From: Alphaproteobacteria bacterium
Lineage (GTDB): Bacteria > Pseudomonadota > Alphaproteobacteria > Bin95
Direction: 5' to 3'
Length of the DNA stretch: 64,000 nt
Assembly (NCBI GenBank): GCA_965205265.1
Contig: CBDBGH010000003.1
Coordinates: forward strand, 2,528,001 to 2,592,000
Shown here: piece after piece, positions 1-64,000 of the stretch
Layout of the letters: the number at the start of each line of letters is the position of its first letter
How positions within the stretch are numbered: position 1 is the first letter of the stretch
Notes under the pieces: generated by a model
The model's database searches: none
The model's input: only the letters and a program-made list of their open reading frames with translations
What the model was told of the DNA's origin: nothing
Translations under genes and position numbers: made by a program

Positions 1-55
1 GGAACGACGCGGCCTCGACCGCCTGATCGAGGGCAACTAGCGAGGGGAGGCCCGT

Positions 56-1510
56 TTGCGAGCCGTCCACCCCTTCGACGACGACAAGCTGCATGAGGAA
101 TGCGGGGTGTTCGGCATCGCCGGCCATGCCGATGCGGCCGCGCATACCGCGCTCGGCCTGCATGCCCTCCAGCATCGCGGCCAGCAGTCCGCCGGCATCG
201 TCTCCTCGGACGGCGAGCAATTCTACAGCCTGCGCGGGCCGGGCCAGGTCAGCGAGACCTTCGGCAATGAGGAGGCGATCGAGCGCCTCCAGGGCGCCAT
301 CGCCATCGGCCACAACCGCTATTCGACCACGGGCGCGCCGGTGGCCCGCAACATCCAGCCGCTGTTTGCGGATTTCGCCTTCGGCGGCGTGGCGGTGGCG
401 CATAACGGCAACCTCACCAACGCGCTCTCGATCCGGCGGAGGCTGGCGGGCATGGGCGCGCTGTTCCAGAGCACGACCGACACCGAGGTCATCATCCACC
501 TCATCGCCCGCAGCCGGAAACAGATGCTGGCGGACCGGCTCGTCGAGGCGCTCGGCGAGGTCGAGGGCGCCTATTCGCTCGTCGCCATATCGCGCAGCAA
601 GCTCTTCGGTGTCCGCGATCCCCACGGCGTGCGCCCGCTGGTCCTCGGGCAGCTCGGCAAGGCCTGGATCCTCACTTCCGAGACCTGCGCGCTCGACATC
701 ATCGGGGCCGACTATGTCCGCGATGTCGAGCCGGGCGAGATGGTGGTGGTGGACGGAGGTCGGGTCGAATCGCATTTCCCCTTCGCTCCGACCCGGCCCC
801 GGCCCTGCATCTTCGAGCTCATCTATTTCGCCCGGCCCGACAGCGCCGTGTTCGGCCGCAGCGTCTATGAGGCGCGGATGGAAATCGGGCGCGAACTGGC
901 CCGCGAGGCGCCGGCCCCGGCGGATGTGGTCGTGCCCGTGCCCGATTCCGGCGTGCCTGCCGGCCTCGGCTATGCCCAGCAGGCCGGCCTGCCGTTCAGC
1001 CTCGGCATCATCCGCAACCACTATGTCGGGCGCACCTTCATCGAGCCGACGCAGCAGATCCGCCATCTCGGCGTGCGCCTGAAGCACAATGCCAACAAGG
1101 CCGTTCTGTCCGGCAAGCGCGTCGTGCTGGTGGATGACAGCATCGTGCGCGGCACCACCTCCACCAAGATCGTCGAGATGGTGCGCAATGCCGGCGCGGC
1201 GGAAGTGCATATGCGGATTTCCAGCCCGCCCACGACCCATTCCTGCTTCTACGGCATCGACACGCCGCACCGCGACACGCTGCTCGCCGCCCGCTTCGAC
1301 CTGGAGCGGATGCGGCAAGAGATCGGCGTCGATTCGCTGGCCTTCGTCAGCCTGGACGGCCTCTACCGCGCGCTCGGCGAGGACGGCGGGCGCGGCAGGG
1401 CGCCGGCCTTCTGCGACGCCTGCTTCACCGGCGACTACCCGATCGACCTGCTCGACCGGCGGGACGGATCCGCCGCCGGCCGGATGTCGCTCCTCGACGA
1501 ACTCGCCTGA
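56..1510 (+). CDS. purF: Amidophosphoribosyltransferase
   Basis: EECGVFG propeptide/Ntn cysteine, QHRGQ, GHNRYST, PRPP-binding VDDSIVRGTT, CFYGIDT and CDACF motifs; TTG start. Confidence 0.97.
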   Translation: MRAVHPFDDDKLHEECGVFGIAGHADAAAHTALGLHALQHRGQQSAGIVSSDGEQFYSLRGPGQVSETFGNEEAIERLQGAIAIGHNRYSTTGAPVARNIQPLFADFAFGGVAVAHNGNLTNALSIRRRLAGMGALFQSTTDTEVIIHLIARSRKQMLADRLVEALGEVEGAYSLVAISRSKLFGVRDPHGVRPLVLGQLGKAWILTSETCALDIIGADYVRDVEPGEMVVVDGGRVESHFPFAPTRPRPCIFELIYFARPDSAVFGRSVYEARMEIGRELAREAPAPADVVVPVPDSGVPAGLGYAQQAGLPFSLGIIRNHYVGRTFIEPTQQIRHLGVRLKHNANKAVLSGKRVVLVDDSIVRGTTSTKIVEMVRNAGAAEVHMRISSPPTTHSCFYGIDTPHRDTLLAARFDLERMRQEIGVDSLAFVSLDGLYRALGEDGGRGRAPAFCDACFTGDYPIDLLDRRDGSAAGRMSLLDELA

Positions 1511-1519
1511 GCGCCGCGG

Positions 1520-2224
1520 GTGCCGGAATCGAAGCCGCTCGACGGCCGGGTCGCGCTCGTGACCGGCGCCTCCGGCGGGCTTGGCCGGGCGGTTGCGGTG
1601 CGGCTGGCGGCGGCGGGCGCGCATGCCGTGCTGCTTGCCCGCACGGTCGGCGGGCTGGAGGAGACCGACGACGCGGTGCGGGCCGTAGGCGGACAGGCAA
1701 CCCTTTGTCCACTCGACCTCACCGCCCCCGGAGATCTGGAACGCGCGATTTCCGCCCTCGGCACACGGTTCGGGCGGCTGGACATCCTCGTGTCCTGCGC
1801 CGCCGCACTCGGCACGCTCGGGCCGGCGCACCAGATTGCCGACGAGGCCTGGCGCCGCGTGCTCGACACCAATCTTACCGCCGCCATGCGCCTCATCCGC
1901 GCCGTGGACCCGCTGCTTCGCAGCGCGTCGGCGGGCCGCGCCGTCTTCGCGACCGGCTACCCCGCCGCCCGCGCCTATTGGGGCGCTCACGCCGCCAGCA
2001 AGGCCGCGCTGGAGGCGCTGGTGCTGGCCTGGGCGGCGGAAACGGTGCGCACGGCGCTCCGGGTCAATCTCGTCGATCCGGGCCCGATGCGCACGCGGCT
2101 GCGCGCCGCCGCCTATCCGGGCGAGGACCCGGCCGCCCTGCCCCCGCCCGACGCGGCAGCGGACCTCATCCTCGGCCTCGCCTCGCCGGACTGCACGGCG
2201 CACGGGCAGGTCCTCAGCCCTTAG
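1520..2224 (+). CDS. Short-chain dehydrogenase/reductase (YciK-like)
   Basis: TGASGGLG Rossmann motif, VDPGPMRT; HAASK where SDRs usually have YxxxK; usual position after purF in Alphaproteobacteria. Confidence 0.88.
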   Translation: MPESKPLDGRVALVTGASGGLGRAVAVRLAAAGAHAVLLARTVGGLEETDDAVRAVGGQATLCPLDLTAPGDLERAISALGTRFGRLDILVSCAAALGTLGPAHQIADEAWRRVLDTNLTAAMRLIRAVDPLLRSASAGRAVFATGYPAARAYWGAHAASKAALEALVLAWAAETVRTALRVNLVDPGPMRTRLRAAAYPGEDPAALPPPDAAADLILGLASPDCTAHGQVLSP

Positions 2225-2368
2225 TGCGGTATCCGGCCGATATGAAACGGGCGGCGGCCCTTCGATACGCGCCCGCTGGCGCGGGCGCTACTCAGGGTAA
2301 GGGACAGGAGGGGGCGGCGCGGGCGCCAATCAGGTTGAGGGACAGGAGGAAGGCGGAACTCCGGGACC

Positions 2369-2459
2369 TCCCTCATCCCGAGTAGCGGCGCCAGCCGCGT
2401 ATCGAGGGCCTGTCCTGAGCCTGTCGAAGGGGACGGCCGGACTTCCGTTTCAGCCTGAA
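2369..2459. repeat. About 90 bp REP-like element, copy 1 (copy 2 at 5538-5627)
   Basis: tccctcatcccgagt...cctgtcctgagcctgtcgaaggggacggccggacttccgtt...gcctgaa, near-identical at both positions. Confidence 0.9.
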
Positions 2460-2472
2460 AGAATCCCCGTGT

Positions 2473-2760
2473 TTATCGGCGTCCGGTGGCGTCGTCGCGC
2501 CGGGCAGCCTCCGGCAACCGGTCTTCGGGAGCCGGCGGCTGGCCGCCGTCACGGAACAGGATGCGCCGCGCTTCCTCGACATCCGCCCTGGCGCGGCGTT
2601 CGGCGAAGAACTCGGCAGTGCGCATTGCGGAGAGTTTTTCCGCAACGGCCAGCGCGATGAACTGGTTGATGCTGGTGCCGTCCTTGCGGCTGGCCTCTGC
2701 AACGGCGTTTTTCAAAGACACCGGCAGACGCAACGCGAAATTGGCGGTCCGTGACTTCAT
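2473..2760 (-). CDS. Ribbon-helix-helix (HicB/CopG-like) antitoxin
   Basis: NFALRLPVSL...GTSINQFIALAVAEKLSA matches the RHH antitoxin family normally paired with a PIN toxin. Confidence 0.8.
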   Translation of the reverse strand: MKSRTANFALRLPVSLKNAVAEASRKDGTSINQFIALAVAEKLSAMRTAEFFAERRARADVEEARRILFRDGGQPPAPEDRLPEAARRDDATGRR

Positions 2761-2852
2761 GGCGGCATCTTTCCCAATGCTTCCGCGGGGTTCGGCAGGT
2801 CAATGTCGAACTGCGCCGCGCCGTGCTGGAAGTGAAGCCGGTAGAACGTCAT
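2757..2852 (-). pseudogene. C-terminal remnant of a PIN-family toxin
   Basis: MTFYRLHFQHGAAQFDIDLPNPAEALGKM resembles PIN toxin C-termini (VTFNxRHF...RFGIxVxxPxEAL); ATGA overlap with the antitoxin start. Confidence 0.55.
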
Positions 2853-3871
2853 CAGCGCGCGCGGCCCAGGGCGTATTCGGCCCAGTCCGGCAGCCCGGCG
2901 CGGATATAGAGGCCGGCGGCGTCCCGGTAGAGCCGGCGCGCCCTTGCGGGGTCGGTCGCAAGGCTCGCCCGCGCGAGCGCGACATTGGCGCGGCCGCGCA
3001 CCGAGACCGCCTTGAGGTAGATCGCATGCGCCTCGTCCAGAAGGCGCGCGGCCTCCTCGCGCGCGCCGCTCCCCGCCTTCACCGAGGCGAGGCCGACCAG
3101 CGCATTCGCCTCCCCGATCCTGTTGGCGAGGCCGGCAAACAGCCGCCGGGCGTCGAGATAGCGCCGTTCGGCGCGCACCAAATCCCTGCGGGCGAACGCC
3201 ATGTCGCCGAGCCCGTGCAGCGCATCCGCCTCCCGCCGCGCGTCGCCCAGCATGGCGAAGGCGTCGCGGGCCTGCCCGTAGGCGCGCTCGGCATCCGCCG
3301 CCCGTCCCGCACCCCGGGCGGCAAGCGCCTCGTCGAACGCGGCGTCGGCTTCCGCAGCGGAGACGGCAGGGCGCATATCGGCTGTCGGGCTCTCCCCGGC
3401 AGGCTCCCGCCCGGTCCGGACCTCTTCGGCCGCCGGCGCGGCGGCGCCTTTCGTAATGTTCGCCGCGTTCGGCGCGGCGGCGCCAGCGCCGCCTTTCGTA
3501 ATGTTCGCCGCGTTCGGCGCGGCGGCGCCAGCGCCGCCTTTCGTAATGTTCGCCGCGTTCGGCGCGGCGGCGCCAGCGCCGCCTTTCGTAATGTTCGCCG
3601 CGTTCGGCGCGGCGGCGATGGCCGGGGCGGTATCGGGGCGGCCGGAGAGGCCGCGATGCGCCACCACCTGCATCAGCGCCGCGCCGAGCAGCAGCACCAG
3701 GGCCGCGGTGAAGGACCGCCGGCCCACCCAATGGCTCCAGCCGCGCTCCCGCCTGGCGAGCAGCCCGGCATAGACCAGCAGCAGGTGGATGCAGCCGAGC
3801 GCGAGCAGGCCGAGGCCGCCCGCCACCGCCAGCCATGCGGCGTGCCGGAGCGTTTCAGCGGCTTCGAACAC
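2852..3871 (-). CDS. Membrane-anchored tetratricopeptide-repeat protein with a tandem-repeat linker
   Basis: Two N-terminal hydrophobic helices, repeated AAAPNAANITKG unit, C-terminal TPR-like helices (EADALHGLG, EANALVGLA, RANVALARA). Confidence 0.7.
   Translation of the reverse strand: MFEAAETLRHAAWLAVAGGLGLLALGCIHLLLVYAGLLARRERGWSHWVGRRSFTAALVLLLGAALMQVVAHRGLSGRPDTAPAIAAAPNAANITKGGAGAAAPNAANITKGGAGAAAPNAANITKGGAGAAAPNAANITKGAAAPAAEEVRTGREPAGESPTADMRPAVSAAEADAAFDEALAARGAGRAADAERAYGQARDAFAMLGDARREADALHGLGDMAFARRDLVRAERRYLDARRLFAGLANRIGEANALVGLASVKAGSGAREEAARLLDEAHAIYLKAVSVRGRANVALARASLATDPARARRLYRDAAGLYIRAGLPDWAEYALGRAR
3446..3617. repeat. 45 bp tandem repeat, about 3.8 copies
   Basis: gcctttcgtaatgttcgccgcgttcggcgcggcggcg starts at 3446, 3491, 3536 and 3581. 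Confidence 0.97.
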
Positions 3872-4064
3872 CGCGCTCTGCGCTTTCTGTTCTTGTCATG
3901 GGGCAGAGGGGCCTGTTTCCGCACAGGGGGCTGCGATTATGCCGTTCCGGCCCGGCCCGCCGCAACCGCACTGTCATGCAGGGCGCCCGGAACCGCCTGT
4001 CCCGCCCTTGCGCTCCGGCCCGCCCCGGACGAACATCGGCGCCGGAAAGAGGGAGGGCAAGGCC

Positions 4065-5060
4065 ATGCCGCGCATCGGAGTCGCATTCTCGGGCGGGTTG
4101 ACCGCAACGGAAATCGCCGACTGCGCCGAGCGGGCGGAGGCGCTGGGATACGAGTCGGTCTGGGTTGCGGAGGGGCATGGCGGCGACCAGTTCGCCATCC
4201 TCGCGGCCTGCGCGCTGCGCACGAAGCGCGTGCGCCTCGGCACCGCCATCACCAGCGTGTTCGTGCGCACCGCGCCGACGATCGCGATGGCCGCCGCGGC
4301 CGTGGACGAGCTTTCCGGCGGCCGGTTCGTGCTGGGGCTCGGGTCGAGCCACAGGGTCCAGGTCGAGCCCGAGCACGGGGTGGCGTATTCGAGGCCCCTC
4401 GGCCGCGTGCGGGACACGGCCGCGGTGGTGCGCGGACTGCTCCGCGACGGCGAGGTTGCCCATGAGGGCGAGACGATCCGGATCGAGCGCTTCGACCTCT
4501 GGTTCCGGCCGTTCCGGAACGACGTCCCGATCTACCTCTCCGCGCTTTTCCCGAAGATGCTGGAGCTTTGCGGCGAGGCGGCGGACGGGCTGATCCTGAC
4601 CCGGAGCACACTGGAGACGGCGGAGCGGGCGCGCGCCCATGTGGCCGCCGGGGCCGCCCGCGCCGGGCGCGACCCCGCAGAGGTCGAGATGACCTCGCTG
4701 CTGCCGACGAGCGTGGCGGCCGACCGGCGCGAAGCCTTCGCCGCCGCCCGCCCCGGCCTTGCCTTCTATGCGGGCTTCTTCCCCCGCTACAACCGCCTGA
4801 TTGCCGAAAGCGGCTTTGCCGAGGAAGCAGACGCCATCGCCGCGGCCTGGGCCGCGGGCGACCGGGCGGCAGCGGAGCGCGCCGTCACCGACGCGATGAT
4901 TTCCGCGACCGGCGTCGCCGGCGAGCCGGGCGAGTGCCGGGAGCGGCTGGACGCCTACCGGGCCTCGGGCCTCGACCTGCCGATCATCAGCCCCTTCGCG
5001 CGGGGGCCCGGCGCGAAGGAGAAGTTCCTCGCCGCCATCGAGGCCTGCGCGCCCCGGTAG
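4065..5060 (+). CDS. LLM-class flavin-dependent oxidoreductase
   Basis: AEALGYESVWVAE, RVRLGTAI, GGRFVLGLG motifs; GGAGG RBS before ATG 4065. Confidence 0.92.
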   Translation: MPRIGVAFSGGLTATEIADCAERAEALGYESVWVAEGHGGDQFAILAACALRTKRVRLGTAITSVFVRTAPTIAMAAAAVDELSGGRFVLGLGSSHRVQVEPEHGVAYSRPLGRVRDTAAVVRGLLRDGEVAHEGETIRIERFDLWFRPFRNDVPIYLSALFPKMLELCGEAADGLILTRSTLETAERARAHVAAGAARAGRDPAEVEMTSLLPTSVAADRREAFAAARPGLAFYAGFFPRYNRLIAESGFAEEADAIAAAWAAGDRAAAERAVTDAMISATGVAGEPGECRERLDAYRASGLDLPIISPFARGPGAKEKFLAAIEACAPR

Positions 5061-5098
5061 CGCGGCTGCCGGCCCGGACCCGATCCCGACGCAATACC

Positions 5099-5490
5099 TT
5101 GCTGTCCGGTTCAGCTATTGGGCGGGGCCGAACGGGAGTCCGCCGGGGGTTTCGGGGGCGCCCGGCGTCTGCGATCCGCCCCTTGCCCGTGAGGCCCGAA
5201 CGCCCCCCTTCGACAGGCTCAGGGCAGGCTCTTCCGTCATGCCCGGAACAAGTCCATGGCTGTCCGGTTCAGCCATTGGGGGGAGCCGAACGGGGTGTCG
5301 GGAGCGCACTGCGTCTGCGATCCGCCCCTTGCCCGTGAGGCCCCAACGCCCTCCTTCGACAAGCTCAAGACAGGCTTCTCCGTCATACCCGGACTTGTTC
5401 CGGGTATCCATACGGCCGCCCCGGGAGAAGCGGTGGAGGGAGATGCCCGGAACAAGTCCGGGCATGACGATATGGGGGCGGGTATGACGG
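5099..5490. repeat. Composite REP-like mosaic (two ~158 bp units plus a gtcatacccggacttgttccggg palindrome)
   Basis: gctgtccggttcagc...gcgtctgcgatccgccccttgcccgtgaggccc...ccttcgaca(g/a)gctca repeated twice; related, mostly inverted copy at 12410-12680. Confidence 0.85.
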
Positions 5491-5537
5491 GAATAGGGTG
5501 GGCATGACGATATTGGAGGACAGGGCTCCTGGAAAAG

Positions 5538-5627
5538 TCCCTCATCCCGAGTCGCGGCGCAGCCGCGTATCGAGGGCCTGTCCTGAGCCTGTCGAAGGGG
5601 ACGGCCGGACTTCCGTTCCGGCCTGAA
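5538..5627. repeat. About 90 bp REP-like element, copy 2
   Basis: Near-identical to 2369-2459. Confidence 0.9.
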
Positions 5628-5636
5628 GGGGGCGCC

Positions 5637-6062
5637 CTACCGCCCTTCGGCCCAGGGGTCGATGAGCGCCGCGCCCGTCGGCTCGAAATCGGCGCGGTTG
5701 CCGGTGACGACCGTCATCCCGTGCACGATGGCCGTGGCGGCGATCAGCGCATCGCGTTCGGCGCGCGGGTCGGGCACATGCAGCCGCGCGCATTGCAGCG
5801 CGACGGCGGCATCGACCGGCAGGGTGCGCCCCTCGAATTCGGGAAGCACATGGCGGTCCATCCAGCGCCGCAGCAATGTCCCCTGGCCGGCGTCGCGCCG
5901 CTCGACCCGCAATATGCCGATCTCCAGTTCCATGAGCGTCAGGGCCGAGATGTAGAAGCGCGCCGCATCCTGCGCGGCAATCCACGCCGTGACGCGCGCA
6001 TCGGCCCTGCCGTCGCCGAGCTTGCGCAGTTCGGAGACGACATTCGTGTCCAGCAGGAACAT
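5637..6062 (-). CDS. vapC: PIN-domain toxin VapC
   Basis: MFLLDTNVVSE, DALIAATA, VVTGNRADF PIN motifs. Confidence 0.95.
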   Translation of the reverse strand: MFLLDTNVVSELRKLGDGRADARVTAWIAAQDAARFYISALTLMELEIGILRVERRDAGQGTLLRRWMDRHVLPEFEGRTLPVDAAVALQCARLHVPDPRAERDALIAATAIVHGMTVVTGNRADFEPTGAALIDPWAEGR

Positions 6063-6316
6063 CAGGAAAGGTCGGCCGCCCGGCGTTCGATGTCCGCGCG
6101 CGGCGGGTCGAACCCGATATCGGCCAGCCCCGGCATGGAGAGCGCGTCCAGCAGGCTGCGGGGCCTGCCGGCCAGACGCCGGTAGTCCTCGATGGAGAGC
6201 AGCACATGCGCGGGCCGGCCCCGGTCGGTGATGAAAACGGGCCCCGCCTGCGCGGCCCTCTTCGCGCGGGCGACGTCGCGGTTGAATTCGCGGCTGGTGA
6301 CGGTCGCGATGGCCAT
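6062..6316 (-). CDS. Phd/YefM-family antitoxin
   Basis: SREFNRD..RAKRAA..GPVFITDRGRPAHVLL; TGATG coupling to vapC. Confidence 0.92.
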   Translation of the reverse strand: MAIATVTSREFNRDVARAKRAAQAGPVFITDRGRPAHVLLSIEDYRRLAGRPRSLLDALSMPGLADIGFDPPRADIERRAADLS

Positions 6317-6332
6317 GGCGGGCTCTCCGGTC

Positions 6333-6354
6333 GATGTAGCAACATAACTACATC
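6333..6354. promoter_or_regulatory. Probable autoregulatory operator of the TA operon
   Basis: Perfect inverted repeat GATGTAG-N8-CTACATC just upstream of the antitoxin start. Confidence 0.6.
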
Positions 6355-6431
6355 TATGGGGCCCGCGCAAGCCGGCCATGCTCCCGCGCGGGCCCATGAC
6401 ATTGCCGGGAGGTGCGCGCTACCCTGCCGCC

Positions 6432-7358
6432 ATGGCAAACGAAAAGATCGTCCTTTACGAGAACCTGCGCGCGTGCAGCTACACGCCGTTCTACCTGGCC
6501 GAGCTGGCGGGGCTGTTCGCGGCCGAGGGGCTGGCGGTGAAGCGGCGGCTCTCGCCCGCGCCGCCGGAGACGGCCGAGGGCCTGATCGAGGGGCGCGCGG
6601 ACGTGTCCTTCGGCGGGCCGATGCGGGTGATGATGCACCATGACGCCGCCCGCGAGCGGGGCGGGGCGAGCCCGCTGGTCTGTTTCGCGCAGGTGGTGGC
6701 CCGCGACCCGTTCGTGCTGGTCGGGCGCGAGCCCAATCCCCGCTTCCGCCTGGAGGACCTGGTCGGCCCGCGCCTCGGCGTCGCGACCGACGTGCCGACG
6801 CCCTGGATGCTGCTCTATGACGACCTCGACCGCGCCGGCATCGACCCGGCCGCGCTCACCCGCGCCCCGGACGCCCCGATGGCGGAGAATGCCGGGGCGC
6901 TGAGGTGCGGCGAGATCGACGTCGTGCAGCTGTTCGAGCCCTATGCCGAGCGGCTCGTCTCCGGCGGGCACGGGCACATCTGGCACCGCTTCTCGGCGCG
7001 CGGCGACATCGCCTTCACCAGCTTCTACACGACCCGGCGTTTCGCCGCCGAACGCCGCAGCGCCTGCCTGGCGCTCACCCGCGCCATGCAGGCGGCGTTG
7101 ACGCGTATCCACGAGCGGGAGCCCGCCGAGACCGCAGCCCTGGTGGGCCCGGCCTTCTTTCCCGACCTGCCGCCGGCGGCCTTCGCGCGCATCGTGGCCG
7201 GCTACCGCGACGCCCGCGTCTGGCCGCGCGGCACGGCGCTGCCGGCCGCCGCCTATGCCCGCCTCAAGGCCGCCCTGCTGGCGGGCGGGCTGATCGCCCA
7301 TGACGTGCCTTACGAGGACGCGGTCGATGCCGCGCTCTCGGACCCGGAAGCGGCGTGA
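6432..7358 (+). CDS. ABC-type substrate-binding protein (SsuA/THI5/TauA-like)
   Basis: YTPFYLA..GLFAAEGL, ADVSFGGP, DPFVLVGR, VQLFEP pattern; no permease nearby. Confidence 0.8.
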   Translation: MANEKIVLYENLRACSYTPFYLAELAGLFAAEGLAVKRRLSPAPPETAEGLIEGRADVSFGGPMRVMMHHDAARERGGASPLVCFAQVVARDPFVLVGREPNPRFRLEDLVGPRLGVATDVPTPWMLLYDDLDRAGIDPAALTRAPDAPMAENAGALRCGEIDVVQLFEPYAERLVSGGHGHIWHRFSARGDIAFTSFYTTRRFAAERRSACLALTRAMQAALTRIHEREPAETAALVGPAFFPDLPPAAFARIVAGYRDARVWPRGTALPAAAYARLKAALLAGGLIAHDVPYEDAVDAALSDPEAA

Positions 7359-7361
7359 CGG

Positions 7362-10300
7362 TCAGTCGGACTGGCGCAGCGTCCTGATTTCGCCCATCGC
7401 CACGGAGAGCATGGTGAAGTCCGTCCGGCCGGCGCTCATCAGGTCGGCGACGATCTGGCGGCAGCGGGCCGCGGGGATGCGGTTGCGCCGGAGCCAGACA
7501 TCCACGCGCCCGGCCGGGTCCGCCCCGCCGCCGTCGAGCCTGAGCGTGTCCAGGGTCAGCGCGCTCAGCTGCGCGTAGAGGTCGTCGCGCAGCGCCGCGC
7601 GGGAAAGCGCCTGCCAGCGATTGTCCCTCGGCAGCGCCGCGATCCGGTCCCGCAGCCAGTGGAGGTCGAGCGTCTCGGCGAGCTCGAAATAGACCGAAGC
7701 CGCCGTCTCCACCGGGATCGCCGCGCCCGCGGCGACCTCCACCACCGCCAGCGCCGAGAGCAGGTCCTCGCAGTTCGCCACCTCCTGCGCGAGGTCTTCG
7801 GGGACCCCCTGCCCGGCAAGGCGGCTCCCGGTCTCGTCCATGGCGGCCCGGCTCGAAGCGGCGACGACCTCGCCGAGGCTCCCGCGCAGCGCCGCCACGC
7901 CGGCCGCGAAATGCTCTATGTCGCGGCCGATATCGAGCGGCCGCGGCCGGTTCCGGAGCAGCCAGCGCGCGGCCCGCTCCACCAGCTTGCGCGTTTCCTG
8001 GAGCATGGAAATCTGGACATCCGCGTCCACCCGGCCGTCCAGCGCCTCGATCACCGCCCAGGTCCCGCGCATGCCGTAAACGTCGCGCGCGACCAGGTAG
8101 GCCCGCGCGATATCGGCCTCGTCCGCCCCGGTTTCCTCGCCGAGCCGGAACGCGAAGGTGATCCCGCAGCGGTTCGCCATCTCGTTCGCGACCTGCGTGC
8201 TGACGATCTCGCGCGCGAGGCGGTGGGAGGGCATGAGCGGGCCGAAGCGCTCGCCGAGCGCGGCCGGGAAATAGGCCCGGAGCTCGTTCGCCGCAAAGGG
8301 CTCGGCCGGCAGGTCCGAGGCCAGAAGGCGCTGGAACAGGCCGATCTTCACATAGGCGATCAGCACGGCGAGCTCCGGAGTGAACAGCCGCCCCTTCGCC
8401 TCGAGGCGCTCGGCCAGCTCCTCGGCCCCGGGCAGGAACTCGATCTCGCGGTCGAGCGCGCCGTCCCGCTCCAGCCGGCGGATGAGCCGGGCGTGGACCT
8501 CCAGCATGGAGGGCGCGTGGGCCGCCGCCACGCTGAGCGCCTGGGTCTGGAGGTAGTTGCTGCGCAGCACCAGCGCGCCCACCTCATCGGTCATCTCCTC
8601 CAGCAGGCGGTTGCGCTGCTTGCCGGTCATGTCGCCGGCGGCCACCGCCTCGTTCAGCAGCACCTTGATGTTGACCTCGTGGTCGGAGCAGTCCACCCCG
8701 CCGGAATTGTCGATGGCGTCGGTGTTTATCCGCCCGCCCTTGGCCGCATATTCGATGCGCCCGAGCTGGGTGAAGCCGAGATTGCCGCCCTCGCCGACGA
8801 CCCGGCAGCGCAGGTCCCCGCCATCGATGCGCACGGCGTCGTTTGCCCGGTCGCCGACATCGGCGTGGCTTTCGCGCCGCGACTTGACATAGGTGCCGAT
8901 GCCGCCGTTCCAGAGCAGATCGACCGGCGCCTTGAGGATGAGCGCGATGAGCTCGGTCGGGGTCGGGGCCTCGGCGTCGGTGCCGAGCGCCGCCCGCGCC
9001 TCCGGGCTGAGCGGGACGGACTTGGCGCTTCTCGGATAGATGCCGGCGCCGGCGGACAGGACCGAGCGGTCGAAATCGTCCCAAGTGGAGCGGGGCAGGG
9101 CGAACAGCCTCCGGCGCTCCGCGAAGGCGGCTTCGGCGTCCGGGTCCGGGTCGATGAAGATATGCATGTGGTTGAAGGCGGCCACGAGCCGGATATGCGG
9201 GGAGAGCAGCATCGCGTTGCCGAACACGTCGCCGCCCATGTCGCCGATGCCGACCGCGGTGAAATCCGCCGCCTGGCAGTCCATGCCGAGCTCCCGGAAA
9301 TGGCGCTTGACCGACTCCCACCCGCCGCGCGCGGTGATGCCCATGCCCTTGTGGTCGTAGCCCTGCGAGCCGCCCGACGCGAAGGCGTCGCCGAGCCAGA
9401 AGCCGTATTCCCCGGCCACGCCGTTGGCGATGTCGGAGAAGGTCGCCGTGCCCTTGTCGGCCGCCACCACCAGATAGGGGTCGTCGCCGTCATGGCGCAC
9501 GACATGCGCCGGCGGGACCACCCGGCCGCCGGCGAGGTTGTCGGTAATGTCCAGCATGCCGCGCACGAAGGTCCGGTAGCAGGCGATGCCTTCCTCCTGG
9601 ACGGCCTCGCGGCCTGCCCAGACCGGCAGCTTCTTGGGAAAGAAGCCCCCCTTGGAGCCGACCGGGACGATCACCGCATTCTTCACCATCTGCGCCTTGG
9701 CGAGCCCCAGCACCTCGGTGCGGAAATCCTCGCGCCGGTCCGACCAGCGTATGCCGCCGCGCGCCACCGCGCCGCCGCGCAGATGCACGGCCTCGACGCG
9801 CGGCGAATAGACGAAGATCTCGTATTGCGGCCGCGGCTCGGGCAGTTCCGGAATCCGCTGCGGGTCGAGCTTGAAGGAGAGGTAGGGCTTCGGCGCGCCG
9901 TCGGGGCCGGGCTGGAAGTAGTTGGTGCGCAGCGTGGCGCCGATCACGCCCAGATAGCTGCGCAGGATGCGGTCCTCGTCGAGGTTCGCCACCTGTTCCA
10001 GCGCGGCCTCGATCCGGGCCTGGACCTCGAGCGCGGCGTCGAGCCGGGCGACCGCCCCGTTCTTCCCCTCCTGGGAGCCCTCCTGCCGGGCGGGGTCGAG
10101 GCGGACCCCGAACAGCTCGACCAGCATGGCCGCGATCGCGGGGTTGGCGGCGAGCGCATCCTGGATATAGGCCTCGCTGAAGGCGGTCCCGGCCTGGCGC
10201 AGATATTTGCAATAGGCGCGCAGGATGACGATCTCGCGCCAGCCGATCCCGGCCCGCAGCACCAGCCGGTTGAAGCCGTCATTCTCGACCCCGCCGGCCC

Positions 10301-12224
10301 AAACCCGGGCGAAGGCCTCGCGGAAGATCTCCTCGATGCGGTCCGGTTCGAAATCGGGGCCTTCCCCGTGCAGCAGGCCGAAGTCGTGCAGCCACACCCT
10401 CGGCGCATCGGTCCGCTTGATCTTGCTGGGATGCTCGTCCTCGACCTTGAGGCCCATGTTTTCCAGCATCGGCAGCGCGTCGGAGAGCGCGACGGGCCTC
10501 TGCCCGAGCTGGAACAGCTTGAAGCGCAGCCGCCCTTCCTCGGCCTCGAGCGGGCGGTAGAGGCTCATTTCGATGCCGTTCTCCCGGATGCGCTCCATCT
10601 TCTCGACGTCGAGCACGGCGATCCGGGCGGAATAGGCCTCGCGGTAGTCCGCGCGGAAGGCCTCTCCATAGCGCCGGAACAGGCTCGTGCCCGCCTCCTC
10701 GCCGAAACGGTCGAGGAGCGCGTCGTGCAGATCGTCGGTCCAGGTGCGGCTGACGACACGGAGCCGCCGTTCGAGGTCGGCAAGGTCGTATTGCGGCGCG
10801 TGCCCGGCCTCGACGCGCATGACGAAGAAGAGCCGCGCCAGCACGGACTCCGAGAGCCGCACGGTGAACTCGGTGTCCGTCGCGCCGAGCGCCTCTTCGA
10901 GAATCCCCTGGATGACCTGCCGGCTTCCGGTGGTGAACCGGTCCCTGGGCACGAACACGATGCAGGAATAGAAGCGCCCGAAGCGGTCCGGATGGATGAA
11001 AAGGCGGATGCGCTGCCGTTCCTGGAGGTGCAGGATTCCGGTCGCGGTTTCGAACAGCTCCCCGGCCGGGATCTGTAACAGCAGCTCCCGCGGGAAGGTA
11101 TCGACGATGTTCTCCAGCGCCTTGGCGGCGTGGCTGCCCGGCGGATAACCGGCGCGGCGCTGCAAGGCGTCCGCCTTCTGCCGCAGCAGCGGGATGTCGC
11201 GCGGCGCCCGGTTGAAGGCCTCGGAAGTGTAGAGGCCGAGGAAGCGGTGTTCGCCCGCGACATTGCCGTCGCCGTCGAACCGCCGGAGAGCGATGCAGTC
11301 CAGATGGCTCGGCCGGTGGACCCGCGAGCGCCGGTCCGCGCGCGTGATCGCCAGCAATTCGGCCGCGTCCATGCCGCTCGGGCCGGGCAGGTCCGGAACC
11401 GGCGGCGGTCCGCCTTCGCCGCGCAGGAGGCCGAGGCCGGTGTCAGGCTCGGGCGCGAACCGGCCCTCGCCGCCGGCTTCCTCCACGCGGCTTTCGCAGT
11501 AGCCGAGGAAGGTGAAATGGTTGTCCTCGATCCATTCGAGGAACGCCTTCACCTCCTCCCGTTCCTCGCCGCCGACGGACGGCGGCAGGGCGTCCAGTTC
11601 CTCGATGGCAAGGCGCATGCGCTCGCGCATGCCGCCCCAGTCCTCCACCGCGACCCGCACGTCGCCGAGAGCGGCAAGCATCTCGGCCGCGACGGCGTCG
11701 AGCACGTCCCGTTCCGTCTGCCGGTCGGTCTCGATATGGATAACCGCCTCGACGCCGGTTTCCCCGCCGCCGGCTTCCTCGACCGGGAGCACCGCCTCGA
11801 TGCGCCCGTCCTCCCCCCGGCGGACGCGCAGGACCGGGTGGATGACGAGGTGGCTGGTATAGCCGCGCGCATTGAGGACCATGCGCACGGAATCGACCAG
11901 GAACGGCAGGTCGTCGGTGACGATCTCGACGATGGTGTGGGTGGACTGCCATCCGTGCTGCTCGATCTCCGGGTTGTAAACGCGGACCTTCGCCTCGCCG
12001 GGCGTCCGCCGGCGGGCGAGGTTGAGATGCGCCACCGCTGCGCCGTAGAGGTCGTCCGGCCGGCGTTCGGCCAGGTCCTCCTGCGAAACGCCCGCGTAAT
12101 AGAGGGCGATGAAGGAGAGCGCGGCATCGAGCTCCCCGCCGCCCAGCCGCTCCTGCGCGAGCGCGGCGATTTCCTCGAACAGTTCCGTCTGTTGCGTATC
12201 GGGCTGTTGTGTATCGGGCGCCAT
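7362..12224 (-). CDS. gdhB: Large NAD-specific glutamate dehydrogenase
   Basis: About 1620 aa; RGGIRWSDR, KNAVIVPVGSKGG, VAADKGTATFSD, GIGDMGGDVFGN, DNSGGVDCSDHEVNIK; AAAGGA RBS before ATG 12224. Confidence 0.95.
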   Translation of the reverse strand: MAPDTQQPDTQQTELFEEIAALAQERLGGGELDAALSFIALYYAGVSQEDLAERRPDDLYGAAVAHLNLARRRTPGEAKVRVYNPEIEQHGWQSTHTIVEIVTDDLPFLVDSVRMVLNARGYTSHLVIHPVLRVRRGEDGRIEAVLPVEEAGGGETGVEAVIHIETDRQTERDVLDAVAAEMLAALGDVRVAVEDWGGMRERMRLAIEELDALPPSVGGEEREEVKAFLEWIEDNHFTFLGYCESRVEEAGGEGRFAPEPDTGLGLLRGEGGPPPVPDLPGPSGMDAAELLAITRADRRSRVHRPSHLDCIALRRFDGDGNVAGEHRFLGLYTSEAFNRAPRDIPLLRQKADALQRRAGYPPGSHAAKALENIVDTFPRELLLQIPAGELFETATGILHLQERQRIRLFIHPDRFGRFYSCIVFVPRDRFTTGSRQVIQGILEEALGATDTEFTVRLSESVLARLFFVMRVEAGHAPQYDLADLERRLRVVSRTWTDDLHDALLDRFGEEAGTSLFRRYGEAFRADYREAYSARIAVLDVEKMERIRENGIEMSLYRPLEAEEGRLRFKLFQLGQRPVALSDALPMLENMGLKVEDEHPSKIKRTDAPRVWLHDFGLLHGEGPDFEPDRIEEIFREAFARVWAGGVENDGFNRLVLRAGIGWREIVILRAYCKYLRQAGTAFSEAYIQDALAANPAIAAMLVELFGVRLDPARQEGSQEGKNGAVARLDAALEVQARIEAALEQVANLDEDRILRSYLGVIGATLRTNYFQPGPDGAPKPYLSFKLDPQRIPELPEPRPQYEIFVYSPRVEAVHLRGGAVARGGIRWSDRREDFRTEVLGLAKAQMVKNAVIVPVGSKGGFFPKKLPVWAGREAVQEEGIACYRTFVRGMLDITDNLAGGRVVPPAHVVRHDGDDPYLVVAADKGTATFSDIANGVAGEYGFWLGDAFASGGSQGYDHKGMGITARGGWESVKRHFRELGMDCQAADFTAVGIGDMGGDVFGNAMLLSPHIRLVAAFNHMHIFIDPDPDAEAAFAERRRLFALPRSTWDDFDRSVLSAGAGIYPRSAKSVPLSPEARAALGTDAEAPTPTELIALILKAPVDLLWNGGIGTYVKSRRESHADVGDRANDAVRIDGGDLRCRVVGEGGNLGFTQLGRIEYAAKGGRINTDAIDNSGGVDCSDHEVNIKVLLNEAVAAGDMTGKQRNRLLEEMTDEVGALVLRSNYLQTQALSVAAAHAPSMLEVHARLIRRLERDGALDREIEFLPGAEELAERLEAKGRLFTPELAVLIAYVKIGLFQRLLASDLPAEPFAANELRAYFPAALGERFGPLMPSHRLAREIVSTQVANEMANRCGITFAFRLGEETGADEADIARAYLVARDVYGMRGTWAVIEALDGRVDADVQISMLQETRKLVERAARWLLRNRPRPLDIGRDIEHFAAGVAALRGSLGEVVAASSRAAMDETGSRLAGQGVPEDLAQEVANCEDLLSALAVVEVAAGAAIPVETAASVYFELAETLDLHWLRDRIAALPRDNRWQALSRAALRDDLYAQLSALTLDTLRLDGGGADPAGRVDVWLRRNRIPAARCRQIVADLMSAGRTDFTMLSVAMGEIRTLRQSD

Positions 12225-12409
12225 GGGAGACATCCTTTCGCGTCGTCCGGGCCTGCTGCCGCGCAGCGCGCCGGAGCGTTGCCGCAGGCTGTCTCCCAGG
12301 GTCCCGGTCGCGGATCGGGCCGCGGGAGGGCCCGCGGTGCGGCGACTCCCTGCAATATAGGCGTTGCCGCTGTATTTCGGGACTCCGATTTGCGATTGCC
12401 GCATTGCGT

Positions 12410-12680
12410 CCATTGCTGTCCGGTTCAGGATTTGCGGGCAGGGCGCATGGCCTGGATTCAACCGGGTTTCGAGGGGTTCGGCGGGATCGGGACCCGGACC
12501 GACGTCCGGCGGCCCGGCCCTGTTCCCGTCATACCCGGACTTGTTCCGGGTATCTCTTTCAAGCGGCTCCGCCGGGCGGCCGTATGGATACCCGGAACAA
12601 GTCCGGGTATGACGAAAGAGCCTGCCCTGAGCCTGCCGAAGGGGGGCGTTCGGGCGTGACGGGGAAAGGGGCGGGAGCCC
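12410..12680. repeat. Composite REP-like mosaic related to 5099-5490 (mostly inverted)
   Basis: ttgctgtccggttcag, gtcatacccggacttgttccgggtat...atacccggaacaagtccgggtatgac, cctgccctgagcctgccgaaggg. Confidence 0.85.
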
Positions 12681-12686
12681 GCGCGC

Positions 12687-13190
12687 TCACGCGCCCGGCA
12701 GGGCGCGCCAGTCGTCGAAGGAGATCGCGCGGCCGGGCCAGGCGGGGCTGGCGAAGGGCCAGATGTCGGCGATCCAGGCGCGAACGGTCCGGTAGAGCTC
12801 CTCGTCGAGCCCGTCCGCGAGCGTATCGGCGCGCACCCACATCATGACCTTGCAGTCATGGCCGCGCTTGCGGGTGGGCTTGATATAGACGCAGCCGAGG
12901 CACCGGCTTTCATCGGGCGCCATCGCGGTGTAGGCGAAGGAGGAGCGGCGCCTGAACTCTTTCTGGTGCCAGCCGAGATCGACGAGGTCGTCCTCGATGG
13001 TCAGCCCCTCCGGCCACGAGCCGCCGCTTTCAGGGCTGTAGGTCGCCCGCAGGTGCTCGACGCTCGACATCACGGCGTCGTAGTCCTTGACGAGATCGTT
13101 GACCGACAGCATCCGCAGGCGGAACCGCGGATGCTCCAGGACTGCGGGAACCTCGAAACCGTCGGGGACGAGGCGGAAGCGGTCGTGCAT
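12687..13190 (-). CDS. GNAT-family N-acetyltransferase
   Basis: DYDAVMSS, DLGWHQKEF..RSSFAYT, CLGCVYI pattern of a known small GNAT family. Confidence 0.8.
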   Translation of the reverse strand: MHDRFRLVPDGFEVPAVLEHPRFRLRMLSVNDLVKDYDAVMSSVEHLRATYSPESGGSWPEGLTIEDDLVDLGWHQKEFRRRSSFAYTAMAPDESRCLGCVYIKPTRKRGHDCKVMMWVRADTLADGLDEELYRTVRAWIADIWPFASPAWPGRAISFDDWRALPGA

Positions 13191-13383
13191 GGGCGCGCTC
13201 CGGCAAAGCGTTTTCGTTGACGGCGACTCTACCAGCATCGGCGGCGCGCGTGTCGAAAGGCGGCGTCGGCGCCGCCGGTGCCGCGCACGTCGAAAGGAGC
13301 CTGTCCTGAGCCTGTCGAAGGGCGGCGATTGCCGCCGGTTCCGCGAGGCCCTACCGTCGGCGGCCCGTTTCCGGGAGTGCGCC

Positions 13384-14391
13384 TTGCCCGTCTTCCCCTT
13401 CCACGAATTGCGCCGCGCCGCCTGGAACCTGGCGGACGGCAATGTGCGCCCCGGCGAGGACGTGCTGGTGGTCGCGAGCTCGGACCAGGAGCCGGCGCTG
13501 GTCGATGCGCTTGTCGCCGCGGCCGACGCGGCCGGCGCGGGCACGGCGACGGCCGCCGCCATTGCCTGCCCCGCCGACATGGCCGATTACCGCCACCCCG
13601 CGCCCGTCATCGCCGCGGCCGAGCGCGCCGGGCTCACCGTGGTGGCGACCTCCATCCGCTTCCCGCGCGCCTATGACGACCTCAGCCGGGCGCTGTTCGC
13701 CGCCGGGCGCCGGCAGGTGCTCATCAACAACGCGCCGCTGGAGGATTTCGTGCGCGGCGCGGCGCTCGCCGACCCGGAGGCGCTGCTGGCGCGCACGCGC
13801 AGGCTCGCCGGCGCGGTCTCGGGCGCGCGCACCGTCCGGGTCGTCTCGCCGAACGGCACCGACCTCACCGTCCGCGTCTGCCGGCCCTGCCTGCCGCTCA
13901 CCGGCTTCGCGGAGGAGGACACCGGCTTCGGCTCCTTCCCGAGCGGCGAGGCCATGCTGTCGCCGGAGGAGGGCAGCGCGGAGGGCGTGTTCGTGGCGGA
14001 CGCCTTCGGGCAGGTGGTCTATCTGGCGGATGCCGGCCCGCAGCTCGGCCTGCTGGAAGACCCCGTCCGGCTGGAATTCGCCGCCGGCCGGCTGGCCCGC
14101 CTCTCCGGCGGCAGCGCCGCCAGGCGGCTGGAGGCGGTGCTGGCGGCGGCGGACGGCAATGCAAGGCTGCTCGCCGAGCTCGGCCTCGGCACCAACGGCC
14201 ACGCCCGCGCCGTCGGCCATGTGGAAAACAAGTTCCGCCTCGGCACCGCCCACATCGCGCTCGGCGACAACCGCCTGATCGGCTGGCGCGCGGCGGACAA
14301 ATACGGCGGCGCGATAAAGAGCAACCGCCACATAGACCTCGTCGCCGACAATATCCGCATCGAGATCGACGGGGAGCCGGTGACGCCGTGA
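13384..14391 (+). CDS. M29/thermophilic-metalloprotease-like aminopeptidase
   Basis: SPNGTDL, FPSGE, AELGLGTN, GTAHIALGDN, HIDLV; TTG start after GGGAG is inferred. Confidence 0.75.
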   Translation: MPVFPFHELRRAAWNLADGNVRPGEDVLVVASSDQEPALVDALVAAADAAGAGTATAAAIACPADMADYRHPAPVIAAAERAGLTVVATSIRFPRAYDDLSRALFAAGRRQVLINNAPLEDFVRGAALADPEALLARTRRLAGAVSGARTVRVVSPNGTDLTVRVCRPCLPLTGFAEEDTGFGSFPSGEAMLSPEEGSAEGVFVADAFGQVVYLADAGPQLGLLEDPVRLEFAAGRLARLSGGSAARRLEAVLAAADGNARLLAELGLGTNGHARAVGHVENKFRLGTAHIALGDNRLIGWRAADKYGGAIKSNRHIDLVADNIRIEIDGEPVTP

Positions 14392-14517
14392 GTGCGGCGA
14401 CGGCGGGTCGGAATAAGGCGGACGGGGGACGCGCGCCTGGCCCCTTTCTTGCGCCGCATTCGAGATGCATGCGAGCGATCGGTGCTTACACGCTGAACTG
14501 ACCGAATGGCCGATTGC

Positions 14518-15033
14518 CTATGAAATCTTCAGCAGCTTGTCTCGCAAGACAATCGCAAGGACATCGAGAACTTCATTTCGATCGAGGCCGTTGTCGTAGG
14601 CGCATTGCTTTATGCGTGCATCGAATTCCGGACTTGGCCGATATTCATCGCGAGCATACTCGAAGCACCGTTCCTGAATATCGTAAGGATGTTTCCCGTC
14701 GGTTTGCGTGCGCAGCATTGGCATGAGTTTTTCTGCTACAGAAGGAATGTCGAGAATATCGGAGACTTTCCGTCCGGTTTCCGTCAGACGCAAGGGACTT
14801 TCGGATTCTATCGTTTTGGAAGCCTGCCAATGGAGGATTTTTCTTATGTCTGCACGAACCTCGGCAAGTCCTTCCTGAAGCGTCTTTGCGAGTGAGTCGA
14901 TCCTGTTGTTGACCGATCCGATGCTGGCATCCACACGCTGCGTCCATCGGGATATTTTTACGATTGTCATAACGAGCGTGATAACCAGCCCGACGACGAC
15001 CCACCATGGCGTTTGCGCGGCCCATTCCGGCAT
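14518..15033 (-). CDS. Hypothetical protein with N-terminal TM helix and coiled coil (lower GC)
   Basis: Clean ORF in a lower-GC tract; WWVVVGLVITLVMTIV TM segment. Confidence 0.7.
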   Translation of the reverse strand: MPEWAAQTPWWVVVGLVITLVMTIVKISRWTQRVDASIGSVNNRIDSLAKTLQEGLAEVRADIRKILHWQASKTIESESPLRLTETGRKVSDILDIPSVAEKLMPMLRTQTDGKHPYDIQERCFEYARDEYRPSPEFDARIKQCAYDNGLDRNEVLDVLAIVLRDKLLKIS

Positions 15034-15304
15034 CTCTTCGTTTCTCCCCGCTTCCGGTTCCCGGATAGGGTCGGCAAGAAATATTGGCCATCCTAAACCG
15101 CTTCGCAATATCGATCATAGTCGGAAAGGATGTCGCATCCGGTTTTCCGGTTATTTCTGGGCAAACGACCGGACTGTTTACAGACCCGCCCCGGCTCAGC
15201 CTGGGCGAGGCCTCCCCGAAACCCGTCGCTTCGGGTCAAGAATTCGGAAAAGCTAACACTGGCAAAGAGATAGCCAAAGGCCGGCCGGCCAGGCACACAG
15301 GTCC

Positions 15305-16147
15305 TTATCGAAAGCTCGCCTGGAAGGCCGTGGGCATGAGGGACACATGCGCGTCGAGGGGCGGGGGGAGTTCGAAGGCTTTCGGTTCGCGCGAGAAATT
15401 CCAGAGGCGGAACAGGCGCCATTCCTCGCGCCTCGCCTCGGCCACGGCGAGTTCGTTTCGCGAGATGTGGAAGGGCGTGCGCTCCCAGCCGTTGGTGGTC
15501 TTCACCTCCAGCAGCCGGCAGCGGCCGTCGGGCCGGAAGCTGGCGATGTCGTAGCCGGCTCCGTCGCCCTCCTCTTCCGACACCCAGCGCACCGCTTGCG
15601 CCAGGTCGCCGCGGCCGGCGCCCGCCAGCACGGCGCGTTCATGCGCCAGCGCAAGCTTTTCGCCGGCGCGGCCGAGCGCGCGGTTGCGCTCGTCCCGGCC
15701 CGCCGCATCGAACCGGCGGGCGATGCCCAGCATCTGTTCGAGCTCCTGCGGCGGCGGGCGGTTGCTAAGCGTCGGCGGCGGCCCGACCCAGAGTTGCGCC
15801 GCCTCCCGCATGCCGGTTGCGGCGGCACGGTCCTCGCCCGGCGCGCGATGCAGCCATGACGGGTGGGCCTCCAGCCACCGGGCCACCGCGTCCGCAAGCC
15901 TCGCCTGGAAATTGAAGGCGGGCCTGTAGCCCTCCAGCCAGTCCTCGCCCAGGCCCTTGAGCACGGCGCTGACATTGCGGCGCTTGAACTCGATCGACGC
16001 CTCCGAGCGGTTCCGAAGGCGGGGCATCAGCGCGCGCCGGTGCTGCGTCTTGCTGTAGGGCCGCCCGGCAAGCTCGTGGGCCAGCATCGCGAAATAGTCC
16101 GCGACGATCCGGTCGTTCTCCTCATCGGTCCAGGGCCCGCTCGACAT
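15305..16147 (-). CDS. DUF3883 (NOV C-terminal, PD-(D/E)XK-like nuclease) domain protein
   Basis: GDGAGYDIASF, LEVKTT, FHISRNE; N-terminal WTDEE...RSEASIEFK helical domain. Confidence 0.85.
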   Translation of the reverse strand: MSSGPWTDEENDRIVADYFAMLAHELAGRPYSKTQHRRALMPRLRNRSEASIEFKRRNVSAVLKGLGEDWLEGYRPAFNFQARLADAVARWLEAHPSWLHRAPGEDRAAATGMREAAQLWVGPPPTLSNRPPPQELEQMLGIARRFDAAGRDERNRALGRAGEKLALAHERAVLAGAGRGDLAQAVRWVSEEEGDGAGYDIASFRPDGRCRLLEVKTTNGWERTPFHISRNELAVAEARREEWRLFRLWNFSREPKAFELPPPLDAHVSLMPTAFQASFR

Positions 16148-16264
16148 TACCCGAAGTTATAGGCATGAGCACCTGTTGTCATTGCGGGCCGCGCCGGCGG
16201 ATGCGACAGGATCGGAAATCATATCCTGTTCTGAAAAACTTCGGAATAATTCTCCTGAATGGGC

Positions 16265-16291
16265 TTGACATTTCCTCGTTTGTGCTATGAT
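16265..16291 (+). promoter_or_regulatory. Sigma70-like promoter with extended -10
   Basis: TTGACA (16265), 15 nt, TATGAT preceded by TG; spacer shorter than optimal. Confidence 0.45.
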
Positions 16292-16659
16292 GGCGGGGAG
16301 GGAGGAACGCGGCATCCGCGCGGGGCCGCCTTGCTTCCCCGGTTCGCGCCGGCGCGAAAAAAGCCCCCGATTCGGCCAACAGGCGAGGTGCGTCCTGCGT
16401 CCGGTTCGCGCGCGGGGGCGCGCCCGGGCAATCAGGCGCGCAAACCGCGCCGCCGCGAAACGCGCGCCCACGGGCGCGGGGGCGCCGGCGCGCATTACGC
16501 GCGAAACAGGGTCCCGCCGCATGGCGGGGCGGGCGAGGGAGAAGCGGAACGAAACGGGATGGAGGAACGACATGCCGGAATGCGAGAACGGGGCCCGGGC
16601 GGAGCGGCCTCCCGAAATCTCCCGCCCGCTTCCGGGGGAGAGGACGGAAGTGGCGGCTG

Positions 16660-16790
16660 AAAAGCCCTCTCCCTCGGGGAGAGGGTTGGGTGAGGGCCCG
16701 CTTCCGCGCCAGCGGAAGCGGCGGGCGCAAGCCCGGCGAAGGTCCGTCACGCGAGAGGGCCCCCTCCCGGCCCGCGCAAGCGGGAGAGGA
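16660..16790. repeat. REP-like hairpins (ccctctccc...gggagaggg type), related copies at 17634-17750
   Basis: gccctctccctcggggagagggttgggtgagggc and gcaagcgggagagg; counterparts at about 17634-17670 and 17712-17750. Confidence 0.75.
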
Positions 16791-16832
16791 GTATTACGGC
16801 GGCCGTCGGCCGGCCGGGGCGGCCGCCTCCCG

Positions 16833-17333
16833 TCATTGACCGCCGTTCGCGGGTTTGCAGGGTTCCGGCCTGCACCGCAGCACGATGTGCCGGCGCTCGA
16901 TTTCCCGGCGGAAGCGGTCGGGCAGACGGGCCCAGTCATGCGGCTGGACGAGGCGGGTTTCGCGGTCGAGGCCGTGGCGCCTCAGGAAGCGCTGCACCGT
17001 GGTCGGGTGGAACTCCAGCCCCTCGGCGGCGAGCGCGTCGCGCAGCCCGTACATGGAAAGCCCCGGCCGCCTCGCCAGGATGCGGAGGATGCGCTCCCGC
17101 TCCGGCTCGATCCGCGAGATGCTGCCGCCCTTCCTGTAGGGCCGCACATGGCCGCGCTCGCGAAGGCGCCGCACCCAATTGCCGACGCTTCTCCGCGTCA
17201 GGCCGAACCGCCGCGCCGCTGCGCGTATGCTCATGCCCTCGCGCAGCACGGCCGCCACCGCCGCCGCCCGCAGGTCCTCGCCCACCGCCCGGCCCCGCCG
17301 CCGCCCCGGCAATCCGTCCACGGGTCCGTCCAT
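16833..17333 (-). CDS. IS630-family transposase N-terminal HTH protein (no DDE domain)
   Basis: DLRAAAVAAV..GMSIRAAARRFG..VGNWVRR..GHVRP; FHPTTVQRFLRRHGL; no catalytic part seen; start codon uncertain. Confidence 0.65.
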   Translation of the reverse strand: MDGPVDGLPGRRRGRAVGEDLRAAAVAAVLREGMSIRAAARRFGLTRRSVGNWVRRLRERGHVRPYRKGGSISRIEPERERILRILARRPGLSMYGLRDALAAEGLEFHPTTVQRFLRRHGLDRETRLVQPHDWARLPDRFRREIERRHIVLRCRPEPCKPANGGQ

Positions 17334-17555
17334 CGCCCTGTCTTTTCCTCTGGCGATTCCGCCGCCGCGAACCGCCCCTTTCCGGCCGAAATCGACCGCC
17401 ACGCCCGGCCGTCCGGCCGCACCTCCCCTGTGGGTCGGCGGGGGCCCCGGTCAGCGGCCCTCACGCCTTCGGGTTCGGTGCTTCACAAGGGCGGCGCAAG
17501 CCGCCGCCGGTCGGTCAGGTCATGGCCTCTCTCGGCATGTTTTCTTGGTATAAGG

Positions 17556-17587
17556 GAATATATAGAGAACAAACAGCCCGGAGTCAA
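17556..17587 (-). promoter_or_regulatory. Alphaproteobacterial LexA-like box overlapping a sigma70-like promoter
   Basis: GAAT-N7-GAAC at 17556-17570 (consensus GAAC-N7-GAAC); TTGACT -35 on the minus strand at 17587-17582. Confidence 0.55.
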
Positions 17588-17829
17588 GCCATCCCTGTCG
17601 CCTCTTTCCGTTGTTGCGGCTGCCTGCCTTTGCTCCCCTCCCGCTGGGCGGGAGGGGTTGGGGGAGGGCCTCTCAACGTGACGGGGCTTCGCCCGCCGGC
17701 CTGACGGCCGGCCCCTCACCCGGCCTCTCTCCGCAAGCGGGGAGAGGGGAATTGTTGCGGCTGCCCACCGTGCGGCGTTGACGGCGGAAGGCGCACCGGT
17801 GCAGGGGCCTACCGCATGCACACATCTCG

Positions 17830-17855
17830 CCGCACCTTCGGTGCTAACCATCTGA
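17830..17855. repeat. Conserved motif upstream of integrases 1 and 3 (second copy 21632-21658)
   Basis: ccgcacctt(g)cggtgctaac(c/t)atctga, about 120 bp before both start codons; contains a GCACC/GGTGC palindrome. Confidence 0.8.
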
Positions 17856-17950
17856 CATGATTGTGGATTTTTCCCGTTTCCGGTGCAACCGGGCGCGCGA
17901 AAGGCACCCCGGTTTCGCACCTACGTGCAAAGGATCGGGGAACCGCAGTC

Positions 17951-19078
17951 ATGGCCGCCATTCGCCTCACCCAACGCCGGGTCGATACCCTCCGGCCGCA
18001 CAAGACTGTCCGCACTGTCCGGGACGCAGAACTGAAGGGATACGGCGTCCGCATCACGCCCTCGGGCAGGAAGCGGTACTTCATTCACAGCCAGTACCGG
18101 GGCCACCGGGTCTGGAAGATCGTCGGCGATGCGGCGGTCATGACCGAGGCCGAGGCGCGCGCCCGCGCCAGATCCATACTGGCGGCACTGCACGACGACA
18201 GGGACATCGAGGTGGAGGCGTCCGGCGACGCGCTGTTCGAGACCGTCGCCGAGGAGGTCTTCTCCCGCTACGGCAGGCGCTGGAAGCCGCGCACGCTTGC
18301 GGTCAACCGCCGCTATCTCAGCAATCAGATCCTGCCCTTCTTCACGGGCCGGCCGGTTGCGGATATCACCCGCGAAGAGGTGCAGCGCTGGTTCCGCTCG
18401 CTCCATGCTACGCCCGCGGCGGCGAACCGTTCGGCGCCGATCCTCTCCGTCATCATGCAGCAGGCCGAAGCTTGGGGGTATCGTCCCGATGGCGGCAATC
18501 CCTGCAAGGGGATCAAGCGCTACCGGCAGAAGCGGTCCGAGCGTTTCCTGTCTCCGGAGGAATACCGCCGCCTCGGCATGGCGCTGGATCGGCATGAGGC
18601 CCGGCAGCCGTTCCGGGTTGCGGCCCTGCGCCTGCTTCTGCTGACCGGCTGCCGCAAGTCGGAGATCGTCACCCTGGAATGGCGCTTCTACCGCGACGGC
18701 AGGCTCTACCTGGCGGACAGCAAGACCGGTCCCCGCACGGTCTGGCTGTGCAGCGCGGCGCGGAAGGTCCTCGACGGGCTGCCGCGTTCGTCGCGCTTCG
18801 TGTTCCCCATCGCAGGCCGGACCACGCCGTGGAGCTGGCTGGACGCCTTCTGGATGCAGTTGCGCGTCGAGGCGGGTCTCGAGGACGTTCGCCTGCATGA
18901 CACCCGCCACTCTTTCGCTAGCATGGCGCTGTCGAACGGCGAGACGATCCGCACGGTGGGCCGGCTGCTGGGTCATGACAATGCGGCGACCACGCTGAAA
19001 TACGCGCATTTGTCCGACGCCACGGTCCGGGAGACGGTCGAAGCGCTGGCGCCGCTGCTCTCGGGGGCGCAGTCATGA
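17951..19078 (+). CDS. Tyrosine integrase with arm-DNA-binding domain (first of a tandem pair)
   Basis: RDAELKGYGVRI arm domain; TGCRKSE, LHDTRH, LGH, KYAH catalytic residues. Confidence 0.93.
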   Translation: MAAIRLTQRRVDTLRPHKTVRTVRDAELKGYGVRITPSGRKRYFIHSQYRGHRVWKIVGDAAVMTEAEARARARSILAALHDDRDIEVEASGDALFETVAEEVFSRYGRRWKPRTLAVNRRYLSNQILPFFTGRPVADITREEVQRWFRSLHATPAAANRSAPILSVIMQQAEAWGYRPDGGNPCKGIKRYRQKRSERFLSPEEYRRLGMALDRHEARQPFRVAALRLLLLTGCRKSEIVTLEWRFYRDGRLYLADSKTGPRTVWLCSAARKVLDGLPRSSRFVFPIAGRTTPWSWLDAFWMQLRVEAGLEDVRLHDTRHSFASMALSNGETIRTVGRLLGHDNAATTLKYAHLSDATVRETVEALAPLLSGAQS

Positions 19079-20238
19079 CCGGCAGGACGAGGAAAGTCCG
19101 TCTCACGAATGCCAGCGTCGCGAGACTGAAGCCGGGCGGCACCGAGTACATCGTGCGCGACATTCGTGTTGCCGGTCTGGGCGTGCGGGTTCGTCCGTCC
19201 GGGCATCGCAGTTTCGTGTGGCACGGGACCGTGAAGGGCGGGATTGTGCGCACGACCATCGGTTCGGCCACGCTGATGACGGTGGAGGAAGCCCGGAGCG
19301 CATGCCGGGCCTTTCTCGACGGCTCGCATCCCCTGTGTGCTGGAGACCTTGCCGATCAGGCTGCCGTTCCGTATTTCCGCGATTTCGTCATGGAAGACTG
19401 GCTCCCGGCATACCGGGGTCGATACAGCCCAGGCTGGGGAAAGCGCGTGGACCGCATGGTGAAACGACAACTTCTCCCTGCCTTCGGCGCGCTGCGTCTC
19501 GACCGCATCGGCAGACCCCATGTCGAGCGCTGGTTCGACGCCATGAGTCGCAAGACACCGGGCGCGGCCAACACGACACTCGCCGTGCTACGCCAGATCG
19601 TGGGCGCCGCGAAAGCCGCCGGCCATATCGGGACCGATCCGGTTGCGGGCGTCAGGCCGAACCCGGGCAGGAAGATGACCCGGTTCCTGTCCGCCGAGGA
19701 GATCGCCCGGCTTCACCGGACCCTGGACCGGCTTGTGGAGGAACGGCCCTCGCGCCGGCCGCAGGCCGACGTCATCTGCCTGCTGTTACTGACCGGTTGC
19801 CGGAAGAGCGAAATCCTGACGCTCAGATGGTCGGAGGTCGATGGCGACGTGCTCAGATTGGTGGAAGCCAAGACGGGGCCGCGCACGGTCTGGCTGAGCG
19901 AGGCGGCGCAGGCCGTTATCGCCCGACAGCCCCGCACGCACAGCGCCTTCGTCTTTCCCTCGCCCAAGGACCCGGCAAGGCCGCAGTCCCGCAATCTCGG
20001 TCTCTGGCGCCGGGCGCGGCGGGAAGCCGGGATCGAGGATGTGCGCCTGCATGACCTGCGCCATACGGTAGCGAGCCAGGCCGTGGCCCGGGGCGTCCCG
20101 CTGTCGACCGTCGCCCGAATGCTCGGTCATACGCAGCCGGTCATGACACTCAGATACGCCCATGTCGGGGACCACGAAGTCGAGGACGCGGCGGAGCGTG
20201 TAGGGTCAATCATCGCGGCCGCCATGACAAGCGCCTGA
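19075..20238 (+). CDS. Tyrosine integrase with arm-DNA-binding domain (second of a tandem pair)
   Basis: RDIRVAGLGVRV; TGCRKSE, LHDLRH, LGH, RYAH; ATGA overlap with integrase 1. Confidence 0.93.
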   Translation: MTGRTRKVRLTNASVARLKPGGTEYIVRDIRVAGLGVRVRPSGHRSFVWHGTVKGGIVRTTIGSATLMTVEEARSACRAFLDGSHPLCAGDLADQAAVPYFRDFVMEDWLPAYRGRYSPGWGKRVDRMVKRQLLPAFGALRLDRIGRPHVERWFDAMSRKTPGAANTTLAVLRQIVGAAKAAGHIGTDPVAGVRPNPGRKMTRFLSAEEIARLHRTLDRLVEERPSRRPQADVICLLLLTGCRKSEILTLRWSEVDGDVLRLVEAKTGPRTVWLSEAAQAVIARQPRTHSAFVFPSPKDPARPQSRNLGLWRRARREAGIEDVRLHDLRHTVASQAVARGVPLSTVARMLGHTQPVMTLRYAHVGDHEVEDAAERVGSIIAAAMTSA

Positions 20239-20507
20239 ATGGCAACCGGGACATTGAGAGCTTGCCGGACAATGTCCGCGTTGTCTTCGGATTCAGGTGC
20301 GAAGAGCGATGATCGCAGCCCATCTTGCCTGCATTTCCGCATTCGACACAACGCCGGTCGTCACGCTTGAAGATACTCGACAGGTCGCTGCCCGGTATCG
20401 AGCATCAAGGCAGACACGATGGCGATTCATGCTATAGTTTCCATCCTGCTAAAGGCCCGATCTGGGCGAGACATGTAGGACGCGGCTTTTGGGATCAGGT
20501 CATCATC

Positions 20508-21080
20508 ATGTTTGACTGGCAAATTGTAGCGACGATAGCGGCTCCGATAATCGCTCTCTTTGTGGGCATTTGGGTTAGTCGCCGGTTTGAGAGCCGCCCG
20601 ATAGTGCTCTCCCACTGGGGGCATGTCTCTTCCTTCAATCACGAGAGTATTGATGGCACCATAACTACAATAAACACCCACTCTGTTGTTCTCAGGAATG
20701 TCGGACGCCGTGCAGCGACCAACGTACGAATGAGTCATTTTCGTCTGCCATCATTCAATATATGGCCTCCCGTCCAATATACAGTGGAGCAAGTGCCTAA
20801 TGCAGGAGAGGAAATTGTTATCCCTATCATGGTTCCAGATCAGCATTTGACTGTTTCATATCTTTACTTTCCTCCAATTACTTACGCTGAAGTTAACAAT
20901 GGTGTAAAATTCAATGAAGGATTTGCTACCCCTATACCAGTTCTACTGCAACGACAATATTCGCCTTGGTTTACAAAAATTGTTGGCGCAATTTTAATTT
21001 TAGGGATCGCCACTCTGTTGTTCGGTGTATTTGAAATTGGAATATTTGTCGCCGAATTAATTTACCAAGAGCCTGATTAA
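20508..21080 (+). CDS. Hypothetical membrane protein (low GC)
   Basis: N- and C-terminal TM helices around a beta-rich middle; markedly AT-rich codons. Confidence 0.75.
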   Translation: MFDWQIVATIAAPIIALFVGIWVSRRFESRPIVLSHWGHVSSFNHESIDGTITTINTHSVVLRNVGRRAATNVRMSHFRLPSFNIWPPVQYTVEQVPNAGEEIVIPIMVPDQHLTVSYLYFPPITYAEVNNGVKFNEGFATPIPVLLQRQYSPWFTKIVGAILILGIATLLFGVFEIGIFVAELIYQEPD

Positions 21081-21169
21081 TTTACTTGTCCTACCGGGTC
21101 TATATCATCTGCCCGAATGACCGAGCCATTATGGTAGCCTGCGAAACCTCACTCCCGGAGCACAACAGG

Positions 21170-21610
21170 ATGGCGGAACCTCAACCGACCGTTCAGGATA
21201 TTGAAGATCTGGTCGCCTTTCTACCCAAGCTCTACGGGCACGGCGCGCAGCCTGCCGGGAAGCTGATTACGGGCGAGGAGACAGCGGACGGGACGCCGAC
21301 CCTGCCTCGGTATGAATATGGCGAAGCGGTCGAAAGCTTCTTCAACACGATTGTGAGGCAGGGCTGTTGGCTGGACCACGACTATGACCCGGAAGAGGCC
21401 GAAAGACTGCTCATGGACGAAGCGGCCGTCGCGTGTGCGACGGTTCCAGAGATTCGCCGCTTGCTGACCCTGGTTGTCCGGGGTGAGCGCTTTTGTGACG
21501 GCTGGTGGTCTTCGATGATCGAAGAAGGCCATGTCCGCCGATTGCTTGAGCGCCTCACCGAGATCAACCATGCCGAACAGGCGGCAATCCGCTCGGGAAA
21601 CGCGGTATGA
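21170..21610 (+). CDS. DUF6508-like protein
   Basis: LLTLVVRGERFCDG...GHVRRLLERL signature. Confidence 0.72.
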   Translation: MAEPQPTVQDIEDLVAFLPKLYGHGAQPAGKLITGEETADGTPTLPRYEYGEAVESFFNTIVRQGCWLDHDYDPEEAERLLMDEAAVACATVPEIRRLLTLVVRGERFCDGWWSSMIEEGHVRRLLERLTEINHAEQAAIRSGNAV

Positions 21611-21749
21611 CGCCCGACCGCCTCACCGCCCCCGCACCTTGCGGTGCTAACTATCTGATATAGCGTCGTTTTTCTCCCGAAAATTTGCAACTGGGGAACT
21701 GGACTGCAACTCCCGGTTCCCCGGCTGCAACCAGAACCGGGAGAAGGAC

Positions 21750-22183
21750 ATGCCCAGGACTACCCTGACTGCGGCCCGCATCGGGGCGCTCAGGCCCCGC
21801 AAGGCAAGCCGCGACATCCGCGATGCTGAACTGCGGGGTTTTGGCATCCGCGTGTCGCCTTCGGGCCGCAAGCAGTTCTTCGTCCAGTGCCAGCATCGCG
21901 GCGAGCGCGTCTGGAAGATCGTGGGCGACGCTGGGACCATGAACATTTGCGAGGCGCGAGCCCTGGCGATCGAAATGCTTGCCGCCATCCGGCGGGGCGG
22001 GGAGGCTCCGCGCCGTCCCGACGAGACCCTTTTTGAGGCCGTCGCCGCGACCGTGTTCGAGCGCCATGCGCGGCTCTGGAAGTCCGGAACGCTCAAGGTG
22101 AACCGGGGCTATCTTCGCAGCCAGCTCCTGCCGCATTTCGCCGGGCGGCAGATTGCCGACATCGACCGGCAGGAGGTGAGGAA
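21750..22183 (+). pseudogene. N-terminal part of a third integrase (paralog of 17951-19078), cut by the group II intron
   Basis: RDAELRGFGIRVSPSGRK, VWKIVGDA, LFEAVA, YLRSQLLPHF align with integrase 1; similarity stops at GTGCG 22184. Confidence 0.9.
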
Positions 22184-24108
22184 GTGCGCCAGGCTAACTG
22201 GTGCCAGTGTAGCCGGTGAAAGTCCGGCAGGAAGGAGAAGGTGAGCCACCACTTCCACCCCGAGTCATGGGCCGTCGCTCGCGAGGGCGGGGGTCAAGCG
22301 TTGACAGGGGCGCGTGCGGACAGGGCTATCGAGCACCGAAAGATCCTTAGTCCGGGATGCCGAGACCTTTTCCTCGGTCGAAGGCAGCATCCGACCCACC
22401 GTTATGGCGAGGGGGGTCGGAGTCCCGCGGTGTCCAAGAACCCATGCACGTACGTAAGCACTGCACCGGGACCTGGGAGGTCTCCATGCCATCCCGCTGT
22501 CGTGGCAGGATCGCAAAGGAAAGGAGTAGTCCGTAACCGATGATGAACGGCATGGAGAAGTCAGACTCGGCCATAGTAGCCGTGAAGCCGGCGAACAAAG
22601 GGGCGTCAGCCTCGGCGGAGCCGGTGGAGCCAAGGGCCGAGCCCAAGGGGAATCCGGAAGGCCAAAGCACGCGCCGGACGCAGAACCGGGAAAGCGTGTC
22701 ACAGGCGGCCGACCGGATACGGCAGTTTGTACAAAGGGAACGCAAGGTGCGTCTCACGACGCTCCTTCACCATGTCACGGTCGATGCGCTTCGCTGGGCG
22801 TTCTTCGAGCTAAAGAAGAACGCGGCGGCGGGCGCGGATGGCATGACGTGGCGGATGTACGGGAAGGAACTGGAAGGCCGCTTGGCCGACCTGCACGACC
22901 GCGTGCATTCGGGAGCGTACCGGGCGACGCCATCGCGACGGGTGAACATCCCGAAGCCGGATGGCGGTACACGACCGCTCGGCGTCGCGGCCATCGAGGA
23001 CAAGATCGTCCAGAAGGTCGTGGCGGAGATAATCCTGACGCCGATCTACGAGGCGGAGTTCCTGGGGTTCAGCTACGGGTTCCGGCCCGGTCGTGGGGCG
23101 CACAATGCGCTCGATGCGATCGCGGTCGGCATCGACAAGTTCAAGATCAACTGGGTGGTCGATTGCGACATCCGCAAATTCTTCGACACGGTGTCGAGGG
23201 ACTGGCTGGTCCGGTTCCTTGAACACCGCATCGCGGACAAGCGGGTCATCAGGCTGATCATCAAGTGGCTGAACGCCGGCGTCATGGAAGATGGAGAGAG
23301 GCGGGACGACCTGCGGGGGACCCCGCAGGGATCGGTGATTTCGCCGATCCTGGCGAACGTCTACCTGCATTACGTCCTCGATCTCTGGTTCCATAAGAAG
23401 TGGCGCAGCCACGAGGTCTACGGCGACGCGATCATCGTGCGGTACGCCGACGACTTCGTGGTTGGTTTCCAGCACAAGCAGGACGCGGAGCGATTTCTGG
23501 ATGCCCTGAAGGAGCGGTTCGGAAGCTTCGAACTGGAACTGCATCCCGACAAGACCCGGCTCATCGAGTTCGGGCGATTTGCCCCTAGAAACCGTCGGCG
23601 ACGAGGGCAGGGCAAACCGGAGACTTTCGACTTTCTGGGCTTCACGCACTACTGCACGGAGACCAGAGGCGGGCGTTTCCAGTTGGGGCGCAAGCCGGTT
23701 GCGGAGCGGATGGCCCGCACACTGAAGCGGATAAAGGAAGCGCTATGCAGCCGAATGCATGACAACGCCGCAGGCGAGGTGGCTGGGCAAGGTGCTTGAC
23801 GGATGGCTGAACTACTTTGCCGTCCCGATGAGCCACCGATACCTGAGCCGCTTCGCCTCGCGCCTGAAGCGGATGTGGATCGCGATCACGCGCCGCAGAT
23901 CGCAACGGGACCGCTTCGGCTGGGCACAGGTCGACAAGTTGACGACCAAGTACTGGCCCAAGGTGGAAATCCGGCACCCGTGGCCGAACCGACGACTTGC
24001 CGTCAGCGTGTATGGGAACAGCGCAACCCGAGGGAGGAGCCGGATGCCTTAGCGGGCACGTCCGGATCTGTGCGGGGGGCGCCGGGCAACCGGCGTCCCT
24101 ACCGCGAT
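22184..24108 (+). mobile_element. Group II intron (IIB-like, no endonuclease domain)
   Basis: 5' GTGCG; EBS1-like loop TTCCTC (22370-22375) complementary to exon end GAGGAA (22178-22183); domain V gagccggatgcc...gcacgtccggatc; domain VI hairpin; 3' end ...cgcgAT. Confidence 0.93.
22540..24052 (+). pseudogene. ltrA: Group II intron reverse transcriptase/maturase, frameshifted near 23760-23780
   Basis: PKPDGGTRPLG, SYGFRPG, DIRKFFD, GTPQG, RYADD in 22540-23799; domain X (WLGKVLDGWLNYFAVP, RRSQR) continues in another frame to 24052. Confidence 0.9.
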
Positions 24109-24161
24109 GCGGTTTCCCCGCGCCGATGCCGGACCGGGCAACGGCACGAGGAGTTCCGCCC

Positions 24162-24413
24162 ATGTTTCGTCCCGATACATCCCTCGACCTTCCGACCGGC
24201 TGCGACCTTCTCGCCGAGCTCGGGGTCGATCGCCGCACCGTCCGCGAAGTCGCCGAGCACGAGCGCGCCATCCGCTGTCCCGACCGGGGCGCGGTTTATC
24301 CGGAACACGGCTTCGCGAGCCTTTACCCCGAACCGGCGTTCGGGATGGCCCTCCAGGACGCGGCGCCAGCGGAGCCCTGGGACCCGGCGTCGTCGCTCTT
24401 CCCGGTCGATTAG
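24162..24413 (+). CDS. Small hypothetical protein
   Basis: GAGGAG RBS before ATG 24162; GC3-rich codons. Confidence 0.6.
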   Translation: MFRPDTSLDLPTGCDLLAELGVDRRTVREVAEHERAIRCPDRGAVYPEHGFASLYPEPAFGMALQDAAPAEPWDPASSLFPVD

Positions 24414-24523
24414 AGGTGGAGGGGGGCTTGAAGAGATTGAACGGTCGGGGGTTCGGGGGAGTGAACCCGGCCTCCGGTCGTTCGGAACCCATCGTCATCA
24501 ACCAGGAATCACAGGAGACCGTC

Positions 24524-24973
24524 ATGGCCTTCGGAAAGAACTACGCGGAGATCGTCGGCCGCCTCGGCGCCGACGTCACCATCAACCACCTCGCCTCGGG
24601 CGGGCGCGTCGCCAACCTCTCGATCGCGACCGACGAGGGGTATCTCGATCGCAACTCGGGCCAGAAGGTCGACAAGACCGAGTGGCACCGGGTCGTGACC
24701 TTCCAGGACGGGCTGATCGACATGCTCGAGAAGCACGCCACGAAGGGCCGCCTGATCGCCGTCGAGGGCAAGATGCAGACCCGGCGCTGGCGCAAGGCGG
24801 GCGAGGACTCCGACCGCTTCTCGACCGAGATCCTCGTCGTGCCGGGCCACCGGGTGCAGTTCTACGACAAGCCCAACGGCAACGGCGCCCCGCCCGCGGA
24901 CGCCCAGGCGCCGATGGACGAGACCGCCGCCCCGGCGAACGGCACCGGCGACATCGAGGACCCGCCGTTCTAG
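24524..24973 (+). CDS. ssb: Single-stranded DNA-binding protein
   Basis: IVGRLGAD, TEWHRVV, VEGKMQTRRW, acidic C-terminal IEDPPF; AGGAG RBS. Confidence 0.95.
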   Translation: MAFGKNYAEIVGRLGADVTINHLASGGRVANLSIATDEGYLDRNSGQKVDKTEWHRVVTFQDGLIDMLEKHATKGRLIAVEGKMQTRRWRKAGEDSDRFSTEILVVPGHRVQFYDKPNGNGAPPADAQAPMDETAAPANGTGDIEDPPF

Positions 24974-25005
24974 GCCGCCTCTCGTCGCTTCCTCCCTCCT
25001 GCCTC

Positions 25006-25041
25006 GGGAGCCGGCACGTCGTGCCGGCTCCCTTTCTTTTT
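25006..25041 (+). terminator. Intrinsic terminator after ssb
   Basis: GGGAGCCGGCAC-GTC-GTGCCGGCTCCC stem followed by TTTCTTTTT. Confidence 0.85.
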
Positions 25042-25148
25042 GCAGCGGGCCTGGAGTCCGTCTTCTTCATCCCGGCGCCACGATGTTCCGGCGCCGGAGT
25101 CCGGGAGAAGCGCGGGAAGGGGCGTTCGCCTTTGCGAGGAGAGAGAGC

Positions 25149-25718
25149 ATGCTCCGCGACACCGAGAGCGTCTTCGCCCACGGGGCGGTCATCGTTCCCG
25201 ATTTCGTCACCCCGGCCGAGGAGGAGCGCATCCTGCTCCGCATCGCCCAGGCCCCCTGGATGACCGAGCTGCGCCGCCGGGTGCAGCACTACGGTTACCG
25301 CTACAGCTACACCGGCACGAGCCGCCCCGTCCCGGCTGCGCCGTTCCCGCGCTGGGCCGAGGTCATGGCGGATCGGCTGCTGCCGCACTTCGGCGGGGCG
25401 CTGCCGGTGCAGTGCATCGTCAACGAGTACCGGCCCGGCCAGGGCATCGGCATGCACGCCGACCACCGGGACTTCGGGCCGGTCGTGGCGTCCCTGTCGC
25501 TCGCCGCCGACTGGCCGATGCGCTTCCGCCCGCGCTCGATCCGCCCCTACGCCCGCGACGGGCTGCCGGGCGACGAGGTCGTCGTGCTCCCCCGCCGCTC
25601 GGTGCTCGTCCTCGCGGGCCGCGCGCGCTCGGCGTTCATGCACGGCATCGACCGCGCCGACACCGCCGGCGAGGCCGCGACGCGCCTCTCCGCCACCTTC
25701 CGCACCCTCGCGCAGTAG
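25149..25718 (+). CDS. AlkB-family 2OG-Fe(II) dioxygenase
   Basis: RRVQHYGYRY, VNEYRPGQGIGMHAD, HGI, RLSATFR. Confidence 0.9.
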   Translation: MLRDTESVFAHGAVIVPDFVTPAEEERILLRIAQAPWMTELRRRVQHYGYRYSYTGTSRPVPAAPFPRWAEVMADRLLPHFGGALPVQCIVNEYRPGQGIGMHADHRDFGPVVASLSLAADWPMRFRPRSIRPYARDGLPGDEVVVLPRRSVLVLAGRARSAFMHGIDRADTAGEAATRLSATFRTLAQ

Positions 25719-25847
25719 CGCTCCGGCGGCCTGCCGCCGGCCCGGCCTCGCGCCCGCGCTTCGCGCTGGCCGCGCGTCCTCCGGCGCCGGCCGGAGGCGG
25801 AGGTCGGCCGGTATCGGGCGTTCCGCATGGCTCGAAGGAGGTCCCAC

Positions 25848-26990
25848 ATGCAGCACGATCCGTCCCCCGCCGCCGCCATTGCCGCCGCGCTTGCCGCGCG
25901 CGCCGAGGAGGTGTGCCGGCGCTATCTCCCCAACGGCCGCCGGCTCGGCCGCTACTGGATCTGCGGCGACCTCGACGGCGCTCGCGGCCGCTCGCTCTTC
26001 GTCCGCCTCTCCGGCTCCGGCAAGCCGGGGAAGTGGACCGACGCCGCCACCGGCGAGCACGGCGACCTGCTCGACCTCATCCGCCATCGCACCAACGCGC
26101 CGACGCTGCGCGCGGCGCTCGACGAGGCGCGGCGCTTCCTCGCCTTGCCGCCTGGCCCCCCGGATCGGGGTCCAGGGCAGGCGGCCCGCGATCCGGGGGG
26201 TTCGGACGCGCCTTACGACGCGACCGAGGCGGCGCGCCGCCTGTGGCGGCGCTGCAGCGCGGTCGATGGCAGCCACGCCGAGCGCTATCTCCAGGCGCGG
26301 GGCCTGTCGCGCTGCCGCTTCGTGGCGCTGCGCTTCCATCCCGAGCTTCGCTACCGCGAAGGCTCTCAGGTGCGCCGCTTCCCGGCGCTGGTCGCCGCCG
26401 TCACCGCCGGCGACGGCGCGATTACCGGCGTCCAGCGCACCTGGCTCGATCCACGCCGGCCCGCCAAGGCGGGCGTCGCGGCGCCGCGCAAGGCGCTCGG
26501 CCGCGTCTACGGCCTCGCGGTGCGCTTCGGCGTGCCCGCCGACGATGCTGCGCTCGTCGTCGGGGAGGGCATCGAGACGGTGCTCTCGCTGGTCACCGCC
26601 GTGCCGGAGATCACGGCGGCCGCCGCGCTCTCCGCCGGCAGCCTCGGCGCCTTCGCGCCGCCGCCCGGCGTCGCGCGGCTGGTGATCGCGCGGGACAACG
26701 ACGAGGACGGCGCGCTCGCCGCCGAGCGCCTCGCCCGGCGCTGCGGGCGGGCGGGCGTCGCCGCCACGGTGATCGTGCCTGCCGGCAACGACTTCAACGA
26801 CGACCTGGTCGATTTCGGCGCAGCGGCGCTGCGCGCCCGCTTCGCGCCGCTGTTCCGTTCCGCGGGCTGCCCTCCCGGCCCGCCGGCCGGGCCCGGCCGC
26901 CTCCGCTGCGCGGGAGGAAGAGAGGAGCGGAGGGTCGGGCAAGCCGACCGGGAGAGAGGAGAGAGCACATGGACGCCGTCGTCAATCTGA
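25848..26990 (+). CDS. Toprim-domain protein of conjugative elements
   Basis: GKWTDAATGEHGDLLDLI, GVQRTWL, GEGIETVLS, ARDND, DFNDDL. Confidence 0.88.
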   Translation: MQHDPSPAAAIAAALAARAEEVCRRYLPNGRRLGRYWICGDLDGARGRSLFVRLSGSGKPGKWTDAATGEHGDLLDLIRHRTNAPTLRAALDEARRFLALPPGPPDRGPGQAARDPGGSDAPYDATEAARRLWRRCSAVDGSHAERYLQARGLSRCRFVALRFHPELRYREGSQVRRFPALVAAVTAGDGAITGVQRTWLDPRRPAKAGVAAPRKALGRVYGLAVRFGVPADDAALVVGEGIETVLSLVTAVPEITAAAALSAGSLGAFAPPPGVARLVIARDNDEDGALAAERLARRCGRAGVAATVIVPAGNDFNDDLVDFGAAALRARFAPLFRSAGCPPGPPAGPGRLRCAGGREERRVGQADRERGESTWTPSSI

Positions 26991-27325
26991 GGACCGAACC
27001 CGCGCTGCGCGATGAGTTCGAACATGCGCAGGTCGTGGGCAACACCGTGCTGATCGACCGCCGCACCAGGTGGGGCAATCCGTTCAGGATCGGCAAGGGC
27101 CAGGACCGCGAGCAGGCGATCGCGCGCTACCGCGCCGATCTCTGGCGCCGCATCGGCGCGGGCGAGGTCTCGCTGGAAGAACTCGCCGAGCTGGATGGAT
27201 GCTGGCTGGCCTGCTGGTGCGATCCGCTGCCCTGTCACGGCCATGTGCTCGCCCGCGCGGCGGCGTGGGCATCGCAGCAGCTGGCGGAGCGCGACGCGCC
27301 GCAGGCCGACGGGGGCGCATCATGA
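26969..27325 (+). CDS. DUF4326 domain protein
   Basis: IDRRTRWGNPF and LACWCDPLPCHGHVL motifs. Confidence 0.85.
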   Translation: MDAVVNLRTEPALRDEFEHAQVVGNTVLIDRRTRWGNPFRIGKGQDREQAIARYRADLWRRIGAGEVSLEELAELDGCWLACWCDPLPCHGHVLARAAAWASQQLAERDAPQADGGAS

Positions 27326-27549
27326 GCGGCGTCGTCTTCCGCCGCATCGCCCCGGACGAATCCCGCATCGTCCTCGACGGCGACCACGTGGGCGACGTCT
27401 ATCGCCAGGACGATGTGCTCTCGCCAGGATCGCACTTCTACGTCGTGCATCTCGACGAGGACCCGCGTGGACCCTGCCGCGTCCATGATCGCAACCGGAT
27501 CCGCGAGGTGGCCGAGCAACGGGTCCTCTCGCATCCGCTGTGGGGTTGA
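27322..27549 (+). CDS. Small hypothetical protein
   Basis: ATGA overlap with the DUF4326 gene; plausible composition. Confidence 0.6.
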   Translation: MSGVVFRRIAPDESRIVLDGDHVGDVYRQDDVLSPGSHFYVVHLDEDPRGPCRVHDRNRIREVAEQRVLSHPLWG

Positions 27550-27882
27550 ACGGCCATGGCTGTCAATCGGCAACGCATCCGATGCGGCGTGAGGATTTCG
27601 GGCGCGTCGCTTCGCGACCGGGCTATCCGCTCGAATCTCCGGTCGCTGGCGCTCCCTCCGATAACCGCTCCTATCCCTCGCGCCTTCCGCTCGCAAGCTC
27701 GCTCCGCGCTTCGCTTGGCAGGGACGGCTGTCAGGCCGGCGTTTCCTGTCAGACGCCGTGCCGGGCGGAACCGCCCATGAGGTCCGTGCGGGTGGAGAGA
27801 ATTACGCCACCCCGCTGTGCTGTCCAATTGTGTCACACGTGCTCGGGCCAGCAACCCTGAAGGGTCCTCCGCTGCGCTCCGG

Positions 27883-28006
27883 CCTGGCCCAAGAAGCTCT
27901 AGGGCGGACCGTGAAAGTTGCCGACCGTGAAGATCGCGGGGCGATCTTCCGCACCAAGATCGGCAACTTTCCGCACCAGCTCCGCCCAAGAGCTTCTAGG
28001 GCCAGG
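27883..28006. other. 124 nt imperfect hairpin (candidate ssDNA promoter or structured leader)
   Basis: Nested arms CCTGGCCC.AGAAGCTCT, GGGCGGA, GAAAGTTGCCGA and GAAGATCGC, each with a complementary partner. Confidence 0.7.
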
Positions 28007-28091
28007 TGCTTGCCCTGTGCGCGCGTGCCCCAACAGGACATCACAACGGGGATCGGCCCCGGACGTGAAACCGATCAGTAAGGAGATCGAC

Positions 28092-29195
28092 ATGAACACC
28101 ATCGACAACATCCAGACCGCCTGCGACGACGAGCGCGAGCCGGAGCACGCCGCATCCGCTACCGCCATCGCCTGCGAAGCCGCCGCCCTCTACGGCGCCA
28201 CCCCCGGTCCCGACGAGTTCGACAACCGGCCCCTCTGGGAAGCCCCGGACCGGATCGCGACCCGTCCCCACGGCAAGCTGACCTTCGCCGAGCGGCGCAC
28301 CCGGCGCATCGAATACAAGGTGCGCAGCGATCAGGACCCGAACCTCCACCCCGGCGACCCGCTGGACCTGCCCGACCTGCGCGCCGCGTTCGAGGACTCG
28401 CACCTGCCCGCCATCGTGAACGAGATCGTCGACCTCGCCGCCGAGCGTCTGTGCGCCGACGGGACCAAGCTCGCCGACGAACGCGAGAACATGATCTGGG
28501 GACTGGTCAACTGCTTCCACGCCCAGACCCAGCGCCTCGACCGCGCGCTTGACCGGATCGAACCCGAGCTCCGCGACATGCAGCGCGAGCAGGACGGCTC
28601 CGAGGTCAAGTCGCGCAAGCTGGAGATGCTGACCGACCGGGCGCACAACATGGCCGACCGGCGCGACGCCTTCGAGATCTTCCGCGATTGCGCCGCCGAC
28701 GCCTACCGCGAGCGCACCGGCGACATCTGGAGGCCGCGACACGGCTCGCACACCAGCAAGACCCGGCAGCTGACCTCCGCCGCCATCGACGCCCGCGACT
28801 ACATCCGCGCGAGGAAGGACCGCCAGACCACGGCGCACCTGCCGCAGGGCACCCTCGTCGCCATCGCCGGCGGCAAGGACGTGCAGGACCCGGCGGCGGT
28901 GATCGCCCGGCTCGACAAGGCCCGCGAGAAGTACGCCGACATGGTGCTCGTGCATGGCGGCGGTCCCGGCGTCGAGCGGATCGCGGCAAGCTGGGCCGAG
29001 CGCAACGGCGTCCACCAGATCGTCTGCAAGCCGGACTGGGACCGCCACGGACGCGCCGCCCCGTTCCGCCGCAACGACGAACTGCTCAACCTCCTGCCGA
29101 AGGGCGTGATCGCGTTCCCCGGCTCCGGCATCACCGAGAACCTCGTCGACAAGGCGCGGCAGCTCGGCATCCCGGTTCAGCGGATCGCGGCCTGA
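28092..29195 (+). CDS. DUF2493 (YspA/SLOG-like) domain protein
   Basis: WGLVNCFH, LVHGGGPG, KPDWDRHGRAAPFRRND, FPGSGI; AAGGAG RBS. Confidence 0.88.
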   Translation: MNTIDNIQTACDDEREPEHAASATAIACEAAALYGATPGPDEFDNRPLWEAPDRIATRPHGKLTFAERRTRRIEYKVRSDQDPNLHPGDPLDLPDLRAAFEDSHLPAIVNEIVDLAAERLCADGTKLADERENMIWGLVNCFHAQTQRLDRALDRIEPELRDMQREQDGSEVKSRKLEMLTDRAHNMADRRDAFEIFRDCAADAYRERTGDIWRPRHGSHTSKTRQLTSAAIDARDYIRARKDRQTTAHLPQGTLVAIAGGKDVQDPAAVIARLDKAREKYADMVLVHGGGPGVERIAASWAERNGVHQIVCKPDWDRHGRAAPFRRNDELLNLLPKGVIAFPGSGITENLVDKARQLGIPVQRIAA

Positions 29196-29660
29196 CCGCA
29201 GCGCATCGCGGGCCGCGGCGTCGCTCCGGCGGCGGCGCGGCCCGTTTCCGCGTGCGCACATCGGAGACGCCGCGACGCCTTCCTCGCGCGCGCTTCGCGC
29301 CGCGCTCGTGCTCCGGCTCGCTATCGCTCGCCGATCGCGCTTGCGTTCCGCATCCGCGTCACGCGCCGCTGCACCATGCTGCGCATGGGTGCATCGGCCG
29401 CCGCGCCGATCCCGGCGCTCCTGCGGAGCCCGCCCGCACGTCGCCCGACACTGCCTCGCGCAGTGCGCTCCGCAGCACCGCCGTCCGCTCAAACGCCGCG
29501 GCGGCTCCCCTCCGCCGGGTTCCCCGGCGTCGATTTCCCGACCTCCCGTTCAGCGCCAATCAGGCTTCCGACCCGCCGGGGCGGGCTTCGGGGTCACACC
29601 CCACGCATCGATGATGCAGGCGTGCCAGCGGGTTCCTTGCCGTGCTCTATCGGGTCCTTC

Positions 29661-29824
29661 CGGTGCCAACCGGTGCCACGGGGTTGTTGGAGCGAGCGAG
29701 TTTCGCGCGCAACTCGCGGATCGTCACCGCCCTGGTCCTGTCAGGCCCCGTCTGTCACCCGGCGAAACTCGCGCGCAACTCGTTGGGTTTCGGATCGTGT
29801 TCGGCGAGTTTCACCTGAAACTCG
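29661..29824. repeat. Cluster of direct and inverted repeats (candidate oriT or att/arm-site array)
   Basis: CGGTGCC at 29661 and 29671; near-palindrome 29697-29716; related copy 29763-29782; perfect CGAGTTTCA-CC-TGAAACTCG at 29805-29824. Confidence 0.6.
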
Positions 29825-29899
29825 TGTGAGTTCCGCCCGCAGCGCCAGATCGCCCCGACAAGGTGGCAGCCCAGCTCACCGCTGAGCGTCCGGGCCGAG

Positions 29900-30249
29900 C
29901 GATTCCTGGAACGCAGGGGCTCGCCGACACGCCTTTCGAGTTCCCCTCCGCGTCCTTCGCGGTTCGTCTCGTCGCGAATCTAGATAGCCAGCCACCATGT
30001 GCTGCGGAACAACTGCTGGATCGGCCGCGCCGTAACGCCGTACCCGCGAACGCTCTCCGGGGCGCGGACGAGCGCCAGAATCCGCTCTCCGACCAACTCC
30101 GAGACCGGCAAATCGTGTGCCAGCGCGGCGCGCCTGACCTCATCCCGCTCGGATTCCGAGAAACGGATGCTCCGGGTCTTGCGATTGTCCTCCGCCTTGT
30201 CGGCTTCGTTCCCGCCGCCGCGGGCCCGGTTGCGATTGTCTTCGCTCAT
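29900..30249 (-). pseudogene. Degenerate copy of the RHH gene at 33887-34270
   Basis: RKTRSIRFS..AALAHDLP shared; early stop at 29980 with the remainder in another frame. Confidence 0.8.
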
Positions 30250-30410
30250 CGTGCAGCACCTCGCCGCCGTCCGTCCGATCCCTCGACCGGGCCTCGGCAA
30301 GGCTTCGCCACCGTCCCAAACGCCACCCGTGGCGACCGAGCCTTCACGATTCCAGCGCCGGCGGGACGTCCGGGCACGCCCGTCCGACCCGATGACGCAG
30401 CCCGAGCCCG

Positions 30411-30480
30411 TCACGATCCGAGGTCCATGCCTCCCTTGTCACGGTCGCGCACCGGAGGCTCGGGCGTCTTTTCCAGAAAC
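30411..30480 (-). pseudogene. Orphan 3' tail of the relaxase gene
   Basis: Encodes KTPEPPVRDRDKGGMDLGS*, versus KTPEPPVRDRGKGGMDLGL* ending at 34433. Confidence 0.85.
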
Positions 30481-30562
30481 TCAGCCTGGGATTCTCGGAA
30501 CCGCACACACGCCACGCCCGGCGATACAGCCAGTCGTCCTGCGAATTCCTTACTGAACAGAG

Positions 30563-31837
30563 CTACTCAAGTCCAAGCAGTAGCTCGTCTTGATCCGGGA
30601 CATTGCCCGAGTCCAGGCATCTGAGAATCCCTTCCCGGCAGATGGCCTGCCCGCGCCTGAAGATACGCTTCTGTTTCCCGTCGAGGGTCGTGACCTCTGC
30701 ATGGACAGCCCTTGAAGCAAGGTCATATGCTTCGCCGATCCCCTTTCTGTATTCCTTTCGCGACTCGACGCTGTCACCCAAGTGACGCGCGCCGCAAAGC
30801 GACGTCCTGAATCTCAACTCGCCGCGTCCGCCCCAAAGGGCCTCCAATGCGATCCGAAGGTCTATGAGGCTGTCCGCGTCGACCGCCCGTTTCGATTTGA
30901 CCCATCTCGACGTCGCGATCTTGAGTTTCGCATCTTCAACCTGCCCCAACTGCCCGTGGACGCGAACAACCTCCTGCAATTGGCATTGCTTGATCGGCGT
31001 TTCGCGCCCGGATCTTTCGATAGCCGGCATGTCGCCAGGATGGGCGAAACCGGAACCGCTCCCACCGAAGGAGGTCAAATGTGCCAACTCCCCGATGTCC
31101 ATCGTTTCGAGCATCCACCTGACATGATCGTCGCACACCAGGGACAACGCATCGCAGAAGCGCTGGATATCGAATCCGTCCCTGAACTCCGGGCATACAC
31201 TCTGCCCCGGCGTAGGCCACGCGTTCGAACTGCTTGGGACGTACAAGCCGGGTTGCTCGAATGCCAAGGAAACAAGGTATCGCCCGGCAAACACGTGGGG
31301 TGCGAAACCAGCCACGGTCAGGGAAGATGGGGCGATGGGCAAAGCCGCTCCATCGGGGACCTTCTCCATCCGAATACCCTCGATCCCAATGCTCGTCGGT
31401 TGGTCGTCCGGAACGCGGTTCGCGAGCACGAATTGACGGTTAACCCGCGCCGGTCTTCCTTCACGCCAGCCGCGCAGCAACTCGACTATGCGCGTATGAC
31501 CCAAGATCGCCGCGCCATGCACCAACCGCTTCGCATAGGCATCCACGGTGGGAAGCAGTTCGCCGCCGCCAATTCCCACCAAACCGTCTCCGACCTGACC
31601 GTCCGTGACGTAGTTCTCCAGCCAGTCTTCGAGCGCTGCGGTCAGTTCCCCAAACAGCTCTTCGTTTGCAATCTCGTCCACTTCGACATAGCGCCCGCTC
31701 AGTGCACCAGCACCGTGAAGTTCGCGAAGTTGTAGTCCTGTCAGCTGCACCCCTTCTTTCGGAATACCGAAGCCAGAGAGGCTGAATTTGGTGGTGAGTT
31801 CGTGCCACTCAAGCAGCTTCCCTATCTCGTCAACCAT
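30563..31837 (-). CDS. ApeA-like HEPN-domain protein (lower GC)
   Basis: C-terminal IDLRIALEAL..GELRFR..YDLASRAVH, the ApeA-type HEPN pattern with a variant motif. Confidence 0.65.
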   Translation of the reverse strand: MVDEIGKLLEWHELTTKFSLSGFGIPKEGVQLTGLQLRELHGAGALSGRYVEVDEIANEELFGELTAALEDWLENYVTDGQVGDGLVGIGGGELLPTVDAYAKRLVHGAAILGHTRIVELLRGWREGRPARVNRQFVLANRVPDDQPTSIGIEGIRMEKVPDGAALPIAPSSLTVAGFAPHVFAGRYLVSLAFEQPGLYVPSSSNAWPTPGQSVCPEFRDGFDIQRFCDALSLVCDDHVRWMLETMDIGELAHLTSFGGSGSGFAHPGDMPAIERSGRETPIKQCQLQEVVRVHGQLGQVEDAKLKIATSRWVKSKRAVDADSLIDLRIALEALWGGRGELRFRTSLCGARHLGDSVESRKEYRKGIGEAYDLASRAVHAEVTTLDGKQKRIFRRGQAICREGILRCLDSGNVPDQDELLLGLE

Positions 31838-32025
31838 TCGATGATCCCTGATTCCCGGATAACGCCGACCAGGACACAGCCGTAGTCGTGCAGGACGCGG
31901 CACATTGCGGACGAATGGGCAGCCGGTGTGGGATGGAACACGTCACAGGCGCGCGAATGGACAAGCTGCCTCGGAACATCGATCGTGATGGACTCATTGG
32001 CGTCGGAACTCCCGGCAGCGACCGG

Positions 32026-32751
32026 TCAGAACCGAACATCGCCGCCGCCTCCCGCGTTGTCGAGAACAGCCGGGACACGGCTGTGATGCTCGATCCATGC
32101 CCGGGTCGCCGGCGAGATCCACCCGGCAACCTCCAGAATCCGCTCATGGTCTTCAACGAGATTCCGCGCGAATATCGGTTCATGGTGAGCGATCCGGTTG
32201 CGCAATGTCCGCAAGGCGTTCAACGGCCGGTGAGCCTGCCTGCGGGTCAGCGGGGCGCGATGCGGGAAGGCGCCGCGCAGCGCCGGACGCCAGAGCGTCA
32301 TCTCGTAGTTGGCCCTGCGCCCAGCGGCCGCACGGCCCCCGGGACCCAGCAACGAGACCCAAAATCCGAACGACAACGCCGCCACCACCCGGTGCGGATC
32401 ATCGACATGCCCGTCTCGCGCCAATTCGGCCCTGGCGTTCGCGATCCGCTCCAGGGCGCCCCTGTCGAAACCCGCACGGCCGTTATCGTACCAGGCCACG
32501 CCGTATCGTTCGCCAAGCCTTCGGTTCATAGCGTTACGCAGGGCGACCTCCAGACCCTGCAGCGGTCCGTAGAAGGCGGCGCTGACCGCGGTGTTCCACA
32601 CATGGAGACGGACCGCTCCTTCCCGGTCTTCCCGAGCAGCGTCGAGATAGGTGCCGAGGCGCTCGCGCGAGAGAAAGGCTTCGAGATCGTCGAGGATTTC
32701 GTCCGTGTAGCGGAAGTCATTGACGTCCGGCCCCCGGTCCGCCATATTCAT
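32026..32751 (-). CDS. Abi-like (AbiD/AbiF, Abi_2) HEPN protein
   Basis: LSRERL..Y, LEVALRNA, LSFGFWV, LRNRIAHHEPI with intact Rx4H; start codon uncertain. Confidence 0.85.
   Translation of the reverse strand: MNMADRGPDVNDFRYTDEILDDLEAFLSRERLGTYLDAAREDREGAVRLHVWNTAVSAAFYGPLQGLEVALRNAMNRRLGERYGVAWYDNGRAGFDRGALERIANARAELARDGHVDDPHRVVAALSFGFWVSLLGPGGRAAAGRRANYEMTLWRPALRGAFPHRAPLTRRQAHRPLNALRTLRNRIAHHEPIFARNLVEDHERILEVAGWISPATRAWIEHHSRVPAVLDNAGGGGDVRF
32720..32748 (+). promoter_or_regulatory. Sigma70-like promoter antisense to the Abi gene 5' end
   Basis: TTGACG (32720-25), 17 nt, CATATT (32743-48). Confidence 0.6.
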
Positions 32752-32754
32752 GGC

Positions 32755-32806
32755 GTACACCCCGGACCCGCCTCTGCCATTCGGTATGCGCCCGGGGTTC
32801 TTGTTT
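32755..32806 (+). ncRNA. Candidate small hairpin RNA associated with the Abi gene
   Basis: ACCCCGG/CCGGGGT outer stem, CUC bulge, UGCC-AUUC-GGUA inner stem, U-rich tail, directly after the promoter. Confidence 0.5.
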
Positions 32807-32821
32807 GCATCCCGCACTCGG

Positions 32822-33337
32822 TCATGACCGCTTGGCCTCGCCGCCGGTTCGGTTTCGGCGATATCCCCGCTTGGAGACCGCCCTGCGGGCCGTCTTGGCG
32901 GCCTCGTCCACCTCGCGGAATTCCGGTTCGAGCTTTTTCAGCCGCGCCACCAGACCGCCGAGGTCGTACATGTTGGTCAGCTTTCCGCCATGGATGGCCC
33001 GACGCTCCACGCGCTTGACGAGGCCCGCCGTTTCCAGGTCAGCGATGTGGCGCTGCACCTGACGGGGACTGAGGCCCAACCGCTCAGCCAGGACTGCCTT
33101 GCCGGGATACGGCTTCCGGTCGCGTTCCCACCAGAAATCGCAGAGCTGCATCAGCACGGCAAGCTGCGTCGCATTGAGCCCCAGCCGGTTCTGCGCCCGC
33201 AGCAGCAGCGACGGGACGATGCAGAAGCCCAGCGCAATGACCTCCTTGCCCCACTTCTTCTCAGATGCCCGCCCGCTGTCCTTTTCCGGGAGCAACCGGA
33301 CTACATTGCCCGCCGCAGCCTTTCCGTTCCCGCTCAT
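32822..33337 (-). CDS. Winged helix-turn-helix protein (HTH_36-like)
   Basis: GFCIVPSLLL, PYPGKAVLAERLGLSPRQVQRHIADLETAGLV. Confidence 0.8.
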   Translation of the reverse strand: MSGNGKAAAGNVVRLLPEKDSGRASEKKWGKEVIALGFCIVPSLLLRAQNRLGLNATQLAVLMQLCDFWWERDRKPYPGKAVLAERLGLSPRQVQRHIADLETAGLVKRVERRAIHGGKLTNMYDLGGLVARLKKLEPEFREVDEAAKTARRAVSKRGYRRNRTGGEAKRS

Positions 33338-33886
33338 GACCGATGCCTTTCTGCCGCCGGTTCACCCGGCTATATCGCCATAGTCACCGGGAACATCAAG
33401 GTGACCCCATCGGACGTTGCCGACCTCAGCCATCGGTCATGGACGTCCGCTCGCTACGGTCGCATCCGTCCACCGAAGAAGCACGCATGCAATCCATATT
33501 CCGTCCAAGCGCATGAACAAGATCCCGGGACCACCGGGCGCCAATGTCTCCAGGGCTCTTCGCCGCCACTCCTGAACCACCGGATCCTCGCACTCAGACA
33601 CGAGCGATCACCAGAGGTAATCACCGGCAACACCGTACGATAAAGCGGCCGACGCTCAATCGACGTGCGGCCACCTCGGAGATGCCGCCCTCCAGCGTCT
33701 TGCGATCAACCGCCGCTCCTGAGAGACCGCATCCAGCCCTGTTTCCCACCAACACGACGCCCGCTGACGCTGTCGGCCCTGGCCGCCGCGCTTCCGCCCG
33801 ACGCCATCGTCACAGTTCGAGTTCCATGTCCCGCGACCGGCCACGTTCCGGCGCGGGCATTTCGCGGCCGGAAACACCCGTTGCGC

Positions 33887-34270
33887 TCAGTCCGGGGCGC
33901 CCCTGCCGAGCGAGTCCTGGAACGCGCGGGCCTCGCCGACAAGCTTTTCCAGCTCCGCTTCGCGGCCCTCGCGGACCATCGCGTCGCGTTTCTCGGTCGC
34001 CAGGAACCAGGTGTAGCGGAACATCCGCTCGATCAGCGGCGCCAACGTCGGCGGAACGGAGGGTGTGCCGACCCGCCCGGTGCCCCGCGCGAGCGCCAGA
34101 ATCTTCTCCCGGACGAACTCCGCGGCCGGCAGATCGTGCGCCAGCGCGGCGTTCCTGACCTCCTCCCATTCGGAGTCCGAGAAGCGGATGCTCCGGGTCT
34201 TGCGATTGTCGTCCGCCCTTTCGGCTGCCGCGCCGTCATCGACCGTGCCGTTTCGTGCGTCCTCGCTCAT
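33887..34270 (-). CDS. Ribbon-helix-helix protein (MobC-like relaxosome accessory candidate)
   Basis: KTRSIRFSDSEWEEVRNAA...AAEFVR RHH pattern; next to the relaxase. Confidence 0.7.
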   Translation of the reverse strand: MSEDARNGTVDDGAAAERADDNRKTRSIRFSDSEWEEVRNAALAHDLPAAEFVREKILALARGTGRVGTPSVPPTLAPLIERMFRYTWFLATEKRDAMVREGREAELEKLVGEARAFQDSLGRGAPD

Positions 34271-34432
34271 CGCACCAACTCCGGCCGCCGTCCGTTCGCT
34301 CCCTCGACCGGGCCTCCGCAAGGCTTCCCCGGCGGCCCCAATGCCACCGTCGGGTGGCCCGGACTCGCCTTCTCCGCGTCGCCCCGGACCGCCGGGCGTG
34401 CCCGTCCGACCCGTCTACCCATCCCGCGTCCG

Positions 34433-37400
34433 TCACAATCCAAGGTCCATGCCCCCCTTGCCCCGGTCGCGGACCGGCGGTTCCGGTGTCTTTGTCGGCG
34501 TCTTCGTGGCTTCCCCGCCCTTTCCGGCACCTTCGGCGGGGCCGCGTTCCCGCCCGGTCTCTGGCGTCCGCGCGGCCTCGGCCGCCTTCTCCGGCGCCGC
34601 GCGCTTCATCTCGCCGATGCCTTCGAGCGCCGCGATGCGCTCGCCGGTCGCGGCCTGAAGCTGGGCGCGGAGCTCGGCCGCGTCGTCGGTGACCAGCTCG
34701 GCACGGTCGCGGGCGCGGCTGATCTCGACGTAGAAGCTCTTCTGCGTGGTGAGGTGTGGGTGCCGGGCCTCCATCGCGGCGATCACGTTGTCGACTGTGC
34801 GGCCCTGGAAGGCGTGCACGGTGGACGCCCAGGCATGGTCGAGATGGCGCAGATGCGGGTCGCCCCTGCCCAGCTCCAGCGTCTTCCCGTCCTCCAGGCG
34901 GAACGTCACCCGCCCATTCGCGATGCGCAGGACCTCCGCCGTGCGGCTGTTGACCAAGCCGAGGCCGGCGTCGTTGCGGGTCCAGCGGATGCGGTCGCCG
35001 GCCCTGAGCTCGATATCTTCCGCGCGGTAGACCTCGCTGCCGCCCCTTCGCCCTCCGATCTCCTCGGGCTTCCAGGCGACCCGGCCGCCCTTGCCGTCGT
35101 CCAGCAGCACCGAGCCGGCCTTGTGATCGACGCCCATGACGGGGCGCTCGTCGCCCTTTTCGACGCCGATCCGCTTGTAGGGGCGGTGGAACGCCACCAC
35201 GTCGCCCACCCCGTAGTTGGCGGCAAGCGCCTTCTCGGCATTGGTGTAGCCCATGGAGACCAGCCGTTCGGACTGCATTGCCGGTCCGTGGATGCGGCCC
35301 TCGCGGGCCAGCCGCTCGCGGATATGGCCGTTGATCGCCTGCCGGAGCTCGTGAGAGGGCGCCATCACGCCGGTGTTTGCCCGCGCGTCCTCGTCGAGCC
35401 GGAGCCATCGGGCCGCAACGGCGCCGGCGACGTTGTCGGGTTTGACCTCGGCGACGTTGCTTCCGAGCTTCTCGAAGGCGCGTTCGATGTCGCCCTTCAG
35501 GCTCGCCTCGACCGCTTCCTTCAGCACGGGATCGCGCTGGCGCATGATCTCGTCCATCGTCGCGGTCCGCATGCCGGCGGCCTGAAGCTGGGCGAACGGC
35601 TTGCCCGCGTCCACTGCGTCGAGCTGCTTCGCGTCGCCTACCAGCACGACCCGGGGAATGCGGAGTTCGTTCGCGATGCGCAGCAGGTCACGGGCCTGCA
35701 CGGTGGACGCCAGCGAGCCCTCGTCGACCACGAGGATGGTCTTCGCGAAGGCGGCGCGCATCTCCCTGGCGCCCTTCCGCGTAAGCCTGCCTGCGGCAAC
35801 GCCCGCGTTCCTGGCGAGGAAGCGCTGGAGGGTTTCGCTCTCGATGCCGGCCTCGGACGCCAGGGTCCGCGCCGCCGAGGCCGAGGGCGCGAGCCCCGCC
35901 ATGCGCCAGCCCTTCTTCTCCGCGAGCGTCCGCGCCCGGTTGAGCATCGTCGTCTTGCCGGTGCCGGCATAGCCCTGGACGCCGACCGTGCGGTCCTTCG
36001 CCGACAGGATCAGCTTCACCGCGTCCTTCTGCCCGGCCGTGAGCGGCCCCTTGTTGAGGTGCCCCTGGACCTGCCAGCCGCGCATCGGCGCCCGGCCGCG
36101 GCCTTGGCCCGAGTGCATCAGCGCCATCGCCTCGCGCTCCTCGCCGACGGTGCGGTCGGTCGCGAGCGAATCCTCGGCGCCCGGCAGGTCGACGGCGTGC
36201 AGCGATCCGGCCTTTTCCAGCGCCGCCACCTCGCGCTCGACGTCCCCGATCGCGACGGCCCCCGGCGCGTGGGCGAGCGCGGCGGCGAAGAGATCGGTGC
36301 GGGAGAACACCGCCTCGCGCTCGGAGAGGTGCGCCATCGCCCAGGCGACCGCCTCCGCCGCGGGCGACGGCGGCGCCATATCCGGGGAGAACCCGCGCCC
36401 GGACGAGCGGTCCCGATCCCTGCCGGGCGGAGATTCCGGCCCCACCGCCATCCCCGCCGGGGCGTCCGCAGGCGCGGCGCCGCCAATATCCATGGACACG
36501 GGCGCCGCCGCATCCCGGATCGGTACGGCGGATTTCCCGTCGGCTTCGGCAACCAGCGCCCTTCCCGGATCGGGGTCCGGGACAGGCGCATCGAAGCCGA
36601 GATCGGACGCCTGGCGCTGCCAAACGCTCCGCAGCTCGCCGCGGTCGACCTCGCGCTTCTTCGCGCGCGTCATCAGCGCCGCGCGCTCGGCGAGGCGGGG
36701 ATTGTCCGCCGAGCTGCCGAGATCGCGCGCTTCCATCGCCGCCTCGATCTCGGCGCGCCGGCTCGAGAAGGCCTCGACGACCTCGCGGGAGACCCCCGCG
36801 ATCTCGAAGCGGCCGTCGGCATGGGTCTTCTCGATGCCGTAGCCGAGCTTGCCGAGGCCGGCCGCCAGCTCGTTGCGGTAGAGCATGCCGATCAGCTTCT
36901 GGCGCGCGTAGAGGCCCTCGTTGGCCATGGACCGCCACTTGCCCTCCTCGCCCTGCACCATGTTGGCGAGCACGGCGTGGGTGTGGAGCTGGGGGTCGAG
37001 ATTGCGCGAAGTGTCGTGGCGGAAGGTGGCGGCGACGATCTTCTGGTTGCCGGCGCGAATCATGCGCCCGGTCTCGGGGACCTGCCCCGGACCCGATCCG
37101 GGGTCCTTCATACGGGTCTCGGCGGCGTTCTTCTCGATCCAGGCGAGCGCCGCCGCCACGGCGCGGTCGTGGACCTCGACGATGCGCCTGTCTCCGCCGA
37201 CCAGCGCGGCGAGGGAAACGGACTTCGGGGCCGAGAAGGTGAGGTCGCGGCCGGGGCGGTGGAGGATCTCGCCGTTCTTGCCGCGCCGCCCGAGTTCGGT
37301 TCCCGAGCCGTCCGGCACCTTGCCTTCGAGCACCGCGCGGAAGGTGTCGGGATCGACCGGTCCCGTCAGCCCGAGCTCCTCGGCTCCCTTTCCTGCCCAA

Positions 37401-37504
37401 CCACTGGCCTCGCGGTGTTCGGGATCGTCCTTCGCGTAATAGCCGTCGCGCTCGTAATAGGACGCGCCCTGGGCGGCCGAGGAAAGCGCGCCGATCGAGA
37501 GCAT
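34433..37504 (-). CDS. traI: MOBF conjugative relaxase-helicase (TrwC/TraI type)
   Basis: SYYERDGYY, DLTFSAPKSVS, HDTSRNLDPQLHTH, helicase GYAGTGKT, VDEGS, HAFQGRT. Confidence 0.95.
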   Translation of the reverse strand: MLSIGALSSAAQGASYYERDGYYAKDDPEHREASGWAGKGAEELGLTGPVDPDTFRAVLEGKVPDGSGTELGRRGKNGEILHRPGRDLTFSAPKSVSLAALVGGDRRIVEVHDRAVAAALAWIEKNAAETRMKDPGSGPGQVPETGRMIRAGNQKIVAATFRHDTSRNLDPQLHTHAVLANMVQGEEGKWRSMANEGLYARQKLIGMLYRNELAAGLGKLGYGIEKTHADGRFEIAGVSREVVEAFSSRRAEIEAAMEARDLGSSADNPRLAERAALMTRAKKREVDRGELRSVWQRQASDLGFDAPVPDPDPGRALVAEADGKSAVPIRDAAAPVSMDIGGAAPADAPAGMAVGPESPPGRDRDRSSGRGFSPDMAPPSPAAEAVAWAMAHLSEREAVFSRTDLFAAALAHAPGAVAIGDVEREVAALEKAGSLHAVDLPGAEDSLATDRTVGEEREAMALMHSGQGRGRAPMRGWQVQGHLNKGPLTAGQKDAVKLILSAKDRTVGVQGYAGTGKTTMLNRARTLAEKKGWRMAGLAPSASAARTLASEAGIESETLQRFLARNAGVAAGRLTRKGAREMRAAFAKTILVVDEGSLASTVQARDLLRIANELRIPRVVLVGDAKQLDAVDAGKPFAQLQAAGMRTATMDEIMRQRDPVLKEAVEASLKGDIERAFEKLGSNVAEVKPDNVAGAVAARWLRLDEDARANTGVMAPSHELRQAINGHIRERLAREGRIHGPAMQSERLVSMGYTNAEKALAANYGVGDVVAFHRPYKRIGVEKGDERPVMGVDHKAGSVLLDDGKGGRVAWKPEEIGGRRGGSEVYRAEDIELRAGDRIRWTRNDAGLGLVNSRTAEVLRIANGRVTFRLEDGKTLELGRGDPHLRHLDHAWASTVHAFQGRTVDNVIAAMEARHPHLTTQKSFYVEISRARDRAELVTDDAAELRAQLQAATGERIAALEGIGEMKRAAPEKAAEAARTPETGRERGPAEGAGKGGEATKTPTKTPEPPVRDRGKGGMDLGL

Positions 37505-37505
37505 G

Positions 37506-39641
37506 TCACAGCCACTCCGGGGGCCGTTCGCCATGCGGCCCGGCCTCCGCCGGCGGGTCTCCCGCGTCCGAACCCTCTTCCGGAGGGCCGTCCTGCGGCG
37601 CGGGGCCGCCGGTTGCCGTTGCCGGGACCGGCGCCGGGGTATCGGTTTCCGGCGCCTGCCCGTCCGCCTCCCGCGCCGCACCGGCCTCTCCCGGCAGCGG
37701 CACGGGCGCCAGCTCGCCCTGGCGCGCGACCGCGTCCCGCGCGTCTTCCCGCGCCGACGGCGGGCGTTCCCGGCCGGGACCCGCTTCGCCCGGCAGCGCG
37801 GGGATCGCGACGACGTTACCGCCGCAGGGCGCAGCGTCCGGGGCCGACGGCGCGATACCGGCCTCTCCGCAGCCGCCGCCGGGGGCATCCGCGCTCCCTT
37901 CGGCGCGCCCCACGAATCGTTCCGCCGCCTTCGGCCGGGCGACGTATTTCAGGCGAATGGCGGCGACCGGGAAGGGGCCGGGGAACTTGAGATAGCCTTC
38001 GAGGTTGGGCAGGCGCATGATCTCGGAAGGGAGCGCCAGCGCCCGGAGCTCGCGGCGCGGCGTCAGGCTCACCCCGTCGCGGATGGTGTTGGCGCCGTAG
38101 CTGAACCCCTCGGAGACCTCCTCGATTTCGCTGCGGCCGAGGCTGTCCGCGGACCACTGCGCGGTGTCGCGATCGGGTGCGGCCAGCACGACGCGGGTGC
38201 CGCAGAGGCCGGAGATGGTCTCGGCGCCGTTGCGGCCGTAGAGGTCGCGCAAGGCCGAGGCGACCTGGACGCCGAGCACGAAGCAGCCGCCGAACTGGCG
38301 CGACTCGGCAAGTCCCGGCTGGAGCGACGGCACCTGGTGCAGGGTCGGCAACTCGTCGAGGATGATCCAGATCCGCCGTCCGTCGTCCTGGGAGAGCGAC
38401 AGCATGGCGTTGACCGCAATCTCCAGCCAGGTCGAGATCAGGCCGCGCAGAGACGCGTGCTGGTCGCCGCGCGAGGTGAGGAACAGGAACCCGTCCCGCT
38501 CCTCGTCACCGATCCACTCGCGGATCGAGAACGGCTTGCCCTCGTCCGGCAGGAACTCCAATGCGGACAGGTTCGCGGTCAGCATGGCGCGCACGCTGAG
38601 CGCGGTCTTGGGATTGTCGGGATCGACGATCGACTGGGCGACCGTGCCCTCCATGGCCTCGGCGAGCGCGGTCAGGTCGGTCTTGAGCAGATGGTCGACC
38701 AGGACCCGGTTCTCCGTGATGCCCTTCTGGCGCAGCACGCCGGCGCCGTTGGAGAAGAGCTGGCGGGCGGCGGTGACCCAGAACGGGTCCACCGTGTCCT
38801 TCTGCTGCGGGATGAGCGCCGCGGCCATCATGTCGAAGTCGCGCGGGTTGCGCGCCTCCAGGAAGGGCGACCAGCGCGGCGCGCGGGCGTCCAGCGGGTT
38901 CAGCAGCACGTCCCGCTCAGCATCGAAGAAGGCGCGGGTGTAGGAGCCCATCTTGTCGTAGAGGACGCAGCGCTCGCCCCGGCTGCGGATCTGCGAGACC
39001 AGGTCGGAGATCAACACGGTCTTGCCCGAGCCCGTGGTGCCCGAGACGATGGTGTGCTGGGTCTCGGTGCGCTCGGGATACGGGATGCCGGCGATCGCGT
39101 AGGACCGGAGGCTCCTGCCGCCCGGGAGGGCGCCCAGGAACCGTTCATGGGGCGATTGCAGCCGCCTCCGGAGCTCTCCGGCGGTCACCATCTCGGCGCC
39201 CCGGATGCGCTTCTGGCGGCCGAGCTGGGCGCCCCGGACCCAGAACACGACGAGGAACAGCCCGATCAGCCCGGCGCCGGCCGCAGCCCCGAGCCCTGCG
39301 CTGGCGAACATCTCGTCCCTGATCCGCTCCCGCGCCTGCCGGGCCCGGATGGAGGCGGCGATATCGCGGATGCGCAATACGCGCCGCGTGCCGTCTTCGA
39401 ACCGGACCTCCTGGCCCGAGTCCGGCTCGTAGCCGAGCGTCAGCTTGACCTCGGCCAGCGTCACCATGCCGGCGGCGTACCACTCCGCCCCCGTCGTGCG
39501 GTGCCACAGCGTCCAGGCCGGCACGGCGACGGTGGTGAAGGCGGCGAACAGCATCGCCGCGCGGAACAGCTGCCCCCACATGCGGATCGCGTGGAAGACG
39601 GTCTGGCCGCCCCGGAGCGTGCTGCCGCCGATGCCGCGCAT
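37506..39641 (-). CDS. traD: Type IV coupling protein TraD
   Basis: Two N-terminal TM helices, GTTGSGKT, NPLDAR, ILDELP, SRQFGG. Confidence 0.95.
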   Translation of the reverse strand: MRGIGGSTLRGGQTVFHAIRMWGQLFRAAMLFAAFTTVAVPAWTLWHRTTGAEWYAAGMVTLAEVKLTLGYEPDSGQEVRFEDGTRRVLRIRDIAASIRARQARERIRDEMFASAGLGAAAGAGLIGLFLVVFWVRGAQLGRQKRIRGAEMVTAGELRRRLQSPHERFLGALPGGRSLRSYAIAGIPYPERTETQHTIVSGTTGSGKTVLISDLVSQIRSRGERCVLYDKMGSYTRAFFDAERDVLLNPLDARAPRWSPFLEARNPRDFDMMAAALIPQQKDTVDPFWVTAARQLFSNGAGVLRQKGITENRVLVDHLLKTDLTALAEAMEGTVAQSIVDPDNPKTALSVRAMLTANLSALEFLPDEGKPFSIREWIGDEERDGFLFLTSRGDQHASLRGLISTWLEIAVNAMLSLSQDDGRRIWIILDELPTLHQVPSLQPGLAESRQFGGCFVLGVQVASALRDLYGRNGAETISGLCGTRVVLAAPDRDTAQWSADSLGRSEIEEVSEGFSYGANTIRDGVSLTPRRELRALALPSEIMRLPNLEGYLKFPGPFPVAAIRLKYVARPKAAERFVGRAEGSADAPGGGCGEAGIAPSAPDAAPCGGNVVAIPALPGEAGPGRERPPSAREDARDAVARQGELAPVPLPGEAGAAREADGQAPETDTPAPVPATATGGPAPQDGPPEEGSDAGDPPAEAGPHGERPPEWL

Positions 39642-39838
39642 CACGCTCTCCCCGTCATCGGCCGGATCGCCGCCCGGAGATCGAGGAGGGCCGGGTGCCG
39701 GGCGAAGGCGGCCGGGCCGGAGAGGGCCTGTCCCGGCCCCCGGATCGAGTCCGGGGCAGGCTCCCGAGCCGGGAAGGCCGGAGCCCGCAGGGGCGCCGGG
39801 GATACCAATCTCCCGGATCGCCGGTATGATCGGAGGCC

Positions 39839-40237
39839 ATGAACATGACGAGAACAATCCCAGGCCCGGACTGCGATCCGGGCAACGACCGGTTCGCACC
39901 GCCGGCGCCGCACCGCGCGCCCCGGAGCACCCGGACCGAACGCGCCGTCGTGCTCGGCGGCTTCGCCGTGGCGGCGCTCTGGACCGCGGTTTCCGCCGCG
40001 CTCGGGTTCGGCGTGGAGACCGTGGGCGCCGCGTGGCTGGCCGCGGTCCTCTGGACGGTCCCCGCCAGCCTCGCCTGCGCACTCCGGCGCGGCATCCGCC
40101 GCCGCGACTGGTCCGCCTTCACCGGCTACACCCTTCCGGACGGCCGCGACGAGCGGATCGACTGGGCGACACGGACAGGTTCCTATGCCTGGGAGCCGAT
40201 CGCCGAGGAGCACGAGCGGCTGATGCGCGGCGACTGA
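39839..40237 (+). CDS. Small membrane protein convergent with traG (entry-exclusion candidate)
   Basis: Two hydrophobic helices; GGAGG RBS; the only plus-strand gene in the tra region. Confidence 0.6.
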   Translation: MNMTRTIPGPDCDPGNDRFAPPAPHRAPRSTRTERAVVLGGFAVAALWTAVSAALGFGVETVGAAWLAAVLWTVPASLACALRRGIRRRDWSAFTGYTLPDGRDERIDWATRTGSYAWEPIAEEHERLMRGD

Positions 40238-40263
40238 GCCCGGGACCGGTTTGCGGCCCGGCC

Positions 40264-43167
40264 TCACGGCGAAGCCTTTCCCCAGTCCCTCTCGTCCGCG
40301 GGCGGCGGCTCCGCCGCGCCGTCCGGCGCCGTGTTCTTCGCACTGCCGAACAGCTGCCCGGCGAGCCAGCCGCCGATGAAGGGCAGGTTCTCCGTCGCCT
40401 GTTGCTCGAACGGCTTGCTCCTCTCGGCGGCGACGCCGGCGCGGCCCTCCGCGGCCTCCTCCCGCGTCACGGTCTGCCGCGCCTCCCGGGCCGTGCCCGT
40501 CATGGTCATCTCGGTCTTCGTCTCGACCCGTTCCTCCATCGCCCCGGTCTCGACCGCGCCCGGGCGTGGCGCGCCCGACGCAGCCGCCCGGTCCCGCACG
40601 CCCGCCGACCAGCCGCCATACGCGGCCGCCGTCTCTCTTCCGTACGCATCGCGCAGCTCGCCCGTGGCGGCCTCGTACTCAGCCGCGCCGCCGACCGAAG
40701 CCGGGTCCGGCCCGGCGGGGGCCGGGAACTTCTCCGCGATGAAGGCGGCGGCGTGCTCCCGGAGCTGCTCGGCGCCCTCCGGGGTCTGGGGCGAGGCGAT
40801 GCGCATGGCCCCGGCGGCGCCGATGGCGCGCCCGTCCGCGCCCGGCCGCTCCGAGAGCCAGGCGAAGAAGGGCTGGCCGAGCTCGCGCTCGATGGCCTGG
40901 GCGTCGGAGCGCACCTGCGCGGCCTGCTCCGACCAGCTCTCGGATTCCTGGCGCGCCAGCGAGGCCCGCTCCTGGAACGTCCGCATGCGCGTCAGGTTGG
41001 CCGAGAGGCTCTCGTCGAGCCCCGCCATTTCGCTCATCCCCGTCCGGGTCGAGTAGCGGCGCGAGGCCTCGGCCACTTGGGACCAGGTCTCGGTCACGCC
41101 ATGCTGGCGGTCGTATTCCCTGATCCGGTTCCAGGCGTCGGACTCGATGGTCTGGCCGCGCCACATGGCGGCGCCGTCGGCGCCGATCTTGACGATCGCG
41201 TTCCAGCCGCCGCCCACCTTCGCCTCGGCGGTGAGGTTCATCGCCTGGTTCCTGGTCAGCCCGCCGATCTCGGCCAGTTTCTCGACATGGGAGTCGAGCT
41301 GCTGCGCCTGGCTCGACTCGCTCTCGGTGACGCCGCGCGCATAGGCTTCGCCCGTGCTGACGTCGTGGCTGTAGCGCTCGATCATCGCGGTCGCGTCGGT
41401 GACGGCGGCATTGCGCGCCATGCCGGCCTCCGCCGACCAGTGGCGCGAGAGGCCTCGGGCCTCCGCTGCGCGCTGTTCGTGCGAAGTCGCGAGGGATTCG
41501 GACAGCCGCACCCCGGCGGCGGGGATGCGGCTGGTGGCGGCGCCCATGTCGGCGATGGGCGTGCCTTCGCCGGCGACGGTGAACGCCGCGCCCGCCGGCG
41601 CGTAGCCGGTGTAGCGGTCGGTGTCGACGTGCATGGAGGTGCGGATCTGCCGGCCCTCCAGGGTCCCGAAGCGGTGGGTGTCGTAGCCGGTGTTGGCGAG
41701 GCTGAGGTTGCCGGTCGTGCCCTCGTGCGCGGCCGAGCTTGCCGCGTCCTGGCCGACCGCAAGCACGGACGTGGCCAGCACGGTCGCCTTCGACAGGCCG
41801 TAGGCGAGCGCGGCGGCGAGGAACGGCACCGACATCGAGAGGTAGCCCGACATCACCGCGACGTCCGACGCCACCGCCCTTATGCCGGCCTGCGCCACCA
41901 GCGAGATGCCGAAGTCGCCCCCCGGCATCGCCGCCGCCGCGGTCATGCGCTCGGCCGCCTCGCCCATCGAGATGCGGTGCAGGATGGCGTAGAGCGGCCC
42001 CCAGGACTGGAGCCAGATCAGTCCCGTCACGTAGGAGCGGAAGATCGGCAGCCCCGCCGGGGTCAGCATCAGCAGCACCGCCAGCGGGAAGGCGCCGACA
42101 TAGAGGCACTCGAAGACGATCCTCAAGAGCGGCACCCAGGTCTCGGCCTGCCGCCCGATCGCCCGGTAGGCCGAGACGGTCTGGGCTTCCGCCCTTGCTT
42201 CCGTATAGGCCCGCAAGGCGGCCGCGTTGCCGGCCTCGGCCGCCCACTGCTCGCCGGCGGCATGCAGCGCGTTCAGCACCATCTGCTGGCGCATGATTTC
42301 CGCCGCCGTGCGGGCGGCGCCGATCAGGAAGGTGTGCGCGGCCGGCAGGGCGGCGGTGAGCTCGGCCCGGGCCACCGCGTCGGTGGCGGAGTCGGGGAAC
42401 AGGCGCATGCCGAAGATGTCGCCGGCGCGCGTGAGCTCACCCGTCCACGCCGCATCCAGCCGCCCGGCCCCGTCGGCGCAGGTGACGATCTCGCGGGTGA
42501 CGGAGGTCGCCCCGGTGCCGGTGGTGGTTGCCCGCGCCGAGAACTCGAACATGCGCGCGGGCGAGGCCCCGGCCGACGGCGTGCCCACCGCGGTCACCAG
42601 GCGCCACACGTCGACCGACTCGCGCAGGTCGTCCGCCGTGATGTGGCCGAGCAGCAGCGCGTGGAAGACGCACTGGCGGGCGTAATTGCGCAGGTTGCGC
42701 GCGAACACCGCGTCCGTGACCTCCAGCCGTGTCGCGGCCGCGGCGAGCCTCGCCCCGAAGATCAGGCCGTGGCGCTGGTAGCGCAGGTCGTCCGGCAGGG
42801 TGAAGGCCTGTTCGGTGAGCCGGGTCAGCCCGTCGCCCACCTGGGAGGTGAGAGAGGCAAAGAGCGCCAGCCCGATGGGGACGTTCGCCACCACGGCCGG
42901 AGCCAGCGTGGGATCGAGCCGGTCGACCACCCGGACCGTCGCCCGGGGCACGATCATCGCGCCCCAGACGGCGACGAAGAGCAGCACCCACTTCGCGTTG
43001 TCCTTCCACGACCCTCCGAAGGCGGTGCGGAACAGCACCCAGGCGAGCCCCGCCACGCCCGCGAGCTGGGCGAGCGTCACATAGGCGCCGCCGCCGGTGA
43101 TCGCGGCGACGGCGTTCAGCAGATCGACCAGGTAGGCGCCGCCGCCTAGGGTGAAGAGCTCGAACAC
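40264..43167 (-). CDS. traG: Mating-pair stabilisation protein TraG (F-type)
   Basis: LFTLGGG..L..LNAVAA, VANVPIG, WLQSWGPLYAIL; multi-TM N-terminus, long C-terminus. Confidence 0.92.
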   Translation of the reverse strand: MFELFTLGGGAYLVDLLNAVAAITGGGAYVTLAQLAGVAGLAWVLFRTAFGGSWKDNAKWVLLFVAVWGAMIVPRATVRVVDRLDPTLAPAVVANVPIGLALFASLTSQVGDGLTRLTEQAFTLPDDLRYQRHGLIFGARLAAAATRLEVTDAVFARNLRNYARQCVFHALLLGHITADDLRESVDVWRLVTAVGTPSAGASPARMFEFSARATTTGTGATSVTREIVTCADGAGRLDAAWTGELTRAGDIFGMRLFPDSATDAVARAELTAALPAAHTFLIGAARTAAEIMRQQMVLNALHAAGEQWAAEAGNAAALRAYTEARAEAQTVSAYRAIGRQAETWVPLLRIVFECLYVGAFPLAVLLMLTPAGLPIFRSYVTGLIWLQSWGPLYAILHRISMGEAAERMTAAAAMPGGDFGISLVAQAGIRAVASDVAVMSGYLSMSVPFLAAALAYGLSKATVLATSVLAVGQDAASSAAHEGTTGNLSLANTGYDTHRFGTLEGRQIRTSMHVDTDRYTGYAPAGAAFTVAGEGTPIADMGAATSRIPAAGVRLSESLATSHEQRAAEARGLSRHWSAEAGMARNAAVTDATAMIERYSHDVSTGEAYARGVTESESSQAQQLDSHVEKLAEIGGLTRNQAMNLTAEAKVGGGWNAIVKIGADGAAMWRGQTIESDAWNRIREYDRQHGVTETWSQVAEASRRYSTRTGMSEMAGLDESLSANLTRMRTFQERASLARQESESWSEQAAQVRSDAQAIERELGQPFFAWLSERPGADGRAIGAAGAMRIASPQTPEGAEQLREHAAAFIAEKFPAPAGPDPASVGGAAEYEAATGELRDAYGRETAAAYGGWSAGVRDRAAASGAPRPGAVETGAMEERVETKTEMTMTGTAREARQTVTREEAAEGRAGVAAERSKPFEQQATENLPFIGGWLAGQLFGSAKNTAPDGAAEPPPADERDWGKASP

Positions 43168-43173
43168 AGGGCT

Positions 43174-44748
43174 TTACTGTGCGCCCGCCGCGCCGGCGCC
43201 GCCGCGCGAGAAGGCCAATGCGGCACGAAGATCGGCGCTGAGCGCGCCCGCGAGCTCGGTCTCGATCAGGCGCAGCTTCTCGACCACGGCGAGCGCCGTG
43301 TTGAGGCGCTGGAGGCCCTGGTGGCGGTGACGCGCGAGCGCGATGCGGTTCGCCCTCAGCCCCTCGCGCCATCTTTGGAGCTGCTCCCCGTCGGCGATGT
43401 CCAGCGTGCCGGCGCGCTCCTCCACCGTGCGGTGGAGGTCCGTGATCCAGACCTGCATCACGTCGAGCGCCACCGCCTCGGCGAGCGCGTCCATCTCCTG
43501 GTCGATCACCGCGCCCCGGTAGGCGGCGGCCGCGTTGGCGACCCGGTAGACCGGCAATGTCGTGAGGTTGACCAGTCCCAGCGCCGCTGCGGGCGGCGCG
43601 GTATCTGTCCTGACCGCGTCGACCAGATCGCGCAGCAGCCCGGCGACCCGCGCCCGGAAGCCCCGGTCGGTCGGGATGGTGACGGTGCCGAGCGCGGGGT
43701 TGAGGCAGAGGTCCGCCGTGTCGCAGCGGTAGACCGGAAGGGCGCCGTCGCCCTCCATCAGCGCCGCGACGGTGCGCCGGTCGAGCGCCAGCGGCTCCAG
43801 GATGCGCACGCGGGGTCCCCCGGTGTCGCCGTCGGAGACCGGCGCGGTCACGATCAGCGTACCCGTAATCGCCATGGCGAACTCGGCGAGCTGGGCGTCC
43901 CCCGACAGGAAGGACGACGCCCGGATCGCCTTCCAGGCATAGTTGACGTTGACCGGCACCTGGTCGGCCATGGCCCCCGAAGCCGATGCGAGCGTGGAGT
44001 TGCGCTTGCCGTCGGCGCCGCAGCCGTGCTTCGCCGCAGCGTAGTCCGAGAAAATGCCCTGGGACGTGCCGATGGCGGCGCAGATCGCGGACGAGGCGCG
44101 GTCGTTCTTGGACCACAGCGCGCCGACCAGCGCCTGGGCGGTCTCGCAGGAGTTGAGGTTTTGGGAGTTCACCCACTGCGCCAGCGCCCGGAGCTTGGCC
44201 ATGGTCTCGGCGATCACCGGCGAGATGGTCTCCAGCGCCAGCTCGAAGGCGAAGCCGGCGGCGTTCTGCGCCACCGCGCGGCCGAAGGCGATCAGCTGGT
44301 CGGAGTCGATGAAGGAGAAGGCGCCGGCGAAAGCGTCGATGCCGCCGCAGCCGGCCCGGAAGGAGGGCAGGTTGACGGTGGCGATCTGCTCCGAGCGCAC
44401 CGGCGAGCGCAGATAGAGGTTGCCGAGCGTCCAGTGTCCGGAGGCCTGGCCCTGGAAGGCGGTCGGGCCGGTGGTGTTGACCGCGGCCCCCTGCCAGAAC
44501 GTCTCCATCTCGCCCAGCACGTCGGCGCGGGCCGGCGCCGTCACTATGAGCAGAAGAGCGAACAGCAGCGCCGGGACGAGGGTCCCAGGGGTCCGGCCGG
44601 CCCCGGCGAACGAGATGCCCGCGACGGTCCGCGTGACGGCGATCCCTGTCCGGTGCGCGTCGGCCGCTCTTGCGGTGGCGGCCATCGGTTTCGCGCCTGC
44701 AATCCGGCCGAGACCGATTTCGTGGGGGTACGCGGGCTCAGTAGTCAT
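43174..44748 (-). CDS. traH: Pilus assembly protein TraH
   Basis: PSFRAGCGGIDAFAGAFSFI, NSCETA; start codon uncertain. Confidence 0.93.
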   Translation of the reverse strand: MTTEPAYPHEIGLGRIAGAKPMAATARAADAHRTGIAVTRTVAGISFAGAGRTPGTLVPALLFALLLIVTAPARADVLGEMETFWQGAAVNTTGPTAFQGQASGHWTLGNLYLRSPVRSEQIATVNLPSFRAGCGGIDAFAGAFSFIDSDQLIAFGRAVAQNAAGFAFELALETISPVIAETMAKLRALAQWVNSQNLNSCETAQALVGALWSKNDRASSAICAAIGTSQGIFSDYAAAKHGCGADGKRNSTLASASGAMADQVPVNVNYAWKAIRASSFLSGDAQLAEFAMAITGTLIVTAPVSDGDTGGPRVRILEPLALDRRTVAALMEGDGALPVYRCDTADLCLNPALGTVTIPTDRGFRARVAGLLRDLVDAVRTDTAPPAAALGLVNLTTLPVYRVANAAAAYRGAVIDQEMDALAEAVALDVMQVWITDLHRTVEERAGTLDIADGEQLQRWREGLRANRIALARHRHQGLQRLNTALAVVEKLRLIETELAGALSADLRAALAFSRGGAGAAGAQ

Positions 44749-45595
44749 GGCCGGACTCCAGGACGGTGAGGGCGTAGATCCGCTCGGCCATCTGGTCCTC
44801 GGCCATGACGCCGAAGCCGACCGGCAGGACCCGTTTCGTGGCGGTGTCGAACAGCACGAGCGCGGGGACGGGGGCGTTGCCGAGCCCGAGCCGGGCGGCG
44901 CGCCCGTTGTCGGCGACCGCCTCGGGCCAGCCCTCCAGCGCCTCGCCGGAGAGCGATACCGCGAGCACGTCGAGGCCGTGGCGCTGCGCGAAGGCGCGCA
45001 GCAGCGGGCCGAACACCCGACAGCCCGCGCAGCCGGCATGGCCGAGATAGATCAGCCCGTAGCGCTCCCCGAGCCGCGCCAGTGCGGCATCGCGGGTCTG
45101 TCGTCTCTCGTCCGACCAGACCTGCTTGGCGAGCGCGCCCACCGGGCGGCGCAGCGTGTAGTCGAGCTCCGGCGTCGCCCAGACCGTGCGCCGGAAGGCG
45201 TCGGAGAACGCCGCCGCCCGTTGCAGCGTCTCCTGCTGGAGGCGCAGATAGGCGGTGACGTTCTCCGTGGTGGGGTCGAGGATCGCCTCGGCCCGGGCCT
45301 CTTCCAGCGCCTTGCGCAGTTCAAGAATGCGTCGGGTCGCGCTTCCCGCTTCGGGAGCCGCGGGCGGCGGCGGAACGGGCTCGACCGCATTGTCCTCCGG
45401 CTCCTCCCGGTCGCAGTAGAAGTGCCACCCGAGCGAAGGACCGTATTCCGCCGCTTGCCCCGGACCCGATCCGGGGCACCAGGACCGCCATTCCCCGCCC
45501 GCCGCGGACGCGCCGAGCGCCGCCCAGACGCCGATCGCGGCAAGGACTCGTCCCACCGTGCGCCGGACGGCATGTTTCGCGGCGCGCGCCATCAT
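44738..45595 (-). CDS. traF: Pilus assembly thioredoxin-like protein TraF
   Basis: GWHFYCD, AILDPT.ENV, CAGC, VPALVL. Confidence 0.92.
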   Translation of the reverse strand: MMARAAKHAVRRTVGRVLAAIGVWAALGASAAGGEWRSWCPGSGPGQAAEYGPSLGWHFYCDREEPEDNAVEPVPPPPAAPEAGSATRRILELRKALEEARAEAILDPTTENVTAYLRLQQETLQRAAAFSDAFRRTVWATPELDYTLRRPVGALAKQVWSDERRQTRDAALARLGERYGLIYLGHAGCAGCRVFGPLLRAFAQRHGLDVLAVSLSGEALEGWPEAVADNGRAARLGLGNAPVPALVLFDTATKRVLPVGFGVMAEDQMAERIYALTVLESGHDY

Positions 45596-46764
45596 TGGCC
45601 CCGCCGGTAGAAGTCGCGGATGCGGGTGCGCATCGCCTCGCCGGTGTCGCCGGCGTCGGGCAGCGACACCGACGGCTCCCGCGATCCATCCATCACGTCC
45701 TGGGTGAACTCGGACAAGTCGAGGCGGGCGAAGTCGATGCCCTCGATCTCCGCGATGGTGAGGCCGCGGCAGCTCGACCAGCCGATGCCGAGCTGGCGGC
45801 GGCCCTGCTGCTGCAGGATGCGGCCGAGCTTGGAGCCGAACACGCACCAGGCCCGCGAGCGGCGGATGCAGGCGCCGAAGAAGGTGCGCTTCGAGCAGTA
45901 GCGGCCGAGATAGTGCGTGTTGCCGGCGTGGCGCTCTTCCGCCAGCTCGCGCTCGGAGGCCGAGCAGTTGCCGAGCCCGATCAGCAGCCCGCTGTTCTTG
46001 CAGCAGTTGGCGAGCCCGAACAGCTTGATGTGGCAGGCCCGGCGCTGGCCGGTGAAGAAGCGCATGTCGTCGCGGTCGAACTCCTCGCCGCCGAGCTCCA
46101 GCGCCATGTTGAGCCGCGTCGTCGCGTTCACGAAGCCGGTGTTCGACTGCGGCGAGACCGTCTCGCAGCCGGCGCCGACGCAATACCGCACCGACCCGCA
46201 GGACCCGCCGTCCTCCGCGTCCTGAAGATCCGCGCGGCAGTCCGCCGTGCTGCCGGAGGCGAGCCCGTCCGCGCGGTGTGCCGCCGATTGCGGCGACGCC
46301 GCGATAGTCTCCGAGCGCTGCACCAGCGGATCGTCCGCCGGCACGCTCGCCGAGGGACGGCTCGTGGTGCCCCGGATCACCGCGCGCCCCGCGACGCCGC
46401 CCGGATCGTCCGGATCGGCCAGCCGCGCGCGCCCCTCGTCCTGGAGGCTGCCCGCGCCGATGTTCCGTTCCGGCACATCGGTCCCGGCGTAGCCCGGCAC
46501 GTCGGCCGCGTTGGAGGCGTCCCGCGCGATGGTCCGCGCCGCCGCATTGCCCGCGTTGCCGATGTCGCGCGCCACTGCCCGGGGATCTCCTGCCCCGGAC
46601 TCCGACCCGGGGTCGTCCGCCCTGGCCGCCATCCCCGACACCACCCACAGCATCAGGCAGACCAGCGCGAACATCGCGGTCCACGTCAGCAGCCGCATGA
46701 CCCGCGTCCCGCGGTCCAGCGCAATCTCGACGCGATCGCGGAGAAGATCGGATCGTTCCGTCAT
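45592..46764 (-). CDS. traN: TraN (short form)
   Basis: Cys-rich C-terminus ANCCK, YLGRYC, CVFGSKLGRILQQQGRRQL, CRGLT, IDFARLDLSEF. Confidence 0.88.
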   Translation of the reverse strand: MTERSDLLRDRVEIALDRGTRVMRLLTWTAMFALVCLMLWVVSGMAARADDPGSESGAGDPRAVARDIGNAGNAAARTIARDASNAADVPGYAGTDVPERNIGAGSLQDEGRARLADPDDPGGVAGRAVIRGTTSRPSASVPADDPLVQRSETIAASPQSAAHRADGLASGSTADCRADLQDAEDGGSCGSVRYCVGAGCETVSPQSNTGFVNATTRLNMALELGGEEFDRDDMRFFTGQRRACHIKLFGLANCCKNSGLLIGLGNCSASERELAEERHAGNTHYLGRYCSKRTFFGACIRRSRAWCVFGSKLGRILQQQGRRQLGIGWSSCRGLTIAEIEGIDFARLDLSEFTQDVMDGSREPSVSLPDAGDTGEAMRTRIRDFYRRGQ

Positions 46765-47498
46765 GGCCGGTCTTCCCCTTCCAGTCGTTGCAGATGCCGG
46801 CGCGCCGCGTCGCGGGCGACGGCGCCCTCTTCGGCGACCGCCTCCAGCGCCGCCGCGAGGCCGATGTTGCCGCTCACCAGGTCATGCGGCGGCGCGGGAT
46901 CGTCGGCGCAGCCCCGGCTCCGGCAGGCCGGCACGCCGCCCGGCGCGACGACCACGGCAGGCACCCGCTCGATGCCGAACAGGCGGAACAGGCGCGGGTC
47001 GATGGCGACCCCGGCCTCCGCCCCGCCGAGGCGGGCGCCGATCCGCTTCGCCGTCGCGGGCAGCCCGCCTTCGCCAACCCCGCGCAGCACCAGGGGCGCG
47101 CCGGTCCGGGCCGCCTCGCGCGCCCACTGCCGCCAGCTCTCGGGCAGCACCGACAGGCTGGTGAAGATCAGGATTTCCGCCGTGCCGGAACGCGGCCCTG
47201 CAAGTTCGCCGGCGCGACGCTCGGCAGGAAGGGGCGCGGGCGATCCCGGTATGGTCTGCCTTGCAGTCTCGCCTGCGCGTTCCAGCGCGCGGTCGAGGAT
47301 CGAGCGCGTCCAGGCGCCGAGCGACTCCTCGTCATCGCCGCCCGCCCTGCGCAGGACCTCCTCGACCAGGCCAGCGGCAGCCGCATCGGTCGTGCCGGCG
47401 GGCGGCAATTCCTCTGCCCGCAGCGTTCCGAACCAGCCCGCCGCCAGCAATGTGCCGGTCAGGAACAGGACTCTCGAGGCTTGTCGGAAACGGCGCAT
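46761..47498 (-). CDS. trbC: Type-F pilus assembly protein TrbC
   Basis: IFTSLS.., LVLRG, IDPRLFRLFGIERVPAVV, SGNI. Confidence 0.9.
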   Translation of the reverse strand: MRRFRQASRVLFLTGTLLAAGWFGTLRAEELPPAGTTDAAAAGLVEEVLRRAGGDDEESLGAWTRSILDRALERAGETARQTIPGSPAPLPAERRAGELAGPRSGTAEILIFTSLSVLPESWRQWAREAARTGAPLVLRGVGEGGLPATAKRIGARLGGAEAGVAIDPRLFRLFGIERVPAVVVAPGGVPACRSRGCADDPAPPHDLVSGNIGLAAALEAVAEEGAVARDAARRHLQRLEGEDRP

Positions 47499-47542
47499 CG
47501 GGCTATCCTCGGTGTGGAAATTATCATTGTGTTTCAATGGGT

Positions 47543-48544
47543 TCAGAGCAAACAACAGTTCCGTTTGCGCCACAGCAGGTAGCCGAAGTTCTCGCCCGCG
47601 ACCGGCAATTCGCGCAGGGATTCCCAGAGCACCGAGGACCGCCCCGTGGGGTTGCAGCCGGTAAACGGATCGACGGCCGGCACCGGCTGGGTCATCTGCC
47701 AGCGGTACTGCGACTTCTTCATCACCGGCATCGGATAGCGTCCGCAGAGCGCGCCCGAGCCCATCGTCCCCCAGGCGACCCCGGCCCGGTGCAGCCGGTA
47801 GAGCAAGCGCTGGGAGGCGAGCAGCGAGGCCTGCACCCCGCCGACATGGGCGGCGACGTTGCCGGTGAGCGGATACATCCCGCCCTGGCAGCCCGCGCAC
47901 CAGAACATGGGATCGAGCGGCAGGCCGGCCGAGGAAGCAGCGCAATCGGCGGCGCAGGCCGCCTGGGCAGGGAGGTTGGCGAACAGCGCCGCCTCCGGGT
48001 TGAGCAGGAAGGTCAGCTCGTCGTCGAGCCAGGCCGGGTCGAGCTCCGAGGCCCAGGCGATGTCGAGCCCGCCGCCCTCCAGGCAGCCGAGATCGAGCAG
48101 GACGCCGATCCAGCTCAGGAGCGGATACATGTAGTAGTGGGCATGCCAGACCGAGCCCTTGGCGCCGTCGCCGCCCGCCGCGCCGGTGCGCCCGCGCCCT
48201 GCGGGAAGGCCCGGATCGATGGTGAGGCCGCCGAGGTTGGGGAAGCACCAGGGCGCCCGCGTCGCGTCGACCAGCCGGGCCGGCTCCCAGACCCCGAGCG
48301 AGAGGCCGATGCGGGGGATCGGCGAGCCGCAGAGGCAGATCGGCGAGGACGGGTTCGGCGTGTCGAGCACGCCGGAGACGCTGCCGATCGTGATCGGCCC
48401 GATCGAGATCGGGAACAGGCACTCCCAGCAGACGTCCGAGATCGGGTTGACGAAGCGCCCGGTGCAGGACTGCGCCGAGGCCGGGGCGGCCCACAGCACG
48501 GCCAGCAGCGCCAGCGCGGCCGGAAGGGTTACGTGGCGGATCAT
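47543..48544 (-). CDS. traU: Pilus assembly protein TraU
   Basis: CTGRFVNPISDVCWECLFP, WEPARLVD, FWCAGCQG, WRKRNCC. Confidence 0.95.
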   Translation of the reverse strand: MIRHVTLPAALALLAVLWAAPASAQSCTGRFVNPISDVCWECLFPISIGPITIGSVSGVLDTPNPSSPICLCGSPIPRIGLSLGVWEPARLVDATRAPWCFPNLGGLTIDPGLPAGRGRTGAAGGDGAKGSVWHAHYYMYPLLSWIGVLLDLGCLEGGGLDIAWASELDPAWLDDELTFLLNPEAALFANLPAQAACAADCAASSAGLPLDPMFWCAGCQGGMYPLTGNVAAHVGGVQASLLASQRLLYRLHRAGVAWGTMGSGALCGRYPMPVMKKSQYRWQMTQPVPAVDPFTGCNPTGRSSVLWESLRELPVAGENFGYLLWRKRNCCLL

Positions 48545-48969
48545 GCCGGCGATTCCGGCGCGCCGCCGCCCGCCTCGGCGTCCGGCGTTTCTTCCGCCTG
48601 GCCCGGACCGCGATCCGGGCTCGCCCGGCGTCCACCCAAGATATTGACCATGCCGTGCCGGCCCGAGACGACGATCTCGGTGACCGCCCTTTCCTTCCCT
48701 TCCCGGTCGGTGAAGCCGCGCGTCGCGATCCGGCCCTCGACCATCACCCGGTCGCCCTTGCGCAGCATCTTTTCGACCGCCGCGACCGTGGGACCGTAGA
48801 CGACGATGCGATGCCATTCGGTCGCCTCGGCCGGGCGGCCGTCCCCGTCCGTCCACTTCTCGGTGGTGGCGAGCGTGAACACCGCCGCCTTGCCGCCGTT
48901 CTTCAGGTCCCGGATCTCGGGATCGCGCCCGGCATGGCCGAGCAGGGTGGCGCGGTTCATGTTCAGCAT
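48541..48969 (-). CDS. ssb: Second single-stranded DNA-binding protein, inside the tra operon
   Basis: NRATLLGHAGRDPE, TEWHRIV, VEGRIATR; no DDDIPF-like tip. Confidence 0.9.
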   Translation of the reverse strand: MLNMNRATLLGHAGRDPEIRDLKNGGKAAVFTLATTEKWTDGDGRPAEATEWHRIVVYGPTVAAVEKMLRKGDRVMVEGRIATRGFTDREGKERAVTEIVVSGRHGMVNILGGRRASPDRGPGQAEETPDAEAGGGAPESPA

Positions 48970-48972
48970 CGT

Positions 48973-49764
48973 TCAGTCCTCCTCTTCGGGGCTTGTCCGC
49001 CCGGCTCCGGGGGAGCCTGCCCCGGCCTCCGAGCCGGGTGGCCAGGCTCCCACCGATCCGGGACCATTCCCCGGATCGGTGTCCCCCGGATCGGTGTCCG
49101 GGGCAGGCGGGGCAGGCCGGTCCTCGACCGGAATCTCCGTAATCCGCAGCCGCGATCCCGTCTGTTCGACCAGACTCGGCGTGAACCCGAGGCCGAAGCG
49201 CGCGGCGAGGCGCCCGCCCTGGTCGAAGAAGAAGGGCCGGCGGTGCCGCCGCATCAGGTCGAGCGGCCGCCCGGCGAGCAGCACGATCTTCGCAGGACGC
49301 CCGCTTTCCTCTTCCCGGGCGAGCGCCCAGGCGATCTCCGCCGCGCGCCGGCCGTCGACGAACAGCAGGTCGCGGGCGAGCGTGGTGCGCTCCAGCGGGT
49401 TGACCCGCGTGCCGGCAGCGGCGATGAGCGCGCCGTCGGCCGTCCGGATATCCCGCGCGACCGTGATGGCCGGATCGAACAGGCGGCTGCGTTCTTCCCT
49501 CGCCGGCGCGATGCCGGCCACCGGGTCCGGTTCTTCCAGCTTCCTCCGGGCATTGGCGCGGGCCTCTCGTTCCAGCCGCGCCAGCTCGCCGGAGCGTTCC
49601 ATTTCGAGAAGGCGCGCCTCGATCTGCGCCAGCAGGTCGGGCTCGGCGACCGGCCAGGTCGCGCCGCGCACACCCAGGTCTTCCGCCGAGACCGGAAGCG
49701 GAGTTGCGGACGCCATCACCGCGCCGAGCGTCGTGGCGAGCAGCAAGGCAGCAGCGCGCTTCAT
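48973..49764 (-). CDS. traW: Type-F conjugative transfer protein TraW
   Basis: DLGVRGATWPVAEPDLL, FDP, GTRVNPL, FFDQGG. Confidence 0.93.
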   Translation of the reverse strand: MKRAAALLLATTLGAVMASATPLPVSAEDLGVRGATWPVAEPDLLAQIEARLLEMERSGELARLEREARANARRKLEEPDPVAGIAPAREERSRLFDPAITVARDIRTADGALIAAAGTRVNPLERTTLARDLLFVDGRRAAEIAWALAREEESGRPAKIVLLAGRPLDLMRRHRRPFFFDQGGRLAARFGLGFTPSLVEQTGSRLRITEIPVEDRPAPPAPDTDPGDTDPGNGPGSVGAWPPGSEAGAGSPGAGRTSPEEED

Positions 49765-50351
49765 GGTCTTGCCTCCGGCCCCTTGTCGTCGCCGGTGTCT
49801 TCCGGCCCGACCAACGGTCCGTTCAGTCCCAGCCAGGGAATGTCCGGCATGGCGACGGCGCGTCCGAGGATGCGGTCGCGCGGCACCAGCCCGATCTCGG
49901 CGTAGCGGCTGTCATGGCTGTCCGTGTGGTCGCCGTGCAGGTAGAAGTGTCCCGGCGGGACGATCCCGGGCGCGATCGCCGCGAGCGGCCGCCCGTCGAG
50001 CGCATGGGTCTTGGCCCGGCCCACCGGCTCGCCGTCCAGAAACACCGTTCCGTCCGTCCCGACCGCGACCGCCATGCCCGGCACGCCGCGCACTGTCTTC
50101 AGGTAGGGAACCCGGGAACCGACGGCCTCCGGCGGCTCGAACAGCACGCGGTCGCCGGGCTTCGGGTCCTCGCCGAACAGAGGGAAGGCGGCATAGCCCC
50201 AGGACCCGTCCGACCAGGAGGCGTTGACATGCACGCGCGACGCCGCGCCCAGCCAGACGGCCGCCAGCACGACCATGACGGCGAGGCCGATATGCCGGCC
50301 ACGGCGCGAACGGCCTGCCCTCGGTGAGAGTTGCAGCCCCCGCGCGCTCAT
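49761..50351 (-). CDS. S26-family conjugative signal peptidase (TrhF-like)
   Basis: VNASWS Ser region, YLKTVRGVPG, SHDSRY..IGLV. Confidence 0.88.
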   Translation of the reverse strand: MSARGLQLSPRAGRSRRGRHIGLAVMVVLAAVWLGAASRVHVNASWSDGSWGYAAFPLFGEDPKPGDRVLFEPPEAVGSRVPYLKTVRGVPGMAVAVGTDGTVFLDGEPVGRAKTHALDGRPLAAIAPGIVPPGHFYLHGDHTDSHDSRYAEIGLVPRDRILGRAVAMPDIPWLGLNGPLVGPEDTGDDKGPEARP

Positions 50352-50794
50352 CGCTCCGCTCTCCGGTCCGCGAGGATCGCCGCGAGCGCGGCCTCGACCC
50401 GGGCCGTCGCGTCGGGCGCGCCGGCGGCTACGGCGCGGGCCGGCAGCAGCACCAGGCGATGGCGCGCCGCCACCCGGTCGAGCGCCGCTTCCAGCGCCGC
50501 GCCCCAGGCGCGCACGTCCTCCGCACCCGCGCCTTCGCTTGCGGCGCGGGTGGTGTAGGCCGCCGTGATCTCGGCAAGCCGGACGCCGGCGACGCGCGGC
50601 GGCTCTTCCACTCCGTATCGGAGCGTTGCCGCCGCGACCGCAGCCGCAATCGCGCCAGAGAGCAGAACCGCCGAGACCATGACCGGCCAGCTCCCAGGCC
50701 CGTCCCCCCGGCTCGGGGGCCGGGGCAGGCTCCCCCGATCCGGGATCCGGCCCATGTCAGCCTTCGCCGGCATCAGATCCGTCCGGTCGGGCAA
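50348..50794 (-). CDS. TrbI F-type-like protein
   Basis: N-terminal TM, LEAALDRVA..LVLLPARAVAAGAPDAT; position before the peptidase and traW; start codon uncertain. Confidence 0.7.
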   Translation of the reverse strand: MPDRTDLMPAKADMGRIPDRGSLPRPPSRGDGPGSWPVMVSAVLLSGAIAAAVAAATLRYGVEEPPRVAGVRLAEITAAYTTRAASEGAGAEDVRAWGAALEAALDRVAARHRLVLLPARAVAAGAPDATARVEAALAAILADRRAER

Positions 50795-51398
50795 CCGCCG
50801 CGATGCGCCGCTGCCGCTCCTCGTCCGGCCCGGCGAGCGCCCGGAAGCGGGCGAGCCAGCCCTCGGCCGCCTTGTCCGGCGGGACCGAGCGGATGCGCCG
50901 CTTCAGCGGCGGGAAGGCGACTCCGGCGCCCGTGGGCGCGTTTCCGTCGAGCAGGTCGCGGCTCTCGGCCGCCGCCGCCATGCGGGCCACGAACCGCAAC
51001 AGCTCGGCCGGCTCCTCGTCCAGCACCGCATCGAGGCCGGCGGCCTCGCGCACCGCCGACGCGATCGCCGTCGCGAACCGCCCGGCGCGTTCGGCGGCGC
51101 GCTGCGAGTCGGGCCAGCCGCCCCGCAGCCAGGCCGACGGCGCGTCCGCGACCAGCGCGTGCAGCGCCAGCCGCCGCCGGTCCTCGTCTTCGAGCCCGTC
51201 CAGCGCCTCGACTTCCTCCGACACAATCACCGCATGGGCCGCGACCGAGTGGTAGCCGCGCATGCAGCCGCCCCGGCGGCAGGTGTTGGCCAGCACATGG
51301 GCCAGCGCCTCGAAGTCGATATCGGCAGCCGTGACATTCTCCGGGTCTGCCAGCCAGGCGAGCGGGCGTTGCCCGCCTCCGGTTGGTTTCCGCGTCAT
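50757..51398 (-). CDS. YfbR/YfdR-like HD-fold protein with degenerate active site
   Basis: IDFEALAHVLANTCR, YHSVAAH, ALHALVADAPSAW (canonical ALLHDAxEAY). Confidence 0.7.
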   Translation of the reverse strand: MTRKPTGGGQRPLAWLADPENVTAADIDFEALAHVLANTCRRGGCMRGYHSVAAHAVIVSEEVEALDGLEDEDRRRLALHALVADAPSAWLRGGWPDSQRAAERAGRFATAIASAVREAAGLDAVLDEEPAELLRFVARMAAAAESRDLLDGNAPTGAGVAFPPLKRRIRSVPPDKAAEGWLARFRALAGPDEERQRRIAAVARPDGSDAGEG

Positions 51399-54028
51399 AC
51401 GGTGTCTCCAGGTTCGGTCGTTTCGGAATGGCCGGAAGCGGGAGGCGGTGCGGCTCCCGCGAGACGGGCGCCGTCCGCGAGGGGAGCGTCCCCCGCGAGC
51501 CGGTCGATGGCCTCGACCGTGGTGAGCCCCTCGGCCTTGAGCCGCTCGACCGCCGCGAAGGCGGGACCGCGCGACGAGAACAGCGCGACCGACCAGGCGT
51601 CGAGCACCAGGCGGGCGACCCGCCAGCCGTCGGGGCCGTGCAGCACCAGCTCGGCGTAGCGGCCATCGGCCGTGGTCAGGCTCTTCAAGGCCCGCTCCAT
51701 GCCGGGATCGCAGTGGATGCGCTTCTCGGATTTCAGCAGCTCGACCGACTCGTCCTTCTGGGCGAGGAAGATCACCCAGTCCGAGTTCTCCCAGGCGGCC
51801 CTGGCGGCCGGGTTGGCGTAGTAGTCGTTGACCGACTGCGTGCCGGTGACGAGGGCGCCGCGGTATTTGCGGGCGCGCCGGGCGGCGCCTTCGAGGAACG
51901 CCTTCGAGTCCTCGCCGGAGAGCAGGTCCCAGGCCTCGTCGATGACGATCGCCTTCGCCCGCGTGCGCGGGCCGTGATACATGCGCTGGGTCGCCAGGAA
52001 GACCACCAGCATCAGCACCACCGCCTGGACGTCGCCCCTTCCCTTGAGCTCGGCGAGCTCGAACACGGTGAGCGCGTTCTCCAGGTCGGGCACGTTCGAG
52101 CCCGCGAACAGCCGGCCCATGGCGCCGCCGGGACACCAGGGGCCAAGCGAGGTCGCCATGTCGGCGGCGCGGCGGTCGTCGCGCTTCGAGAGGTGGCCCC
52201 GCACCGTGCCGAGGTCGGCGTCGTTGCCGGCCTCGTCCCAGGCCGCCGCGATCGCCTCGGCAATCAGCGCCGCCTCGATGTCGTCGATCGAGCCCCGCCG
52301 CCGCGCCATGCGGCCGATGACGCCGGCCAGCATGGCGAAGCACTCCTCGCGGTAGTCGCCGTCATGCGCCGCCGTGCCTGAGTCGATCATGGCGAAGGGG
52401 TTGAGGCAGGCCGGGTCCTTGCCGAAGGCGATGAACGCCCCCTCCAGCGCTTCGGCGGTGTGCTGGAAGGACCGCCCGTCGTCGATCACCACGGCCTCGC
52501 CGCCGGCGCCGATCAGCCCGGTCACCAGTTCCTGCATCAGCACCGACTTGCCCGAGCCGGACTTGCCGGTGACGGCGACGTTGTAGTTGCCGGCCTCGTT
52601 GGCGAAGGGCGACCAGCAGGCCGGCTGGCCCCGGCGCCCGATCAGGAACAGCGCCGGCGGGTTGTCCGGATTCGCCGGCTGCCCGCGCCACTCGCCATGC
52701 AGGGGGCTGAGGTTGACGGCCGAGGAGGTCAGCAGCGTCTTCATCCGGCCCATGCGTTCGAGGTCGGCGTCGAGACCGCCGGCCGAGGCCATCGGCAGGC
52801 AGGCCAGCCAGGAGGGCAGTTGCATGTAGCGCTCCGCGTTCACCCGCCAGCCCTGGCCGTGATAGATGGCGCGCACCGCCTGCTCGGCCTCGTCGAGCGC
52901 ATCGAGCGGGGCGTAGACGGCGGCCATGTAGCAGGCGCGGACCAGCCGCTCGCCGTCCTTCAGCCGTTCGGTCACCGTCTGCCAGTCGCGCGCCTTCTCG
53001 GGCAGGCCCGGGAGATAGCGCGCGATGCCGGTGCCGGCCTGCTGGGTCGCGCGGGCGGACTTGAGGAACGCCTTCTCGCCCGCCGCTTCGTCGCCGGTCA
53101 TGACGGTGAGGCAGGTCAGCACCGGGCAGCCGGGTTGCAGAAAATCGCGGTGGAAGTCGCCGATCAGCGCGTTGCCGCGCCAGCCCGGCCACACCTCCGG
53201 GAAGGCGATGGCCGAGAGCACGCGCACGGCGATATCCCCGGAGCCGCTGTCGCGGCCGCCGTCGGGGTGGTGGAAGGTGAGGCCGGTGGGATGGACGGTG
53301 AGCGCGCGGCCGGGCGCGGCGCATTGTTCGTGGAGGGGATCCCGCGGTGCCCAGCGCCGCGGCGGGCGCTCGGTGCCACCGTCGCGATACCCGGTAATAT
53401 CCGGCGCGGCGAGCTCGGCCGCGAGCGAGAGCAGGCCGTCCGGCTCCAGCCGCCGGGTCCGCGCCCCGGCGGAAGCCAATGTTCCTTCGAGCGCGCGGCG
53501 GAAGGCGCCCAGCGCGGTCTCCGCGGCGGGGCCGGGCGGTCCCGCCAGGCAGGCGGTGACGAACACCCGGTAGTCCGACAGCGTGAAGGGCGGCCCGCCC
53601 GCATGCAGCCGGCGCCAGCCGCCGGGCGCCAGCAGGTCGCGGCGGCGCGAACCCATCCGGGCAAGCGCCCCGTCGGTCTCCCTGCGATCTGCCCTGGACC
53701 CGATCCGGGGTTCCGCCCAGCTCCTGGCCGCCGCGCCGAAGCGCGGGCTCGCCCAGTGGATCACCTGCGCCGTGCAGCGCTCGGGCGCGGCGTCCGCCAG
53801 CGTGCCGGCAAGCGCACCCAGGGTCTCGGCGTCGATCCCCGCGAAGGGCGGCAGCTCCACGACGAACCCGGTGCTGGCCGCGTTGACGTAGAGCTCGCTC
53901 GATTCGTCCCAGGCGCGCCAGGGCAGCAGCGCATGGAGTGCGGCCGGCACCGCCGGCGGCGTCCACGCGCCCGGCGCCTCCGGCCCCTCGAAGAGCTCCA
54001 GCAGCCGGCCGAGCGCGCCCGACGCCAT
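51395..54028 (-). CDS. traC: T4SS ATPase TraC (VirB4-like, F-type)
   Basis: GNYNVAVTGKSGSGKS, IDDGRSF, IDEAWDLL, RRARKY. Confidence 0.95.
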   Translation of the reverse strand: MASGALGRLLELFEGPEAPGAWTPPAVPAALHALLPWRAWDESSELYVNAASTGFVVELPPFAGIDAETLGALAGTLADAAPERCTAQVIHWASPRFGAAARSWAEPRIGSRADRRETDGALARMGSRRRDLLAPGGWRRLHAGGPPFTLSDYRVFVTACLAGPPGPAAETALGAFRRALEGTLASAGARTRRLEPDGLLSLAAELAAPDITGYRDGGTERPPRRWAPRDPLHEQCAAPGRALTVHPTGLTFHHPDGGRDSGSGDIAVRVLSAIAFPEVWPGWRGNALIGDFHRDFLQPGCPVLTCLTVMTGDEAAGEKAFLKSARATQQAGTGIARYLPGLPEKARDWQTVTERLKDGERLVRACYMAAVYAPLDALDEAEQAVRAIYHGQGWRVNAERYMQLPSWLACLPMASAGGLDADLERMGRMKTLLTSSAVNLSPLHGEWRGQPANPDNPPALFLIGRRGQPACWSPFANEAGNYNVAVTGKSGSGKSVLMQELVTGLIGAGGEAVVIDDGRSFQHTAEALEGAFIAFGKDPACLNPFAMIDSGTAAHDGDYREECFAMLAGVIGRMARRRGSIDDIEAALIAEAIAAAWDEAGNDADLGTVRGHLSKRDDRRAADMATSLGPWCPGGAMGRLFAGSNVPDLENALTVFELAELKGRGDVQAVVLMLVVFLATQRMYHGPRTRAKAIVIDEAWDLLSGEDSKAFLEGAARRARKYRGALVTGTQSVNDYYANPAARAAWENSDWVIFLAQKDESVELLKSEKRIHCDPGMERALKSLTTADGRYAELVLHGPDGWRVARLVLDAWSVALFSSRGPAFAAVERLKAEGLTTVEAIDRLAGDAPLADGARLAGAAPPPASGHSETTEPGDTV

Positions 54029-54711
54029 CAGCGGAGCCTCCAGCCGGCGGGCTCCAGCACGACCCGGACGTGGCTGGCCTCGCGGTAGACGCCTTCGGCA
54101 TCGACGAAGGGCGCGATCCAGATGCGCGCGACGATCTCGTCGGTGCGCAGATCGTCCTCGGCGAGGTCGCCCGCGACGGGATCGTCCTGCTCCGGGTCGG
54201 GATCGGCCGGGAGGGCGCCGGCCGGATTCTCGGACCGGGACTTCTGCTTCCCGGGGAACTGCATGGACGTCGCCGCATCGGCGTCTCGAACCGCACTCCC
54301 GGAGGCCGAACGGCGCTCCTCCGGGGAACCCGCCGGTGCCGCCGCGGTCGTGTCCGACCCGGCGCCGTCGTCGTCATCCGCGCCATCGGCTCCGCCGAAC
54401 AGCCGTGCGAGCCAGCCGAAGGGATCGAACCCGGCGCCGCACGTCGCCGCGCAACCCGGCTCAGGTGGCGTCTCTGCCGCGGTGGCCCGCACCCGCCAGA
54501 GCGGCTCCTTCAGGACCGCGTTCCGGGCCGCGTCCGGGTCCGGCACCGCCGGATCGGCCGCCGCCACGCTGTCGCAGGTGCCGCCTTCTGCCAGCGGGCA
54601 CTGCCAGGATTCGCCGACATGCCCCGACGAGCAGCCGGCCAGCAGGAGCGCGGCGAACATTGCAACCGGGAGCGGCGCAGTGCGCCGGGCGCGTTTCGTG
54701 TCATGCGTCAT
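54028..54711 (-). CDS. traV: Lipoprotein TraV
   Basis: Lipobox LLAGC, WQC....GTC, LRTDE..ARIWIAPFVDAEG. Confidence 0.9.
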   Translation of the reverse strand: MTHDTKRARRTAPLPVAMFAALLLAGCSSGHVGESWQCPLAEGGTCDSVAAADPAVPDPDAARNAVLKEPLWRVRATAAETPPEPGCAATCGAGFDPFGWLARLFGGADGADDDDGAGSDTTAAAPAGSPEERRSASGSAVRDADAATSMQFPGKQKSRSENPAGALPADPDPEQDDPVAGDLAEDDLRTDEIVARIWIAPFVDAEGVYREASHVRVVLEPAGWRLR

Positions 54712-54712
54712 G

Positions 54713-56026
54713 TCACTGTCCTTTCTGCGCGGTGCGGACCGGCGCGCGACCGTCGATGCGGGCGCCTTCGAGGAACACCAGCGTCACCTTCGTGCCGGCC
54801 TGGAGCTGGATCACCGGCTGGTACTGCTCGGCCCGGCGGATCATGTAGTCGGCGACCTTCTGACCGGCGGTCGACGCACCCGCCCCGAGGCCGGCCCGGC
54901 CAATGTCGGAGAGCGCGGTGTTGGCGACCGCGGCGCCCGAACCGGTCGCGACCGCCTGGGGCTGGAACGCCTGCGCGACGCCCTGGCCGATGCCGGAGAT
55001 CATGCCGGCGAGGAACGCCTTCTCGACCAGCGCGCCTTCGCGGCTCACCACCGGACCGCGCACGCCGGTCTTGCCGGAACCGGCGACGAAGCCCGCGACG
55101 TCGGTCTCGATCACCGTGCCGGACTCCGGTCCGGCGCAGGTCATGGTGCGGAAGCGGACATAGACCTTCTCCGAAGAGAGGTCGCCATGGGCGGCGCCCG
55201 TGACGGTGCAGCCGTCGACGTCGACAGCCAAGGCGGTCCCCTCCTCGGCCGCCGTCCAGGCGGGTCCCGTGATGCGCAGCAGCACCGGGCGGGGATCGCC
55301 CTGGGACGAGACCCCGGCCGAGGCGTCGACGCCCGCCAGCACCACGGCCTCGGCGTGGGCGCCCGCCGGCAGCCACACCGAGACCGGCTTGGCGACGGCG
55401 TCGGCGACCAGCTCCGGTCCGCTGCGGGGATCGGCCAACGACGATTGCGGCGCACCTTCCAGCTCGAAGGTCTCGATCATGCGTCCCGGCAGGGCCTGCC
55501 CCGGCCCCCGAGCCGGGGGCGCCTCCGGTTGCGCCTGTCCCCGGAACCAGGGGTCGTTCCCCGGCGCAGCGCCTGCCGCATTGCCCGGGGAGGCGGGCGG
55601 CTGGAGCCGGCGCTCCAGCTCGTCGATCACGGCCGCCTGGCGGTCGATCGTGCGGCGCGCGTCGACGCCGTCCTGCTCCAGCTTCGCGCGCAGCCGCTCG
55701 TTGTCGGCGCGCAGCGTCCGCGCGTCCTGCCGCAGCTCGCGAAGCTGCGTCTCGATCCCGCCGAGCCGGGCCTCGGAGCGCCGGGTCCAGACCTGCTCGG
55801 CGGCGTCCGGCCCGGCGATCTCCGCCTCGATGCCGCCCTGCGGCGCGCGCTCCTTGCCGCCGCCCATGCCGAGCCACGCGGCCACCGCGACCAGGAACAC
55901 CGCCCCAATGACCGAAAACAGCAACAGCTGGCGCCGCCGCACCGCCCCGGCGTCGCCGCCCGCCCCGGCCCACGACCTGTCCGGGCCCCCGGGCCGGGAG
56001 CCGGAGGCGTCCGCACGGGCGCTCAT
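54713..56026 (-). CDS. traB: Pilus assembly protein TraB
   Basis: TM plus coiled coil, LAGVDA, GDLSSEK, GVRGPVVSREG, RAEQYQPVI. Confidence 0.93.
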   Translation of the reverse strand: MSARADASGSRPGGPDRSWAGAGGDAGAVRRRQLLLFSVIGAVFLVAVAAWLGMGGGKERAPQGGIEAEIAGPDAAEQVWTRRSEARLGGIETQLRELRQDARTLRADNERLRAKLEQDGVDARRTIDRQAAVIDELERRLQPPASPGNAAGAAPGNDPWFRGQAQPEAPPARGPGQALPGRMIETFELEGAPQSSLADPRSGPELVADAVAKPVSVWLPAGAHAEAVVLAGVDASAGVSSQGDPRPVLLRITGPAWTAAEEGTALAVDVDGCTVTGAAHGDLSSEKVYVRFRTMTCAGPESGTVIETDVAGFVAGSGKTGVRGPVVSREGALVEKAFLAGMISGIGQGVAQAFQPQAVATGSGAAVANTALSDIGRAGLGAGASTAGQKVADYMIRRAEQYQPVIQLQAGTKVTLVFLEGARIDGRAPVRTAQKGQ

Positions 56027-56817
56027 CGCGGCTCTCCCGCGGCGCTTTCCACGACCGCCACCGCGAGCCGTCCGCCCGACGGGCCGGTGCCGGGCGGCGC
56101 CAGCCACAGGGCGGCGAGACGGGCGCCGTCTCCGATGCGCCCGGCGTCCAGGGTCTCTTCGATGGTCCCGGCGAGGCCCGCGGCTGTGTCCGCATCTTCC
56201 GATGCCGAACCGGCGGCCTCGAAGACGAGCGCCGCGAAGCGCGGGCCCCGCCAGGTCTCGATGAGTGTCAAGCCGCCGACGGACAGGCCGTGCCGGGCCT
56301 CGATGCCGTAGCCGGGCAGCGGCTCGCGCCGGGCGACGGCGCGCACCAGCCGCACCAGCGCCGCGACGTGAGGACTGCCGGCGGCGGACGGCGACCCGAT
56401 GGCGCTGTCCGGCAGGGCCCCGGCGTTGCGGATCAGGATCTGCGCCGAGTCCCGGTCCGCCGGCGTCAGCGTCAGCCGGTAGGTGAACCCCTTCTCCGTG
56501 CCGATGAACAGGGTGACGGGATCCCCCGCCGCGTGTCCTGCCGCCGCCGGAACCGAGGGCCGCAGATAGAGGTCGCCCGACCGGGCGTCGTGCTCGACCG
56601 AGAAGCCGTCCGGCGCGCGAACCACCGTCGCGATCCGGTCGCCGGCCAGCGCGATGCGGTTCACATGCGTCGCGGAGATCTCCGCCGCGATCTCGCCATG
56701 GTCGGCCGCGTCGAGGATCTGCATCGCCAGCGCCGGAGCCGGCGCCGCGAGGCCGCCCAGGACCAGAATGTGCAGGGCAAGCAGCATCGCGCGCGGGCGC
56801 GATCCGATAATCGTCAT
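56023..56817 (-). CDS. traK: Secretin-like protein TraK
   Basis: NRIALAGDRI, GDLYLRP, TLFIGTEKGFTY; position between traE and traB. Confidence 0.85.
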   Translation of the reverse strand: MTIIGSRPRAMLLALHILVLGGLAAPAPALAMQILDAADHGEIAAEISATHVNRIALAGDRIATVVRAPDGFSVEHDARSGDLYLRPSVPAAAGHAAGDPVTLFIGTEKGFTYRLTLTPADRDSAQILIRNAGALPDSAIGSPSAAGSPHVAALVRLVRAVARREPLPGYGIEARHGLSVGGLTLIETWRGPRFAALVFEAAGSASEDADTAAGLAGTIEETLDAGRIGDGARLAALWLAPPGTGPSGGRLAVAVVESAAGEPR

Positions 56818-57386
56818 TTTCCACTCTCCAGTTGTTCGAAGCGCAGGAGACCGATGCGCCCGGCGTCGATCCGGAAGACCAGCCGGTAGCGCCGGTCCTC
56901 GCGCGAGGACTCCTCGCGGCCGATCCAGGTCACGAGCTCACCCGCGATCTCGGCGCTGAGCCGCCCGGGGTCGGCCTCGATCTCCAGGGGGTAGAAGGCG
57001 CTCGCCATGTCGCGCCCGGCCAGGCGCGCGGCCTCGGCCTCGACCCAGGCGCCGATCGCGCCGCGCGCCGAGGCGTGGGCGAGACGCGCCGCCGCGAGGC
57101 GGACATGGGCCGCGTTCTCCGGGGTCAGCGTGAGCAGCGTCACCGCGACGGTGCGCGCCATGTCTTCGAGATACCGGGCGCCTGCCCGGTCGATGCCGAC
57201 TCCGCCGGCGCCCACTTCCCAGGCCGGACCGGCCGCCGCCGGCACCAGCACGGTGACGGTCTCGCGCCCGGCGAAGCTCATGGTGAGCGCCAGGTTCGCG
57301 GTCATCGACAGCACCAGCAGCGCCGCCAGGGCGAGGCGGACGTCCCGCACCCGGCGGATGGCGGAGTCCAGTTCGATGCGCTTCAT
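56814..57386 (-). CDS. traE: Pilus assembly protein TraE
   Basis: N-terminal TM, YLEDMA...LLTLTPEN, SAFYP, GELVTWIG. Confidence 0.88.
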   Translation of the reverse strand: MKRIELDSAIRRVRDVRLALAALLVLSMTANLALTMSFAGRETVTVLVPAAAGPAWEVGAGGVGIDRAGARYLEDMARTVAVTLLTLTPENAAHVRLAAARLAHASARGAIGAWVEAEAARLAGRDMASAFYPLEIEADPGRLSAEIAGELVTWIGREESSREDRRYRLVFRIDAGRIGLLRFEQLESGK

Positions 57387-57396
57387 GCCACCCCCC

Positions 57397-57690
57397 TCAG
57401 CCGACGAAGCGCCGGAGGTGGCTCGGCGGCGTCGCCCTGAGCCGCAGCACGAAGTCCGGCAGGAACCAGTAGAGGGCGTAGCGCGCGATGTTGGCCCCGC
57501 CGCCGCGCTTGACCCGGCGCAGCAGCAGCCAGCCGCCGACGCCGGCAACGAGGCCGGGCACGAACTGGTTGGCCGCGAGTCCGAGCAGGGCCGGGCCCAT
57601 CAACGCGGCCGCCTCGTCGACGGTCCAGAACATCCAGCGCTCCGGATCGTCGAGCCGGCGCGGGATGGTGTGGCGGGCGGTGTCGTTCAT
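57397..57690 (-). CDS. traL: Pilus assembly protein TraL
   Basis: IPRRLDDPERWMFWTVDE, LYWFLP, TPPS. Confidence 0.93.
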   Translation of the reverse strand: MNDTARHTIPRRLDDPERWMFWTVDEAAALMGPALLGLAANQFVPGLVAGVGGWLLLRRVKRGGGANIARYALYWFLPDFVLRLRATPPSHLRRFVG

Positions 57691-57707
57691 GGCTGCCGAC
57701 CTTCGGC

Positions 57708-58247
57708 TCAGACGATCGCCGTGCCGACGAGGCCGGTGACGATGCCGGTGCCGGCGCCCGCCGCGATGCCGACGCCGACCGCGCCCATGAGCTGCATCGC
57801 ATTGAAGCGCAGCACCGAGCCGACCAGTGCGGCGCCCACGGCGAGCGCGGCGGCGAGCTGGCCGCCGGTGCCGCCGACGATCCCTTCCACCGTGTCGAGC
57901 GGATCGTCGAACGTGGTGTCGGTGGTCGCGAACGCGGCGTCCGGTCCCGCGAGCAGCAGCGCGACGCCGAGCGCCGCCACCGCCGCGCAGCGCAGCGCGG
58001 GACCGAGGCCATCCCCCGGTCCGGGGCCTGCCCCGGATTCCGGCCCGGGGTCCACGGTCGAGTTGCGCTCGCGCTTCGCCGCCCACTCGTCGAGATGCTC
58101 GCGCCGGTAGCGCACCCGGCCGCCGAAGCGGTTGAACACCGGGCCCTCGCCGGTCACCCGGTAGCGTTTCAGGGTGCGGTGCGACAGCCGCAGATAGCGG
58201 GCCGCCTCGACCGTCGTGAAAAATATCTGTTCGTCGGCCACCGTCAT
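57708..58247 (-). CDS. Fusion of an excisionase/RdfS-like HTH_17 domain and TraA-like propilin
   Basis: aa 8-62 TTVEAARYLRLSHRTL..YRVTGEGP.F..FGGRVRY...LDEW; aa 83-107 signal peptide ending AFA; aa 108-179 two-helix pilin ending TAIV; sits directly before traL; GTG at 58241 may be the real start. Confidence 0.85.
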   Translation of the reverse strand: MTVADEQIFFTTVEAARYLRLSHRTLKRYRVTGEGPVFNRFGGRVRYRREHLDEWAAKRERNSTVDPGPESGAGPGPGDGLGPALRCAAVAALGVALLLAGPDAAFATTDTTFDDPLDTVEGIVGGTGGQLAAALAVGAALVGSVLRFNAMQLMGAVGVGIAAGAGTGIVTGLVGTAIV

Positions 58248-58342
58248 TCTCCTTCGTCTCCGCCTGCCCCGGACGCCGATCCAGGACGCCGCGCTCTGCG
58301 GCCCGGTCCGCGATTGAAACGGCGCGCCCGGCCCGCCGTAAG

Positions 58343-58405
58343 GGTCGATTTGCGAGTCGCAAAACCGACCTCCCCAGGCGGTGCCTCACGGTGCCCTGCG
58401 GTGCC
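58343..58405. promoter_or_regulatory. Inverted repeat plus three phased direct repeats upstream of the tra operon
   Basis: GGTCGaTTTGCGAgTCGCAAAacCGACC (58343-58370); CGGTGCC at 58379, 58389 and 58399. Confidence 0.6.
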
Positions 58406-58569
58406 GGGAGGGCGATCGCCCGAGGACCGGCAGATCGCCCCGGACCGGTTCCGGGGACCGGGACAGGCGCGCCGGCACGCCGGCCGCAATGTTTCGGACG
58501 GGCGCGCGGGCAGCGGATTCGGGAACGGGGGAGCGGTTCGGGACCGCCTCGCGGAAACGCCGGACCGCG

Positions 58570-59372
58570 CTACGTCGCGGAGGGATCCGGCTTGCGCTGA
58601 CGGCGGCGCTTGCGGCGCGGCTCGAGGAACGCCGCGCTGTAGCCGCCGTCCCTCAGCCCCTTCGCCTTCTCGATGCGGCGCCTCGACTTCGAGCGCGGTC
58701 CCCCGTTGGGGTCCCAGGGCTCCACCGCGTCGGCCTCGAGAACGTCCAGCGCAATGTCCCGCTGCGACTTCTCCGCGCCGAGCGCGTCCAGGACCTTCAG
58801 AAGCTCGTCGTGCTCCTTGCCCGGACCCGGCGCCTCCGAGGAGGGGGCGGGCGTCCCGTCACCCGCCACAGGTCCTCGATCCGCCCGACCGCCGCCTCCA
58901 GCGGCAGGCTCAGCCCGAGCTTCGCCATGATCCCGTCGCCGGGGCCGAACGCGCGGCCCGACGGCACCAGGATCTGCAGCAGCGCGTTGCCGAGCTCCGC
59001 CTTGAGAACGAACCGGCCGTCGAGCAGCCTCAGCCCCTCGACCCGCGCTCCTGCTTCCGTCAGAAGCCCCAGCAGCGGCGCCGGGTCGGGCCAGGGGTCC
59101 GGGTCGGGCTCGCCGACGAGCATCGGGATGCCGGACCAGAAGGGCGAGCGCCAGACCTCCGCTTCGGGGTCCTCCCAGGCGAGCAGCGCCCACTCCGCTT
59201 CCGCCCGCAGGTCGGCCTCGGTCTGCACCCGGAGCGGGAACCCCGCATCCTCGAAGCGGGGCGGGGCGGCATGCACCGCCCATGCCTCGCGGTAGTCGGG
59301 GTTGCGCCGCATGTAGGCCCAGGCATGGCCCCCGAGGACCGCGTCCCGGTCCGCGCCCCTGACGCGGCTCAT
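58570..59372 (-). pseudogene. DUF6499-DUF2285 (FseA-like) transcriptional activator split by a -1 frameshift near 58820
   Basis: AWAYMRRNPDYREAW in the 59372 frame; LKVLDA..SQRDIA..W....RSKSRRRI.KAKGL.DGGY in the frame ending at 58570. Confidence 0.75.
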
Positions 59373-59394
59373 CTCCCGGGTTGCCGCCGGGTGC

Positions 59395-62300
59395 CTACCA
59401 ACGGGCGGTAAACCCGAAGCCTATCCTGTGCTCGGGCGGGGTGTTGTCGTTGACGCTCTCGTTGCGCAGCGCCTCGACCTTGAACTCGAAGGTCCGCGGA
59501 CCCTGCCGCTCCGGCGTCAGACGCCAGCCGAGCGCGTAGTCGCGCCCCGTGTCCGACAGGCCCAGCGCGACCTCCGGCGTCCCCGTCAGCCGGCCGCCGA
59601 ACGCCGGCACGCCGTAGCCCAGCCGCGCCTCGAAGCGCCGCCGGTCCCAACTATTGTCGTTGGCCGCAAGCCCCGCCAGATCGTCGCGCGCGAGCAGCGC
59701 GTCCACGCCGCCCGCATCGGTCGCCCCCAGGGTCTGGCTCAGCGTCAGCTTCGGCCCGCGCTCCGTGTCCGGCCGCGGGTCCCAGGTCAGCCCGCCCGAG
59801 ACCCCGCGCTCGCTGAAGCCCGAGTCCTCGTGGGTCAGCAGGCCCCGCGCCTTGACCTCGGCCGACAGCCCGCGCTCCGGGTCGGACCACGCCACGCCGC
59901 CGCCGACCTCGGTGCCGAACCCGGTCTCGGCGTCGCCGCCGTCCACCCTGAGCCCGATCTCCGCGCTCGGCGTCAGCGTCGCGCCGCCGCCGACCGCGAA
60001 GGTCCGGCTGCCGTCCAGCACCAGCCGGAGCCGCGTCGCCTCGCCCTCGCTCGCCGCCATGCCCGGCACGGCATCGCTCTCCGTGCCGACCCACATCGCG
60101 TCGGACCGCACGTTGAGCGCGATGCCGTCCTCGCCGTCGAGCAGCCGCCCGGTGACGCCGACCGCGGCCATGCGCATCCGCACGTCGGTCTCCATGGCGC
60201 GCTCGCCCTCGGGCTTCAGCGTGAGCCTGCCCCAGCCCGCGCCGGCGAGGCCCGCCACCGACACCCGTTCGGTCAGGTCGAACTTGGCGTAGGGCCAGAC
60301 CCCGGTCAGCGCGCTCTCGACGTCGCCCTTGCCGGCCGGGCCGCCGTATGTGCCCTCGCCCAGGCTGTGCGAGACCATCACGCCCGCCAGCAGCCGGTCC
60401 CACTCGGCGTCGGCGCCGAGGAAGCCGGTCGTGACCGTGCCGTCCAGGTCGAGCCCGCCGGCCTCGCCCTCGAAGGCGGTGGTCGCGAACCGGCCCCACG
60501 CGGCGAAGCCCGGACCGCCCGCCTCCTTGCGGCCGGAGGCCGCGAGGTGGAACGACGTGCCGAGCAGGAACTGCTCCAGCGTCATGGTCCGCAGCCCGGT
60601 CCCGCCGCCGTGCGGGTCGCTCCCGTGCAGGCCGCGGTCGCCGGTGTACTGCCACCACGGCCGTTCGGCCCCGGCGCCGAGCGCCATTCCCTGCGCCGTG
60701 CCGTCGGACGTCCCGTCCGACGCCGCGCCGCCGGTGACGGCCTGTCCGCCGAGCGTGCCGTGCGAGCCGCCGGTCTCGGCGAACCGGCTGCCGAGCGCGT
60801 CCAGCGCCTGGCTGCCGACGGTGCGGCCCATCCGCACCAGCCACGCCCCCGGCATCGGGTCCGTGTTGGTTATCGTGCCGACCGCGTCGCCGTCGACCTT
60901 GCGCAGGCCGGAGGGGTTCGACAGCACGAGCAGCAGCTCCTCCTCGCCCTCGTCATGCGCGTCGTCCAGCACCGGCACCGACACCGTCTTCTCCGTCTCG
61001 CCCGGCGCGAACAGCAGCGTGCCCGAGGTCGGCGTGTAGTCGTAGCGCGGATGCGCCGTCCGGGCGACGGTCCGGTAGTCCACCGACGCCAGCGCGTCCG
61101 GCGCACGGTCCAGCGTCACCCTAAACGCGAGCACCGCGCCCGGCGCCTCGCGCACCCGCGCATCGGCCACCGACACGCCCGGCAGGGATCCCGGCGCCGC
61201 CTGCGGCTCCCGCGCCTTCTGCGGCTCCGCGAGCTTCTTGCGCAGCCACTTCAGGCCGCCGTTGTTGACCTTCGCCCGCGCCGGACCCCAGCCCTCTTCC
61301 TCCGGGTCGCCCAGGAAGAAGCGCGGCAGCACCGAGTTCGAGACGCCCGCGAGTCCGTCCACCTTGTCGGAGCCCGTCACCGTGCGCACCGTGTACGAGG
61401 CCCACTCCGCGCCGTCGAGCAGCCCGACCGCCGTGTCGTAGCGGCCCGTCGCCGCGGTCCCGTCGTCCGGGTCGTGGTAGATCGTGAACGAGACCGGCTC
61501 GGGCTCCGGCTCCGGTTCCGGCTCGGCGGGGGCCTCGTCGTCGTCGCGCACCGTCACCGCCGCGCTCGACGCCGCGCCCAGGTTGTAGCCGTCGCCGTGG
61601 TCCAGCGTCACCGTCACGCTGCCGTCCGGCTCGTCCGCGTCGTCGCCCGCCGTCGGCACCTCGATCGTCGCGCTCGTGGCGCCCCCGTCGATGGCGAGCG
61701 TCTTCGCGCCCTCATCGTCCGCCGCCACGAACTCGCCGTCCTCCGACACGCCGTAGGCGAGCGTCAGCCCGCCTTCCGGCGCCGCCTCCGAGAGCGTCAC
61801 CGTGAACGACGCCGCCGTGCCCTCGTCCACCGCCGGGCCGGCGGCAAGCGTGACATCCAGCGACCACGGCGAATGGCGCACCCGCACCGGCTCGCGCCCG
61901 TTGTAGTGCCGCCGGTCGAGCGCGTTCACCTCCACCAGCCAGTGCCGCGCCGCGTCGAAGTTCGGGATCTGCAGGCTGCAGCGGTCGTCCGCGCAGGTGC
62001 GGACGTCCACGATCTCGAAGCCCTTGTTCCGCGCGCCCCGCGACTTCCGCTTCGCCAGCCGCTTCGTGCCGCTCGCCCAGGCGACCGTGTAGTCGTCCCG
62101 CACCGACGGCACGCTCCAGGTCACCAGCCCGGTGTCCGAGACCGCCACGTTCTCCGGCACGCCGGTGAGGTTCAGCACCTCGCCCGGCGCCGGCGTGTGC
62201 CGCGCCGCCGCCGCCGGCAGGCCCTTGATCGGCCGCTCCGCATTGTTCACCTCGACGAGGTAGTGGTAGCGGGCGTCGAAGTCCTCGATCCGGGTCTCGC

Positions 62301-64000
62301 AGCGCCCCTCGGAGCACTGGAACTCGTGGACCGTCGCCTGGCCGGTATTCACGAAGCCCAGGTCCATGTACGACGGCGCCACCTCGTCCCAGTTCCATTC
62401 CACCCAGTACTTGATCCGGCCGTCGGGCGCCGTCGCCTTGTCCAGGGTCCAGGTCACCACCCCGGTGTCCGACACCGCGAGGTTGCGCGGCACGCGGTTC
62501 GGATCCCGCGGCGGCAGCGGCACGAATTCCGTCTTGTCGTCGTCGACGACGGTCAGCATGGCCCCCGCGCTCGGGAACCCGCCGACGCTGGCCCGGAAGT
62601 ACACCCTCTCGTCGCCCTCCTCGGCCGTGTCGTTCGTCGGCGTCACGGTGAGGTCGATCGACCCGCTCGCAGCGCCGGCCGGGATGGCGAACTCGAAGGT
62701 GGTCGGACAGGACTTGCCGGCGGACGCAATGCCGAGGTCGGTGCCGTAGGTGGCGGTATCGCCCTCCCGGCCGCAGGCCAGGATCACGTCGGCCGCGGTC
62801 GCCAGCGTCCCGCCGACCAGGGTCGCGGTCGCCGTCACCGTCCGCGCGCCGCCGTCCTCGGCGATGCGCGACGGGCTGAGACTGAGCTCGATGCCGGTGA
62901 CCACGGCCGGCGGCGTGACGGCGGGGCAGTTCTGCGTCGCGGCGACCACCGCCAGCTCGACCTTCTGGCCGTTGGTCCAGGTCAGGCCGGAGGGGTCCCA
63001 GTCGACTCTGCTGGCTGCCCCCGTAAAGGGGTTCCAGCCGGGCGTCTTCGTGAACGCCGTGCCGTCCACGCAGAACTTGTAGCTGCCCGTCGCGCTGCCC
63101 GTCAGATCCCCGTAGGCTATGCTCAGGCCGCTGCCGACGAGAAAGACGCCGGTGAGCGCCCGCGTCGCGCCCTGGTCCGTCATGCTGCTGCTGGTGATCG
63201 AGCCAATGCCCGTGTCAGCACTCCAGCCCCGTTGGAGCGTACCCCCCACCGTCAGCGTTGCCGACCAGACGGGCATGACGGACGCCGCGTCATCGTCGTC
63301 TTCCACCGCCACCGAGGTGCTTGTCGTCGCGCCCAGCGTGTAGCCCGTGCCGGCGTTCAGCGTCACCGTCACGGTGCCGTTGGCCTCGTCGTCCCCGTCG
63401 TCCACCGTGGGGACGTTGTAGGTCCCGGTCGTGGCGCCGCCGGCGATGTCCAGCGTCTTGGCGCCCTCGTTGCCCGAGGCCACGTAGTCGTCGTCCACCC
63501 CCTCCGACACCGTCAGGTCGATGGTGAGGCCGCTCGCCGGCGCCGCGCTCGACAGCGTCACCGTGAAGCTCGCGTCCGTGCCCTCCGTCACCGGAGAGGT
63601 GCCCGCCGCGATGGTGGCGGTCGGCAGCACGCCAGTCAGCGTCCCCGTGATCTCGCTCTGGGCCTGGGGCGCCTCCAACTGGTCGACGGCGCTCACCCGG
63701 ACGTCATACGCCGTATCCGCCGTCAGGCCCGTCAGCTGCACCTCCGTGTCGGGGTCCGGACCCCTGTTGGTCGTCTGGCGGCTGCTGTCGTAGCTCTGCC
63801 CGGCGCTCTTCCACTCGATGATGTAGCTGTCGAAGGTGACGCCGGTCGGCGCGTCCCAGTCCACGTCGAGCTTGGTCGGCTCGCCGTCGACCGCGGCCAC
63901 GGTCAGGTTCGGGATCGCCGGCAGGTCGTTGTCCTGCACCGTCACCGCCGCGCTCGACGGACTGCCCAGGGTGTAGCCCGGCGCCGACAGGAGCGTCACC
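59395..64000 (-). CDS. Giant surface protein/autotransporter with FN3 and Calx-beta domains (5' end outside the window)
   Basis: Over 1530 aa; Calx-beta repeats (FAPGETEKTVSVPVLDD.HDEGEE), FN3-like modules, C-terminal beta-barrel ending IGFGFTARW. Confidence 0.88.
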   Translation of the reverse strand, partial: VTLLSAPGYTLGSPSSAAVTVQDNDLPAIPNLTVAAVDGEPTKLDVDWDAPTGVTFDSYIIEWKSAGQSYDSSRQTTNRGPDPDTEVQLTGLTADTAYDVRVSAVDQLEAPQAQSEITGTLTGVLPTATIAAGTSPVTEGTDASFTVTLSSAAPASGLTIDLTVSEGVDDDYVASGNEGAKTLDIAGGATTGTYNVPTVDDGDDEANGTVTVTLNAGTGYTLGATTSTSVAVEDDDDAASVMPVWSATLTVGGTLQRGWSADTGIGSITSSSMTDQGATRALTGVFLVGSGLSIAYGDLTGSATGSYKFCVDGTAFTKTPGWNPFTGAASRVDWDPSGLTWTNGQKVELAVVAATQNCPAVTPPAVVTGIELSLSPSRIAEDGGARTVTATATLVGGTLATAADVILACGREGDTATYGTDLGIASAGKSCPTTFEFAIPAGAASGSIDLTVTPTNDTAEEGDERVYFRASVGGFPSAGAMLTVVDDDKTEFVPLPPRDPNRVPRNLAVSDTGVVTWTLDKATAPDGRIKYWVEWNWDEVAPSYMDLGFVNTGQATVHEFQCSEGRCETRIEDFDARYHYLVEVNNAERPIKGLPAAAARHTPAPGEVLNLTGVPENVAVSDTGLVTWSVPSVRDDYTVAWASGTKRLAKRKSRGARNKGFEIVDVRTCADDRCSLQIPNFDAARHWLVEVNALDRRHYNGREPVRVRHSPWSLDVTLAAGPAVDEGTAASFTVTLSEAAPEGGLTLAYGVSEDGEFVAADDEGAKTLAIDGGATSATIEVPTAGDDADEPDGSVTVTLDHGDGYNLGAASSAAVTVRDDDEAPAEPEPEPEPEPVSFTIYHDPDDGTAATGRYDTAVGLLDGAEWASYTVRTVTGSDKVDGLAGVSNSVLPRFFLGDPEEEGWGPARAKVNNGGLKWLRKKLAEPQKAREPQAAPGSLPGVSVADARVREAPGAVLAFRVTLDRAPDALASVDYRTVARTAHPRYDYTPTSGTLLFAPGETEKTVSVPVLDDAHDEGEEELLLVLSNPSGLRKVDGDAVGTITNTDPMPGAWLVRMGRTVGSQALDALGSRFAETGGSHGTLGGQAVTGGAASDGTSDGTAQGMALGAGAERPWWQYTGDRGLHGSDPHGGGTGLRTMTLEQFLLGTSFHLAASGRKEAGGPGFAAWGRFATTAFEGEAGGLDLDGTVTTGFLGADAEWDRLLAGVMVSHSLGEGTYGGPAGKGDVESALTGVWPYAKFDLTERVSVAGLAGAGWGRLTLKPEGERAMETDVRMRMAAVGVTGRLLDGEDGIALNVRSDAMWVGTESDAVPGMAASEGEATRLRLVLDGSRTFAVGGGATLTPSAEIGLRVDGGDAETGFGTEVGGGVAWSDPERGLSAEVKARGLLTHEDSGFSERGVSGGLTWDPRPDTERGPKLTLSQTLGATDAGGVDALLARDDLAGLAANDNSWDRRRFEARLGYGVPAFGGRLTGTPEVALGLSDTGRDYALGWRLTPERQGPRTFEFKVEALRNESVNDNTPPEHRIGFGFTARW

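Follow-up and report, generated by a model that had tools for sequence, protein, structure and literature searches.

A predicted RdfS-like DNA-binding domain fused to the leader of a putative F-type conjugative pilin

The transfer operon of the F plasmid has the gene order traY-traA-traL-traE-traK-traB. The pilin encoded by traA, VirB2 of the Ti plasmid and TrbC of RP4 are all made with leaders of ~36-51 amino acids (aa) that are unstructured and are removed by signal peptidase.

In the integrative conjugative element (ICE) ICEMlSymR7A, published accounts place rdfS at the head of the conjugation operon, under the control of FseA, and report that it is needed for both excision and transfer (PMC11963761). 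RdfS also controls intS and its own promoter, and without it an oriT plasmid is no longer mobilised (PMC11963761). RdfS-type factors tie excision of the ICE to the start of conjugation, and control of a safe dose matters because excess RdfS, as produced by overexpression in Mesorhizobium, is reported to cure the element and to be bacteriostatic (PMC11963761, PMC10359603). The activator gene fseA is laid out in two frames and its product acts at the rdfS promoter (PMC10359603, PMC11963761). According to the same accounts, the N-terminal alpha-1 oligomerisation helix of RdfS is confined to the ICESym family, with non-ICESym homologues lacking it (PMC11963761).

Here we describe a family of elements in which the gene for a predicted factor of this type is locked to the pilin gene, usually by a 4-nt overlap and several times by full fusion within the secretion leader.

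Architecture and setting of the fused gene

The window, that is, the whole stretch of 64,000 nt that was analysed from a metagenome-derived alphaproteobacterial contig, contains an ORF of 179 codons without interruption, with the following features.

57708-58247, minus strand: fused gene for an RdfS-like winged helix-turn-helix (HTH), a linker, a signal peptide and a putative pilin; 179 aa if read from the ATG, but probably 177 aa, with the GTG at 58241 as start
58249-58255, minus strand: GAAGGAG, a Shine-Dalgarno-like sequence seen by inspection, separated by 1 nt from the ATG at 58247 and by 7 nt from the GTG at 58241, both downstream of it
58071-58223, minus strand: winged HTH (HTH_17), residues 9-59, from Pfam, the match to 8dgl, the AF2 model (pLDDT >90) and the Foldseek match to 8dgl_A
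58002-58070, minus strand: conserved S-T-x-D tail and Gly/Pro linker, residues 60-82, predicted by AF2 to be disordered
58027-58049, minus strand: palindromic motif copy within the linker, CCCGG-N8-CCGGGGCAGG, in frame encoding PGPESGAG
57927-58001, minus strand: residues 83-107, made up of the signal-peptide core, with Arg86 and the hydrophobic helix 83-99, and the cleavage motif A-F-A, from AF2 and alignment with stand-alone pilin leaders
57711-57926, minus strand: predicted mature pilin, residues 108-179 (72 aa), with two helices, from invariant columns, AF2 helices and weak TrbC/TraA matches
58263-58285, minus strand: second copy of the motif, found by motif scan immediately before the fused gene's ribosome-binding site

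A preliminary description of this DNA, made from its letters alone, had reported an uninterrupted 179-aa ORF heading a tra operon, with an HTH_17 domain, a Gly/Pro linker, a signal peptide ending in AFA and a 72-aa two-helix pilin, and the ORF list, Pfam, the neighbouring genes, conservation and the AF2 model agree with it on each of these points. Translation probably starts at codon 3, a GTG that lies 7 nt after the GAAGGAG and is where homologues begin. No promoter or terminator was found by a scan of 57600-58700.

The HTH_17 match (PF12728) has an E value of 4.1e-12 and 46.6 bits against a Pfam cut-off of 27; the NCBIfam model TIGR01764 ('excise') gives 23.8 bits, under its cut-off of 28.8. 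Among solved proteins, RdfS of ICEMlSymR7A is the nearest to residues 1-66 (8dgl, phmmer E 4.1e-10), and Foldseek also ranks RdfS first (8dgl_A; E 8.5e-5, TM 0.73, rmsd 1.2 A, 45% identity over 51 columns), followed by BldC, MerR-type heads and other excisionases, so that the RdfS likeness originally proposed holds in both sequence and fold. By fold and gene context the HTH fits the RdfS type, and a role in excision is predicted for it. A profile search also found proteins (P0123, P0124, P0127, P0155 and others) with two or three RdfS-like HTH_17 units in tandem; most of these units end in an S-T-S-D-(D/P)-G tail, as does the HTH of the fused family.

The leader ends in A105-F106-A107, and in the alignment of homologues near-invariant conservation starts exactly after this motif. 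In the AF2 model, made with 54 fused homologues, pLDDT is <50 across residues 68-82 of the linker, the helix at 83-99 is the signal-peptide core and two further helices, 117-145 and 150-178, form the pilin part, where confidence is low (pLDDT 44-72). Between fused homologues the linker varies by 0-40 aa and the frame is always kept. Profile matches to known pilins fall under their cut-offs, with E 0.063 and 13.9 bits (cut-off 27.9) for the Pfam TrbC/VirB2 family (PF04956, residues 88-171) and E 0.008 and 16.2 bits (cut-off 50) for the NCBIfam model TraA_gammapb (NF041281, residues 107-176). The assignment as a pilin is thus a prediction from these sub-threshold matches, from the gene position, with traL 18 nt downstream, and from the topology, a signal peptide followed by a mature part of ~70 aa with two hydrophobic helices.

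The fused gene is followed on the same strand by traL, traE and traK. Next come traB (TrbI/TraB) and, further along, genes for TraC, an S26 peptidase, SSB, TraN, TraH and TraG, for a coupling protein and for a relaxase-helicase of the TrwC type. The set of TraL, TraE, TraK, TraB, TraC, TraN, TraH and TraG that defines the F type (MPF-F) is complete. The other features used below are these.

57397-57690, minus strand: traL, the next gene after the fused gene (PF07178, E 1e-29)
49761-50351, minus strand: S26 peptidase, TraF-like, in the tra region (PF10502, E 6.8e-18; TIGR02771, 59.7 bits, under the cut-off of 100)
58570-59372, minus strand: FseA-like activator in two frames, directly upstream of the fused gene, with a DUF6499-like ORF at 58797-59372 and DUF2285 in the other frame at 58573-58890
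17861-19078, plus strand: tyrosine integrase with an arm-binding domain

The transfer genes and the integrase lie on one element, which puts the fused gene at the head of the F-type operon of an ICE. The presence of the S26 peptidase, first noted by eye, is confirmed by PF10502. The two parts of the FseA-like gene match PF20109 (E 0.0056, under the cut-off) and PF10074 (E 1.5e-7, over the cut-off), and the gene resembles fseA of ICEMlSymR7A, a gene with programmed +1 frameshifting. Within the element there is no other HTH that matches the HTH_17 of the fused gene. A comparison of 12000-18000 with 58200-60500 for attachment-site repeats gave only 13-14-nt chance matches and there is no tRNA in the window; the intactness of the element is therefore unproven.

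The likeness to F lies in a small DNA-binding protein encoded directly before the pilin, with traL, traE, traK and traB next in both. In F, however, TraY is a ribbon-helix-helix protein, traY and traA are separate genes and the plasmid has no excision step. As in F TraA, Ti VirB2 and RP4 TrbC, the leader is unusually long and the mature pilin has two helices and ~70 aa, and some long-leader systems have a dedicated S26 (TraF-type) peptidase, as the window does. The leader here, however, has 107 aa and contains a folded DNA-binding domain, whereas the ~36-51 aa of those leaders are unstructured.

With RdfS (8DGL) the HTH shares the winged-helix HTH_17 fold and a place at the head of a conjugation operon, downstream of a two-frame FseA-type activator as described in PMC11963761 and PMC10359603; a tyrosine integrase is borne by the element in both cases. 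Only 8 residues precede the domain, hence the alpha-1 helix is absent, the AF2 model having no helix before residue 12. Further differences are that the rdfS operon continues with traF-msi107-rlxS whereas an F-type pilin comes next in the window, and that the HTH is fused to this pilin, or in relatives overlaps it, unlike RdfS, and has a function that is predicted.

Split and fused relatives

An in-frame junction between two genes could be an artefact of assembly or sequencing, for example if a long-read assembly has an indel within a run of G or C, and this junction is rich in G and C runs and lies on a contig from a metagenome assembly. The junction is, however, reproduced by Logan contigs from two runs, X1 (1906 nt, matching 57484-58500) and X3 (1655 nt, matching 57735-58500), which agree exactly, each with 0 differences and 0 gaps, although the two runs come from a single study, possibly on the source sample itself; the junction is not covered by a further run, X4. 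In-frame junctions are also present in dozens of other assemblies, including short-read ones (L009), with linkers that differ in length, and the gap to the split relatives far exceeds one base. An artefact is, we consider, highly improbable, and the read error named in the preliminary description as a possible source of the fusion is contradicted by the absence of indels in the X1 and X3 contigs. Contigs from an RNA run (X19) lie over traL and the pilin part, with zero over 58079-58500; they have many differences, derive from relatives, and come from a library that may hold DNA, so that they do not bear on expression.

In a collection of 5.8 billion proteins there were 975 hits, and the analysis covered the best 120. 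Among these 120 there are 63 long forms besides the query, 61 of which cover at least 91% of it; the fused forms make up about 60 protein clusters, and the remainder are 100-130-aa pilins, whose matches are confined to the C-terminal 36-69% of the query. Conserved HTH_17-pilin fusions, which the preliminary description suggested looking for with the full-length protein, are accordingly found in many independent assemblies. They are annotated publicly only as 'helix-turn-helix domain-containing' or 'excisionase family' proteins, and a full-text search of a limited literature collection found no description of an excisionase-pilin or HTH-pilin fusion, in line with the earlier remark that no described example was known. 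Among the 72,556 plasmids in PLSDB, 171 records match the HTH part only, none covers at least 80% of the query and no plasmid with the fusion was found.

A scan of genomes, with one genome per species, identified 80 loci, mostly in MAGs of Alphaproteobacteria, with some assigned to Binatia, Chloroflexota, Acidobacteriota, Nitrospinota and other groups. With the copies in the window's own genome included and a duplicate (L006) removed, there are 83 pilin places (L001-L003 and L009-L088) at which HTH and pilin were located by tblastn. The HTH is upstream and one frame off at 73 of the 83, in frame at five (the window, L001, and L009-L012) and absent within 600 nt at five. Fusion thus accounts for 5 of the 78 loci with an upstream HTH; in the other 73 the HTH lies directly before a separate pilin gene. 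The stop codon of the HTH gene is TGA in all 73 split loci, and in 71 of them it overlaps the start of the pilin gene (48 ATGA, 20 GTGA and 3 TTGA) and there is a purine-rich site upstream of the pilin start. These sequences point to two overlapping genes, presumably translationally coupled, as the usual state of the family and to fusion as the exception. HTH proteins of this pattern had been taken to be normally standalone, which does not fit the 4-nt overlap with the pilin start in 71 of the 73 split loci. The preliminary description would have given way to homologues with the HTH and the pilin as separate genes, and this is the situation in most relatives, a copy in the same genome included.

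As seen in L025, L039 and L002, the split form has the same HTH, a near-identical mature pilin and the same operon as the fused form, but consists of two genes with a 4-nt stop/start overlap, the pilin having its own start and ribosome-binding site; pilin output can therefore differ from HTH output. The pilin of the split relatives is always in the -1 frame and programmed -1 frameshifting was considered, but junctions inspected by eye have no slippery heptamer, and the frame is constant because of the ATGA overlap.

The copy in the same genome (L002; G000:C3:3279212-3279759) belongs to a second element and has the split GTGA form. This genome has four further HTH matches in addition to the split copy, and the paralogous HTH is only ~60% identical. 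In L002 the HTH occupies the C-terminal end of an ORF of 277 aa, which begins with a repeat domain. A third place in the genome, L003 (C3:4710711-4710896), is a lone pilin fragment with 90% identity to residues 118-179 of the query.

Across L009-L088 the mature pilin is 84-99% identical between genomes assigned to Alphaproteobacteria, Binatia, Chloroflexota/Dehalococcoidia, Acidobacteriota, Nitrospinota, Gemmatimonadota and Deltaproteobacteria. Some copies are on contigs of >1 Mb, many of the records are sponge or marine metagenomes, and some genomes have 2-4 copies. This distribution suggests that the element family moves across phyla in sponge and marine communities, with the qualification that short contigs may carry binning errors. 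The family is widespread in sponge-associated and other marine metagenome genomes and is a candidate vehicle of gene flow there.

Among the best 120 of the 975 hits, ~44 of the 64 long forms, the query included, share the junction type of the window, in which the S-T-x-D tail passes into the leader at G-(E/D)-R-P-G-P-A-L-R, with an optional Gly/Ser insert. A second junction type is found in eight clusters and several others are singular; five of these seem to be partly out of frame, perhaps through error. A tree was made from the TraL, TraE and HTH sequences of 68 of the 78 loci, ten being left out for an incomplete TraL or TraE. Fused loci occupy three places in it, each surrounded by split loci: L001, L009 and L010 group together (support 0.93), L012 pairs with the split L039 as its sister (support 0.985) and L011 stands apart. 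In-frame fusion is, on this tree, a derived minority state that arose at least three times, with the window in the largest fused clade. A profile search of 1.84 billion representatives added only a few further fused clusters (P0125, P0128 and P0219), of which the divergent P0219 suggests a further fusion event. L039 has an 11-nt direct repeat, with copies 38 nt apart that flank the ATGA, and a deletion between repeat copies of this kind would give a fusion of the L012 type. As most relatives have separate but overlapping genes, fusion is a small and recurrent step rather than a singular invention.

Synthesis, processing and role of the fused product

Codon 1 is the only in-frame Met before the mature pilin, which bears out the earlier observation that there is no in-frame ATG between the HTH and the signal peptide. 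The pilin might instead be made separately, from an internal non-ATG start, so that the fused ORF would not be its precursor, and there are candidates: in-frame GTGs include codons 65 and 90, and there is a CTG at codon 86, just ahead of a good signal peptide. None of the candidates is preceded by a ribosome-binding site, however, or conserved in the fused relatives. Codon 65 corresponds to TCC in L010, where the only candidate starts are GTGs that would give leaders of 62, 12 or 9 residues, and the candidates differ among L001 and L009-L012. There is also no stop in the upstream frame, so that ribosomes that start at the HTH enter the pilin in any case. A separately initiated pilin is, we judge, quite unlikely. 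An out-of-frame ATG at 58012 was considered as a relic of the pilin start and rejected as a coincidence, since the ancestral Met codon aligns 1-2 bases away.

Judged from these alignments, the pilin has lost its own start in the clade of the window. With no conserved internal start, the pilin of this clade is made with the HTH in its leader, as the preliminary description had argued. The mature pilin is near-invariant in the fused forms, as across the family, and is therefore still under strong selection; conservation of the frame despite linker variation, together with this invariance, is best explained by translation from the HTH start.

The in-frame fusion of overlapping genes, with one precursor translated from the HTH start and cut after A-F-A, is consequently the account that we regard as probable. 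Small changes at the shared stop/start junction would have generated the fusion, which then persisted in a diversified clade that includes the window. Translation from the HTH start would give a single precursor, with the folded HTH and the flexible linker in the cytoplasm and the hydrophobic core of the leader spanning the membrane, and signal peptidase would cut after A107 to free the 72-aa pilin. The HTH would be made one-for-one with the pilin and tethered to the membrane at first by the leader core; the HTH-leader fragment might later be freed by signal-peptide breakdown, which is a cellular process, and the HTH might act like RdfS on excision and transfer genes. TraF-type S26 peptidases act on the pilin itself and not on the cytoplasmic side, and the S26 peptidase of the operon more probably matures the pilin than frees the HTH. 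Should the domain remain active, the fusion would be a natural example of a regulator produced as a leader that is tethered to the membrane and can be cleaved.

Whether the HTH is still in use was evaluated by comparing its constraint in fused and split forms, and the results, though mixed, tend to favour continued use. Variability per column is correlated between 33 fused and 64 split proteins (Spearman 0.50, p 2e-4), nine columns of the HTH are invariant in 54 fused proteins, and HTH distances of fused pairs are at the 19th-22nd percentile of split pairs with the same TraL+TraE distance. The HTH thus shows no sign of relaxed constraint. Values of dN/dS for the HTH are 0.5-1.2 in fused and 0.13-1.05 in split pairs and do not point clearly to purifying selection, though with 58 codons and ~90% GC at third positions they carry little information; for the clade of the window, the DNA compared is from three loci.

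The fusion could alternatively be tolerated and functionless. Loss of the stop would be nearly neutral, given that the two genes overlap to begin with and that the leader is removed in any case, leaving the HTH as an inert leader extension, and excision or regulation would be provided by other copies or be dispensable. The repeated origin of the fusion by small changes, its minority status (5 of 78 loci) and an HTH dN/dS near 1 in several fused pairs, subject to the shortness and GC-richness of the domain, are in keeping with this, as are the split copy and the four further HTH matches in the same genome; the split copy could supply the function in trans. It is opposed by an HTH that has no in-frame indels, retains the same invariant columns as in split forms and diverges no faster than in split pairs, by the diversification of the fused clade, which has reached ~44 clusters (at 90% identity) and is found in MAGs from different lineages, and by the low identity of the paralogous HTH of the genome. 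We regard loss of function as rather doubtful.

Under the precursor account, the dose of the HTH needs consideration. With one HTH made per pilin and excess RdfS reported to be harmful in Mesorhizobium, tethering or rapid turnover may therefore be needed; if the domain is not inactivated, its production in equal number with an abundant pilin might do harm. A more specific proposal is that the excision factor is held inactive at the membrane in the pilin leader and is freed after insertion and cleavage, so that excision and transfer control would operate only in cells committed to a pilus and in proportion to pilin output, with the 4-nt overlap of the split form as a weaker coupling. This extension of the precursor account is speculative and, in our estimate, unlikely.

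The HTH may also be not an excision factor but a TraY-like relaxosome accessory protein or operon regulator, with the tie to the pilin serving control of the operon. Because the gene order mirrors that of F, a relaxosome or operon-regulator role is a live alternative that is compatible with a role in excision. It gains from the presence of HTH-part relatives on the 171 PLSDB plasmid records, where excision is not needed, and from RdfS itself, as PMC11963761 describes regulation of intS and of its own promoter and the arrest of oriT-plasmid mobilisation when it is lost. The closest solved protein, by both sequence and fold, is nevertheless a recombination directionality factor (RDF), and the element has a tyrosine integrase and no other detected HTH_17. 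An HTH with this role in place of excision is possible though somewhat unlikely, and since RdfS does both jobs, a regulatory role does not conflict with the precursor account.

Palindromic motif and neighbouring sequences

The palindrome reported at 58027-58050 is real, spans 58027-58049 and is one of 22 copies of the 23-nt motif CCCGG-N8-CCGGGGCAGG in the window (at most 2 mismatches; 2.0 expected by chance), which occur only between 26159 and 59380, within the conjugative element. Further copies are at 49016-49038, 49085-49107 and 55495-55517. The exact motif is present 22 times in the 5.7-Mb genome, six of these in the element of the window, compared with 1 for a reversed control, and 46 times in the 78 related loci compared with 0 for the control. 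Some sites are intergenic; others are read in frame and encode parts of TraN, TraB, SSB, the relaxase and the fused gene that are disordered. Possible identities of the motif are a REP-like insert, a hairpin in RNA and a site for protein binding.

Inside the element, 22537-24052 (plus strand) encodes a reverse transcriptase (RVT_1) followed by a weak group II intron maturase domain, and 19079-22536 has no ORF with the codon-position GC pattern of the host. Beside the element, an ORF of >1534 aa (59395-63999, minus strand) is open at the end of the window and has 213-nt repeats spaced 1755 nt; its C-terminal part is, by eye, autotransporter-like.
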